From Candidatus Methylomirabilota bacterium (GTDB lineage: Bacteria > Methylomirabilota > Methylomirabilia > Rokubacteriales > CSP1-6): a DNA stretch of 35,306 nt. Where the stretch lies: positions 1 through 35,306 of the forward strand of contig DASYQB010000115.1 in the NCBI GenBank assembly GCA_036005985.1, in the 5' to 3' direction. A model generated the notes under the pieces. The model did not search any database. It worked only from the letters and a program-made list of their open reading frames with translations, and was not told where the DNA came from. A program made the position numbers and the translations under genes. Positions 1 to 35,306 of the stretch are shown in pieces; position 1 is the first letter of the stretch; every line of letters begins with the position of its first letter.

Positions 1-1
1 C

Positions 2-691
2 GACTCGGGCACGGGCATGCACTGCGTGATCGGCATTCTCGCCGCTCTCATGCAGCGCCATGCCAGCGGCGAGGGGCAGCAGGTCGAGGTCTCCATGCAG
101 GACGTGGTGGTGAATCTCATCCGCGTGAGCCTCCGCGACCATCAGCGTCACGGCAAGCCGCCCGCGCGCACCGGCAATCAGCTTGGAACCACCGCGCCGG
201 GCACCACCTATCGCTGCCATCCCGGAGGCCCCAACGACTACGTGTTCATCTTCGCCCAGCAGCAGATGTGGCACGCCCTCCTGCGCGCCATCGACCGTCA
301 CGATCTCATCGGCGACGCGCGCTACGAGACGGCGGAGGCGCGCTGGCAGCGCAAGGACGAGGTCAACGCGCTGGTGGAAGGATGGACGCGGGAGCGGACG
401 AAGCACGACGTGATGAAGATCCTCGCCGGCGCAGGGGTTCCCTGCGGGGCCTGTCTCGACACGGGCGAGGTGCTCACTGATCCGCATCTCCTCGCCCGCG
501 ACATGATCGTGGAGATCGAGCATCCCGTGCGCGGGCGTTACGTCACCGCGGGGAATCCCGTCAAGCTTTCCGCCTCTCCGACGCGCATCACCATGGCCCC
601 CTTGCTCGGTGAGCATCGTCACCAGATCCTGAAGGAACTGGGCTATGATGACGCGGCCATCACCGCCCTCGAACGCGACGGCGCCACCTGA
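2..691 (+). CDS. CoA-transferase family III (CaiB/BaiF/Frc-type), C-terminal part; 5' end lies outside the window
   Basis: The reading frame is open to the window edge. Its length and sequence (…GNQLGTTAPGTTYRC…GVPCGACLDTGEVLTDPHL…GNPVKLSASP…LGEH…) resemble the C-terminal half of family III CoA-transferases. Confidence 0.8.
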   Translation, partial: DSGTGMHCVIGILAALMQRHASGEGQQVEVSMQDVVVNLIRVSLRDHQRHGKPPARTGNQLGTTAPGTTYRCHPGGPNDYVFIFAQQQMWHALLRAIDRHDLIGDARYETAEARWQRKDEVNALVEGWTRERTKHDVMKILAGAGVPCGACLDTGEVLTDPHLLARDMIVEIEHPVRGRYVTAGNPVKLSASPTRITMAPLLGEHRHQILKELGYDDAAITALERDGAT

Positions 692-715
692 GGCGTGCGG
701 AGAGCGTCGCGAGCG

Positions 716-746
716 TTGACAAGAGGGGAATCACCGCCGAGACTAT
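716..746 (+). promoter_or_regulatory. Candidate sigma70-type promoter for the binding-protein operon
   Basis: A perfect TTGACA sits at 716-721, with weak -10 candidates GAGACT (739-744, 17-nt spacer) or GACTAT (741-746, 19-nt spacer). GGGAGGA at 754-760 lies 7 nt before the ATG at 768. Confidence 0.3.
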
Positions 747-767
747 CGCCCCAGGGAGGACCCGCCC

Positions 768-2453
768 ATGCGAGTCACCGACGAACACGCCCTCGTTCCC
801 ACCCTGAAGCGCCAGCTCGTCGATCGTCAGATCGACCGGCGCGAATTCGTGCGCTACGCGACCCTGCTCGGCATGGCCGCGCCGGCCGCCTACGCCTTCG
901 CGGCCAAGGTCACGGGGACGCCCCTCGTGGCGCCGGCCGCGGCCCAGGGCACCCTGCCCAAGGGCGGAACCCTGCGGATCGCCATGCGCTGCCAGGACCT
1001 CAAAAGTCCCCACACCTACAGCTGGGTCGAGTCGTCCAACTCCGCCCGCCAGGTGCTCGACTACCTGGCCGTGACGGGCGTGGACAACGTCACCCGCCCG
1101 AGCCTCATCGAGAAGTGGGAGCCGAGCGCCGATCTCAAGACGTGGACGCTCCGCGTGCGCAAGAGCGTCAAGTGGCATAACGGGCGTCAGTTCACCGCCG
1201 ACGACGTGGTCTGGAACTTCAAGCGCGTGCTCGATCCCAAGACGGGCTCCTCGGTCCTCGGCCTCATGAAGGGCTTTCTCCTCGAAGACTTTGAGACGGG
1301 GGAGAAGGACGACAAGGGCAATCCCAAGAAATCGGCCCGCCTGTGGGACGCGGGGGCGATTCAGAAGGTCGACGACTTCACGGTGCGGCTGAACGGCAAG
1401 ACGGCGCAGCTCGCCGTCCCCGAGCAGCTCTTCCACTACCCGTTCCTCATCCTCGATCCCGCCGAGAACGGCGAGTTCAAGGTGGGATCCAATGGCACGG
1501 GCGCCTTCACCCTCGTGGAGAACGAGGTGGGGCGGCGCCAGGTGCTGAAGGCCCGCAAGCAGGGCTACTGGGGCGGCGGACCGTATCTCGACCAGCTCGA
1601 GTTCATCGACCTCGGCGACGATCCGGCCGCCTCGGTGGCCGCCCTCGCTTCGAAGCAGGTGGACGGGCTCTACGGCGCGGATATCGTCCAGCTCGAAGCC
1701 CTCCAGAAAATCCCCCACGTGCAGATGTACCAGGTCACCACCGCCTACACGGCCACCGCGCGCATGCAGCCGGTGAAGCCCTTCGACGACAAGCGCGTGC
1801 GTCAGGCCATGCGCTACGCCATCGACTCCAACACCGTGCTGCAGGTCGCCCACCGCGGCCTCGGCCAGCCGGGTGAGCATCACCACGTGAGCCCCGTGCA
1901 CCCCGAGTACGCCAAGCTTCCCGCGCCCGTGCGCGATGTGGCCCGCGCCAAGAAGCTGCTCGCGGAGGCGGGCTACCCCAACGGCATCGATGTCGAGATC
2001 ATCTGCCGGCCTCAGCCCGCCTGGGAGCTCCTCGCCGTTCAGACCATGGTGGAGCAATGGAAGGAGGCGGGCATCCGGGTCAAGATCAACGTGATGCCCT
2101 CGACCCAGTACTGGGAAGTGTGGACCAAGGTGCCTTTCGGCTTCACCACCTGGGCCCATCGCCCCCTCGGCATCATGAGCCTCGCCCTCGCCTATCGATC
2201 GGGCGGGCCGTGGAACGAGTCGAAGTACTCCAATCCCGAGTTCGACCGCCTCCTCACCCAGGCGGAAGGCACGCTGGACGTGGCGTCGCGGCGCGAGATC
2301 ATGTCGAGGCTCGAGGCCATCCTCCAGGAGGACGGCCCCATCGTGCAGCCGGTGTGGCGGGCGATCTTCACCTTCCACGACAAGCGCGTGCAGGGCTTCA
2401 AGGCGCATCCCACGCTCTACATCTTCGGCCACCAGCTGGCGATCCAGGCGTGA
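768..2453 (+). CDS. ABC transporter substrate-binding protein, family 5 (DppA/OppA/NikA-type), Tat-exported
   Basis: 561-aa ORF with a Shine-Dalgarno site upstream. It has a twin-arginine signal (DRREFVRYATLLGMAAPAAYAFAAKV) and shows family-5 SBP-like sequence over its whole length. Confidence 0.85.
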   Translation: MRVTDEHALVPTLKRQLVDRQIDRREFVRYATLLGMAAPAAYAFAAKVTGTPLVAPAAAQGTLPKGGTLRIAMRCQDLKSPHTYSWVESSNSARQVLDYLAVTGVDNVTRPSLIEKWEPSADLKTWTLRVRKSVKWHNGRQFTADDVVWNFKRVLDPKTGSSVLGLMKGFLLEDFETGEKDDKGNPKKSARLWDAGAIQKVDDFTVRLNGKTAQLAVPEQLFHYPFLILDPAENGEFKVGSNGTGAFTLVENEVGRRQVLKARKQGYWGGGPYLDQLEFIDLGDDPAASVAALASKQVDGLYGADIVQLEALQKIPHVQMYQVTTAYTATARMQPVKPFDDKRVRQAMRYAIDSNTVLQVAHRGLGQPGEHHHVSPVHPEYAKLPAPVRDVARAKKLLAEAGYPNGIDVEIICRPQPAWELLAVQTMVEQWKEAGIRVKINVMPSTQYWEVWTKVPFGFTTWAHRPLGIMSLALAYRSGGPWNESKYSNPEFDRLLTQAEGTLDVASRREIMSRLEAILQEDGPIVQPVWRAIFTFHDKRVQGFKAHPTLYIFGHQLAIQA

Positions 2454-3580
2454 TGGCCACCCCGACGCGCACCGGCGCAAAGAAGCGGAGCATCCAGGTC
2501 AGGAAGACGGGCAGGGCCAAGCCGAAGCCGCGTGGACTGCTCGAGCGGCTCGCCGAGGGGCCGGTGATCTGCGCCGAGGGGTACCTCTTCGAGTTCGAGC
2601 GGCGCGGCTATCTCCAGGCCGGCGCCTATGTGCCAGAAATCGTCCTCGAGCGGCCGGACCTCGTCGAATCGCTCCACCGCGAGTTCGTCCACGCCGGATC
2701 GGACGTGGTCGAGGCGTTCACCTACTACGCCCATCGCGCCAAGCTCAGGATGATCGGCCGCGAAGGAGACCTGGCGAGGATCAATCAAACCGCCCTGCGC
2801 ATCGCCAAGAAGGTCGCCCGCAGCACCGGCACTCTCCTCGCCGGTGACATCTGCAACACCAGCATCTACGATCCCCAGGACGCCAAGGCCCAGAAGCAGG
2901 CGCGCCGCATCTTCGACGAGCAGATCGACTGGGCCGTGGAGGCCGGAGTCGATTTCATCGTGGCGGAGACCTACGCCTTCGGCGCCGAGGCCCTCCTCGC
3001 CCTCCAGGCGATCCGGCAGGGAGGCAAGCCCTCCGTCGTCACCCTCGCCATCCCGCGCGACGGCACAACGCGGGAGGGCTGGAGCGCCGCCGATGCCTGC
3101 CGTCGGCTCGAGGCGGGCGGCGCAGAGGTGGTCGGGCTCAACTGCGCCCGGGGCCCCGCCACCATGTTGCCGCTCCTCCGCGAGATTCGGGCCGCGGTCA
3201 CCTGTCACGTGGCGGCGCTGCCGGTGCCGTACCGGACGAGCCAGGCCGAGCCGGTCTTCCAGAGCCTCAGTGACCCGTCCCGTCCGGACAATCGCGCCTT
3301 CCCGACCGCCCTCGATCCATTTCTCCTCAGTCGCTACGAGATCGCCGAGTTCGCTCGAGAAGCCCAGGCCCTCGACGTGCGCTATCTCGGCGTGTGCTGT
3401 GGCGCGGGGCCGCACCACATCCGGAGCCTCGCCGAAGCCCTGGGGCGGCGGCCGCCCGCGAGCCGGTTCTCGCCGGACATGTCCAAGCACATCCTGTTCG
3501 GATCAGACAAGCGGCTCTGGCAGCGGAATCTCGAGTACGGCCGGCAGACGTACGGCCCGGCCGGCTCGACCTCCCGGTAG
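2453..3580 (+). CDS. Betaine-homocysteine S-methyltransferase-like protein (homocysteine S-methyltransferase domain)
   Basis: The ATG at 2453 overlaps the upstream stop (TGATG); the listed ORF start at 2057 is an out-of-gene extension. BHMT-like motifs present: GLLERL..GPVICAEGYLFEFERRGY, LHREFVHAGSDVVEAFTYYA, GLNC, and YLGVCCGAGPHHIRSLAEAL with the Zn-ligand cysteines. Confidence 0.8.
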   Translation: MATPTRTGAKKRSIQVRKTGRAKPKPRGLLERLAEGPVICAEGYLFEFERRGYLQAGAYVPEIVLERPDLVESLHREFVHAGSDVVEAFTYYAHRAKLRMIGREGDLARINQTALRIAKKVARSTGTLLAGDICNTSIYDPQDAKAQKQARRIFDEQIDWAVEAGVDFIVAETYAFGAEALLALQAIRQGGKPSVVTLAIPRDGTTREGWSAADACRRLEAGGAEVVGLNCARGPATMLPLLREIRAAVTCHVAALPVPYRTSQAEPVFQSLSDPSRPDNRAFPTALDPFLLSRYEIAEFAREAQALDVRYLGVCCGAGPHHIRSLAEALGRRPPASRFSPDMSKHILFGSDKRLWQRNLEYGRQTYGPAGSTSR

Positions 3581-3589
3581 CCGCGCCCG

Positions 3590-4765
3590 ATGGAGCACCC
3601 GAAGGGGGCGGCGGTCGTCATCATCGGCGGTGGTGTCACCGGGCTCAGCGCCGGATGGTGGCTGGCCCGATCCGGCGTGGACGTGCTCGTGCTCGAGAAG
3701 GGCATCGTGGGCTGGGAAGCCTCCGGCCGCAATGGCGGCGGCGCCACCCACGTCTACAGTCCCTTTGGTCTCGAAGAGCAGCGCCTCTGGCCCCAGATGG
3801 ACGAGCTCCTCGGCTATCCCACGGAGCACCAGCCCTATCGGATCGGCATCGCCCTGAGCGAGGCGCAGCTCGCCCTCGCCCGACGGTGGGCGGAGATCGG
3901 CGAGACGCGGGGCTTTCGCTGGGACCTCCTCGATCGACAGCAGCTCAAGGAGCTGGTGCCCATAGCGGGAGACAATGCCATCGGTGGCACCTATCTCCAC
4001 TTCGGCGGCCACGCCAATCCCCAGCGCACGGTGCAGGCCTATGCGTGGGCGCTCCAGGATCACGGCGGCCGAATCCTCCAGCACACCACGGTGACCGGGC
4101 TCGCCCGTCGCGGCGGCCGCGTCACCGCTGTTGAGACGCCGCGCGGCTCCTTTGGCGCTGACACGGTGATCGTGGCGGCGGGCCCACAGACCGGGCTCTT
4201 CGCGGACATGCTCGGCATCTCGCTGCCCCTCGCGCCTGCCAGGGTCGAGATGATCGCCACCGAGCCTCTTCCCCTCATGCAGCACGGCGGGGTGGCGGGC
4301 AATGGCCTCTACGGCCGTCAGACCCTCCGGGGCAACCTCGTGTACGGCGGCGGCCCACACGAGTGGATCAACGTGCCCGACATGGCCGCGCCCGATCATC
4401 CCAACACCCCGCTCGTGCGAAATCTCGCGCGCCGGCTCGCCGAGCTCCTGCCCGGGGCCGCCCACCTCCGCGTGATCCGGTCGTGGGGCGGTGTGGTCGA
4501 GAACACGCCCGACGGGCTTCCCGTCATCGATCGTCTCGCGTCACCCGACAACGTGGTGGTGGCCACCATGTCGAGCGTCGGCTTCGGCCTCTCTCCCGCC
4601 GTGGGCAAGGCGCTGAGCGAGCTGGTCATCCACGGGCGCTGCCTCTTCGCCGATCTCTCGGCGCTCGCCCTGAGCCGCTTCGCCGACACGCCGCCGGACT
4701 GGCGCGAGCGGGTGGGCTGGATATCCGCGGCGCCCGCCGAGGTCGCGGCCGGAGGCGGACGATGA
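3590..4765 (+). CDS. FAD-dependent oxidoreductase, DAO family (sarcosine-oxidase-beta / opine-oxidase-B / HcnC-like), copy B
   Basis: N-terminal dinucleotide fold AAVVIIGGGVTGLSAGWWLARSGVDVLVLEKG. The size of 391 aa is typical of the family. Confidence 0.8.
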   Translation: MEHPKGAAVVIIGGGVTGLSAGWWLARSGVDVLVLEKGIVGWEASGRNGGGATHVYSPFGLEEQRLWPQMDELLGYPTEHQPYRIGIALSEAQLALARRWAEIGETRGFRWDLLDRQQLKELVPIAGDNAIGGTYLHFGGHANPQRTVQAYAWALQDHGGRILQHTTVTGLARRGGRVTAVETPRGSFGADTVIVAAGPQTGLFADMLGISLPLAPARVEMIATEPLPLMQHGGVAGNGLYGRQTLRGNLVYGGGPHEWINVPDMAAPDHPNTPLVRNLARRLAELLPGAAHLRVIRSWGGVVENTPDGLPVIDRLASPDNVVVATMSSVGFGLSPAVGKALSELVIHGRCLFADLSALALSRFADTPPDWRERVGWISAAPAEVAAGGGR

Positions 4766-6453
4766 TCCGCGAGATCGACCCGCGCTCGGTAGTCGACAAG
4801 GCTCCCCCCGTGGAGCGTCACGTGGCGGTGGTGGTGGTGGGGGCGGGAGCGGCCGGAGTGGCCGCCGCGATCGCCGCGGCGCGGACCGGCGCTCAGGTCC
4901 TGCTCGTCGACGAGAACCCCGTCGACAACGACATGATGGCCATGGACGTGCCCCTCTACTTTGGCCAGCGCATGCAGCCCTCCGTCCGGAACCGCGCCCT
5001 CATGATGGAGCGGGTAGTGGAGGCGAATCCCGCGCTGGCCGAGGCGCACGAAGCCGGCGTCGACGTTCAGCTCGGAACCTATGTCTGGGGCGCTTTCGTC
5101 AACGGGCCGACGGTGCGCGAGCTTCCCGGTCCGCTGCTCGGTCTCGCGGACGACCGGCGCTCATGGCTCGTGAGCTATGACCGCCTCGTCGTCGCCGCCG
5201 GCGCCCGCGACGTCGCGATGGGCTTTCCGGGCTGGGAACGGGCGGGGGCGATGGGAGCGAGCGGAGCCTGGTCCCTTCTCACCCGCTATCGTGCCTTCGC
5301 CGCCCATCGCATGGTCGTTGTCGGATCGGGAAGCCTGGGCCTCGCCGCCGCCGCCCTGGCCCTCCAGCAGGGCGTCGAGATCGCCGGCGTGGTCGAGGTG
5401 GGAGACGTGGTCCGCGGCGATCCCGCGGAGGCAGCCGCCCTCACCGTTCGAGGGGTGCCGATCTACACCTCGCATACGATCCGCGAGGCTCGCGGCAAGG
5501 TCGGCGAAGTCGAGTCCGTGGTCGTCGTCCAGGTGGACGGCCAGCTCGCGCCGGTGGCGGGCAGCGAGCGCGAGATCAGGTGCGATACGATCTGTCTCGC
5601 CCTCGGGCTCGCTCCCAGCGTCGAGCTCCTATCCCTCGCGGGCGCCCGCCTCGACTTCGTCTCTCCTCTCGGCGGCTGGGTGCCCCGGCTCAACGAGGTG
5701 ATGCAGACCACCGCCCCCACCGTCTTCGCCGCCGGCGACTGCGCCGGCGTCCACGACGGGATGCTCTCCGATCCGGAAATCGCGCGCGCCCAGGGACTCG
5801 CCGCGGGCCTCGCCGCCGCCGAATCCCTCCGCACCACTTACATCCCTCTCCCCCACCGGGGGAGAGGGCGCAGTTCGAGCCGAAACGCTGCCGACGAGCC
5901 GCAGGCGAGGAGAGCGGTGAGGCGAGGGCTGGAGAGGGAGGGGGCCAGCCTCCACGCATACTGGCAACAGTGGCTCCAGTCGCTCCTCCACGCGGGAGGC
6001 CTCGACGTCAACATCTGCCAGTGCGAGGAAGTGACGAGACGCGAGTTGGTAGAGGTCAAGCCTCCCCGTTATCTCAAGTGGGAGTCCTCCCAGATGGCGG
6101 CCCGGAGTATCGACACCTTGCTCCAGGACGGGCCGATCAACCAGGACCAGATCAAGCGCCTCACCCGCGCGGGCATGGGGCCCTGCCAGAGTCGCCGCTG
6201 CCGGGAGCAGGTCTCCTTGCTCCTCGCCCAGGCCGCCGGCACCTCGGTTGACCGGATTCCCCTGCCGAGCTTTCGTCCGCCTCTTCGTCCCCTCCCCTTG
6301 AATGTCCTCTGGCCGGCGGACGAGCCGCCCGCCATGCGCGAGCACTGGGTCAGCTGGTTCGGCATACCGACCCAGTTCAGCCCGCACTGGGAGGCGGGCA
6401 TGGCCGTGGCCGAGCCCACCGCCCAGGCTCCCCTCATCCTGAGCGACGAGTGA
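4762..6453 (+). CDS. FAD/NAD(P)-binding oxidoreductase alpha-type subunit (OoxA/HcnB-like) with BFD-like [2Fe-2S] Cys motif
   Basis: The ATG at 4762 overlaps the upstream stop (ATGA); the listed start at 4363 is an extension. It has two Rossmann motifs (VVVVGAGAAGVAAAIAAARTG, VVVGSGSLGLAAAAL) and a C-terminal CQCEEV…GMGPCQSRRC motif (C-x-C…C-x4-C). Confidence 0.75.
   Translation: MIREIDPRSVVDKAPPVERHVAVVVVGAGAAGVAAAIAAARTGAQVLLVDENPVDNDMMAMDVPLYFGQRMQPSVRNRALMMERVVEANPALAEAHEAGVDVQLGTYVWGAFVNGPTVRELPGPLLGLADDRRSWLVSYDRLVVAAGARDVAMGFPGWERAGAMGASGAWSLLTRYRAFAAHRMVVVGSGSLGLAAAALALQQGVEIAGVVEVGDVVRGDPAEAAALTVRGVPIYTSHTIREARGKVGEVESVVVVQVDGQLAPVAGSEREIRCDTICLALGLAPSVELLSLAGARLDFVSPLGGWVPRLNEVMQTTAPTVFAAGDCAGVHDGMLSDPEIARAQGLAAGLAAAESLRTTYIPLPHRGRGRSSSRNAADEPQARRAVRRGLEREGASLHAYWQQWLQSLLHAGGLDVNICQCEEVTRRELVEVKPPRYLKWESSQMAARSIDTLLQDGPINQDQIKRLTRAGMGPCQSRRCREQVSLLLAQAAGTSVDRIPLPSFRPPLRPLPLNVLWPADEPPAMREHWVSWFGIPTQFSPHWEAGMAVAEPTAQAPLILSDE
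5844..5868. repeat. Perfect 11-bp inverted repeat (CCCTCTCCCCC-ACC-GGGGGAGAGGG) inside the alpha-subunit CDS
   Basis: Read directly: arms at 5844-5854 and 5858-5868 with a 3-nt loop. It encodes part of …IPLPHRGRGRS… in an Arg/Gly/Ser-rich linker. Confidence 0.8.
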
Positions 6454-7667
6454 GCGAGAGCGGCACGGGGGCAACCGCTGCGCGACGCGCGGCGGACATC
6501 GTGGTCATCGGCGGGGGCGTCCACGGGGCGAGCCTCGCCTACCACCTCGCGCGCAAGAAGGCCGGGCGCGTCGTCCTCGTCGAGAAGAAGTTCATCGCGT
6601 CCGGACCCACTGGACGCTCGACAGCGCTTGTGCGCGGGTTCTACGCCATGGATTTCTTCACCCGCACGGGCAGCGCGGCGGCCGAGGTGTTCCGCCACTG
6701 GCCCGACGTCGTCGGCGGGGACGGCGGGCCCGGCTTCCAGCAGGTAGGCATGCTCGCCCTCGCCGGCCCCGACCACGCGCCCCATCTCCGTCACAATGCC
6801 CTGCGCGCGCAAGAGATCGGAGCCAAGGTCGCCCTCATCTCCGCCGCCGAGGTCAAAGCCCTCGTTCCCTCCGTCAACGTCGACGATATCGCCCTCGCCT
6901 CCTACGAGGCGGAGTCCGGCTACGCGGATCCCTCTTCCACCGCCAACGCCCTCGTCAACCGGGCCCGCGATCTGGGGGCGATCATCATTCAGTACGAGCG
7001 CGTGGAGGCGATACGCACCGCGGGTCCGCGGGTGGTCGGCGTGCGCACGGAAACGCGGGATATCGACGCGCCGGTGGTGATCAACTGTGGCGGGCTGTGG
7101 GCGGACCGGCTCCTCCGTCCCCTCGGCATCGAGGTCTCCATCACGCCGACCCGACACCAGATGTGCTTCTTCCGGCGCCCCGCCGGCTTCGGCACCCATC
7201 CGGCCATCGCCGATACGGTCTCCATGACCTACATGCGCCCCGAGCACGGCGATCTCACCATCCACGGCCTCCTCGCCTATGACGAGGCGGTCGATCCCGA
7301 CCACTACAACGAAGGCGCCGACCCTGAGCAGATTCTCCGAAATGCCGAGCGGATCGCCCACCGCTTCCCGATCATGGAGCACGGCCTGGCCATGGGCGGC
7401 TACTCCGGCGTGTACGACGTGACGCCGGACCATCAGCCGGTGCTCGGGGCCATCCCGGAGTACGCGGGACTCTACGCTGACTTCGGGTGGAGCGGCCACG
7501 GCTTCAAGCACTCGCCGGTTATCGGCGACATCCTCTCCGACGTGGTCCTCCACGGAAAGGCAGCCGACTTCGATCTCACGCCTTTCCGCTGGAGCCGCTT
7601 CCGCGAGGGTGATCTCCTTCCCCGAGCCGGCTGGATCGCTCCACCGCACCCGAAGCATCGGCTATAG
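6450..7667 (+). CDS. FAD-dependent oxidoreductase, DAO family, copy B' (paralogue of 3590-4765)
   Basis: The GTG start overlaps the upstream stop (GTGA). It has the dinucleotide fold DIVVIGGGVHGASLAYHLARKKAGRVVLVEKK and the C-terminal DAO-family motif GWSGHGFKHSPVIG. Confidence 0.8.
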   Translation: MSESGTGATAARRAADIVVIGGGVHGASLAYHLARKKAGRVVLVEKKFIASGPTGRSTALVRGFYAMDFFTRTGSAAAEVFRHWPDVVGGDGGPGFQQVGMLALAGPDHAPHLRHNALRAQEIGAKVALISAAEVKALVPSVNVDDIALASYEAESGYADPSSTANALVNRARDLGAIIIQYERVEAIRTAGPRVVGVRTETRDIDAPVVINCGGLWADRLLRPLGIEVSITPTRHQMCFFRRPAGFGTHPAIADTVSMTYMRPEHGDLTIHGLLAYDEAVDPDHYNEGADPEQILRNAERIAHRFPIMEHGLAMGGYSGVYDVTPDHQPVLGAIPEYAGLYADFGWSGHGFKHSPVIGDILSDVVLHGKAADFDLTPFRWSRFREGDLLPRAGWIAPPHPKHRL

Positions 7668-7781
7668 GTTGATCCTCCCGCAGGCCGGCGCGCCATGCCG
7701 ACCGCGGGCGCACAAGAGGCAGGCCGGATCTTGACAGGACGTGAGGGCATGCCGTCTCATGGCCCTCAACCGGAGGCGCCT

Positions 7782-8792
7782 ATGCGATCGAATCGCGTGA
7801 TCAGCACGATTGATTTCCACACGGCGGGGATCGGGATGCGGCTGGTGACGAGCGGCCTCGGCCGGCTCCCCGGAAACACCATCGTCGAGAAGCGGCGGTG
7901 GTTCCAGGAGCACCTCGACGATCTCCGGACCGGCCTCTGTCTCGAGCCGCGCGGGCACCGCGGCCTCCTCATCGCGGTCATGACCGAGCCGGTCACCCCC
8001 GCCGCGCACTTCGGCCTCTTCTTCATCTATCCCGGCGGCTACTACGTCTCGTGCGGCGAGGGCACGATCGGAGCGGCCACGGTGGCCGTCGAAACCGGGC
8101 TGGTGCCCCAGACGGGGAGCGAGACCTCGGTCGTCATCGACACGGAAGCGGGGGTGGTGGAGACCATCGCGCGCTCGGCCGGCGATCGCGTGCGCGATGT
8201 CACCCTCCGGTGGACCCCGTCGTTCGTCGCGCTGCCCGGGCAGGCCATCGAGGTCGAAGGCGTGGGCGAGGTGCCCGTCGACATCGCGGTGGGCGCCGGC
8301 AATGTCTTCGCCATCGTGGAGGCGGGGCACCTCGGCCTGACGGTGCGGCAAGACCTCGCGAAGCGAATCTCCCAGCGGGGCATGGCCGTACGCCACGCAG
8401 TGAACGCCCAGCTCCAGGTCGAGACACCGGATCTCGGGAAGACGAGCGTGGACAACGTGCTCGTCCACGAGCTGCCGGATGCCGGCGGGGTATCGCGCAA
8501 TGCCCTCGTCTGGGGCCCGGGCCAGGTCGACGCCGCCCCCTGTGGGTCGGGCACGTGCGCGCGCCTCGCCCTCTTCCATCATCGGGGTCTCATGAGCGTC
8601 GGCTCCACGTTCGTCAGCGAAGGGCTGCTCGGCCTCAGCTTCACCGCCCGGATCGGCGGCGAGACGGCGCTGGAAGACGGGCGGCTGGCGATCCTGCCCG
8701 AGATCACCGGCACCGCGTACCTCACTGGCTTCAGCCAGCTCCTGTTCGATCCCGACGACCCGATGCGCGCCGGCTACCTGCTCGACGTGTAG
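7782..8792 (+). CDS. Proline racemase / 4-hydroxyproline 2-epimerase family protein (Cys/Cys type)
   Basis: The ATG at 7782 is preceded by GGAGG at 7772-7776. The N-terminus MRSNRVISTIDFHTAGIGMR is typical of the family. Both catalytic positions hold Cys (VSCGEGTIG and APCGSGTCA). Confidence 0.8.
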   Translation: MRSNRVISTIDFHTAGIGMRLVTSGLGRLPGNTIVEKRRWFQEHLDDLRTGLCLEPRGHRGLLIAVMTEPVTPAAHFGLFFIYPGGYYVSCGEGTIGAATVAVETGLVPQTGSETSVVIDTEAGVVETIARSAGDRVRDVTLRWTPSFVALPGQAIEVEGVGEVPVDIAVGAGNVFAIVEAGHLGLTVRQDLAKRISQRGMAVRHAVNAQLQVETPDLGKTSVDNVLVHELPDAGGVSRNALVWGPGQVDAAPCGSGTCARLALFHHRGLMSVGSTFVSEGLLGLSFTARIGGETALEDGRLAILPEITGTAYLTGFSQLLFDPDDPMRAGYLLDV

Positions 8793-8794
8793 CC

Positions 8795-10045
8795 ATGAAG
8801 ACCCTCGTGCTGGGAGGCGGAGTCGTCGGGGTGACCACGGCCTATTTCCTCGCCAAGGCCGGCCACGAGGTCACGATCCTCGAGGAGAAGGACGGACTCG
8901 GCCTCGAGGCCAGTGCCGGCAACGCGGGGATCATTGCCCCCGGCCACTCCTTCGCGTGGGCCTCACCGCGCGCGCCGGCCATGCTCCTCCGCTCGCTCCG
9001 GGGCGACGAAACGGCCATCCGTGTGCGGCTCGCCCCCGATCCGCACCTCTACACGTGGGGACTCCGCTTCCTGCGCGAGTGCACGGCGGCGCGGGCAAGG
9101 CGGAATACCCTCATCAAGCTCCGGCTCTGCCAGTACAGCCAGGGAGTGCTGAACGAGCTGGCCCGCGCGGAAGGGATCGAGTACGACGCCATCGCGCAGG
9201 GGGCCCTCTATCTCTATCGCGATCCGGCCGAGCTCGAGGCCGGGGTGAAGAAGATGGCCCTCCTCTCCGAGCACGGCCAGAAGCAGGAGATCCTCGACGC
9301 GACCGCGGTGGCGAAGATCGATCCCGTCTTCGAGCCGGTCAAGACCCGGATCGCCGGGGCCATCCACGACCTCGGCGACGCCAGCGGCGACTCGCGTCTC
9401 TTCACGGAGAGGCTGGGCGCCCTCTGTCGGGACCGGCTCGGCGTCAGCGTGAAGCTCGGCTCCCGCATCATCGCGCTCCGGAGCGGGGGGGACCGGATCG
9501 ACGGTGTGGTCACGAATGACGGCATCCTCACCGCGGACAGCTACGTGCTCGCCCTCGGGGTGGGAAGTGCGATCGTGGCGCGGACGGCGGGGGTGAGCCT
9601 GCCCATCTATCCCGCCAAGGGCTATTCCTCGACCTTTCCTCTTCGGCCCGGCGGCCTCGCCCCGACCATTCCCGGCGTCGACGAGCGGTGGCTGGTGGCG
9701 TGGTCGCGCTTCGGCGACCGGCTGCGTCTCACCTCGACGGCGGAGTTCGCGGGCTACGACTGGAGCTGGACGCCGCGCGACTTCAACAACATCCTTCGCT
9801 TCGCCCGCGACGTCTTCCCGGAGGCCGTCGACTACGATCGGGGTGAGTATCGCGCGTGCCTTCGGCCCATGACTCCCGATGGGCCGCCCATCCTCGGCCT
9901 CGGGTGCCACCGCAACCTCTTCTTCAACAGCGGTCACGGGCACATGGGCTGGACCATGGCCTGCGGCACCGCGCGGATCGTCGCCGACCTCATGAGCAGC
10001 CGCATGCCCGAGCTGGATCTGGAAGGCCTGACGCCACGGCGGTAG
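8795..10045 (+). CDS. dadA: D-amino-acid dehydrogenase (DadA-like)
   Basis: The ATG at 8795 lies 2 nt after the upstream stop; the listed start at 7898 is an extension. MKTLVLGGGVVGVTTAYFLAKAGHEVTILEE…EASAGNAGIIAPGHSFAWASP closely parallels the DadA N-terminus. Confidence 0.85.
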   Translation: MKTLVLGGGVVGVTTAYFLAKAGHEVTILEEKDGLGLEASAGNAGIIAPGHSFAWASPRAPAMLLRSLRGDETAIRVRLAPDPHLYTWGLRFLRECTAARARRNTLIKLRLCQYSQGVLNELARAEGIEYDAIAQGALYLYRDPAELEAGVKKMALLSEHGQKQEILDATAVAKIDPVFEPVKTRIAGAIHDLGDASGDSRLFTERLGALCRDRLGVSVKLGSRIIALRSGGDRIDGVVTNDGILTADSYVLALGVGSAIVARTAGVSLPIYPAKGYSSTFPLRPGGLAPTIPGVDERWLVAWSRFGDRLRLTSTAEFAGYDWSWTPRDFNNILRFARDVFPEAVDYDRGEYRACLRPMTPDGPPILGLGCHRNLFFNSGHGHMGWTMACGTARIVADLMSSRMPELDLEGLTPRR

Positions 10046-10051
10046 CCGGGG

Positions 10052-10771
10052 CTACTTCTCGCCGAGGTAGGCCTTGCGCACGACGTCGGAGCGGAGGAGG
10101 GCGGCCGCGGCATCCTGCAGGACGATGCGCCCGGTCTGGATGACGTAGCCCCGATGGGCCACCCGCAGGGCCATCCGCGCGTTCTGCTCGACGAGCAGGA
10201 TGGTCGTGCCGAGCTGGTTGATGTTGCGGATGATGTCGAAGATCGTCTCCACGAGGATGGGCGAGAGACCCATCGACGGCTCGTCGAGTAGCAGCATGTC
10301 GGGCTTGGCCATGAGCGCGCGCCCCATGGCCAGCATCTGCTGCTCGCCTCCGGAGAGGGTGCCGCCCTTCTGGGCGAGGCGGTCGCGGAGCCGCGGGAAC
10401 AGCGCGAGCACCCGTTCCAGATCCTGGGGGATCGCCTCGCGGTCGGTGCGCGCGAAGGCCCCCAGCTCCAGGTTCTCCAGCACGGTCATGGGCGCGAAGA
10501 TGCGCCGGCCTTCCGGCGATTGGGCGATGCCAAGGCGCGCGATGCGGTGAGTCGGCACCCGGTCGATGCGCCGGCCGTCGAAGGTGACGGTCCCGCGAAG
10601 CGCCCGCACCAGGCCGATCACCGTGCGGAGCGTGGTGGTCTTGCCTGCCCCGTTGCCTCCGATCAGCGTCACGATCTCGCCCCGGCCCACGGTGAGGGAC
10701 ACACCCTTGAGCGCGCGGATGTTGCCGTAGTAGGCGTGCACGTCCTGCAGCGCGAGCAGCTCCGCGCTCAC
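10052..10771 (-). CDS. livF: Branched-chain amino acid (Liv-type) ABC transporter ATP-binding protein LivF
   Basis: Walker A GGNGAGKTT, signature LSGGEQQ and Walker B LLLDEPS are present. The GTG start overlaps the upstream stop (GTGA). Confidence 0.9.
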   Translation of the reverse strand: MSAELLALQDVHAYYGNIRALKGVSLTVGRGEIVTLIGGNGAGKTTTLRTVIGLVRALRGTVTFDGRRIDRVPTHRIARLGIAQSPEGRRIFAPMTVLENLELGAFARTDREAIPQDLERVLALFPRLRDRLAQKGGTLSGGEQQMLAMGRALMAKPDMLLLDEPSMGLSPILVETIFDIIRNINQLGTTILLVEQNARMALRVAHRGYVIQTGRIVLQDAAAALLRSDVVRKAYLGEK

Positions 10772-12753
10772 GTGGCGACCAGCTCCTGCTCGTAACCCTT
10801 GCCGAGGTACGCCTCGATCACCTGGGCGTTCTGCCGGATCTCCACCGGCGTGCCTTCGGCGATCCGCGTGCCGTAGTCGAGCACGGTGATGCGGTCGGAG
10901 ATTCCCATCACGACTTCCATGTGGTGCTCGATGAGGAGGACGGACAGGCCGAGTTCACGCCTTAGCAGACCGATCAGCTCGGTCAGCGTGTCGGTCTCCC
11001 GCGGATTCATGCCCGCGGTGGGCTCGTCGAGAAGGAGGAGCCGGGGCTCGGTGGCGAGCGCCCGGGCGATCTCGAGCCGCCGCTGATCGCCGTAGGCGAG
11101 ATTCTTGGCCATCTCCGCGGCCTTGGCGTCCAGGCCCACGAAGGCGAGGAGATCGGTGGCCCGGCCGCGCGCCCGCACCTCCTCGACCATCACGGCGGGC
11201 GGCCGGAAGACCGCGCCCGCCACCGAGGCGTGGAGCCGGCAGTGCTCGCCCACCAGCACGTTGTCGAGCACGCTCATGTTCTGGAAGAGGCGGATCGACT
11301 GGAAGGTGCGCGCGATCCCGCGTCCGACGATGGCGTGGGGGCGCAGGCCGACCACGCTCGCGCCGTCGAGCAGGATCTCGCCCCGGTCCGGCCGGAGCAG
11401 TCCGGTGACGAGGTTGAAGAAGGTCGTCTTGCCCGCGCCGTTCGGCCCGATGAGGCCGATGATGCCGCCCGCCGGGATGACCAGCTCCACGTCGCTCACC
11501 GCGATGAGGCCGCCGAAGCTCCGCGTCAGACCACGCACCTCGAGGACGGGAGGGCCACTGGGGGGCCGGCGACCCGGGCTCGCCGCTTCCCTCAGCCAGG
11601 CGGGCAGGGCCTCGGCGCGCGGGCGGGGCGGAGCAGCCACCAGCGCGAGCCTCTCCTCCCCCTCGTCGACGTCCGCCGCGGGCGGGCGGGCGCGGCGGCC
11701 CATGAGGCCCTCCGGGCGGATGAGCATGATGACGACCAGGCCGAGACCGAAGAAAAACCAGCGCCACAGCGTGAGATCGACGGAGGCGAGCGCGGCGATG
11801 CCGAGCGAGCGGCCGACCCAGCGGATGAAGAACGTCATCTGGGAGAGGAGGATACGGTCGAAGAGGGTGATGAGCATCCCGCCGAGGATCACGCCCTTGA
11901 GGCTGCCCATGCCTCCGAGGACGACCATGCACAGGAGCATGATGGAGACGTTGAACTCGAAGGCGCCCGGCGTGATGGCTTGCAGCTTGGCCGCGTAGAA
12001 CGAGCCGGCGAAGCCGGAGAAGGAGGCGCCGAGGGCGAAGGCGAGGAGCTTGGTCTTGACCGGATTGACGCCGGTGCAGTCGGCCGCCGTCTCGTCCTCG
12101 CGGATGGCCATCCAGGCCCGCCCGAGCCGCGAGTCGCGCATCCGGTTCATGGCCCACAGCGAAAACGCGCCGATGACCAGGATGAGGAAATACCAGGGAA
12201 TGAAGTCGGTGTCGAAGTTGACGAAGGGCAGGTGCGGGCGGCCGACGGGATTCACCCCGTTCTCGCCCCCCGTCAGGTTGAGCCGCTCCACCGGCTTCCA
12301 GCCGGCGATGTCGATGGTGATGTCGCCCATGTTGCGGATGGCCACGGGGATGATCTCGCCGAAGGCCAGGGTGATGATGGCCAGATAGTCTCCGCGCACC
12401 CGCAAGGTCGGCGCCCCGATCACCACTCCGAGCGCGGCGGAGACGGCCGCGGCGATCCAGATCACCACCCAGAAGCTCCACACGTGGCCGTACAGCGGGG
12501 AGCCGAGCACCGGCGAGTTGAGGAGACCCATGGTGTAGGCGCCGATGGCGAAGAACGCGGCGTAGCCCAGGTCGAGCATGCCCGCATAGCCCACCACGAT
12601 GTTGAGTCCGAGGGCGAGGAGGACGTAGATCATGGCGTCGGTGACCGCGTGCACGGTCTGCGCCTGCAGCCAGCGGTCGAGGAAGGGATAGCCGAGGAGC
12701 GCGGTGACGAGGAGGGCGGCGGGAATCACCCGGACGGAGCGGAAGTCGCTCAC
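10768..12753 (-). CDS. Fused Liv-type permease (LivM-like) and ATP-binding (LivG-like) protein
   Basis: The GTG at 12753 overlaps the livH stop (GTGA); the listed start at 13248 is an extension. The N-terminal ~330 aa is multi-TM and LivM-like (LALGLNIVVGYAGMLDLGYAAFFAIGAY). A ~45-aa Pro/Ala/Arg linker follows, then an ABC ATPase (GPNGAGKTTFFN, AYGDQRRLEIARAL, LLLDEPTAG). Confidence 0.85.
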   Translation of the reverse strand: MSDFRSVRVIPAALLVTALLGYPFLDRWLQAQTVHAVTDAMIYVLLALGLNIVVGYAGMLDLGYAAFFAIGAYTMGLLNSPVLGSPLYGHVWSFWVVIWIAAAVSAALGVVIGAPTLRVRGDYLAIITLAFGEIIPVAIRNMGDITIDIAGWKPVERLNLTGGENGVNPVGRPHLPFVNFDTDFIPWYFLILVIGAFSLWAMNRMRDSRLGRAWMAIREDETAADCTGVNPVKTKLLAFALGASFSGFAGSFYAAKLQAITPGAFEFNVSIMLLCMVVLGGMGSLKGVILGGMLITLFDRILLSQMTFFIRWVGRSLGIAALASVDLTLWRWFFFGLGLVVIMLIRPEGLMGRRARPPAADVDEGEERLALVAAPPRPRAEALPAWLREAASPGRRPPSGPPVLEVRGLTRSFGGLIAVSDVELVIPAGGIIGLIGPNGAGKTTFFNLVTGLLRPDRGEILLDGASVVGLRPHAIVGRGIARTFQSIRLFQNMSVLDNVLVGEHCRLHASVAGAVFRPPAVMVEEVRARGRATDLLAFVGLDAKAAEMAKNLAYGDQRRLEIARALATEPRLLLLDEPTAGMNPRETDTLTELIGLLRRELGLSVLLIEHHMEVVMGISDRITVLDYGTRIAEGTPVEIRQNAQVIEAYLGKGYEQELVAT

Positions 12754-13646
12754 GCCTTGTCCGGTACCTTCTCGCCGAGCAGCCCCTGGGGCCGGAAGAT
12801 CAAAACCAGGATCAGGATGGAAAAGACGATGGCGTTCGTCCAGCGCGCCGAGATGTACTGGTCGCTCCACGCGGAGAGGAAGCCGATGACGAGACCGCCC
12901 AGCGCGGCGCCCGGCATGCTCCCGATGCCGCCCAGGACCGCCGCGGTGAAAGCACGCAGACCCGCCTGGTAGCCCATCCACCACATCCCGATGTTGTAGT
13001 AGAGCCCCTGGATGATGCCGGCCGCCCCCGCGAGGGCGCCTCCGATGAAAAAGGTGAGGATGATGGTCTTCTCGACGTCGATGCCCATCGAGAGCGCGGT
13101 GTCCTTGTCCTGCGCGGTGGCTCGCATCGCCTTGCCCCACCGCGTGCGGGTCACGAAATACTGGAGGCCGATCATCAGCGGAATGGTGCCGGCGAGGACG
13201 AGGAGGTCCTTGGTGGTGATGAAGAGGAGCGAGTCCATGCCGAACCACTCGCGCAGGATGTCCACCGACGGGAACACGTCGGGATAGGCGATGGGCGCGG
13301 GGCCCTTCCAGATCAGGGTGAGGTTCTCCAGCATGAACGACACGCCGATCGCGGTGATGAGGGGGGCGAGCCGGAAGGCGTGCCGGAGAGGCCGATAGGC
13401 GACGCGGTCGATGACCACGTTGATCGTCCCCGTGGTCAGCATGGTGGCGAGGAAGACAGCGGGCAGCACGATCACGAGCTGCCAGCCGTGGAGCGTGGTG
13501 GCCATGCCGAGGAGAGTGAGGTAGCTGAGCGAGATGAAGAGGCCCAGCATGAAGACGTCGCCGTGCGCGAAGTTGATGAGGCCGATGATCCCGTAGACCA
13601 TGGTGTAGCCGAGGGCGATGAGCGCGAAGACGGCGCCGCGGGTCAC
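12750..13646 (-). CDS. livH: Liv-type ABC transporter permease LivH
   Basis: 298 aa, multi-TM, with LivH-like sequence (ALGYTMVYGIIGLINFAHGDVFMLG…). Confidence 0.9.
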   Translation of the reverse strand: MTRGAVFALIALGYTMVYGIIGLINFAHGDVFMLGLFISLSYLTLLGMATTLHGWQLVIVLPAVFLATMLTTGTINVVIDRVAYRPLRHAFRLAPLITAIGVSFMLENLTLIWKGPAPIAYPDVFPSVDILREWFGMDSLLFITTKDLLVLAGTIPLMIGLQYFVTRTRWGKAMRATAQDKDTALSMGIDVEKTIILTFFIGGALAGAAGIIQGLYYNIGMWWMGYQAGLRAFTAAVLGGIGSMPGAALGGLVIGFLSAWSDQYISARWTNAIVFSILILVLIFRPQGLLGEKVPDKA

Positions 13647-13689
13647 CCCGTTGACGGTCTGCTGGATCAGAACCTCGTGCCAGTCCAGA

Positions 13690-13775
13690 TTTATTTGGCC
13701 CGGGGGGGAGCGGCGCCGCTCCTCCCCCAGACCCCTTTTATTTGGACCGGGGGGGAGCGCCGCCGCTCCTCCCCC
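13690..13775 (-). repeat. Two tandem 39-bp copies (47-bp period) of a TTTATTTGG + GC-rich hairpin element between the binding-protein and permease genes
   Basis: Copy 1 is at 13690-13728 (tttatttggcccgggggggagcggcgccgctcctccccc). Copy 2 is at 13737-13775 (tttatttggaccgggggggagcgccgccgctcctccccc). Each folds into a GC stem of about 11-13 bp. Confidence 0.85.
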
Positions 13776-13827
13776 GGAACCCCCCCACCGGTTGTCCGCG
13801 CGCTGTCCTTCACCGTGGCGGGCGCGG

Positions 13828-15099
13828 CTACTCGAGGATGGCTTCGAACTGGAACTTGCAGCCGATGGGGCCGTCCGACTTCACGACCTTGAAGCCCGAC
13901 ATGGTGTCGTAGTCGACGTCACCGTTGGCGTCGAAGCTCCACTTGCCGTTGATGCCCTCGAAGTTCTTGGTAAGGGAGATCGCCTTGCGGAGGGCCTCCC
14001 GCTTCTCGGTGATGTCCTTGGCGCGGTCGATCTCGGGCGCGGCGCGCTTGAAGGCCTCGACGGCCACCCGGCCGCCCTCCGCCGCGTACAGCGCATAGGC
14101 CGTGGGCTCCTTGCCGAACTTCTTCTTGTACTCCTCGTACGTCTTGGCCCCCACCCCCTTCATCTTCTCGAAGGGCAGGCCGGCGAAGGTCACCCGCATA
14201 TCGGTGGCCATGGCCACCTCGCAGGTCGCCCCCTTCAGCAGCTCTTCCTCGAGGAGGCCGTCCGGCCCCATGAAGCGGACGCGCGGGGCGACCAGTCCCA
14301 CTTCCTTCATCTGACGGATGATGACCTGCGCGCCGGTCTCGATGACACCCCCCATGTAGACGAGATCGGCGCCGGAGGCGCGCACCTTGGTGAGGATGGG
14401 CTTCTGGTCGGGCTGCTTCCAGTCGATGCCCTCGTTGGCCACCACGGGGAGCCCGATCTTCTTGGCGGTGGCCTCGAAGACGTCGGCAATGCCCTTGCCG
14501 TAGAGCTCCTGGTCATTGAGGATGAACACCTTCTTCACGCCCAGGCGCTTGGCCCACTTGGCCGCCACCGCGCCCTGGATGTCGTCGGCGGGGATGGGAC
14601 GGAAGTAGTTCACGAAGCCGAGCGGGCGATAGATCTCCGGCTCGCCCGGCGCCGCCCCCTGCTTCTTGGTGAGCCCGGGATAGGTGTTGGCCGGGGTGAT
14701 CTGGGCCATGCGGGCCCGGTTGGTGATCGGTATGGAGACCTTGGCCGCCCCGGAGTTGTACGTGCCGACGTAGAGGATGGCGAGCGGATCCGCCACCGCC
14801 TTGTTCGCGTTCTCCGCCTCGACCGCACCGTCCCACTTGCCGGTCTGCGGAGAGGCGTCATCCATGTTGACGATCTCCAGGCAGTATCCGGCGACCACCC
14901 CGCCCGTCTCCGCGATGGCCATGTCGAGCCCGTTCTTCATGCCCGTGCCCTCGGGGATCATCGCGCCTTGCATGGGCCACGAGGTGTAGATGCGGAACTT
15001 GCCCTTCGGACACGATTGGGCGGTCCCCTCGATCGGAATGGAGGCCACCATGACGAGCACCGCGACGCCGAATGCTTCCAGCCATCCCCATCTGCGCAT
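13828..15099 (-). CDS. Liv-type (LivK/LivJ family) periplasmic substrate-binding protein
   Basis: The ATG at 15099 is preceded by GGGAGGGG; the listed start at 15192 is an extension. It has a signal peptide (MRRWGWLEAFGVAVLVMVASIPIEGTAQS) and family-typical sequence throughout. Confidence 0.85.
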   Translation of the reverse strand: MRRWGWLEAFGVAVLVMVASIPIEGTAQSCPKGKFRIYTSWPMQGAMIPEGTGMKNGLDMAIAETGGVVAGYCLEIVNMDDASPQTGKWDGAVEAENANKAVADPLAILYVGTYNSGAAKVSIPITNRARMAQITPANTYPGLTKKQGAAPGEPEIYRPLGFVNYFRPIPADDIQGAVAAKWAKRLGVKKVFILNDQELYGKGIADVFEATAKKIGLPVVANEGIDWKQPDQKPILTKVRASGADLVYMGGVIETGAQVIIRQMKEVGLVAPRVRFMGPDGLLEEELLKGATCEVAMATDMRVTFAGLPFEKMKGVGAKTYEEYKKKFGKEPTAYALYAAEGGRVAVEAFKRAAPEIDRAKDITEKREALRKAISLTKNFEGINGKWSFDANGDVDYDTMSGFKVVKSDGPIGCKFQFEAILE

Positions 15100-15249
15100 A
15101 GCGTCCCCTCCCGCATGACTACGGCGTGAGCAGCGATTACCGATCCGCCACCGGCTTGGCCGGATGCTGGAGATTCGGGCGGCGGCTGTCAAGGGGTTTC
15201 TTGCGGCCCGTCCTGGGTTATCCTGTGCGCCATCGAACGGAGGCCAATC

Positions 15250-16077
15250 ATGGCGGAACCACGAGTCATCTACGATGCGAAGCCCGGCTCACCGATCGCC
15301 GTAGATCATGCCTTCTACGACCGGCTCGCCCAGCAGACCGCTTCCCGCACCCTGGTCGAGCGCTTCATCGTGCCCATGCGCTCCGGCCGCGCCTGGCCGG
15401 TGCGGGCCGGCCAGCTCTTCCGCATCGTGGCGGTGGAGGGGCCGCAGGTCGCGGACTTCAACGCGTGGAATCTCGACAACCCCCGCGAGCGCTTCTGGGC
15501 TTCCCGGACCAAACAGCTCCACCGGGCCCACGTCACCACCTACGACCGGCTCTGGTCCTCCCTGCCCTATCTCCGGCCCATGCTCACCATCACCAACGAC
15601 ACCATCCGCTATGGCCTCGACGCGGATGGCGCGGGCTGCCACGATCTGCTCGGCACGCGCTGCGATCCCTACGTGCACAAGATGCTCAACGGCGAGGACT
15701 TCGATCTCTGCTGCCACTCCAACCTCGTGCGCGCGGTCGCCCCCTACCGCCTCACCGAGCTCGACGTCCACGACGTGCTCAACATCTTCCAGGTCACGGG
15801 GCTGACCAAGGACGACCGCTACTTCGTCAAAGGGAGTCCCGCCAAGAAGGGGGACTTCATCGAGCTCTTCGCCGAGATCGACGTGCTGTGCGCCATCTCC
15901 ACCTGTCCTCACGGCGATCTTTCCGTGCAGATGTGGGGGGACGAGGCGGGCGATCCCCTCAGCACCTGCCGGCCCCTCGCCGTGGAGATCTGGCAGCCGG
16001 ATCCGGAGCTGCTCACGGGCTGGCGCTCTCCCGCGGTCTCCGACTATCGCGGAGACCACGGCCTTCGCCGCGGCTAG
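15250..16077 (+). CDS. DUF1989 protein (urea-carboxylase-associated protein / carboxyguanidine deiminase subunit-like), larger paralogue
   Basis: GGAGG lies upstream of the ATG. The sequence (…FIVPMRSGRAWPVRAGQLFRIVAVEGPQVADFNAWN…) matches my recollection of the DUF1989 family. Confidence 0.7.
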   Translation: MAEPRVIYDAKPGSPIAVDHAFYDRLAQQTASRTLVERFIVPMRSGRAWPVRAGQLFRIVAVEGPQVADFNAWNLDNPRERFWASRTKQLHRAHVTTYDRLWSSLPYLRPMLTITNDTIRYGLDADGAGCHDLLGTRCDPYVHKMLNGEDFDLCCHSNLVRAVAPYRLTELDVHDVLNIFQVTGLTKDDRYFVKGSPAKKGDFIELFAEIDVLCAISTCPHGDLSVQMWGDEAGDPLSTCRPLAVEIWQPDPELLTGWRSPAVSDYRGDHGLRRG

Positions 16078-16101
16078 CCGCGCGCAGGCGAGAAAGGACT
16101 C

Positions 16102-16704
16102 ATGGCGACCACGCAGATCCACACGATTCCCGCCCGACGGGGCGCCGCGGCGCGAGTGGCCGCGGGCCAGCGGGTCAAGGTCATCAATACCCACGGCACC
16201 CAGGTCGTCGACACCTGGGCCTTCAATGCGGGCGACGCCACGGAGTGGATGTCCATGGAGGCCAGCCGCGCGTGGTTCCTGAAGCTGCGCGCCGCCGTCG
16301 GCGACGCCTTCCTCACGAACCAGCGGCGGCCCATTCTGACCCTGATCGAAGACACCTCGGGGAGGGCCCACGACACCCTCATGGCCGCCTGTGATCTGCC
16401 GCGGTACCGGCTGCTCGGGGTCGAAGGCCATCACGACAACTGCCGGGACAATCTGCACGCGGCGCTGGCCGGCCTCGGCATCACGGTGCCCGCCACGCCG
16501 TCACCGCTCAACCTGTTCATGAACATTCCCTGGACGCCCGACGGGACGCTCGCCTGGGCCGAGCCCATCTCCCCGCCCGGGAGCTACGCCGTCTTCCGCG
16601 CGGAGATGGATCTGGTCATCGCCTTCTCTGCCTGTCCCCAGGACATCCTGCCCATCAACGGCCGCACCGGATCGACCACCGAAGCGCACTACGTCATCGA
16701 GTAG
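16102..16704 (+). CDS. DUF1989 protein, smaller paralogue
   Basis: AAAGGA lies upstream of the ATG. IPARRGAAARVAAGQRVKVINTHGTQVVDTWAFN is clearly paralogous to the preceding gene. Confidence 0.7.
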   Translation: MATTQIHTIPARRGAAARVAAGQRVKVINTHGTQVVDTWAFNAGDATEWMSMEASRAWFLKLRAAVGDAFLTNQRRPILTLIEDTSGRAHDTLMAACDLPRYRLLGVEGHHDNCRDNLHAALAGLGITVPATPSPLNLFMNIPWTPDGTLAWAEPISPPGSYAVFRAEMDLVIAFSACPQDILPINGRTGSTTEAHYVIE

Positions 16705-18760
16705 GAGATGGCGAGGACGGGGCGGCGCTCTGGAGGCGCGTCAGCTCCTCCGCGGGAATGTGGCAGACGATCCGGTGGCCGCTCGAGATCTCCCGCGTGG
16801 GCGGCGGGGTGTCGTCACAGATCGCGCCGATCCGGCGGGGGCAGCGCCCACTGAACGGGCAGCCGCTCGGCATGTCCGTGGCGCTGGGGAGCGGGCCCTC
16901 GAGGATGATGCGGATGCCCTGGGCATCGGGGTCGGGCACGGGAACGGCCGACAGGAGCGCTTCCGTGTATGGATGGAACGGCGGCGCGAAGACATCGGCG
17001 ACGGAGCCGACCTCGACCACGGCGCCCAGATACATCACCGCGACGTGATCGGCGAGGTATCGCACGACGGACAGGTCATGAGAGATGAAGACCAGGGTCG
17101 CCTCGCGCGAGGCCTGGATCTCGTTCAGCAGGTTGATGATGGACGCCTGCACGGACACGTCGAGAGCCGACACGGGCTCGTCGGCCACGATCACGTCTGG
17201 ATTTCCGGCGAGCGCGCGCGCGATGGCCACCCGCTGCTTCTGGCCCCCGGACAACCGGTCGGGCTTGCGGTCGCCGAGGTCGGTGGGCAGCTTGACCACG
17301 CCGAGGAGCCGCGAGGCCTCCCTCGCCGCCTCGCCTTTCGGGGTCCGCCGCAGGCGCCGGAGTGCCCGCCCGATGGCATAGCCGGCGCTGTGGCTCGGAT
17401 TCAGCGTGCTGTCGGGGTTCTGGAATACCATCTGGATCGTCCGTCTGAGCTCGAGAGGTCGCGACTCGACACGCATCGAGGCGACCTCCCTCCCTCCGAT
17501 CTCGACGCGGCCGGCGCTCGCCGTCTCGAGACCGGCGAGGACCTTGGCCAGCGTCGACTTGCCGCAGCCCGACTCGCCGACAATGGCCAGCGTCTCACCC
17601 TTGCGGACGACGAGGTCGATGCCGTTGAGCGCGCGCACCGGTGCCCGCCCCGATCTGAAGAGTCCCGGCCGCGGGCGATACAGCTTCTCGAGGCCCTCGA
17701 CCCTGAGCACGATCGGGCCCGAGCGCCGGCCCCGCGCCGCATCCGCCACGGCCCGCCGTCGCTCCCATGGCGGAAGCTCGGCAGCACGGACGCATTGCGC
17801 CGCGTGACCGGGATCACCGGTCACCGGCAGGGCGGGAATCGCCTCGGACGTGCATCGGCCCGGCTCGACATGGACGCAGCGCGCCGCGAAGCCGCAGCCG
17901 GCCGGTCGCACGAGCGCGGAGGCGACCTGCCCGGGAATTGGCACGAGGGGCGTCTGCCGCTTGTCGCGGCCAAGGGTGGGGAGACAGTCCAGCAGCCCGC
18001 GCGTGTACGGGTGGCGCGGATTCGCGAACACCTGCCGGATCGATCCCGCCTCGACGAGCTCGCCCGCGTACATGACGCCGATCCGGTCGCAGACCCGCAC
18101 CACGGTGCCGAGGTTGTGGCTGATGAAGAGCACGGACGTGCCGTGGCGCCGGCGAAGCTCACGGACGAGGTCGAGCACGGCCGCCTCCACCGTGACGTCC
18201 AGGCCGGTGGTGGGCTCATCCATGATCAGGAGGGCGGGCTCGGCGATGAGGGCCATGGCGATCACGATGCGCTGCTGCTGGCCGCCCGAGAGCTGATGCG
18301 GGTAGCGCGCCAGCATGCTCTCGCCGTCGAGCAGCTTGACCTCCGCGAGCATGTCGAGGGCCCGGGCCCGAGCCGCCCGCTCGCCCAGGCCCTCGTGGAG
18401 CATCGGTACCTCCATGAGCTGGCGACCCACCGTCATTACCGGGTTGAGGCTTGCCATCGGATCCTGGTAGACCATGGCGACCCGGCGTCCCCGCATCTCC
18501 CGGAGCTCTGACGGGCTCAGACCGGCGACGTCGCGCCCCTCGAAGAGGATGCGCCCCCCCGTGATCCGGCCCGCCCGGCCGAGATAGCGGACGATGGCGA
18601 GGGCCACCGTGGACTTGCCGCAGCCGGATTCGCCGACCAGTCCCATCGCCTCTCCCGCACCGAGGGCGAAGCTCAGGCCGGGGATGACATTCACCTCTCC
18701 GGCGCGGGTGAAGTACGAGATGCGGGCGTGGTCCAGCTCGAGAATCGGCTCGTCAGTCAC
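16694..18760 (-). CDS. Dpp/Opp/Gsi-type ABC transporter ATP-binding protein with two fused ATPase domains (GsiA-like)
   Basis: Two complete ABC cassettes: GESGCGKST…LSGGQQQR…LIMDEPTTGLD and GESGCGKSTLAK…LSGGQKQR…IVADEPVSALD. Each is followed by an oligopeptide-type C-terminal region. Confidence 0.9.
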   Translation of the reverse strand: MTDEPILELDHARISYFTRAGEVNVIPGLSFALGAGEAMGLVGESGCGKSTVALAIVRYLGRAGRITGGRILFEGRDVAGLSPSELREMRGRRVAMVYQDPMASLNPVMTVGRQLMEVPMLHEGLGERAARARALDMLAEVKLLDGESMLARYPHQLSGGQQQRIVIAMALIAEPALLIMDEPTTGLDVTVEAAVLDLVRELRRRHGTSVLFISHNLGTVVRVCDRIGVMYAGELVEAGSIRQVFANPRHPYTRGLLDCLPTLGRDKRQTPLVPIPGQVASALVRPAGCGFAARCVHVEPGRCTSEAIPALPVTGDPGHAAQCVRAAELPPWERRRAVADAARGRRSGPIVLRVEGLEKLYRPRPGLFRSGRAPVRALNGIDLVVRKGETLAIVGESGCGKSTLAKVLAGLETASAGRVEIGGREVASMRVESRPLELRRTIQMVFQNPDSTLNPSHSAGYAIGRALRRLRRTPKGEAAREASRLLGVVKLPTDLGDRKPDRLSGGQKQRVAIARALAGNPDVIVADEPVSALDVSVQASIINLLNEIQASREATLVFISHDLSVVRYLADHVAVMYLGAVVEVGSVADVFAPPFHPYTEALLSAVPVPDPDAQGIRIILEGPLPSATDMPSGCPFSGRCPRRIGAICDDTPPPTREISSGHRIVCHIPAEELTRLQSAAPSSPSPTR

Positions 18761-19649
18761 GGAGCCCGATCTCGCGAAGACCCACGGCGAGGAGATTGAA
18801 GCCGATCACGAGGGAGGAGATCGCCGCGCAGGGGAAGAGCGCCATGTGCGGCCACACCGACATCATGCCGTAGGTGTCCTTGACCATGCCGCCCCAGTCG
18901 GGATCAGGGGGGGGCAGGCCGATGCCGAGGAAGCCGAGGGCGCCGATGATGACGACGTTGTATCCGGTGCGCAGGCACATGTCCACGATCAGGGGGCCCC
19001 GCGCGTTGGGCAGGATCTCCGCCAGCATGATGTAGAGCGGCGACTCGCCGCGCATCTTCGCCGCCGCCACGTACTCCCGCTCGCGCAGCTCGATGGTGAG
19101 GCCACGCACGATGCGCGCGATGATGGGGGCCTTGGTCAGGGTGAGCACGGCGATGATGTTGAAGGCCGACGAGCCGAAGTGGGCGAGGATGATCATGTAG
19201 AGAATGATCACGGGGAAGGACAGCACGATGTCGCACGCGCGCGCGATCACGAGATCGATCCAGCCGCGGTAGTAGCCGGCGGCGAGCCCGAGGAGTGAGC
19301 CCAGGAAGGCCGCCCCCAGCACGGCGAGGGGAGCCACCGTCAGCACGGTCCGCGCTCCCCACAGGATGCGGGAGAGCAGGTCGCGTCCGAGGTGATCGGT
19401 GCCGAGCCAGTGCGCGGCTGACGGCGTCGGGTGCGCCACAGCGGCCATGCTGGTGGCATTGGGCGGATAGGGAGCGATCAGGGGCGCCAGCACCGCCGCG
19501 AGCACCCACGCGAGGACAATGCCCGCCCCGATCAGCGCCGGCTTCGATTCCGCCACGAGGCCGAGCCGGCGCGCCCACGCCCGCGCGAATCCCAGGGGCA
19601 CGCGCTCCGGAACCGCGGGAAGGCTTTCGGCCGTGGCGGGAATAGTCAT
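18753..19649 (-). CDS. Dpp/Opp-type ABC transporter permease (DppC-like)
   Basis: 298 aa, multi-TM, with DppC/OppC-like sequence. Its stop overlaps the ATPase start by 8 nt. Confidence 0.85.
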   Translation of the reverse strand: MTIPATAESLPAVPERVPLGFARAWARRLGLVAESKPALIGAGIVLAWVLAAVLAPLIAPYPPNATSMAAVAHPTPSAAHWLGTDHLGRDLLSRILWGARTVLTVAPLAVLGAAFLGSLLGLAAGYYRGWIDLVIARACDIVLSFPVIILYMIILAHFGSSAFNIIAVLTLTKAPIIARIVRGLTIELREREYVAAAKMRGESPLYIMLAEILPNARGPLIVDMCLRTGYNVVIIGALGFLGIGLPPPDPDWGGMVKDTYGMMSVWPHMALFPCAAISSLVIGFNLLAVGLREIGLRD

Positions 19650-19656
19650 CCGGGCT

Positions 19657-20664
19657 TCAGGTCCGTATGCGCGGGTCGAGCAGCATGTACGCGAGATCGC
19701 CCGCGATCTGGGTCAGCACGGCCACGCCGACCGCGACGAGGGCGCCCACCTCCACGAGAGCGATGTCCTTGAAGAGCGCCGCCTCGAGCATCATCCGGCC
19801 GAAGCCCGGGTACGCGAACACCGTCTCCACCACCACCACGCCGGAGATCAGGTAGTTGATCTGGAGCAGGATGACGGTGATGGGGTTGATCATCGCGTTC
19901 CGGAGGGCATGGCGGACCACCACCCGGCGAAAGGCCATGCCTTTCAGGATCGCCGTGCGGATGTAGGGCCGCTGCATCACCTCGATCATCGACGCGCGGA
20001 TCATGCTGACGACATAGCCGGCGTCGAAGAGCACGATGACCGCCACGGGAAGGATGAGCTGTGAGCCGACCGACCAACCGCCTCCCGCCACCATCGTCGC
20101 GGTGCCCGGGAGCCAGCCGAGGGCGACCACGAAGACGCTGGCGAGAAAGACGCCGAGGGCGAACTCGGGCACCGAGGCGACCACCGTGCTGAACAAGAGA
20201 ATCGCGCGGTCGAGCGCGGAGGACTCACGCATGCCGGCGACGATGCCGAGGAGCATCGACAGCGGCACGATGCAGGCGAAGGCGAGCGCGGCGAGAAAGG
20301 CGGTATTGCCCAGGCGGCCCCAGATGATGTCCTTGACGGGCACTTTGAAGCGGGTCGACGTGCCCAAATCGCCCCGGGTCAGCTTGCCGAGGAACTCCAC
20401 GTAGCGCACGAGGACCGGTCGATCGAGTCCCAGGTCGCGCGTGAGGATGTCCACCTGCTCCTGGGTCGCGTAGGCGCCGAGGACCTTCCGGGCGACGTCG
20501 CCGGGGGAAAACTCGTTGAGGGTGAAGACGAGGAAGGACACCACGAGGAGCGTGAGGAGCAGGAAGGCCACGTGCTTGAGGGCGAATCGCGCCACGGTGA
20601 GCGCCACCCTACCGCTGTCCGCGGGCAGCGTCAACGGCCGGCCTCCGCGCGTGAGCTCTGGCAC
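19657..20664 (-). CDS. Dpp/Opp-type ABC transporter permease (DppB-like); start uncertain
   Basis: Multi-TM and DppB-like (…LLTLLVVSFLVFTLNEFSPGDVARKVLG…). Possible starts are GTG 20664, TTG 20634 (GGAGG 7 nt upstream) and GTG 20607. Confidence 0.8.
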   Translation of the reverse strand: MPELTRGGRPLTLPADSGRVALTVARFALKHVAFLLLTLLVVSFLVFTLNEFSPGDVARKVLGAYATQEQVDILTRDLGLDRPVLVRYVEFLGKLTRGDLGTSTRFKVPVKDIIWGRLGNTAFLAALAFACIVPLSMLLGIVAGMRESSALDRAILLFSTVVASVPEFALGVFLASVFVVALGWLPGTATMVAGGGWSVGSQLILPVAVIVLFDAGYVVSMIRASMIEVMQRPYIRTAILKGMAFRRVVVRHALRNAMINPITVILLQINYLISGVVVVETVFAYPGFGRMMLEAALFKDIALVEVGALVAVGVAVLTQIAGDLAYMLLDPRIRT

Positions 20665-20710
20665 CGCTCTCGGGCGGGCCGACCAGGCACCGTGTAAGGA
20701 CAGATTTCGA

Positions 20711-20740
20711 TTGCTCTTCGTCGGCGCAGGCGCCTACATT
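20711..20740 (+). promoter_or_regulatory. Candidate sigma70-type promoter for the 20801 gene, in a divergent, locally lower-GC intergenic region
   Basis: TTGCTC (20711-20716), an 18-nt spacer, then TACATT (20735-20740). A strong AGGAGG at 20789-20794 lies 6 nt before the ATG at 20801. Confidence 0.3.
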
Positions 20741-20800
20741 GGGGCTCGTTTCCACCGCCACTTTTGCCGCCGGTAGTCGAACCGGCACAGGAGGCAGGGC

Positions 20801-21715
20801 ATGGAGACACCCATCCTCGATCGGCCCATCCCGGAATCGTCCACTCCCTGGCCCCTCAGCGCACCCGAGTCGTATGTGCTGTTGCACGGCCCGCGAGCAA
20901 AAAGCGTCGAGGCCTTCAAGCGGGGGCTCCTCGAGCTCGTCGCCCGTGATGTGCTCACCGTGGAGACGCGGGAGCGACGGGGCTTCTTCCGTTTCTTCAC
21001 GGCCCGGACCACCTTTCTTCTCAGGGGCCCGAAGATGCCGTGGGTACACTCGGCCGCGCAGCCTCTGCGCAGCATCTGGGAAATTTACAGTAGGACCTGC
21101 ATCAGCGTCTCGCCGGCTGAGCCACGGGGCGTGCGAGTTCGCGATCTCCGGCGATCCGCGCGTGTGCTCGGCACTCCTCTCAGAGACTTTACCTACTGGT
21201 CCGTCCTGCCCGCTTTGATGGAGCGTGGACTCTACGAACGCGACGACTATGCGGCGCCGCGGACCTCTCGAAGGTCGAGATACACGGAGACCACGGCCGG
21301 GAGAGCCGCGCGGATCAGGCTCGAGTCGTTGCTGGAGAGCGCTGATCGTGAATTCAGCCCGGCCGCGCGGAGGGATCCGGGCGAGGCCCTGGCCATAGCC
21401 GGCGGGCTCGGATCGGCCATCCTCCTCATGGACCCTCTGCTGTCCGAGATAGCATGGCTCGGCCAGCGGATTCGTGACGGTGTCGGAAACATCGCCATGG
21501 CCGGCCGCTTCGAGCTGAACACGTCGAGCATCGATCTCGACGTCATCGATCTGGGCTGGCCGGGCAAGCTCGATGGAGTATTCGATGCCGTTGGCGATAT
21601 GGGGAGTGGTGATCGTGGCGGTGGGGACTGGGGCTGGAGTGACGGCGACGGTGGCAGCGGCTGGAGTGATGGCGACGGTGGGGGCGGCTGGGGTGACGGC
21701 GGAGGCGGCGACTGA
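20801..21715 (+). CDS. Hypothetical protein with C-terminal Gly/Asp/Trp repeat tail
   Basis: It has a strong SD but no domain I recognise. There is one hydrophobic stretch (ALAIAGGLGSAILLM), and the tail is GDWGWSDGDGGSGWSDGDGGGGWGDGGGGD. Codon usage is atypical (AGT, AGG, AGA, TTT, ATT) compared with its neighbours. Confidence 0.6.
   Translation: METPILDRPIPESSTPWPLSAPESYVLLHGPRAKSVEAFKRGLLELVARDVLTVETRERRGFFRFFTARTTFLLRGPKMPWVHSAAQPLRSIWEIYSRTCISVSPAEPRGVRVRDLRRSARVLGTPLRDFTYWSVLPALMERGLYERDDYAAPRTSRRSRYTETTAGRAARIRLESLLESADREFSPAARRDPGEALAIAGGLGSAILLMDPLLSEIAWLGQRIRDGVGNIAMAGRFELNTSSIDLDVIDLGWPGKLDGVFDAVGDMGSGDRGGGDWGWSDGDGGSGWSDGDGGGGWGDGGGGD
21632..21712 (+). repeat. Three in-frame tandem 27-bp units encoding GW(S/G)DG(D/G)GG(S/G/D)
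   Basis: Units at 21632-21658, 21659-21685 and 21686-21712, read directly. They end at the TGA at 21713. Confidence 0.8.
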
Positions 21716-21834
21716 GTCGGTACAGCCCCCGCACGGACTCCACCAGGTCCGAATACGAAAAGCGTGTCAATCGCGTCATCGACCACATCCGCGAGCGGCT
21801 GGACGAGCCGCTGACCCTCGCCGGGCTGGCCCGG

Positions 21835-22665
21835 GTGGCGGCCTTTTCGCCGTTCCATTTTCACCGGGTCTTCCTCGCGCTCACCGGCGAGACGCTCTTC
21901 GCCTATATCCAGCGCCAGCGGATCGAGAAGGCCGCGGGCGTCCTCGCCGCGGGTGGGGAAACCAGCGTCCTCGAGGTGGCGCTCGATCATGGCTTCGCCT
22001 CCGCCGCCACCTTCGCCCGAGCCTTCCGCGTCCGCTTCGGCATGACCGCGAGCGAATGGCGGCGCGGTGGGGCGGCGCGCTGGCGCGAGCGGCACCTGCG
22101 CAAGATGGGCAAAGAGTTTCGCAAGACGGGCAAAGCATCCGGCCGGCGCCGGCCCGATACTCCTCCCACCCACGCCCGGGAGGCCGCCATGAGCGTCGTC
22201 GTCAGGGAGCTTGCCACGCAGCACGTGGCGTACATGCGCTACGTCGGGCCTTACGGAGCGCAGGGCATTCCGGAGCTCTGGACACGCCTCCGTCGGTGGA
22301 TGGAAACCCGCGGCCTCGAGGTCGCCTCCACCGTCCGGCTCGGCGTCGCCTACGATGACGCCGGAGTGACCGAGCCCGCGAAGTGCTCCTATGACGCCTG
22401 TGTCGTGGTGCCACCCGCCTTTGCCGTCGATCGCTGGGTGAATCTCATGGACGTCCCCGGCGGGAGATACGCGGTGACCGGCTTCCACGGCCCGGCTCAC
22501 CAGATCGAGAGCGCGTGGCACGAGGTCTTCGCGGATTGGTTACCCGGGAGCGGGTATCAGCCCGATGATCGCGCCTGCTTCGAGACCTATCGTGGGGCGC
22601 CACCCTCGGGCTCGAAGACCGGGACCTTTCGCTGCGATCTCTGCCTTCCGGTGCGCCCGCTGTGA
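21835..22665 (+). CDS. AraC-family transcriptional regulator with C-terminal GyrI-like effector domain; the true start is probably upstream of the listed GTG
   Basis: AraC HTH (FSPFHFHRVF…TFARAFRVRFGMTASEWRR) and a GyrI-like C-terminus are present. Family-conserved N-terminal sequence (EYEKRVNRVIDHIRERLDEPLTLAGLA) is encoded in frame upstream of 21835, but no ATG/GTG/TTG occurs there. Confidence 0.75.
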   Translation: MAAFSPFHFHRVFLALTGETLFAYIQRQRIEKAAGVLAAGGETSVLEVALDHGFASAATFARAFRVRFGMTASEWRRGGAARWRERHLRKMGKEFRKTGKASGRRRPDTPPTHAREAAMSVVVRELATQHVAYMRYVGPYGAQGIPELWTRLRRWMETRGLEVASTVRLGVAYDDAGVTEPAKCSYDACVVVPPAFAVDRWVNLMDVPGGRYAVTGFHGPAHQIESAWHEVFADWLPGSGYQPDDRACFETYRGAPPSGSKTGTFRCDLCLPVRPL

Positions 22666-23144
22666 GCGCGCGCGCCGTGGACTGGAAGGCCTTTTCCGTA
22701 GGGGAGCCCGAGCTGGCCGAAACCGGTCGCTCGCTTCTCGAGCAGTTCGGGCCGGGACTGGCCTTTCTCGCCACCGTCCGGGCCGACGGGGCGCCGCGCC
22801 TCCATCCTGTCTGCCCCGTGCTCTCCGGCGGCGGACTGTTCGTCCTCATCACCGCAGCGTCCCCGAAGCGCCGGGATCTCGAGCGCGACGGCCGGTATGC
22901 GCTCCAGACCTTTCCCCAGCCCAAGCCGGGCAGTGACGAGTTCTACATCGCGGGCACCGCTACCCTCGTGGAGGATGCAGCGACCCGGACGAGGATCTTT
23001 GCCGATGCGAAGCACCGCCCGGAGCCGTCGGAGATCGCCTTCGAGCTCTCACTCGAACGGGTCATGCACACGCGCTGGGAGCACCCACTCACTCCCCAGA
23101 TGCGGCCGGTGCATCGGACGTGGCGCGCTTCCGATTCAGGCTGA
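22662..23144 (+). CDS. Pyridoxamine 5'-phosphate oxidase-fold (FMN/F420-binding split-barrel) family protein
   Basis: The GTG start overlaps the regulator stop (GTGA). The 160-aa size and pattern (…AFLATVRADGAPRLHPV…LFVLI…S.KRRDLERDGRYAL…) are typical of the family. Confidence 0.65.
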   Translation: MSARAVDWKAFSVGEPELAETGRSLLEQFGPGLAFLATVRADGAPRLHPVCPVLSGGGLFVLITAASPKRRDLERDGRYALQTFPQPKPGSDEFYIAGTATLVEDAATRTRIFADAKHRPEPSEIAFELSLERVMHTRWEHPLTPQMRPVHRTWRASDSG

Positions 23145-23192
23145 CCCACCGGCCATCGGAGCCACGTGCCACTACGTGCCCAAGGACTGGTG

Positions 23193-24293
23193 TCAGGCGA
23201 AGCGCGAGCTGGACCCCGATCGATCCGCGGCCGCCGATTTCCCCCACGGGGCGCCATGCATCCCGTTCTCGCCCTCGAACACGCCCGCACGAGACAGGGG
23301 CGGGCCGGTCCCGGGGGTTCCCGAAGAGTCCGCGCCACGACCGCTCGGGCGATCGGTGATCGATCGGTCAGGGTCGCCCGACCGCCGGAGGAGGGCGAAG
23401 GTCCACACCAGCCACACGTAGGGCGCGGACAGCGCATGAACCCCTACCGCTCCCGCGAGTCGCAATGCCGCCGCCTCCAGGAAGGGAATGGTCACGATGG
23501 TGATGGCCACGGCGGCCACTCCGATGCCCGCGAAGCGCCGCAATGCCGCGGCCGCGATGAGGGCGGCGGTGAAGCCCGCGAGCCCCGTCTCCACCTGCCA
23601 CGCGGGGGTGCCGGCAAGATAGCCCATGCCCACGGCCGCGATGGATGCTCCCACCATGGCCACGCCGAGACGGCGATCGGCAATCGACGCGGCGATAGCC
23701 AGGCCCACTCCCACCGCCGCGTTCGGGAGAAAGAAGATCTGCCCTACCCCCCGGAGGCCGCCCAGAAGAATGACGAGGAGCGGAGAGGCGGGCGCGGGGG
23801 GGACGGTGGGAAGCACGGCAACCTTGTTCCACGCGAAGGTGGTGAGCGCGCTCCAGAGGAGCCAGAAAGCCGGCACGTAGGGACCGATGACGAGCGGAAT
23901 CTCCCAGGCCGCGAGCAGGCGGTACATCACGATCGAGAGACCACTCACGAGCACGCCGCCAAGAACGAGGGAGACGGCGAGGCTCGGGCCCACGGCAAAA
24001 AAGGTCGCGCAGGCCAGGCCGAGAAACCAGCCGTTCAGCTCGACGAGCCCGGTGTCGAGGAAGGTGGATGACACGCCCCCGCACTCGGCGGTGACCCGGG
24101 CGATCACGCTCGCGATCATGCCCGCCACCGCGAGATGGGGAGCGGCCACGGCCAGCACGACGACGGCGGCCAGCCCCACCCACGCGTCGTATACGAAGAA
24201 TGTCTGGCCGATCGCGGCGAGATGTCGTATGACGACTCGCCGCGCCCGGCTCAGGAAGTCATCCAACCAGCGCGGTGGCCGTCCACTGGCCAT
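23193..24293 (-). CDS. Urea transporter (UT/SLC14) family-like integral membrane protein
   Basis: Two homologous halves each carry the UT-type motifs: AAIGQTFF…GLVELNGWFLGLACATFF and LRGVGQIFFLPNA…GLAGFTAALIAAAAL. A non-membrane tail of about 70 aa follows. Confidence 0.55.
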   Translation of the reverse strand: MASGRPPRWLDDFLSRARRVVIRHLAAIGQTFFVYDAWVGLAAVVVLAVAAPHLAVAGMIASVIARVTAECGGVSSTFLDTGLVELNGWFLGLACATFFAVGPSLAVSLVLGGVLVSGLSIVMYRLLAAWEIPLVIGPYVPAFWLLWSALTTFAWNKVAVLPTVPPAPASPLLVILLGGLRGVGQIFFLPNAAVGVGLAIAASIADRRLGVAMVGASIAAVGMGYLAGTPAWQVETGLAGFTAALIAAAALRRFAGIGVAAVAITIVTIPFLEAAALRLAGAVGVHALSAPYVWLVWTFALLRRSGDPDRSITDRPSGRGADSSGTPGTGPPLSRAGVFEGENGMHGAPWGKSAAADRSGSSSRFA

Positions 24294-24876
24294 TGACGAG
24301 CTCGTGGTCGCCCCACTTGAGGGGCACGGGGATCTCGGCGCGAATCGCGAGATGGCCGTGGTGACCGCTCTGCGTCCCCGGCTCGAGCCAGAATCCCTCG
24401 GTGGGATCGTAGATGCGCGCCTGGTCGGCCTCGGTGCGCACCACGCTCACCTCGTGATAGACCACGCGCGTGCCAATCCAGTTGAAGGCGGTGGGGATGG
24501 CGTCCCACTTCCGGCGCCAGTGGCTGATTCTCTCCTCCGCGCACCCGCGCAGGAGCTGTCCCGGATACGCCTCGATACCCTTGGCGCGGAACAGCTCGAG
24601 GGCGAAGGCGCCGAAGACGCCGCAGTCGATCGTCTCCGCCTTGACCGCCTCGCACCACGCTACTGGCCAGCGGATCGGTCCCCACGCCCATCGCTGGGTG
24701 ATCCAGCGTGGCCCGGCGAGAGCGAGACCGTCCGTGGAGGAGAAATCGTAGGAGCGCCCCATGGCGATCAGCCAGGCGCGCGCGCGGTCGCAGCAGGGGC
24801 CGTGGTGGGTCAGCGTCGACCCTACCGCCTGCTTCCACTCGTCGCGCTCAGGAGTATCCGCCACGCCCGAACGCAT
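24259..24876 (-). CDS. Transglutaminase-like (papain-fold Cys-His-Asp) superfamily protein
   Basis: Candidate triad: Cys85 (IDCGVFGAFALELFRAKGIEA), His141 (VVYHEVSVV) and Asp157 (RIYDPTEG), with core-like spacing. The ATG at 24876 lies 8 nt after an AAGGAG embedded in the upstream gene. Confidence 0.6.
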   Translation of the reverse strand: MRSGVADTPERDEWKQAVGSTLTHHGPCCDRARAWLIAMGRSYDFSSTDGLALAGPRWITQRWAWGPIRWPVAWCEAVKAETIDCGVFGAFALELFRAKGIEAYPGQLLRGCAEERISHWRRKWDAIPTAFNWIGTRVVYHEVSVVRTEADQARIYDPTEGFWLEPGTQSGHHGHLAIRAEIPVPLKWGDHELVNGQWTATALVG

Positions 24877-27103
24877 AGCTCATACTCCTTTCATAGGCCC
24901 CTGCATCGCAGATCACCAGCCGGTCGCCGATCTTGAGAGTGTCCGGCAGATCGAGGCCCTGGGAGAGAACGTCGTCCTCCATGCAAATGCGGCCGAGGAC
25001 ACGCACCGGGCCACGTGATACCGGTACCGGCCGCTCGTCCACGAGATGGAAGAACCGGTGCGGATACACGGAGGCGAGGGGCAGCTCGGCGATGCAGGCG
25101 TCCACCACCACCTCCTGCAGCTTGCCCTCTTGCTGCCGCACGTCGAGGACGCTCGTCACCATGGCCATGGTCGCCTGGGTCAGGGCGCGTCCCGGCTCCA
25201 CGTAGACCGCGGTCAGGCCCGACAGCGTGTTCCGGGCGAAGCGGACGATGTCCCGGAAGGGCAGGCGCGCGAAATCGTCGGGATGGTAGCCCCCGCCGAG
25301 ATCGAGGGCGCGAACGCGACGCCCGGAAGCGGCCTCGATGGCTCCCGCCCACGCCACGGACGACTCCGCCACGTCACGCCAGTGCCCCACGCCGATCATG
25401 GTGCTCGCCATGTGCACGTGGATGCCGAGGTCACGGCCCGGCGGGAGGGCGGCCACCGCCGCGCAGAGGCGCTCGAAATCCGCCGGCTCGTCCACGGAGA
25501 CGCCGAAGCGCGACCGGCTTCCCGGAATCCGGAGGCGCACGCCCCACAGGCCGTCCGTTCGACGGGAGCCGGCCAGCCGCTCGAGCTCCTCCACCGAGTC
25601 GCAGAACACGACACGCAGCCCGTCCACCGCGCGCTCGGTGGGCGGCCACCACTTGCCGGGGCCGTTCAGCACGATCTCGTCGGCTCGCCAGCCCGCCTCG
25701 AGGGCCCGCCGCACCTCGAGCAGGCTGATGCACTCCGCGAGCATGCCTGCCTTGCGCGCGAGCATCAGGTACTCGGCATCGGGACTGGTCTTGAGGCTGT
25801 ACGCGTAGCGTAGGAGGATGCCCTCCACCGGCGCCACGGTGGGCAGGCGTCCGAAGGCCGCCTCGGCGGTGCGAGGAAGAAAGAGCCGGTGGGGTGTGGC
25901 AACCACCGCGGCCGTGGCGAGGAGATCAGCCTCGCTCTCGGGAGAAAGGGTGGGCGCGGCGGCGGTCGGCGCCTCGTCCGGAACGAGCATGGGCACGATG
26001 GCGGAGAGCGAGGCGCCGTACTTGCCATGGACGCCCAGCTGCCCATGCTCGGGCTCCACGGGCAGGGGCAGCGGTATTCCGGAGCGGACCGGCACTTCGA
26101 GGACGACGCGGGTGAACTCCGCCTGCGCCGAGAAGGCCCGCGGGCCGTCGGGGAGCCCGAGGGCGCGACGGACGAGGGCGGCGGGAAGATTTCGCCCCGC
26201 CAAGGTCGCTCCGTGCACCCAGGCGGGAAAGCGCGGATTCCACTCGAGCCACCAGCGTCGTCCGTCGACGTCGCGCAGCACCTCGATCTCCGCTCCGCCC
26301 GTCCAGCCGATGGCCCGCACCGCCGCTTCGATGGGGCCGAGGAGATCCGCGGGCAGCTCGCCCACGTGCCCCGCCCATGTCTTGCCTTCGGGCGTGGTGA
26401 TGCGCTTGCGCATGTAGAGCGCGTCGCAGAGCCGGCCGTCGTAGGCGGCGAGACAGACGGACTCCTCGTAGCCACGCACGTGAACCTGGACGGACAGGCG
26501 ATCGGTCTGCCAGCCCTCGCGCATCCAGGCACGCACCTGCTCGAGCTGGCGCCAGTCTCCCACCGCCACCGCCTCGTGGTAGGGCCCCTTGATCCACACC
26601 CGCCAGGAGTGGGCGCGGCAGAAGGCGTAGATCTCCTCGTCGGAGGCGGAGAGATCCAGCGACGGCGCGATCTCGAACGGCAGGAGCTCGGCCACGCTGG
26701 GACGCGGCTTGCGGCTGGGCGCGAGCGCCTTTTCGTCCGGGGCGAGGAGGAGCGGATGGGTCGCCAGGGTGCGCGCGAGCCACGCCACCTCGAGATCCAG
26801 GGTGGGAATCCACAGCGCGCCCTGGTCGAGCTCCGCCTGCACTTCCTTGGCGTAGAGATCTTCTTCGATGAGGTCCCAGGGTGGCTTCAGCCAGGTCGCG
26901 TCGAACACCTCATGGTGAAGACCGGAGCTCCCCGCCCAGTAGTCGACGCCCACCAGCTGCGCGGAGGGGAATGCCGCGCGCACGGAGCGCGCGACGCCCA
27001 GCCCCGCCGACGGGCTGGGACCGGAGTAGAGACCCGAGATGAAGACGGTTTCTTTCATCGCCTTGTCGCCCCCCGCGTGGGGCGTGCCTGCGGCTCCCGT
27101 CAT
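24848..27103 (-). CDS. Fusion protein: N-terminal ATP-grasp ligase domain + C-terminal PLP-dependent Orn/DAP/Arg decarboxylase (fold-type III) domain
   Basis: The N-terminal half has ATP-grasp-like features (RVWIKGPYHEAVAV, GGAEIEVLRD, WWLEWNPRFPAWV). The C-terminal half has YSLKTSP (PLP Lys), HVHMAS, LDLGGGY, EPGRAL, GRICMEDDVL and DAGAYERSMSYAF. An alternative start is the ATG at 27058 (MKETVFISG). Confidence 0.75.
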   Translation of the reverse strand: MTGAAGTPHAGGDKAMKETVFISGLYSGPSPSAGLGVARSVRAAFPSAQLVGVDYWAGSSGLHHEVFDATWLKPPWDLIEEDLYAKEVQAELDQGALWIPTLDLEVAWLARTLATHPLLLAPDEKALAPSRKPRPSVAELLPFEIAPSLDLSASDEEIYAFCRAHSWRVWIKGPYHEAVAVGDWRQLEQVRAWMREGWQTDRLSVQVHVRGYEESVCLAAYDGRLCDALYMRKRITTPEGKTWAGHVGELPADLLGPIEAAVRAIGWTGGAEIEVLRDVDGRRWWLEWNPRFPAWVHGATLAGRNLPAALVRRALGLPDGPRAFSAQAEFTRVVLEVPVRSGIPLPLPVEPEHGQLGVHGKYGASLSAIVPMLVPDEAPTAAAPTLSPESEADLLATAAVVATPHRLFLPRTAEAAFGRLPTVAPVEGILLRYAYSLKTSPDAEYLMLARKAGMLAECISLLEVRRALEAGWRADEIVLNGPGKWWPPTERAVDGLRVVFCDSVEELERLAGSRRTDGLWGVRLRIPGSRSRFGVSVDEPADFERLCAAVAALPPGRDLGIHVHMASTMIGVGHWRDVAESSVAWAGAIEAASGRRVRALDLGGGYHPDDFARLPFRDIVRFARNTLSGLTAVYVEPGRALTQATMAMVTSVLDVRQQEGKLQEVVVDACIAELPLASVYPHRFFHLVDERPVPVSRGPVRVLGRICMEDDVLSQGLDLPDTLKIGDRLVICDAGAYERSMSYAFGRGGYS
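24885..24890 (-). promoter_or_regulatory. Shine-Dalgarno (AAGGAG) for the transglutaminase-like gene, embedded in the last codons of the upstream fusion gene
   Basis: The minus strand reads GAA AGG AGT ATG AGC TAT GCG (E R S M S Y A). This is an unusually AT-rich run of codons for this genome. Confidence 0.6.
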
Positions 27104-27291
27104 CGTCCGTGCGAAGGTGTGTAGTGGCCCGCCGGCCGGGGCGCAGTCAGCGAGTGTCCACCGGGGATGCCCGTGGCGCGGTCCTTACCGCAAAAAAAGC
27201 GCCAATTCAGTGCCGCTTTTAGAGACGAGGCTTTGGCAGACGCGAAGATTATCCGGATCTGCGAATCGTAAGGAAACTCGACAGACGCCAC
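27100..27291 (-). CDS. Candidate 63-codon ORF, or alternatively a non-coding leader, upstream of the ATP-grasp fusion gene
   Basis: The GTG at 27291 lies 18 nt after the MFS stop, and the ORF's stop overlaps the 27103 ATG as ATGA. However, it has low GC3 compared with neighbouring genes, no recognisable domain, and it contains a T7 run. Confidence 0.25.
   Translation of the reverse strand: MASVEFPYDSQIRIIFASAKASSLKAALNWRFFCGKDRATGIPGGHSLTAPRPAGHYTPSHGR
27192..27220 (-). terminator. Weak hairpin followed by a T7 run on the minus strand (possible terminator or attenuator downstream of the MFS gene)
   Basis: The minus strand reads AAAAGCG-GCACTGAATTGG-CGCTTTTTTT. The stem has only 3 G:C pairs plus A:U pairs and a 12-nt loop. 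Confidence 0.2.
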
Positions 27292-27309
27292 ACCGACCCG
27301 GCGCGCAGA

Positions 27310-28470
27310 TCAGCGCGCCACGCAGTACGTCCGGAACGCGAGGAATGCGAGGGCCCCCAGGACCACGGCGAGGACGCCGAGCGCCGTCTCCATTCCCAGC
27401 CGATCTACCATGGCCCCGATGGGCGGACCGGCCACCACGAAGGACAGCCGGAACACGAGGGTGGCGATCGAGAGGACGCTCGCCCGGTCCTCGGGCGGCG
27501 CGTCCTGCTGCATCACCGTGGCGAGAATCGGCCCTTGCAGTCCACGGATCGTCATGAAGCAGAGGTAGAAGATGATGCCCCACGCGGCGTGGCTCAGGGA
27601 CAGCCCGGCATAACCGAGGGGAACGAGCAGGCAGCAGCCGAGGAGAGCCAGGCGCAAGCCGAGGGCCCCCACCACGCGCGAGCTGGCCAGCGATACCGCG
27701 GCCAGCCACACGTGCGCGCATGCCCAGAGCGGACCGAACCACGCCGCGGGAATGCCGCGGGCCTGCATGTAGGGCTGGATGAGCCAGATCATCACGAAGG
27801 TCGACAAGCCGAGGGCGACGCTGAGCGCCATGGCGGCGCGCAGTCTCCGGTGGTGCCAGAGCGTGAAGCCGATGATATGGAGAGCGCGCTCGGTGTGGGA
27901 GCGGCCTCCGGCCCCGCGCGGGCGCGGGACCTCGTACAGCAGGGCCGCGGTGGAGAGGGCCAGCGCGGCCGCCGGCACCTGGAGCCAGAAAGGCCAGCGC
28001 GGCCCCATCGCGTAGAGCCAGCCGCCGGCCGCCGCGCTCAGCGCCTCGGCGGACTGGGAGACGGCGCGGATCCGGCCGTCCCAGCGCGTGTACTGCGCGG
28101 TGCGGCTCGCGCCGTCCAGGGAGACCCAGAGGAGGGCGCGATCCGCCCCCGACATGAAGGCACTCCCCGCCCCCAGCGCGGTCTCGGCAACCGCCACCGC
28201 CCAGAAGCTCTCCGCGCGCGTGTAGAGAAGCCATCCCGCCATGAGAAGCCCGGTGCTCGCGAGGAGCGACCAGCGATAGCCCACCCGATCGGCCACGTAT
28301 CCCGACGGGAACTCGAAGAGCACCACGGCCAGCCCGAAGATGGCCTGAAGGACCATGATGTCGGCGAGCGACATCCCGATCTGATCCTTCCAGAAAAGCG
28401 TGATGATCGGGATGGGGAAGAGGATGAACTGGAAGGTGGCGAAGGCGATGAGCAGCCGGACATTTCTCAT
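27310..28470 (-). CDS. MFS transporter
   Basis: 386 aa, about 12 TM segments, with motif-A-like PSGYVADRVGYRWS. Confidence 0.8.
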   Translation of the reverse strand: MRNVRLLIAFATFQFILFPIPIITLFWKDQIGMSLADIMVLQAIFGLAVVLFEFPSGYVADRVGYRWSLLASTGLLMAGWLLYTRAESFWAVAVAETALGAGSAFMSGADRALLWVSLDGASRTAQYTRWDGRIRAVSQSAEALSAAAGGWLYAMGPRWPFWLQVPAAALALSTAALLYEVPRPRGAGGRSHTERALHIIGFTLWHHRRLRAAMALSVALGLSTFVMIWLIQPYMQARGIPAAWFGPLWACAHVWLAAVSLASSRVVGALGLRLALLGCCLLVPLGYAGLSLSHAAWGIIFYLCFMTIRGLQGPILATVMQQDAPPEDRASVLSIATLVFRLSFVVAGPPIGAMVDRLGMETALGVLAVVLGALAFLAFRTYCVAR

Positions 28471-28483
28471 GCCGGGACGGAAG

Positions 28484-29071
28484 TCAGTCGTGCTTCTCCA
28501 CGTCGCTCTGGGTGAAGCCGAAGATGATGAGCACGGTGAAGTTATCGTACTTGGACCGACCGACGCCGGGGGCCTGGGCGGCGAGCGGCGTGTCGGTTTT
28601 TCCCTCGAACTCGTAGATGCGGAGCTCGGTCTGCCCGCGATTGCGCTCCCACTTGAACAGGGCGATCTCCGGGAATGGAACGTTGACCACCGGGACCTGG
28701 AAGGCGGGAATCCCGATGAAGGTGCGATCGCTGTCCGTGCCGTACACCGAGGCGAAGAGCTTCACCTTGACCTCGGGCCATTCGGAGACGGTGCGAACGC
28801 CGTGAGCCCGGAGCCACGTGGTGACGAACGCCTTGATGAAGTCCTGGTTCCCCGTCTGCACGAACACCTCGAGATTGACGCCGGGACCCTGGAGCTTCGT
28901 GACATCGAGCTGGGCGAGGGCCCGCTCCAGCGACCGGATGAGCAGCTGCTGGGTGACGCCCTCGGGTTTCGTGGGAGGGAGCTGGCCGGCCAGGGAGCAG
29001 CCCCCGGCGAGGAGACAGCCCATGAGGGCGAGCCTCACCCTCATCGAGCGAAGTCGGGCCGACGTGACCAT
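28484..29071 (-). CDS. Hypothetical lipoprotein
   Basis: The ATG at 29071 is preceded by AAGGA; the listed start at 29107 is an extension. It has a signal peptide with a lipobox-type Cys (MVTSARLRSMRVRLALMGCLLAGGCS). I recognise no domain. Confidence 0.6.
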   Translation of the reverse strand: MVTSARLRSMRVRLALMGCLLAGGCSLAGQLPPTKPEGVTQQLLIRSLERALAQLDVTKLQGPGVNLEVFVQTGNQDFIKAFVTTWLRAHGVRTVSEWPEVKVKLFASVYGTDSDRTFIGIPAFQVPVVNVPFPEIALFKWERNRGQTELRIYEFEGKTDTPLAAQAPGVGRSKYDNFTVLIIFGFTQSDVEKHD

Positions 29072-29116
29072 GCTGTCCTTGGTATCACGGTGAGGGCGAG
29101 GAGGCACGCGGAAGCC

Positions 29117-30337
29117 CTAGGCCCGCACCGGCCCGCCCGCGCGCACGCGGGAGAGGAGCACCAGCCCGATCAGGAAGAAGCTGCCGATGGCGAGGATGCC
29201 CGCCCGCTGATTGCCGCCCGCGGCGTGCGAGATGCCTCCGAAGACGAGCGGCCCCATCACGGCCGCGCTCTTGCCACACAGCGAATAGAAACCGAAGAGC
29301 TCCGCCTCCATGCCGTCGGGGCAGAGGCGCGCCAGGAACGTCCGGCTGGCCGCCTGCACCGCGCCCAGTCCCGTTCCCGCCACCACGGCGAGCACCCAGA
29401 ACTGGCCCGCCGTCTCCACGAAGTACGCCGTCACCACCACAATGGTCCACTGCACCAGGGTGAACATGACCACGCGCTTGGGGCCGAGGCGGTCGATAGG
29501 CTTGGCCCACGCCACGGCCCCGCCGAGCGCGGAGATCTGCACCACGATGTAGAGGACGATGAGCCGCTCCATGGGAAAGCCGAGGGTCTGCGCGGCAAAG
29601 ATGGCCGAGAAGGCGACCACGGTATTGACGCCATCCTCGTAGAGGAAATAGGCGCCGAGGAAGCGGCGAAGGTCGCGGAGGGCGAGGATCCGGCGAGCGG
29701 TGACCACCACCTCCCGCGCGCCCTGCCGCGCCGCTTCCCACACTCCGAGGCGCCCGGGAGGAGGAGGGGGCAGGAAGAGAAAGGCGGGCATGGCGAAGAC
29801 CGCGAAGAGGCCGGCCGTGCACAGGAAGGCGCCCGCGTACCGATGGGACCGCACGAAAGGCAGCGCGGTGAGGAGCGCGGCAATGGAGCCCGCATAGCCG
29901 ACGGCGAATCCCCAGGCCGACACCCGACCCTGATGGGTGGGCGGGGCGAGATCGGGAAGGTAGGCGTTGTAGTAGACGAGGGCGCTCTCGTAGCCGAAAT
30001 TCCCGATCACCCCGAGGAGGAAGCCCCAGTAGACCATGCCGGGCTGGACGGTGGCGAGGAGCGCGGTGGCCGTCACGGAGAGCGCGGTGAACCCGATGAA
30101 GAGCGGACGCCGTATGCCCGCGCGGTCGGCGAGGCCGCCCAGCAAGGGCGAGGTGAGAGCGACGGCGGCCATGGAGACGGAGATCACCCGTCCCCACCAC
30201 AGATCGCCGAGGCCCGTCTCGTTGCCTACCACCGCCATCGCGTAGTACGCGGCGTAGATGGTGGCGAACACCACCGCGGCGAACGAGGAGTTGGCAAAAT
30301 CGTAGAGCGTCCACGCCACGATGGCCCGCACGTTCAC
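29117..30337 (-). CDS. MFS transporter, UMF1 / Atg22-like family
   Basis: The GTG at 30337 overlaps the acyltransferase stop (GTGA); the listed start at 30730 is an extension. The N-terminal AWTLYDFANSSFAAVVFATIY is the family hallmark. Confidence 0.75.
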   Translation of the reverse strand: MNVRAIVAWTLYDFANSSFAAVVFATIYAAYYAMAVVGNETGLGDLWWGRVISVSMAAVALTSPLLGGLADRAGIRRPLFIGFTALSVTATALLATVQPGMVYWGFLLGVIGNFGYESALVYYNAYLPDLAPPTHQGRVSAWGFAVGYAGSIAALLTALPFVRSHRYAGAFLCTAGLFAVFAMPAFLFLPPPPPGRLGVWEAARQGAREVVVTARRILALRDLRRFLGAYFLYEDGVNTVVAFSAIFAAQTLGFPMERLIVLYIVVQISALGGAVAWAKPIDRLGPKRVVMFTLVQWTIVVVTAYFVETAGQFWVLAVVAGTGLGAVQAASRTFLARLCPDGMEAELFGFYSLCGKSAAVMGPLVFGGISHAAGGNQRAGILAIGSFFLIGLVLLSRVRAGGPVRA

Positions 30338-31695
30338 GAGGCGGCTCCGTCGAGAACCCGGCCCGGCACCTGCCGCAGCAGCTCCTGGAACTCGGCCATG
30401 ATGGCGCGGCGCCGCTCGAGGAGATGGGAGCGGAGATCCCGATCCATGAGGACGGTGAGGAGCCCGCGCGTGTCGCGCCGCACCCGATCGAGCCGCTGCG
30501 TCCAGGACAGAGCGAAGAATCCCGTGGGGAGGAGGGAGAGCACGAAGACGGCGAGGAGCGCGCCGCCGCCCACCCGCCAGATCACCCATCCCCCGAGTAG
30601 CCAGCACAGCGGATAGACCACCAGTCCCACCGCCACCTTGTACGTCGACTCCACATCGGGCTCCGGGTTGAGGGCGCGCACCGCCACCGCGGTGAGCCCG
30701 TACGGCAGGATGTGGTTCACCAGCCCCCACAGGGCGAGGGGCAGCCCCAGCACGAGGGCGAGGCCCTGGCGCAGGGCGTACCGGAGGACGGCGCGGAGCT
30801 GATACCCCTGGGAGAGGTCGCGATCGGTCAGCCCCGTCCCTTCGAGCTCGCCCACGTATCGCTCCAGACGCTCGCGCAGCGCGGAGAGCCGGGCGGGCTC
30901 GAAGGCGGCGAGATACGCGTTGGCGCGGGCCGCGCGCTGGCGCCAGGTCGTGCGGGCCAAGGGATCGGCCGCGATCTCCGGCGCCTCCTCGCGCCAGATC
31001 GCCTCGGCGGCGAGGACGAGATCGAGGGTGTGCCGATCGCGCGCCTCCACGATGAGGCGCCGGAGCGCCGCTTCCAGGCGTGCGGTGAGCCGGCGCACCG
31101 CCTCTTCCTCGGGCAGCGCGTCGAAGTCTTCTGTGGGAACCGCCTCCCCCATCAGCACCACCGCCGACCCCACCCTGAACGTGGCCGGCTCGTGGAACAT
31201 GAGTCCCACGGGCAAGAGGGTGGCGTGCCCACCGCGGCCGCCGCTCCCGCCGCTGCTCCCCAGGACGAGGCGCGCCGCTCCCGTGCGGAGCGGCATGAGC
31301 GCGGGCTCGGGCTGGCTCACGCCTTCGGGAAAGATCAGGAGAGCCTCGCCCTCGGCGAGCGCCCGGTGGGCCGCGCCGAACATGGCCTGGTTGTCCACGC
31401 GCCCCTTGCCTTCATCCTGGCGCCGGTGCACGGGGATGGCTCCGGCCAATCGGGCGAGCTGGCCGATGATCGGATAGCGGAAGAGCGGAGCCTTGGCGAT
31501 GGGGCGTAGACGCCGGGGCAGAGTGGCGGCGAGGAGCAGGCCGTCCATGAGTCCCTGCTGGTGATTGGCGGCCACCACGAGCGGACCCGTGGCCGGCACG
31601 CGCTCGCGCCCGATCACCTCGACACGACGGTAGAAGAGACCGACGAGGAAGCGCGCGAATAGCCGGAAGAGCCGATAGCGGGCGGGCTCAGCCAA
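30334..31695 (-). CDS. PlsC-type (lysophospholipid / 1-acyl-glycerol-3-phosphate) acyltransferase with C-terminal membrane region
   Basis: HX4D motif (ANHQQGLMDG), FPEG motif (LLIFPEGVS), and a C-terminal ~200 aa with 2-3 TM helices. Confidence 0.75.
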   Translation of the reverse strand: MAEPARYRLFRLFARFLVGLFYRRVEVIGRERVPATGPLVVAANHQQGLMDGLLLAATLPRRLRPIAKAPLFRYPIIGQLARLAGAIPVHRRQDEGKGRVDNQAMFGAAHRALAEGEALLIFPEGVSQPEPALMPLRTGAARLVLGSSGGSGGRGGHATLLPVGLMFHEPATFRVGSAVVLMGEAVPTEDFDALPEEEAVRRLTARLEAALRRLIVEARDRHTLDLVLAAEAIWREEAPEIAADPLARTTWRQRAARANAYLAAFEPARLSALRERLERYVGELEGTGLTDRDLSQGYQLRAVLRYALRQGLALVLGLPLALWGLVNHILPYGLTAVAVRALNPEPDVESTYKVAVGLVVYPLCWLLGGWVIWRVGGGALLAVFVLSLLPTGFFALSWTQRLDRVRRDTRGLLTVLMDRDLRSHLLERRRAIMAEFQELLRQVPGRVLDGAAS

Positions 31696-31722
31696 GAGCG
31701 GAGCGGACGGTATCGGCCGCGC

Positions 31723-32970
31723 TCACGAGGCGGTGGGCGGCGCCACGCGCTCCCGTCGGGCCGATCGCCCCGGGAAGGGCCCCGCGCCCACGGGAAAGTC
31801 GAAGGTCTCCATGCTCGCGCGCTCCACGCCCGCCATGACCAGCTTGGGAATATCCAGCCGGGCTTCCATGGCCGCGACCTCCTCCTGGGCGAGCCGGGTT
31901 CCCGGATGGGCGGGAACGAAGAGCGTGCAGCAGTCGGCGTCGGGCTCGTTGGAGATCTCGAGCGTGCCCAGCCGTCGCGCCTGGTCCGTGATCTCGAGCT
32001 TGTCCATGCCGATGAGGGGGCGGAGGATGGGCATCTCGGCCGCCTCGTCGATGCGCGCCATGTTGTGAAGGGTCTGGGAGGCGACCTGCCCCAGGCTCTC
32101 TCCCGTGACGAGAGCGAGGGCGCCCGACTGCCGCGCGAGGGCCTGGGCGATGCGCACCATGAGCCGCCGATACACGACCACGCGGGCCATGGGGCTGACC
32201 GAGAGCACGACCTCGCGCTGGATCTCGCCGAAGGGCACGAGGTAGAGACGCGAGAAGTACTGCCACTGGGTCAGACGGCCCACGAGCTCACGCACCTTGC
32301 CGATCGACGTGTCCGGGAGATAGGGCACGCTATGAAAGTGCACGAAGAGGACACGGCACCCGCGCTTCATCATGCGCCAGGCGGCCACCGGCGAGTCGAT
32401 GCCCCCCGAGATGAGCGCGGTCACCGTTCCCCCCGAGCCCACGGGCAGGCCCCCCGGCCCCGGGCGCCGGTCGGGATAGACGAAGGCCTCGTGGGGCAGC
32501 ACCTCCACGTGAATCTCCAGCGCGGCGTGGTGGAGATCCACCCGCGCCTCGGGACGCCGGCGCTGAACGTGGGCGCCCAGCTCGCGGTTGAGCTCGGTCG
32601 AGGTCATGGGGAAGGTCTTGAAGGCCCGGCGCGCCGTGATGCGGAACGACGGGAAGACCTGCCCTTCGATCACGTGGTCCACCGCGCGGGTGAGCGCCTC
32701 CAGCGACGAGCCCGTCCGCACGGCGAGGGCGGTGTTGGCGACGCCGCACACGCGGTCGAGCCGCTCGCGCACCGCCGCGGGCCTGGGGTGCCCGGCGAGG
32801 TCGAGCACGATGCGCCCGGGAAGCTGATGCACGGGAGCGGGACCGAGATCGCCCACCGCCCGCGCGAGATTCTCCTGGAGCCGGCGGAGAAACAGCGGAC
32901 GGTTGCCGCGCTTGAGGCTGATCTCGTGGTAGTGGACGATGACGCAGGGCCGGAGAGCGGGATCGCTCAC
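31723..32970 (-). CDS. thiI: tRNA 4-thiouridine(8) synthase ThiI (no rhodanese domain)
   Basis: THUMP-type N-terminus (IVHYHEISLKRGNRPLF) and PP-loop ALISGGIDSPVAAW. The start is a GTG. Confidence 0.9.
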   Translation of the reverse strand: MSDPALRPCVIVHYHEISLKRGNRPLFLRRLQENLARAVGDLGPAPVHQLPGRIVLDLAGHPRPAAVRERLDRVCGVANTALAVRTGSSLEALTRAVDHVIEGQVFPSFRITARRAFKTFPMTSTELNRELGAHVQRRRPEARVDLHHAALEIHVEVLPHEAFVYPDRRPGPGGLPVGSGGTVTALISGGIDSPVAAWRMMKRGCRVLFVHFHSVPYLPDTSIGKVRELVGRLTQWQYFSRLYLVPFGEIQREVVLSVSPMARVVVYRRLMVRIAQALARQSGALALVTGESLGQVASQTLHNMARIDEAAEMPILRPLIGMDKLEITDQARRLGTLEISNEPDADCCTLFVPAHPGTRLAQEEVAAMEARLDIPKLVMAGVERASMETFDFPVGAGPFPGRSARRERVAPPTAS

Positions 32971-33098
32971 GCGTCGGCCTCCGGGGCGCGCGGATGCTTG
33001 GGGCGCCGCCGGTAGGTGGTCTTCGGCACCTCCACCTTGGGTGGCTTGCGCGGCATGGGCTTGCGAACGGTGGCGTGAACCGGCTTCTTGCGCTTCAC
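32967..33098 (-). CDS. Candidate small basic protein (43 aa; not in the supplied ORF track)
   Basis: My own translation is VKRKKPVHATVRKPMPRKPPKVEVPKTTYRRRPKHPRAPEADA. The stop overlaps the thiI GTG (GTGA). 39 of 43 codons end in G/C. An alternative GTG lies at 33116. Confidence 0.35.
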   Translation of the reverse strand: MKRKKPVHATVRKPMPRKPPKVEVPKTTYRRRPKHPRAPEADA

Positions 33099-33102
33099 CG
33101 AG

Positions 33103-33945
33103 TCAGTATATGCCACCCGGGAAGGTGTTGATGCCCGCGGGGCGTCCCGCCACTCGATACATCTTCACTCCGCCCCACGCGCTGGGAGCGAGCCCGTCGT
33201 GGAGGGCCCAGCTCCGGCCCCGCACGGTATCCGCGGCGGCGGGGAGGCGGAATGGAGACGAGCTGTCGAGCCCCGCGGCGAGCGGGCCATCCGCGGCGAA
33301 GCCGTCGTGTATCGCCTCCATCACCTCGCGGCCCAGGAGATAGCCGCAGCCGTGGCGCTCGTAGAGGATGGCCGAGTGATAGAAGAGGGGCTCGATCAGA
33401 TAGAGCTCCGTGCCCATGAGCCGGCAGAATCCGTCCATGGCCTCGAGCACCTTGGGGAGCATGGTGAGGCCGCGCCTCACCTGCCCCGGGGCGAGCCCGT
33501 CGTTCCGGGCGCGGATCTCCTCGTCCACGTTGCGCGACACGGTGCCGAAGAGGGTGTCGCGGCCTTCGGGATCGCGATCGATGCCGTAGCGCGCGGACCG
33601 CGGGTTGGTGATCTGCACGAAGGCGAGGGCGGGCACGGAGCGGGCCGACATCTCGACGTCCACGAGGAGGGCGGGATCGCGGTCCTCGGTGGAGGAGCGC
33701 ACCTCGACGCGCGCCCACGGCTTGTCGGCGGGGGCGGTGATGCGCACGAGTCGCGTGCCCTCGGGACCCTTGAGGGTCTGCGGATCGATGGCGAAGCGGC
33801 TGAGCAGGTCGTCGGGGACGAGGCGCGCGTACAGTCCCTCCGCCATCTCCCGCGGGAGCTGGTTGATCTCCTGGATCGAGGACACCCCCACACCGCCCGC
33901 CCGCGCGTCCACGCTACCGGCTCGCCTTCGCGGATGCCCAGGCAC
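33103..33945 (-). CDS. Hypothetical protein (start uncertain: 33945, 33891 or 33885)
   Basis: Long ORF with genome-typical composition and no motif I recognise. The ATG at 33945 would overlap mobA by 32 nt. GTGs at 33891 and 33885 lie just downstream of the mobA stop. Confidence 0.6.
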   Translation of the reverse strand: MPGHPRRRAGSVDARAGGVGVSSIQEINQLPREMAEGLYARLVPDDLLSRFAIDPQTLKGPEGTRLVRITAPADKPWARVEVRSSTEDRDPALLVDVEMSARSVPALAFVQITNPRSARYGIDRDPEGRDTLFGTVSRNVDEEIRARNDGLAPGQVRRGLTMLPKVLEAMDGFCRLMGTELYLIEPLFYHSAILYERHGCGYLLGREVMEAIHDGFAADGPLAAGLDSSSPFRLPAAADTVRGRSWALHDGLAPSAWGGVKMYRVAGRPAGINTFPGGIY

Positions 33946-34516
33946 GCGCGCGCGCCAGCTCCTCGGGCGTGTTCACGTTGGAGAACACCACCGCGGGGTC
34001 GGCGAGCCTCGCCACCTCCTCCTCGGCGATGGTGAGCACCCGCACCTCGTCGAAGAAGCCGGTGATCTTGAGCTGACCGGACCGGAGGCGCCGCTCCATG
34101 GGGGCGAGACAGGCGCGCGCGTAGCAGGCGTGGAGTGTCTCGTAGTGTGGCCCAGTGCGCGGCACCACCACGTCGGCCTCATGGGCGCGCGCGGTGACGA
34201 GGCGGGCCACCGCCGCGGACAGAAACGGCATGTCGCAGGCCACGGTGAAGGCGGCGTCTCCCCGCGCCGCCTCGAGACCGGAATAGATGCCGCCGAGGGA
34301 GCCGCTGTCGGGGAAGACATCGCGCACCATGGCGAGGCCCATCCACGCGTAGAGCTCCGGAGTGTTGGTGACAAGGAGGAGATCGTCGGTCACCTGTTCC
34401 AGCACATCGGCCACGCGCTCGATGATGCGGCGCCCGCCCACCTCCATCAGGGCCTTGGGCTCGCCCCCCATGCGCGTGCTGCGGCCGCCCGCCTGGATGA
34501 CCCCGGTGAGCTTCAC
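33914..34516 (-). CDS. mobA: Molybdenum cofactor guanylyltransferase MobA
   Basis: The GTG at 34516 overlaps the purD stop (GTGA); the listed start at 34915 is an extension. GVIQAGGRSTRMGGEPKAL… is the MobA N-terminal motif. Confidence 0.85.
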   Translation of the reverse strand: MKLTGVIQAGGRSTRMGGEPKALMEVGGRRIIERVADVLEQVTDDLLLVTNTPELYAWMGLAMVRDVFPDSGSLGGIYSGLEAARGDAAFTVACDMPFLSAAVARLVTARAHEADVVVPRTGPHYETLHACYARACLAPMERRLRSGQLKITGFFDEVRVLTIAEEEVARLADPAVVFSNVNTPEELARARAWASAKASR

Positions 34517-35306
34517 GTTCGCTCGACGGCCCGGCGGCCGATATCGCGCCTGAACTGCATGCCCGCGAAGCGGATGCGCTCCACGCCGGCATAGGCGGCG
34601 GCAACGGCGGAGCGAACGTCGGCGCCGTGGGCCTGCACGCCGAGCACCCGGCCGCCCGCGGTGACCAGGCGCTCGTCTCGCCTGGCCGTGCCTGCGTGGA
34701 ATACATTGATCCCCCCGGGCAGGCCGCCCTCGGCGTCGAGCCCGGTGATCTCGTCTCCGCTCCGCGCCGGGCCTGGATAGCCATGGGAGGCGAGGACGAC
34801 GCAGACCGATGACCCGGGACGCCAGCGAAGTGACGCAGGGAGCCCGCGCCCGTGGGCCGCCGCCGCGAAGATGGGAAGGATGTCCTCGTCGAGGAGAGGC
34901 AGGATGGCCTGGCATTCCGGATCGCCGAAGCGGCAGTTGAACTCGACCACGCGCGGCCCGTCCTTGGTGATCATGATCTGGATGAAGAGCACGCCGGTAT
35001 ACGGCGCGCCCTCCCTCGCCATGGCCGCGAGCACGGGGGCGGCGATCTCCTCCATCACTCGCCGGCTGAGCGCTTCATCCAGGGCAGGCACGGGCGCGTA
35101 CACGCCCATGCCGCCCGTCATCGGGCCACGGTCGTCGTCGAAGACGGTCTTGTGATCCTGCCCGGGCAGCAGAGGCAGGACGCTCCTCCCGTCGCAGATC
35201 ACGAAGCACGAGGCCTCTTCGCCCTCCATGAACTCCTCGATGACTATGAGACGCCCCGCCGCCCCGAACGCCCCCTCCTCGAGGCAGACCCGCACCGCGT
35301 CGTCCG
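34513..35306 (-). CDS. purD: Phosphoribosylamine-glycine ligase PurD, C-terminal part; 5' end lies outside the window
   Basis: PurD-typical …VIEEFMEGEEASCFVICDG…DHKTVFDDDRGPMTGGMGVYAP…VVEFNCRFGDPE…GGRVLGV…. The frame is open to the window edge. Confidence 0.9.
   Translation of the reverse strand, partial: DDAVRVCLEEGAFGAAGRLIVIEEFMEGEEASCFVICDGRSVLPLLPGQDHKTVFDDDRGPMTGGMGVYAPVPALDEALSRRVMEEIAAPVLAAMAREGAPYTGVLFIQIMITKDGPRVVEFNCRFGDPECQAILPLLDEDILPIFAAAAHGRGLPASLRWRPGSSVCVVLASHGYPGPARSGDEITGLDAEGGLPGGINVFHAGTARRDERLVTAGGRVLGVQAHGADVRSAVAAAYAGVERIRFAGMQFRRDIGRRAVERT

What the first reader, a model, noticed from the sequence alone, without database searches (positions are those of the whole stretch)
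23193..27291. Candidate undescribed cassette: ATP-grasp::PLP-decarboxylase fusion + transglutaminase-like protein + UT-family channel, chained by overlapping frames
Seen: three minus-strand genes are chained by out-of-frame overlaps. The fusion gene (24848-27103) overlaps the start of the transglutaminase-like gene by 29 nt. That gene (24259-24876) overlaps the start of the UT-like gene (23193-24293) by 35 nt. This implies co-translation and probably fixed stoichiometry. Established parallels: glutathionylspermidine synthetase/amidase pairs an ATP-grasp amide synthetase with a Cys-hydrolase amidase. Butirosin BtrJ/BtrK pairs an ATP-grasp ligase with a PLP decarboxylase. Tabtoxin genes pair a LysA-like decarboxylase with an ATP-grasp ligase. 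Inference: the fusion makes an amine by decarboxylation and ligates it to a carboxylate (or ligates first, then decarboxylates). The Cys-His-Asp protein would hydrolyse or transfer the amide, and the channel would move a small polar amide- or urea-like compound. I know of no characterised pathway with this fusion plus these partners.
Basis: partly seen in the sequence, partly recalled or inferred. Interest (0 to 1): 0.8.

Follow-up and report, generated by a model that had tools for sequence, protein, structure and literature searches.

The report
Conserved ligase-decarboxylase, thiol enzyme, channel cassette
Three translationally chained genes form a real, widely conserved but uncharacterised bacterial cassette that most likely makes and processes a small amide-linked amine; they encode an ATP-dependent ligase fused to a PLP decarboxylase, a new family of Cys-His-Asp enzyme, and a urea-transporter-family membrane protein.

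Summary
Three minus-strand genes overlap out of frame:
- Fusion gene, 27058-24848. The true start is probably 27058, not 27103.
- A 205-aa gene, "p205", 24876-24259. It overlaps the fusion by 29 nt.
- A UT-family gene, 24293-23193. It overlaps p205 by 35 nt, or by 8 nt if a TTG start is used.

The fusion is not an artefact. At least 588 species genomes encode a relative. Its N-half is an ATP-grasp. Its C-half is an alanine-racemase-fold PLP decarboxylase with all catalytic motifs. Its substrate-pocket features resemble FigC/FslC, which decarboxylates an already conjugated amino acid.

p205 follows the fusion in 50 of 51 testable loci. An AGGAG Shine-Dalgarno sequence lies inside the decarboxylase's last conserved codons. 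p205 matches no Pfam, NCBIfam or PDB sequence. An invariant Cys85/His141/Asp157 and its predicted fold place it loosely among transglutaminase-like thiol enzymes.

The UT gene is an accessory. I found the full trio in 14 distinct loci, each with different flanking genes. Distant relatives have split genes next to PqqD and a UT::M23-peptidase fusion.

No characterised homologue and no paper was found. The closest mechanistic precedents are BtrJ/BtrK, CtaD/CtaF/CtaG and FigA/FigC. The chemistry remains an inference. I rate it a new variant of a known kind, of moderate-to-high interest.

The parts
24848..27058 (-). Fusion gene (736 aa plus stop): ATP-grasp::linker::PLP decarboxylase. The ORF is open up to ATG 27103, but 27058 is the likely start.
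   Evidence: ORF. 943 homologues, mostly 735-760 aa and full length. At least 588 species genomes. In-frame TAG upstream of the MKETVF start in L001/L003. AF2 model pLDDT 84.5, pTM 0.83.
26099..27058 (-). ATP-grasp ligase domain (aa 1-320)
   Evidence: Profile A4 against PDB: 2pn1 at 1.5e-10, then biotin carboxylases and Ddl. PF15632 is hit by 16 of 16 family members. Invariant G158, E198, E257, E259, E272-x-N274-P-R-F-P-A-W; K157 nearly invariant. Homologous to stand-alone ATP-grasp genes in the split-gene clade.
25904..26098 (-). Inter-domain linker (aa 321-385). Variable in length and low in confidence. It carries an invariant Lys346.
   Evidence: pLDDT below 50 at aa 337-350. Variable-length spacer and invariant K in the GKYG / LKHPSG motif.
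24851..25903 (-). Alanine-racemase-fold PLP decarboxylase domain (aa 386-736) of the DAPDC/FigC/BtrK clade
   Evidence: PF02784 at 1e-12 and PF00278 at 7e-10, both above cut-off. Invariant K423 (YS[LI]KT), H547xH549, GGG588-590, EPG 621-623 (window R624 is not in the invariant list), C692-M-E-x-D696, D718-A-G-A-Y722. PDB profile hits: FigC 7kh2 1.4e-38, DAPDC 4e-28, BtrK 6e-22. Foldseek 1e-18. FigC-like C-M and P-x-x-x-x-Y-x-H specificity helix.
24885..24889 (-). Shine-Dalgarno AGGAG for p205, inside the decarboxylase's conserved Y-E-R-S-M-S-Y codons, 8 nt before ATG 24876
   Evidence: Sequence. The same GAxAGGAGyATGnnnT-ATG arrangement occurs in 44 of 61 loci across phyla.
24259..24876 (-). 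p205: 205-aa cytoplasmic protein of a new, unannotated family with a transglutaminase-core-like Cys85/His141/Asp157. Codons: C85 24624-24622, H141 24456-24454, D157 24408-24406. It also has H25, C28, C29, C75 and many invariant Trp.
   Evidence: No Pfam, NCBIfam or PDB sequence hit. Invariant residues. AF2 pLDDT 85, pTM 0.84. Weak Foldseek hits almost all from the transglutaminase/NAT/papain-like clan. 367 clusters among 1.84 billion representatives. Directly 3' of the fusion in 50 of 51 loci. Rare ATP-grasp::decarboxylase::p205 and p205::UT fusions.
23193..24293 (-). UT-family (urea-transporter-fold) membrane protein, 366 aa from ATG 24293. An alternative TTG start lies at 24266. The C-terminal ~45 aa are not conserved.
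   Evidence: PF03253 at 6e-30, 104.8 bits. Below the Yut equivalog cut-off, 77.9 against 274.6. dvUT 3k3f at 3e-12. 81% identical to the L001 homologue over aa 2-325. Follows p205 in 14 distinct loci.
27059..27309 (-). 5' leader / intergenic region between the upstream MFS gene and the fusion. No recognised RNA element.
   Evidence: No Rfam hit. No promoter or terminator consensus. Conserved only at the level expected for close relatives. No small ORF conserved across clades.

Best explanation
This is a self-contained, horizontally spread operon for an NRPS-independent 'ligate, then decarboxylate' amide pathway.

Proposed steps:
1. The ATP-grasp domain activates a carboxylate as an acyl-phosphate and joins it to a nucleophile. 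The result is an amino acid tethered through its side chain, with its alpha-amino and alpha-carboxyl groups still free.
2. The fused PLP decarboxylase removes the alpha-carboxylate of that conjugate, leaving an amide-linked (or thioester-linked) amine.
3. The translationally coupled Cys-His-Asp protein p205 then acts on the amide or thioester through an acyl-Cys85 intermediate. It either releases or hydrolyses the product, or transfers the acyl group to an acceptor.
4. Where present, the UT-family protein is the membrane conduit for a small uncharged product, by-product or substrate of that step.

Shown:
- Domain identities and intact catalytic residues.
- A FigC-like substrate pocket.
- Conserved fusion, gene order and translational coupling.
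- A recurrent link to UT in two deep clades.

Inferred:
- The order of reactions.
- The chemistry of p205.
- What passes through the UT pore.
- The identity of every substrate.
For: Fusion and adjacency:
- The ATP-grasp and decarboxylase are fused in at least several hundred genomes. They are adjacent as separate genes in a distant clade at 23-27% identity. This marks them as one functional unit.

Catalytic competence:
- All ATP-grasp and PLP motifs are invariant.

Pocket and closest relatives:
- The best solved relative by profile is FigC/FslC (1.4e-38). It is followed by DAPDC, D-Orn/Lys decarboxylase, BtrK and SbnH.
- In the published tree, FigC, SbnH, AcsE, MccE and BtrK all decarboxylate amino acids already conjugated through the side chain, and they cluster with DAPDC (PMC7857480).
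[quoted passage not shown] FigC has Met there (M355), and this family has invariant M693.
- The DAPDC Arg that binds the distal carboxylate of meso-DAP aligns to Leu. The window reads ELPLASVYPH where the plant DAPDC reads ELIRPSLY. The 3-10 specificity helix matches FigC's P-T-I-S-T-Y-R-H pattern.

Precedents:
- BtrJ/BtrK and CtaD/CtaF show that an ATP-grasp plus an Orn/DAP/Arg-family decarboxylase cooperate on tethered Glu or Asp.
- In closthioamide a papain-like enzyme (CtaG) and a transglutaminase (CtaJ) then do the acyl transfers (PMC7183216; PMC7898593).

p205:
- Invariant D84-C85-G86 sits at a helix N-terminus. H141-E142 and D157 sit on consecutive strands.
- Its weak fold matches are nearly all transglutaminase-like, NAT or papain-clan proteins, including CtaG.

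Coupling:
- p205 is 3' of the fusion in 50 of 51 loci, with a conserved internal SD.
- One triple fusion exists.

UT link:
- The trio recurs with unrelated flanks in 14 loci. They span Methylomirabilota, Actinomycetota, Polyangiaceae, Oligoflexia, Pseudomonas, Collimonas and Streptomyces.
- In the split clade UT is covalently fused to another peptidase-type domain, M23.
Against: - No substrate, product or activity is known for any member.
- The thiotemplated precedents need a carrier protein. No PP-binding gene appears in any of the nine annotated neighbourhoods.
- With the window protein alone, rather than the family profile, plant DAPDC scores slightly above FigC. DAPDC and D-Orn/Lys decarboxylase, which act on free amino acids, belong to the same clade, so 'decarboxylate first' is not excluded.
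- p205's fold assignment is weak: best Foldseek E 1e-2, TM at most 0.40, and no HMM hit.
- UT is absent from most fetched fused loci. Pyrinomonadaceae and Allosphingosinicella carry a soluble 232-aa partner instead. A channel is therefore not essential to the chemistry.
- The window's UT has substitutions in the pore motifs compared with dvUT.
- PqqD in the split clade hints at a peptide substrate rather than a small molecule.
Confidence: 0.42

Rival explanations
1. Peptide or protein modification system, either RiPP-like or a tagging/untagging cycle. The ATP-grasp would add an amino acid to a carboxylate or amine of a ribosomal peptide or protein. The decarboxylase would trim it to an amine. 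p205 would be the peptidase that removes a leader or reverses the tag, as the lasso B2 transglutaminase-like protease does, or as vasohibin does opposite the ATP-grasp TTL. UT would be a membrane anchor or exporter.
For: - Distant split-gene relatives carry a PqqD-family (RiPP recognition element) gene immediately upstream in 15 of 17 loci. They also carry a UT::M23 metallopeptidase fusion downstream.
- p205's weak fold neighbours include peptidases and isopeptidases: 3isr, PeiP/PeiW, and transglutaminase-like domains of axonemal proteins.
- The ATP-grasp/thiol-peptidase pairing in TTL/vasohibin is established knowledge, recalled from memory.
Against: - No PqqD gene and no conserved small ORF lies near the fused cassette in any clade examined.
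- No conserved precursor peptide was found even in the split clade.
- PLP decarboxylases need a free alpha-amine, which restricts possible peptide substrates to side-chain-attached residues.
- p205 and the M23 or C-terminal regions of UT::M23 are not homologous.
Confidence: 0.2
2. Polyamine-conjugate homeostasis of the glutathionylspermidine synthetase/amidase type. The decarboxylase would first make a diamine from a free amino acid. The ATP-grasp would ligate it to a carboxylate such as a thiol peptide or glutamate. p205 would be the opposing amidase that sets the steady-state level.
For:
- DAPDC and D-Orn/Lys decarboxylases, which use free substrates, are close relatives.
- p205 has many invariant Trp residues, as expected for a site that binds cationic amines. 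That last link is my inference.
Against: - The acidic residue that binds a free side-chain amine is replaced by invariant Met, as in FigC. The DAP-carboxylate Arg is also missing.
- There is no hit to GSP_synth or CHAP models.
- The UT partner has no obvious role in this scheme.
Confidence: 0.17
3. Urea or small-amide nitrogen metabolism. The UT protein would import urea or a related amide, and the enzymes would assimilate or transform it. For example, p205 could release urea or ammonia, or an acyl-urea could form.
For: - UT-family membership.
- UT genes in Pseudomonas, Collimonas and Streptomyces cassettes keep near-canonical pore motifs.
- Two DUF1989 genes, a family NCBI annotates as urea-carboxylase-associated (recalled from memory), lie about 6.5 kb away in the window at 15250-16704.
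Against: - The DUF1989 neighbourhood is shared only with near-identical relatives. It is absent from the other trio loci.
- Most fused loci lack UT.
- No urease, urea carboxylase or allophanate hydrolase is linked.
- PLP decarboxylases do not act on urea derivatives that lack an alpha-amino acid.
Confidence: 0.08

Closest known systems
Closthioamide CtaD / CtaF / CtaG / CtaJ (Ruminiclostridium cellulolyticum)
   Same: It uses the same three enzyme types: an ATP-grasp, an Orn/DAP/Arg-family PLP decarboxylase acting on a tethered amino acid, and Cys-His-Asp papain- or transglutaminase-type acyl transferases (PMC7183216, PMC7898593).
   Different: - It works on two phosphopantetheinyl carrier proteins (CtaE, CtaH). 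No carrier gene accompanies this cassette.
- Its genes are separate, not fused.
- p205 shows no sequence similarity to CtaG or CtaJ and only marginal fold similarity to CtaG (E 0.5-1.5).
- It has no UT partner.
Butirosin BtrJ / BtrK (with BtrI, BtrH, BtrG)
   Same: The ATP-grasp BtrJ ligates Glu through its side chain. The AR-fold decarboxylase BtrK then removes the alpha-carboxylate. BtrK is a PDB hit of the C-half at 6e-22.
   Different: - The substrate is Glu-S-BtrI, an ACP. No ACP is present here.
- Release uses an acyltransferase and a gamma-glutamyl cyclotransferase, not a thiol enzyme.
- The genes are not fused, and there is no UT.
Rhizoferrin FigA/FslA + FigC/FslC (also SbnH, AcsE)
   Same: It follows the 'ligate, then decarboxylate' logic. 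FigC is the closest solved relative by profile (1.4e-38). It shares Met after the catalytic Cys and a neutral specificity helix with Tyr.
   Different: - The ligase there is an NIS synthetase, not an ATP-grasp.
- The window protein scores far below the NCBIfam FslC cut-off, 67 against 500.
- This family has acidic E694 and D696 where FigC has Q356, H357 and D358, so the distal group recognised is probably different.
- No siderophore genes are linked.
Glutathionylspermidine synthetase/amidase (GspS)
   Same: An ATP-grasp amide synthetase is physically coupled to a Cys-nucleophile amidase acting on the same amide.
   Different: - The amidase there is a CHAP domain fused to the N-terminus.
- There is no decarboxylase.
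- No hit to those families was found here.
Bacterial urea channels (dvUT 3K3F, Yut, ApUT)
   Same: Same Pfam family and the same two-repeat membrane fold.
   Different: - Only 22% identical to dvUT.
- Below the Yut equivalog cut-off.
- Pore motifs are substituted: GQTFFV for GQVMFQ, GLVELNGWF for GLFGFNGTL, GQIFFLPN for GEVMFQDN, GLAGFTAAL for GLYGFNSVL.
- Genetically coupled to a peptidase-like enzyme rather than to urease or urea metabolism.

Membership tests
ATP-grasp superfamily (N-half of the fusion) | Significant profile similarity to ATP-grasp families | tested here: met
   Family profile A4 against PDB: 2pn1 at 1.5e-10 over aa 62-301, then biotin carboxylases and Ddl. PF15632 is hit by 16 of 16 members, best 1.2e-12. 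The window protein alone scores 21.3 bits, below the 29.1 cut-off.
ATP-grasp superfamily (N-half of the fusion) | Conserved nucleotide- and Mg-binding residues (Lys in the central domain, E-x-N near the C-terminal domain) | tested here: met
   K157 nearly invariant. E198, E257, E259 and E272-x-N274-PRFPAW invariant across the fused and split clades. Assigning roles to these residues is from general knowledge.
ATP-grasp superfamily (N-half of the fusion) | ATP-dependent carboxylate-nucleophile ligation via an acyl-phosphate | not testable with these tools
   Needs an enzyme assay.
Alanine-racemase-fold PLP decarboxylases (Orn/DAP/Arg family) | Pfam PF02784 and PF00278 above gathering scores | tested here: met
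   48.4 bits against 23.4, and 39.5 against 23. Foldseek 1e-18 to DAPDC, ADC and BtrK.
Alanine-racemase-fold PLP decarboxylases (Orn/DAP/Arg family) | Schiff-base Lys, Gly-rich phosphate loop, EPGR, catalytic Cys loop, DxGAY | tested here: met
   K423, G588-G590, E621-P-G623, C692 and D718-A-G-A-Y722 are conserved in 23 diverse members (G590, A719 and A721 in 90% or more; R624 is not in the conserved lists).
Diaminopimelate decarboxylase LysA (equivalog) | NCBIfam TIGR01048 cut-off, and the Arg on the specificity helix that binds the distal carboxylate of meso-DAP | tested here: not met
   100.4 bits against 297.9. The Arg position in ELIRPSLY aligns to Leu in ELPLASVY.
N-citrylornithine decarboxylase FigC/FslC | NCBIfam NF041039 cut-off, and FigC pocket residues (M355, H357, T327, T330, Y331) | tested here: not met
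   67.4 bits against 500. Met after Cys, and Tyr and His on the helix, are shared. H357, T327 and T330 are replaced by D695, L661 and V664. The pocket is FigC-like, but this is not FigC.
Transglutaminase-like / papain-like thiol enzymes (p205) | Match to a curated model (Transglut_core, CHAP, NLPC_P60, NAT and similar) | tested here: not met
   0 families for p205. Of 79 family members, one hits Transglut_core, at E 0.084. The profile finds nothing in PDB sequences at E up to 10.
Transglutaminase-like / papain-like thiol enzymes (p205) | Cys at the N-terminus of a helix, followed by His and Asp on successive beta-strands, all conserved | tested here: met
   D84-C85-G86, H141-E142 and D157 are invariant in A2 and A3 (E142 invariant, the others in 90% or more of the 79 sequences of A6). 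In the model, a helix spans 85-98 and strands span 138-147 and 152-157. The 3D juxtaposition of the three residues could not be measured.
Transglutaminase-like / papain-like thiol enzymes (p205) | Significant structural similarity to a member | tested here: inconclusive
   No Foldseek hit at E 1e-3 or better. Best E is 1e-2 with TM at most 0.40. Yet nearly all of the top 50 hits belong to this clan: 3isr, PeiP/PeiW, NATs, TG2, CtaG, TglA, and (assigned from memory) the axonemal chains.
Urea transporter family UT (PF03253) | Pfam gathering score | tested here: met
   104.8 bits against 25, covering aa 25-303. dvUT at 3e-12.
Urea transporter family UT (PF03253) | Equivalog to characterised urea channels, and conserved pore motifs | tested here: not met
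   TIGR03441 scores 77.9 against 274.6. All four pore-motif segments carry substitutions. Identifying these segments as pore-lining is recalled from the dvUT literature, not re-derived here.
Urea transporter family UT (PF03253) | Urea conductance | not testable with these tools
   Needs a flux assay.
Thiotemplated ATP-grasp/decarboxylase pathways (BtrIJK, CtaDEF) | Carrier protein (PP-binding) gene in the cluster | tested here: not met
   No PP-binding family appears among the called neighbours in nine loci.
Thiotemplated ATP-grasp/decarboxylase pathways (BtrIJK, CtaDEF) | ATP-grasp and AR-fold decarboxylase encoded together | tested here: met
   Fused here. Adjacent in the split clade.
RiPP pathway with RRE (for example lasso B1/B2) | PqqD-like RRE and a precursor peptide gene next to the enzymes | tested here: not met
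   Neither was found in the window or in fused-clade loci. PqqD occurs only in the split clade, and no conserved precursor was found there.

The most novel reading that the evidence does not exclude
UT-family membrane proteins may have a second, unrecognised role as dedicated partners of cytoplasmic peptidase-type enzymes: p205 in this clade, and a covalently fused M23 domain in the split clade. The system would be ancient and would combine an ATP-grasp with a decarboxylase. It would build a decarboxylated aminoacyl amide, or modify a peptide, without any carrier protein. p205 might itself serve as the thiol template through its invariant Cys residues. The product would be handed straight to the pore.
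Probability: 0.2. Interest if true: 0.8.

Novelty: new variant of a known kind. Interest (0 to 1): 0.58.

Why it matters
If the model is right, this is a compact three-gene route to an unknown amide-linked amine metabolite, or to a peptide modification. It is carried by hundreds of soil and freshwater species across at least ten phyla. Carriers include culturable Pseudomonas, Collimonas, Streptomyces and Mycobacterium strains.

It would add four things:
- A natural ATP-grasp::PLP-decarboxylase didomain enzyme to the small set of 'ligate-then-decarboxylate' systems (BtrJK, CtaDF, FigAC).
- A new family of Cys-His-Asp enzymes, currently absent from Pfam and NCBIfam.
- The first functional context for UT-family proteins that is unrelated to urease or urea catabolism.
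- A clear example of a ribosome-binding site embedded in, and co-conserved with, an enzyme's catalytic C-terminal motif.

The cassette is small and self-contained, so it is directly testable by heterologous expression.

Tried and rejected
- Assembly or frameshift artefact for the fusion: rejected. Hundreds of full-length homologues exist.
- LysA, FslC, DokD, NspC or the exosortase-associated decarboxylase as the identity of the C-half: all are far below their curated cut-offs.
- Riboswitch or other known RNA in the 250-nt leader: no Rfam hit. No promoter or terminator consensus.
- Leader peptide or precursor ORF upstream of the fusion: nothing is conserved beyond close relatives. None was found in the split clade either.
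- Anti-phage defence system: no PADLOC hit.
- Direct sequence assignment of p205: no significant result from the single sequence, a 23-sequence profile, or 79 individual members against Pfam, NCBIfam and PDB.
- Homology between p205 and the M23 or C-terminal parts of UT::M23 proteins: hhalign probability below 1%.
- The upstream MFS and lipoprotein-like genes, and the downstream PNPOx-like and AraC/GyrI genes, as parts of the cassette: they are shared only with 94%-identical relatives. In those relatives two of them are truncated or split. They are absent from all other trio loci.
- The nearest ATP-grasp of known function could not be pinned down.
- Literature searches on eight term combinations found no description of the cassette.

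Full report
**1. The observation**

The window is about 69% G+C throughout, with no compositional break at the locus.
- The fusion ORF ends with TGA at 24850-24848.
- The 205-aa ORF, called p205 here, begins at ATG 24876, so the two overlap by 29 nt in different frames.
- p205 ends at 24261-24259.
- The UT ORF can start at ATG 24293 (35-nt overlap) or at the in-frame TTG 24266 (8-nt overlap, TTGGATGA). Gene callers chose the 8-nt equivalent in close relatives.

One correction concerns the fusion start. Homologues begin at MKETVF. The 94%-identical relatives L001/L003 have an in-frame TAG two codons upstream of that Met. The fusion gene is therefore 27058-24848 (736 aa), not 27103-24848. The stretch up to 27291 is 5' leader. 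It has no Rfam match, no consensus promoter or terminator, and no ORF conserved outside close relatives.

**2. What the proteins are**

*Fusion, C-half.*
- Pfam Orn_Arg_deC_N and Orn_DAP_Arg_deC both pass their cut-offs.
- In 23 homologues down to 43% identity the catalytic motifs are conserved: the Schiff-base Lys (K423 in YS[LI]KT), HxH 547-549, GGG 588-590, EPG 621-623 of the EPGR motif, C692-M-E-x-D696 and DAGAY 718-722.
- The AF2 model (pLDDT 84.5, pTM 0.83) matches DAPDC, viral ADC, D-Orn/Lys decarboxylase, BtrK, FigC and SbnH at E about 1e-18.
- By sequence profile the best solved relative is FigC/FslC (1.4e-38), ahead of DAPDCs (4e-28) and BtrK (6e-22).
- With the single window sequence, plant DAPDC is marginally ahead of FigC.
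- No curated equivalog claims the protein: LysA 100 bits against 297.9, FslC 67 against 500.

*Fusion, N-half.*
- Alone it only brushes PF15632 (E 9e-4, below cut-off).
- A profile of fused and split relatives hits ATP-grasp structures. These are 2pn1 at 1.5e-10 over aa 62-301, then biotin carboxylases and D-Ala-D-Ala ligases.
- All 16 members hit PF15632.
- K157 is nearly invariant; E198, E257, E259 and ExNPRFPAW (272-280) are invariant.

The two halves are joined by a variable, low-confidence spacer that contains one invariant Lys, K346.

*p205.*
- It matches nothing in Pfam, NCBIfam or PDB sequences. This holds for the single sequence, for a profile, and for 79 family members scanned one by one.
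- An exhaustive HMMER scan of 1.84 billion representatives finds a small closed family. It has 367 clusters, almost all about 200 aa.
- Invariant or near-invariant residues are H25, C28, C29, W65, G66, P71, W74, C75, D84-C85-G86, W124, W133, H141-E142 and D157.
- The segments DCGvFaaFAlElFrakGieay, vYHE and iYDPT have the pattern of the transglutaminase core. That comparison is mine, from memory of the family signature.
- The AF2 model is good (pLDDT 85, pTM 0.84). It puts C85 at the N-terminus of a helix, with H141 and D157 on successive strands.
- Foldseek finds no match at E 1e-3 or better. Its weak hits are nearly all transglutaminase-like, NAT or papain-clan proteins: 3isr, PeiP/PeiW, NATs, TG2, CtaG and TglA. 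I read the top axonemal chains as DRC7-like transglutaminase-like-domain proteins, from memory.

So 'Cys-His-Asp thiol enzyme of the transglutaminase-like fold class' is reasonable, but membership of any defined family is not shown. p205 has no hydrophobic segment or signal peptide, so it is cytoplasmic.

*UT.*
- PF03253 scores 104.8 bits and dvUT 3e-12.
- It is well below the Yut equivalog cut-off.
- Compared with dvUT, the four motif segments that I recall as pore-lining all carry substitutions in the window's subclade. The Pseudomonas, Collimonas and Streptomyces versions are closer to canonical.

**3. Conservation elsewhere**

The fusion family is large and unnamed.
- There are 943 hits.
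- Relatives occur in at least 588 of the species genomes scanned.
- Taxa include Methylomirabilota (the window's closest relatives, 94% identity), Actinomycetota, Acidobacteriota, Alpha-, Beta- and Gammaproteobacteria, Polyangiaceae, Oligoflexia, Verrucomicrobiota, Chloroflexota and Nitrospirales, plus one Bathyarchaeia bin.

p205 lies directly 3' of the fusion in 50 of 51 fused loci that have enough downstream DNA. The commonest overlap is 20 nt (28 loci).

At DNA level the junction reads GAxAGGAGyATGnnnT-ATG in 44 of 61 loci. An AGGAG Shine-Dalgarno is built from the codons of the decarboxylase's conserved Y-E/D-R-S-M-S-Y motif, 8 nt before the p205 ATG. The overlap encodes the low-confidence tails of both proteins: fusion aa 724-736 and p205 aa 1-10. 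This is direct evidence for conserved translational coupling. 'Fixed stoichiometry' remains an inference.

A single 944-aa ATP-grasp::decarboxylase::p205 protein and a p205::UT protein exist in metagenomes. Each is a single case and could result from a frameshift.

The UT gene follows p205 in 14 distinct loci:
- the window and L001-3;
- L004 (Polyangiaceae) and L007 (Actinomycetota);
- L009 and L051 (Oligoflexia);
- L025 (Pseudomonas akapageensis) and L032/L038 (Collimonas);
- L068 and L089 (Streptomyces);
- L087, L088 and the P0040 locus.

Every lineage has different flanking genes. The trio is therefore a self-contained, mobile unit.

UT is missing from most fetched loci.
- Pyrinomonadaceae and Allosphingosinicella carry a conserved soluble 232-aa gene next to the fusion instead (41 loci).
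- Mycobacterium sp. 94-17 has only the pair.

*The split clade.* A distant clade at 23-27% identity keeps ATP-grasp and decarboxylase as separate adjacent genes. It includes Bacteroidota, Leptospira, Cloacimonadota, Neomarinimicrobiota, Accumulibacter and a cyanobacterium.
- A PqqD-family gene precedes them in 15 of 17 loci.
- A roughly 730-aa UT::Peptidase_M23 fusion with intact HxxxD/HxH motifs follows, and no further hydrophobic segment comes after the UT domain in most of the proteins examined.
- p205 is absent from this clade and is not homologous to any part of the UT::M23 protein.

The ligase/decarboxylase unit is thus linked to a UT-family protein in two deep branches. Each time a peptidase-type domain is coupled to the UT, by translation in one branch and by covalent fusion in the other.

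**4. How it most likely works**

Published work shows that FigC, SbnH, AcsE, MccE and BtrK all decarboxylate amino acids already conjugated through their side chain. They form one clade with DAPDC (PMC7857480).

That paper names two specificity determinants.
- The first is the residue after the catalytic Cys. [quoted passage not shown] It is Met in FigC.
- The second is the 3-10 'specificity helix'. It carries Asp in the basic-substrate enzymes and Arg in DAPDC, where the Arg binds the DAP carboxylate. It is neutral Thr/Tyr in FigC.

In this family:
- The residue after Cys is invariant Met (C692-M693).
- The helix reads L-P-L-A-S-V-Y-P-H. It aligns residue for residue with FigC's I-P-T-I-S-T-Y-R-H and lacks the DAPDC Arg.
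- Deeper in the loop the family has invariant E694 and D696, where FigC has Q356 and D358. D695 takes the place of H357.

I infer that the substrate is a side-chain-conjugated amino acid whose distal part is cationic or an H-bond donor. Ligation by the ATP-grasp would then precede decarboxylation. BtrJ/BtrK and CtaD/CtaF are direct precedents for this cooperation. In closthioamide a papain-like enzyme (CtaG) and a transglutaminase (CtaJ) then carry out acyl transfers through a Cys-His-Asp triad (PMC7183216, PMC7898593).

By analogy p205 would form an acyl-Cys85 intermediate and hydrolyse or transfer the product. The UT protein would pass a small neutral product, by-product or substrate.

Weak points:
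- No carrier protein is encoded nearby in nine annotated neighbourhoods.
- p205's fold call is soft.
- UT is dispensable in many lineages.
- PqqD in the split clade hints at peptide substrates.

I put the general scheme at about 0.4. The rivals are peptide or protein modification (0.2), GspS-like polyamine-conjugate homeostasis (0.17) and urea or amide nitrogen metabolism (0.08).

**5. Comparison with known systems, and novelty**

The cassette works like the BtrJK, CtaDF(G/J) and FigAC systems, but it is a member of none.
- It has no carrier protein and no NIS synthetase.
- All curated cut-offs are missed.
- p205 is a new family.

Eight literature searches found no description of the fusion, of p205, or of a UT-peptidase link. 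It is not a PADLOC defence system.

I class it as a new variant of a known kind. The enzymology has precedent. The architecture, the third protein and the membrane partner do not.

**6. Verdict**

Interest is 0.58. This is a widespread, compact and experimentally tractable unknown with culturable carriers. It is assembled from familiar enzyme superfamilies and has no demonstrated product.

Noticed in passing
L069-L085 (e.g. L075:3913-8845): A distant clade has ATP-grasp and decarboxylase as separate genes. A PqqD-family gene precedes them in 15 of 17 loci. A ~730-aa UT::Peptidase_M23 fusion follows, and downstream lie a TPR protein and a 400-aa protein with no family. It looks like an undescribed RiPP-like or peptide-handling cluster.
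   Followed up: partly
L005:7269-7967 and 40 other loci: UT-less members (Pyrinomonadaceae, Allosphingosinicella, a Burkholderiaceae bin) carry a conserved soluble 232-aa gene next to the fusion. It has no Pfam or NCBIfam hit. It contains an HRDH...H motif that could be a metal or oxygenase site.
   Followed up: partly
L089:11910-12374 and L005:10976-11308: An AhpD/CMD-family (CxxC redox) gene follows the cassette in two unrelated lineages, Streptomyces natalensis and an Acidobacteria-like contig. It may be relevant to a Cys-dependent partner enzyme.
   Followed up: no
window 25990-26023 (aa 346 of the fusion, codon 26023-26021): An invariant Lys (K346, in the motif GKYG / LKHPSG) sits in the low-confidence linker between the ATP-grasp and decarboxylase domains. 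Its role is unknown. It may belong to a substrate loop or be a modification site.
   Followed up: no
window 15250-16077 and 16102-16704 (+): Two adjacent DUF1989 genes lie about 6.5 kb from the UT gene, beyond an Opp-type ABC transporter (16694-20664, minus strand). I recall DUF1989 as annotated 'urea-carboxylase-associated'. The neighbourhood is shared only with near-identical relatives.
   Followed up: partly
window 20801-21715 (+): A 304-aa ORF with a C-terminal Gly/Asp/Trp-rich repeat (GGGDWGWSDGDGGSGWSDGDGGGGWGDGGGGD) and no Pfam hit. It occupies a ~1.1-kb interval that is only ~200 nt in the 94%-identical relatives L001-L003. It is probably an insertion or a lineage-specific gene.
   Followed up: no
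window 21835-22665 (+) and 27310-28470 (-) vs L001-L003: The AraC/GyrI-like regulator and the 386-aa MFS gene are intact in the window. In the close relatives the regulator is split into 72- and 74-aa pieces and the MFS gene is truncated to 122-129 aa. These flanking genes appear to be decaying there while the trio stays intact.
   Followed up: no
L091:290-3124 (P0264) and P0268: Single metagenomic instances of an ATP-grasp::decarboxylase::p205 triple fusion (944 aa) and of a p205::UT fusion (447 aa). They may be true Rosetta-stone fusions. They may also be frameshift errors at the overlapping junctions.
   Followed up: partly
window 27103-27059 (-): In the window the fusion ORF is open for 15 extra codons upstream of the conserved start. 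Close relatives have a TAG there. Automatic annotation may therefore call the window gene 45 nt too long.
   Followed up: yes

Follow-up and report, generated by a model that had tools for sequence, protein, structure and literature searches.

A conserved fusion of an ATP-grasp domain and a PLP-dependent decarboxylase encoded next to a predicted transglutaminase-like protein and a urea-transporter-family protein

The window analysed here, a stretch of 35,306 nucleotides from a Candidatus Methylomirabilota bacterium (contig DASYQB010000115.1), has a GC content of 70% and carries three overlapping genes on the reverse strand. These encode an ATP-grasp domain fused to a pyridoxal phosphate (PLP)-dependent decarboxylase (24848..27103; longest ORF 751 aa), a 205-aa partner of predicted transglutaminase/papain-like fold (24259..24876), its gene sharing 29 nt with the 3' end of the fusion gene, and a membrane protein of the urea-transporter (UT) family (23193..24293; longest ORF 366 aa), which overlaps the partner gene by 35 nt. 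The genes flanking this module differ between taxa, encoding an MFS protein, an acyltransferase and ThiI in the window, a class-V aminotransferase and YcaO in Collimonas, and a phospholipase C and an MFS protein in Pseudomonas, and are not part of it. Rfam and tRNA scans of the window returned nothing. The first-pass annotation was confined to the fusion ORF; the partner, the UT protein and the PqqD-like and M23 proteins of the split relatives described below lie beyond that scope and say most about function.

The fusion ORF is a single open frame with coding-like codon-position GC (GC3 0.87), and its translation contains all nine motifs quoted in the first-pass annotation. The real start is probably M16 at 27058, giving a protein of 736 aa, as every homologue begins at this residue (numbering below follows the 751-aa ORF). 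Hundreds of fusion proteins of about 740 aa were found, and more than 100 full-length homologues (735–765 aa) align end to end, so that a frameshift joining two genes, named at the outset as the finding that would undo the single-polypeptide claim, is ruled out and the covalent fusion proves to be conserved. The AlphaFold2 (AF2) model of the whole protein has a pLDDT of 92 and a pTM of 0.90, the latter suggesting a defined domain arrangement. Two proteins, P0273 (944 aa), in which the fusion continues into the partner, and P0184, which unites the partner with the UT protein, were considered as Rosetta-stone support and discarded; the decarboxylase of P0273 lacks the DAGAY end from about residue 706, as expected from a frameshift between overlapping genes, and is therefore not usable as fusion evidence.

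The N-terminal half (residues 16–340; 26084..27058, reverse strand) is a predicted ATP-grasp ligase, as judged by profile matches and invariant residues. The window copy taken singly falls below threshold, with 19.4–21.4 bits against PF15632 (ATPgrasp_Ter; cut-off 29.1 bits), which formally counts against the ATP-grasp assignment of the first-pass annotation, but this is outweighed at the family level, where each of the 13 diverse orthologues tested has a PF15632 match with E ≤ 0.1 (2e-9 for the best) and all 13 also match the PRK12767 ('CPS-like' group) models. The separate ATP-grasp gene of one split locus (L085) exceeds two Pfam cut-offs (PF15632, 36.6 bits; PF02655, 27.1 bits), and 22 of the 23 PDB matches of an N-terminal-half profile with E ≤ 1 are ATP-grasp enzymes (best E 0.008). 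In both fused and split forms K172, E213/E214, E272, E274, E287, N289 and R291 are invariant; they cover the ATP/Mg2+ set of a central-domain lysine, an acidic hinge pair and the E...ExNxR motif, and have their counterparts in the corresponding motif of biotin carboxylases. E287, N289 and R291 constitute the ExNxR Mg/ATP motif within LEWNPRFPAW. The AF2 model has a pLDDT above 90 over residues 1–320; the Foldseek list for the uncropped fusion model is occupied by decarboxylase matches, and an hhalign alignment of the N-terminal profile with PurD is in register and not significant.

Between the two domains lies a segment (residues 341–402; 25898..26083, reverse strand) previously described as a Pro/Ala-rich linker of about 80 aa, most of which turns out not to be linker. 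Residues 330–339 (FTRVVxExPV) close the ATP-grasp domain, residues 340–370 form a conserved arm of the decarboxylase unit with the invariant K361 (GKYG), and only the Pro/Ala-rich stretch of about 30 aa at residues ~371–402 is hypervariable. The AF2 pLDDT decreases to 55–67 only in blocks covering residues ~346–365. As K361 is invariant and lies in this low-confidence segment, the possibility was considered that it carries a tethered substrate within the fusion itself, an idea that was dropped; the same arm, as NK(F/Y)G, opens the stand-alone decarboxylases of split relatives and is thus an arm of the decarboxylase and not a product of the fusion. With this arm included the decarboxylase unit comprises about 410 aa, a normal size for LysA, and the earlier impression of a shortened decarboxylase half is not borne out.

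The decarboxylase core (residues 403–751 and the stop codon; 24848..25897, reverse strand) is of fold type III, as supported by Pfam, PDB and Foldseek matches and by its invariant residues. It passes the cut-offs of Orn_Arg_deC_N (PF02784; residues 433–642, E 1e-12, 48.4 against 23.4 bits) and Orn_DAP_Arg_deC (PF00278; residues 644–735, E 7e-10, 39.5 against 23.0 bits), and it contains K438 (codon 25790–25792, reverse strand), H562/H564, D601-GGG605, E636-PG, C707-M-E-D-D711 and D733-AGAY737. Of these residues, K438, H562/H564, G603–605, E636, C707 and Y737 show no variation across 78 sequences or in the split forms and align with LysA, matching the LysA-type PLP lysine, histidine stack, glycine-rich phosphate loop, glutamate to the pyridine nitrogen, catalytic cysteine and phosphate-binding tyrosine, respectively. 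The full motif set reported in the first-pass annotation is therefore upheld, the PLP lysine, whose loss would have told against it, included, and both members of this conserved pair of domains have intact predicted catalytic residues. Foldseek matches to ArgDC, LysA, DOKDC, BtrK, FslC and SbnH have E values of ~1e-19 to 1e-20 (best 2e-20; target-normalised TM-score up to 0.75), in line with a TIM barrel plus beta-sandwich, and the PDB sequence matches include LysA, FslC and BtrK, with LysA 6n2a as the best (E 9e-18).

That the protein is merely LysA with an extra domain, or an assembly or frameshift artefact joining two genes, is highly improbable. Many homologues are labelled 'diaminopimelate decarboxylase' at JGI and LysA is the top PDB sequence match, but the LysA equivalog TIGR01048 is reached with only 100.4 bits against a cut-off of 297.9, and in the LysA alignment the arginine of 'RPSLY' is replaced by Leu676 and the glutamate of 'CES' by Met708. 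The LysA residues at these two positions bind the distal centre of diaminopimelate (DAP); with both replaced, the far end of the substrate would not be a free amino-acid centre. LysA identity is rejected on these two grounds, and from the sequence the substrate is judged not to be diaminopimelate. The artefact reading is contradicted by full-length fusions in cultured isolates such as Collimonas, Pseudomonas akapageensis and Actinokineospora, and across hundreds of independent assemblies. The other equivalogs examined also score below their cut-offs, namely FslC (NF041039; 67 against 500 bits, E 1e-18), DokD (36 against 700), NspC (18 against 409) and the exosortase-associated decarboxylase (39.5 against 478).

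The replaced distal-site residues also bear on the order of the two reactions. Identical domain evidence would fit a scheme in which the PLP domain makes a free amine from an ordinary amino acid and the ATP-grasp domain then attaches it to the carboxylate of a metabolite, polysaccharide or peptide. A PLP decarboxylase acting ahead of an amide synthetase, of the ATP-grasp or another type, is known from MfnA/MfnD (methanofuran), Cj1436/Cj1438 (Campylobacter capsule amides) and glutathionylspermidine synthetase, which as glutathionylspermidine synthetase/amidase pairs an ATP-grasp domain with a Cys-His amidase, as the present operon would. In the E-64 pathway a PLP decarboxylase paired with an amide synthetase also acts first (PMC12568646). 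However, ornithine decarboxylase (ODC) and LysA grip the free distal amine or carboxylate through residues that are not conserved here, and the closest solved relatives include BtrK, FslC and SbnH, which act on side-chain-acylated amino acids. Decarboxylation before ligation is thus considered possible but doubtful, and ligation before decarboxylation is favoured by analogy and by the loss of the distal-site residues.

The partner gene lies directly downstream of the fusion gene, with overlapping stop and start codons, in all 51 fused loci with enough sequence. Its product is predicted to be a transglutaminase-like Cys-His-Asp protein, as Cys85 (24622–24624), His141 (24454–24456) and Asp157 (24406–24408, all reverse strand) are invariant in 32 partner sequences within a DCGVF...YHE...YDPT pattern and occupy, in the AF2 model (pLDDT 85), the beginning of helix 85–98, strand 138–147 and strand 152–157, respectively; this order of Cys, His and Asp on a helix/strand core is that of transglutaminase/papain-like enzymes. 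Foldseek matches are mostly from the transglutaminase/papain clan (3isr, PeiP/PeiW, NAT, TG2, CtaG and PNGase) and are weak (best E 3e-3, TM 0.3–0.4), the best within the clan being 3isr (E 2e-2, prob 0.96–0.99) and PeiP (E 6e-2). Pfam, NCBIfam and PDB profiles gave no match to the partner, and a search of its profile against 1.84 billion representative proteins retrieved only 312 proteins, with no bridge to a named family; the 150 relatives listed among these are mostly ~200–230 aa. The partner has no signal peptide.

The third gene encodes a UT-family protein matching PF03253 over profile positions 5–291 of 292 (104.8 bits against a cut-off of 25), spanning the complete 10-TM fold, and the Desulfovibrio UT structure 3k3f over its full length (E 3e-12). 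Its start in the window is uncertain, as the equivalent gene in locus L001 starts 8 nt before the partner end. The Yut equivalog TIGR03441 is matched with 77.9 bits, below its cut-off of 274.6, and urea is therefore not established as the cargo; the pore of UT proteins is narrow, which limits what the cargo could be. A UT gene follows in several phyla, taking the position after the partner in 10 of 47 fused loci, and is absent within 6 kb in the remaining 37, so that export through the UT protein cannot be essential everywhere.

Relatives are encoded in at least 590 species genomes, with carriers among Acidobacteriota, Proteobacteria, Actinomycetota, Methylomirabilota-like MAGs, Bacteroidota, Leptospira and archaeal MAGs (including a Bathyarchaeia MAG). 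Cultured carriers include Collimonas antrihumi DSM 104040, Pseudomonas akapageensis PS24, Actinokineospora enzanensis DSM 44649, Mucilaginibacter gossypiicola Gh-48 and Leptospira ognonensis. In distant relatives from Bacteroidota, Leptospira and others the ATP-grasp domain and the decarboxylase are encoded by adjacent separate genes, a classic sign that the two enzymes act in one pathway, and these split operons are orthologous to the fused ones, sharing the invariant NPRFPAW, NGPxK, SRFG, CM..D and the K361 arm. In 20 distant split loci (L067–L086) a PqqD-like gene always lies directly upstream of the ATP-grasp gene (four of the encoded proteins were tested and exceed the Pfam cut-off, with E values of 5e-10 to 8e-15), and in 19 of the 20 a gene for a UT-M23 fusion, full length in 18, immediately follows the decarboxylase gene. 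Bacterial UT-M23 fusions have been listed without a function (PMC12998343).

The split operons raise a peptide-directed, RiPP-like or scaffold-peptide alternative, in which the ATP-grasp enzyme would add an amino acid to a ribosomal peptide or small protein, the decarboxylase would modify the added residue, and the protease, transglutaminase-like in the fused form and M23 in the split form, would cut a leader or free a small product leaving via the UT protein. A PqqD-like RiPP-recognition-element protein so regularly linked to the enzyme pair speaks for this scheme, as do the M23 domains, which retain the H..D and HxH metal motifs, and a set of PqqD-like, transglutaminase-like and amide-forming proteins recalls the B1/B2/C logic of lasso peptides, in which a PqqD protein, a transglutaminase-like protease and an ATP-dependent amide-forming enzyme act together. 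Against it, a PLP decarboxylase requires a free alpha-amine, a peptide cannot pass a UT pore, neither the window nor any fused locus yielded a PqqD-like gene or a candidate precursor peptide, and the conserved small ORFs of split loci are only antisense shadows of conserved genes, so that the loci do not offer a recognition element together with a precursor peptide gene as expected of a RiPP system. This alternative is unlikely, and it overlaps the preferred explanation without excluding it.

The transglutaminase-like and M23 proteins might instead be wall peptidases in an editing of cell-wall peptides; in a peptidoglycan precursor, the decarboxylase would then attack the free D-centre of meso-DAP, or of a similar residue, bound in a peptide, and the ATP-grasp domain would add or amidate a residue. 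The lost LysA residues are exactly those binding the L-centre of DAP, which would fit an L-centre in peptide linkage; M23 peptidases usually cut peptidoglycan, the fold matches of the partner include the pseudomurein endoisopeptidases PeiP and PeiW, and one family member matches an archaeal pseudomurein ATP-grasp model (E 0.014). These matches are all weak, though, the partner carries no export signal, neither mur nor other cell-wall genes are linked to the module, and the module is accessory and patchy and occurs in a Bathyarchaeia MAG, all of which make such editing very unlikely.

The best reading of the module is a compact pathway that would ligate, decarboxylate, trim or transfer, and then move a small amide/amine or peptide-derived product across the membrane. 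More specifically, the fusion would be a bifunctional enzyme encoded by the first gene of a translationally coupled operon, followed by the Cys-His-Asp partner and the UT pore, and would ligate before it decarboxylates, a model to which we give an even chance. In the first step the ATP-grasp domain would use ATP to convert a carboxylate via an acyl-phosphate to an amide, tethering an alpha-amino acid through its side chain; in the second the PLP domain would strip the free alpha-carboxylate of the tethered amino acid and leave a terminal primary amine, following the ligate-then-decarboxylate logic of BtrJ/BtrK, FslA/FslC and SbnE/SbnH. The partner cysteine may then hydrolyse or transfer the acyl or peptidyl group, in release, trimming or recycling, and the UT-like pore may pass the small polar product, or a small substrate, across the membrane; the nature of the substrate, the part played by the partner and the direction of transport are conjectural in this model, as is the channelling between ligation and decarboxylation proposed in the first-pass annotation. 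A bolder and rather improbable extension regards the fused and split operons as two forms of one undescribed system, in which the ATP-grasp enzyme loads an amino acid onto a peptide or protein scaffold, decarboxylation takes place in situ, and a transglutaminase-like or M23 protease sitting where a UT-fold pore opens to the cytoplasm frees a small amine or amide. If true, urea-channel homologues would be exporters of a specialised metabolite, and the system would be an ATP-grasp counterpart to scaffold-peptide ('pearlin'-type) biosynthesis.

The 51/51 linkage of fusion and partner, the linkage of the UT gene and the split operons with PqqD and UT-M23 are new here. No description came to light in a literature search that took in the fusion and its operon, PF15632 and combinations of UT with PqqD or M23, the 2009 amidoligase survey of Iyer et al. 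(PMC3268129) lying outside its coverage. Members of the family are publicly named 'hypothetical protein', 'ATP-grasp domain-containing protein' or, wrongly, 'diaminopimelate decarboxylase', so that a common mis-annotation would be put right once the product is identified; bacterial UT and UT-M23 proteins would also gain their first non-urea context, and the product could prove to be a common soil-bacterial metabolite or signal. As cultured carriers exist, the question is directly testable.

Butirosin biosynthesis already pairs a LysA-like decarboxylase with an ATP-grasp ligase, and other ligase types take this place in rhizoferrin and staphyloferrin B; the present family differs in being widespread, in forming a self-contained unit of two to four genes and in its link to a urea-channel homologue and a cytoplasmic-looking protease. 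For the butirosin side chain, BtrJ and BtrK (with BtrI and BtrH) likewise combine an ATP-grasp ligase and a fold-type III PLP decarboxylase acting on side-chain-tethered glutamate, and BtrK appears among the PDB matches (2j66/7ru7, E 4e-11; Foldseek E 4e-19) at an identity of only ~23%. That pathway also employs the papain-clan acyltransferase BtrH. The present family, by contrast, fuses ligase and decarboxylase, has no linked acyl-carrier protein gene, includes an unrelated transglutaminase-fold protein of ~205 aa as its third enzyme, and adds a UT-family pore. FslA/FslC (rhizoferrin) and SbnE/SbnH (staphyloferrin B) also ligate and then decarboxylate, with LysA-like decarboxylases acting on side-chain-acylated Orn or Dap, and FslC and SbnH are structural neighbours by Foldseek (7kh2 and 6knk); their ligases, however, are NIS synthetases and not ATP-grasp enzymes, the NF041039 score is far below its cut-off, and siderophore uptake genes are not linked here. 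LysA shares the fold and the full PLP catalytic set but lacks the N-terminal arm with its invariant lysine and the ATP-grasp domain, and retains the Arg and Glu replaced by Leu676 and Met708. Lasso peptide B1/B2/C systems resemble the family in the PqqD-type protein (split operons), the transglutaminase-like Cys-His-Asp enzyme (fused operons) and an ATP-dependent amide-forming enzyme, yet their ligase is an asparagine-synthetase homologue, the PqqD-like and transglutaminase-like proteins never share a locus here, no precursor peptide was found in these loci, and the PLP decarboxylase and UT pore have no counterpart in lasso clusters. GspSA joins an ATP-grasp amide synthetase to a Cys-His amidase, and MfnA/MfnD and Cj1436/Cj1438 join one to an amine-producing PLP decarboxylase; the latter decarboxylases belong to other fold types and act before ligation, and no UT-family protein accompanies any of these systems. 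With the urea channels dvUT and Yut the third gene shares a full-length UT fold, but it stays far below the Yut cut-off (78 against 275 bits) and lies not among urease or urea catabolism genes but beside a biosynthetic-looking enzyme pair.

The main new result is the genomic context of the fusion gene (24848..27103, minus strand), which encodes an N-terminal ATP-grasp ligase and a C-terminal fold-type III PLP decarboxylase and is followed on the same strand by a 205-aa partner ORF (24259..24876, minus strand, overlapping the fusion end by 29 nt) and then by a urea-transporter (UT) family gene (23193..24293, minus strand). The fusion ORF encodes 751 aa and is the longest in its neighbourhood. 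As the GC content of the window is ~70%, long spurious ORFs are common; the codon-position GC of this ORF (0.74/0.51/0.87) is typical for real genes of the window. The single ORF described in the first-pass annotation is confirmed, and all motifs quoted there are found in its translation (YSLKTSP at 25781-25801), while its start codon, linker and domain size are corrected here. More than 900 homologues are found, and when each GTDB species is represented by a single genome, at least 590 species have a relative. The top 120 homologues, almost all of 735-765 aa, align over 97-99% of the query with identities falling from 94% to 43%, which excludes both a frameshift and a chimeric assembly. All homologues start at the equivalent of M16 (MKETVF...), thus the real start is likely 27058, giving a protein of 736 aa (residue numbers here follow the 751-aa ORF). 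The interpretation offered earlier holds in part, namely as a true functional fusion of two intact catalytic domains.

The C-terminal half belongs to the Orn/DAP/Arg decarboxylase family, with both Pfam domains above their cut-offs. By sequence, its closest PDB entries are LysA from plants and bacteria, followed by N-citrylornithine decarboxylase FslC and BtrK. The AlphaFold2 model of the fusion, built from 78 sequences, is confident (pLDDT 92, pTM 0.90), and Foldseek matches its C-terminal half with PBCV-1 arginine decarboxylase, LysA, D-Orn/D-Lys decarboxylase, BtrK, FslC and SbnH (E ~1e-19 to 1e-20). The PLP lysine is retained on alignment as K438, which is invariant across the fusion family together with H562/H564, D601, G603-605, E636, C707, D711 and Y737. 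LysA identity is rejected, as the fusion reaches 100 bits against TIGR01048 (cut-off 298) and two distal-site residues are replaced; none of the other named decarboxylase equivalogs is reached. As aligned with Arabidopsis LysA, the Arg of 'RPSLY' corresponds to Leu676 and the Glu of 'CES' to the invariant Met708, where the two LysA residues, in published LysA structures, bind diaminopimelate by its distal carboxylate and ammonium. Homologues are named 'hypothetical protein', 'ATP-grasp domain-containing protein' or 'diaminopimelate decarboxylase' at source, the last of which is a mis-annotation. Cellulomonas chitinilytica (locus L065, 6001-7068) encodes a relative of the decarboxylase alone, 43% identical to residues 387-733, within a 1332-aa ORF; neither an ATP-grasp match nor a partner is found there.

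The window copy of the N-terminal half scores 19-21 bits against PF15632, under the Pfam threshold of 29.1, so the ATP-grasp reading fails by this profile for the single copy but appears safe at the family level. PF15632 is matched by 13/13 diverse orthologues at E<=0.1 (best E 2e-9), all 13 of which also match the PRK12767 'carbamoyl-phosphate-synthase-like' ATP-grasp models. When a profile of this half is compared with the PDB, 22 of the 23 matches with E<=1 are ATP-grasp enzymes, namely biotin carboxylase domains plus a CPS-like protein, with the ExN Mg/ATP motifs aligned, and the canonical residues K172, E213/E214, E272/E274, E287, N289 and R291 are invariant. An hhalign comparison with PurD is in register and not significant.

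Per-column conservation places the end of the ATP-grasp domain at FTRVVxExPV (residues 330-339), followed by a conserved stretch (residues 340-370) with L345, P346, E350/P351 and an invariant K361 within GK(Y/H)(G/P). The ~80-aa linker proposed earlier thus shrinks to a hypervariable stretch at about residues 371-402 only. The K361 segment is, as judged from conservation, the N-terminal arm of the decarboxylase unit, because the stand-alone decarboxylases of distant relatives carry its motif as NK(F/Y)G at residues 20-25. With this arm the predicted decarboxylase unit is ~410 aa, a normal size, and the half is not short as had been supposed.

Profile comparisons of the partner with Pfam, NCBIfam and the PDB give no match, and its family is compact and small, at 312 of the 1.84 billion representative proteins searched. 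When 32 family members are aligned, C85 (DCGVF), H141 (YHE) and D157 (YDPT) are invariant, and the AF2 model (pLDDT 85) places C85 at a helix start, with H141 and D157 lying on neighbouring strands. Foldseek matches are weak and mostly from one clan, comprising 3isr (putative cysteine protease), the pseudomurein endoisopeptidases PeiP and PeiW, arylamine N-acetyltransferases, transglutaminase 2, CtaG and PNGase. The partner is concluded to be a putative, divergent Cys-His-Asp enzyme of transglutaminase/papain fold, acting as hydrolase or acyl-transferase. H25, C28, C29 and C75 are likewise invariant in the 32 homologues and are candidates for a metal or redox site. Among metagenome proteins, P0184 (447 aa) is an apparent partner+UT polypeptide and P0273 (944 aa) an apparent fusion+partner polypeptide; P0273 probably reflects a frameshift across overlapping genes and not a natural triple fusion, as its decarboxylase breaks off at ~residue 706 and lacks the C-terminal DAGAY segment.

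A total of 79 loci were fetched, and the partner count also took in loci fetched earlier, giving 54 complete fused genes. In all 51 of these where the downstream sequence extends for 650 nt or more, the partner directly follows the fusion (51/51), and UT comes next in 10/47 fused loci. The full order is also present in near-identical contigs, a Polyangiaceae MAG and a 'Proteobacteria' MAG, and an Acidobacteria-like contig and a Bathyarchaeia MAG contain the fusion and partner without UT. The fusion is thus tied strictly to the putative Cys-His-Asp enzyme and recurrently to the UT pore.

The wider surroundings vary. In Pyrinomonadaceae and Sphingomonadales, a ~240-aa protein without Pfam match is encoded once or twice beside the fusion (L005, 6269-6967; L013, L015, L017, L036, L039, L045 and about 30 other fused loci), and its conserved HRDH...NQ(F/Y)HG pattern suggests a metal-binding, oxygenase-like enzyme; the window lacks this protein. 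Upstream of the fusion, the MFS gene (27310-28470) is intact in the window (386 aa) but survives only as a remnant of 122-129 aa in contigs L001-L003 (94% identical), where the AraC/GyrI-like regulator (21835-22665; 276 aa and intact in the window) appears as two called ORFs of ~70 aa; the flanks of these contigs are decaying or mis-assembled, and the three-gene module is still intact. A 207-aa protein without family match (28484-29107) is conserved only in L001-L003. The window also contains two DUF1989/'urea amidolyase-associated' (UAAP-like) genes (15250-16077 and 16102-16704) beside a Liv/Urt-like ABC transporter (binding protein, 13828-15192; permeases and ATPases, 10052-13646), all under equivalog cut-offs (10052-16704). 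These urea- or guanidine-type nitrogen genes are ~7 kb from the UT-like gene and unlinked to the module in other taxa.

The same pair of domains is also found as separate genes. In 20 split loci (L067-L086; 23-27% identity) from Bacteroidota (including Mucilaginibacter gossypiicola and Chitinophaga), Leptospira ognonensis, Cloacimonadota, Accumulibacter and a cyanobacterium, the halves are adjacent genes of ~350 aa and ~450 aa, in the order PqqD-like, ATP-grasp, decarboxylase and UT-M23 fusion (e.g. L085, 5720-12306). A Nitrospirales locus outside these 20 (L064, 39% identity) also reads as two ORFs. The ATP-grasp gene of L085 scores above the PF15632 and PF02655 cut-offs. Fused and split forms are taken as one functional family, because they share family-specific near-invariant residues in the ATP-grasp domain (D103, E105, K132, K233, T237, K241, NPRFPAW) and in the arm and decarboxylase (K361, N480-GPxK484, R532-FG, C707-M708, F745). 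The decarboxylase gene of L085 is followed by a 718-aa protein with a UT domain and then a Peptidase_M23 domain. A homologous protein is located 3' of the decarboxylase in 19/20 split loci (18 full length), L080 being the sole locus where it is undetected. The UT link is ancient, with UT as a separate gene in the window and fused to a peptidase in split loci. The M23 domain retains the H..D and HxH metal motifs. A PqqD-like protein (~80 aa) is encoded directly upstream of ATP-grasp in 20/20 split loci, four tested examples of which match PF05402 over its cut-off (E 5e-10 to 8e-15). The split form is thus linked to a PqqD protein of predicted peptide-binding type and an active-looking M23 peptidase. 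The PqqD component leaves room for a peptide or scaffold-peptide substrate; however, no PqqD-like gene is present in the window or any fused locus, and no conserved precursor-like small ORF is found in split loci. One or two TPR proteins follow UT-M23 in split Bacteroidota loci, and a LytTR two-component system is located upstream of the L085 operon.

PLP decarboxylases require a free alpha-amine. In the proposed mechanism, the ATP-grasp domain would form an amide that tethers an alpha-amino acid via its side chain, the PLP domain would next remove the free alpha-carboxylate, the Cys enzyme may carry out release, trimming or transfer, and UT may pass a small polar product or substrate over the membrane. 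Leu and Met at the LysA distal site are what an acylated distal end would lead one to expect. The reverse order, where the amine is made first and then ligated, is a serious rival with precedents in MfnA/MfnD, Cj1436/Cj1438 and E-64 biosynthesis, which proceeds by amine formation and then ligation (PMC12568646). Cell-wall peptide editing is a minor alternative. Searches of full-text papers turned up no description of the fusion, the operon, PF15632, or UT with PqqD or M23, although an earlier in-silico mention may exist; a 2026 survey lists bacterial UT-M23 fusions, giving no function and leaving neighbouring genes unmentioned (PMC12998343). What is new is an undescribed, widely distributed module that also contains a predicted transglutaminase-fold enzyme and a urea-channel homologue, while the pairing of ATP-grasp with a LysA-like decarboxylase is a known pathway type, and the ligate-then-decarboxylate order proposed here would follow the logic of BtrJ/BtrK, FslA/FslC and SbnE/SbnH.
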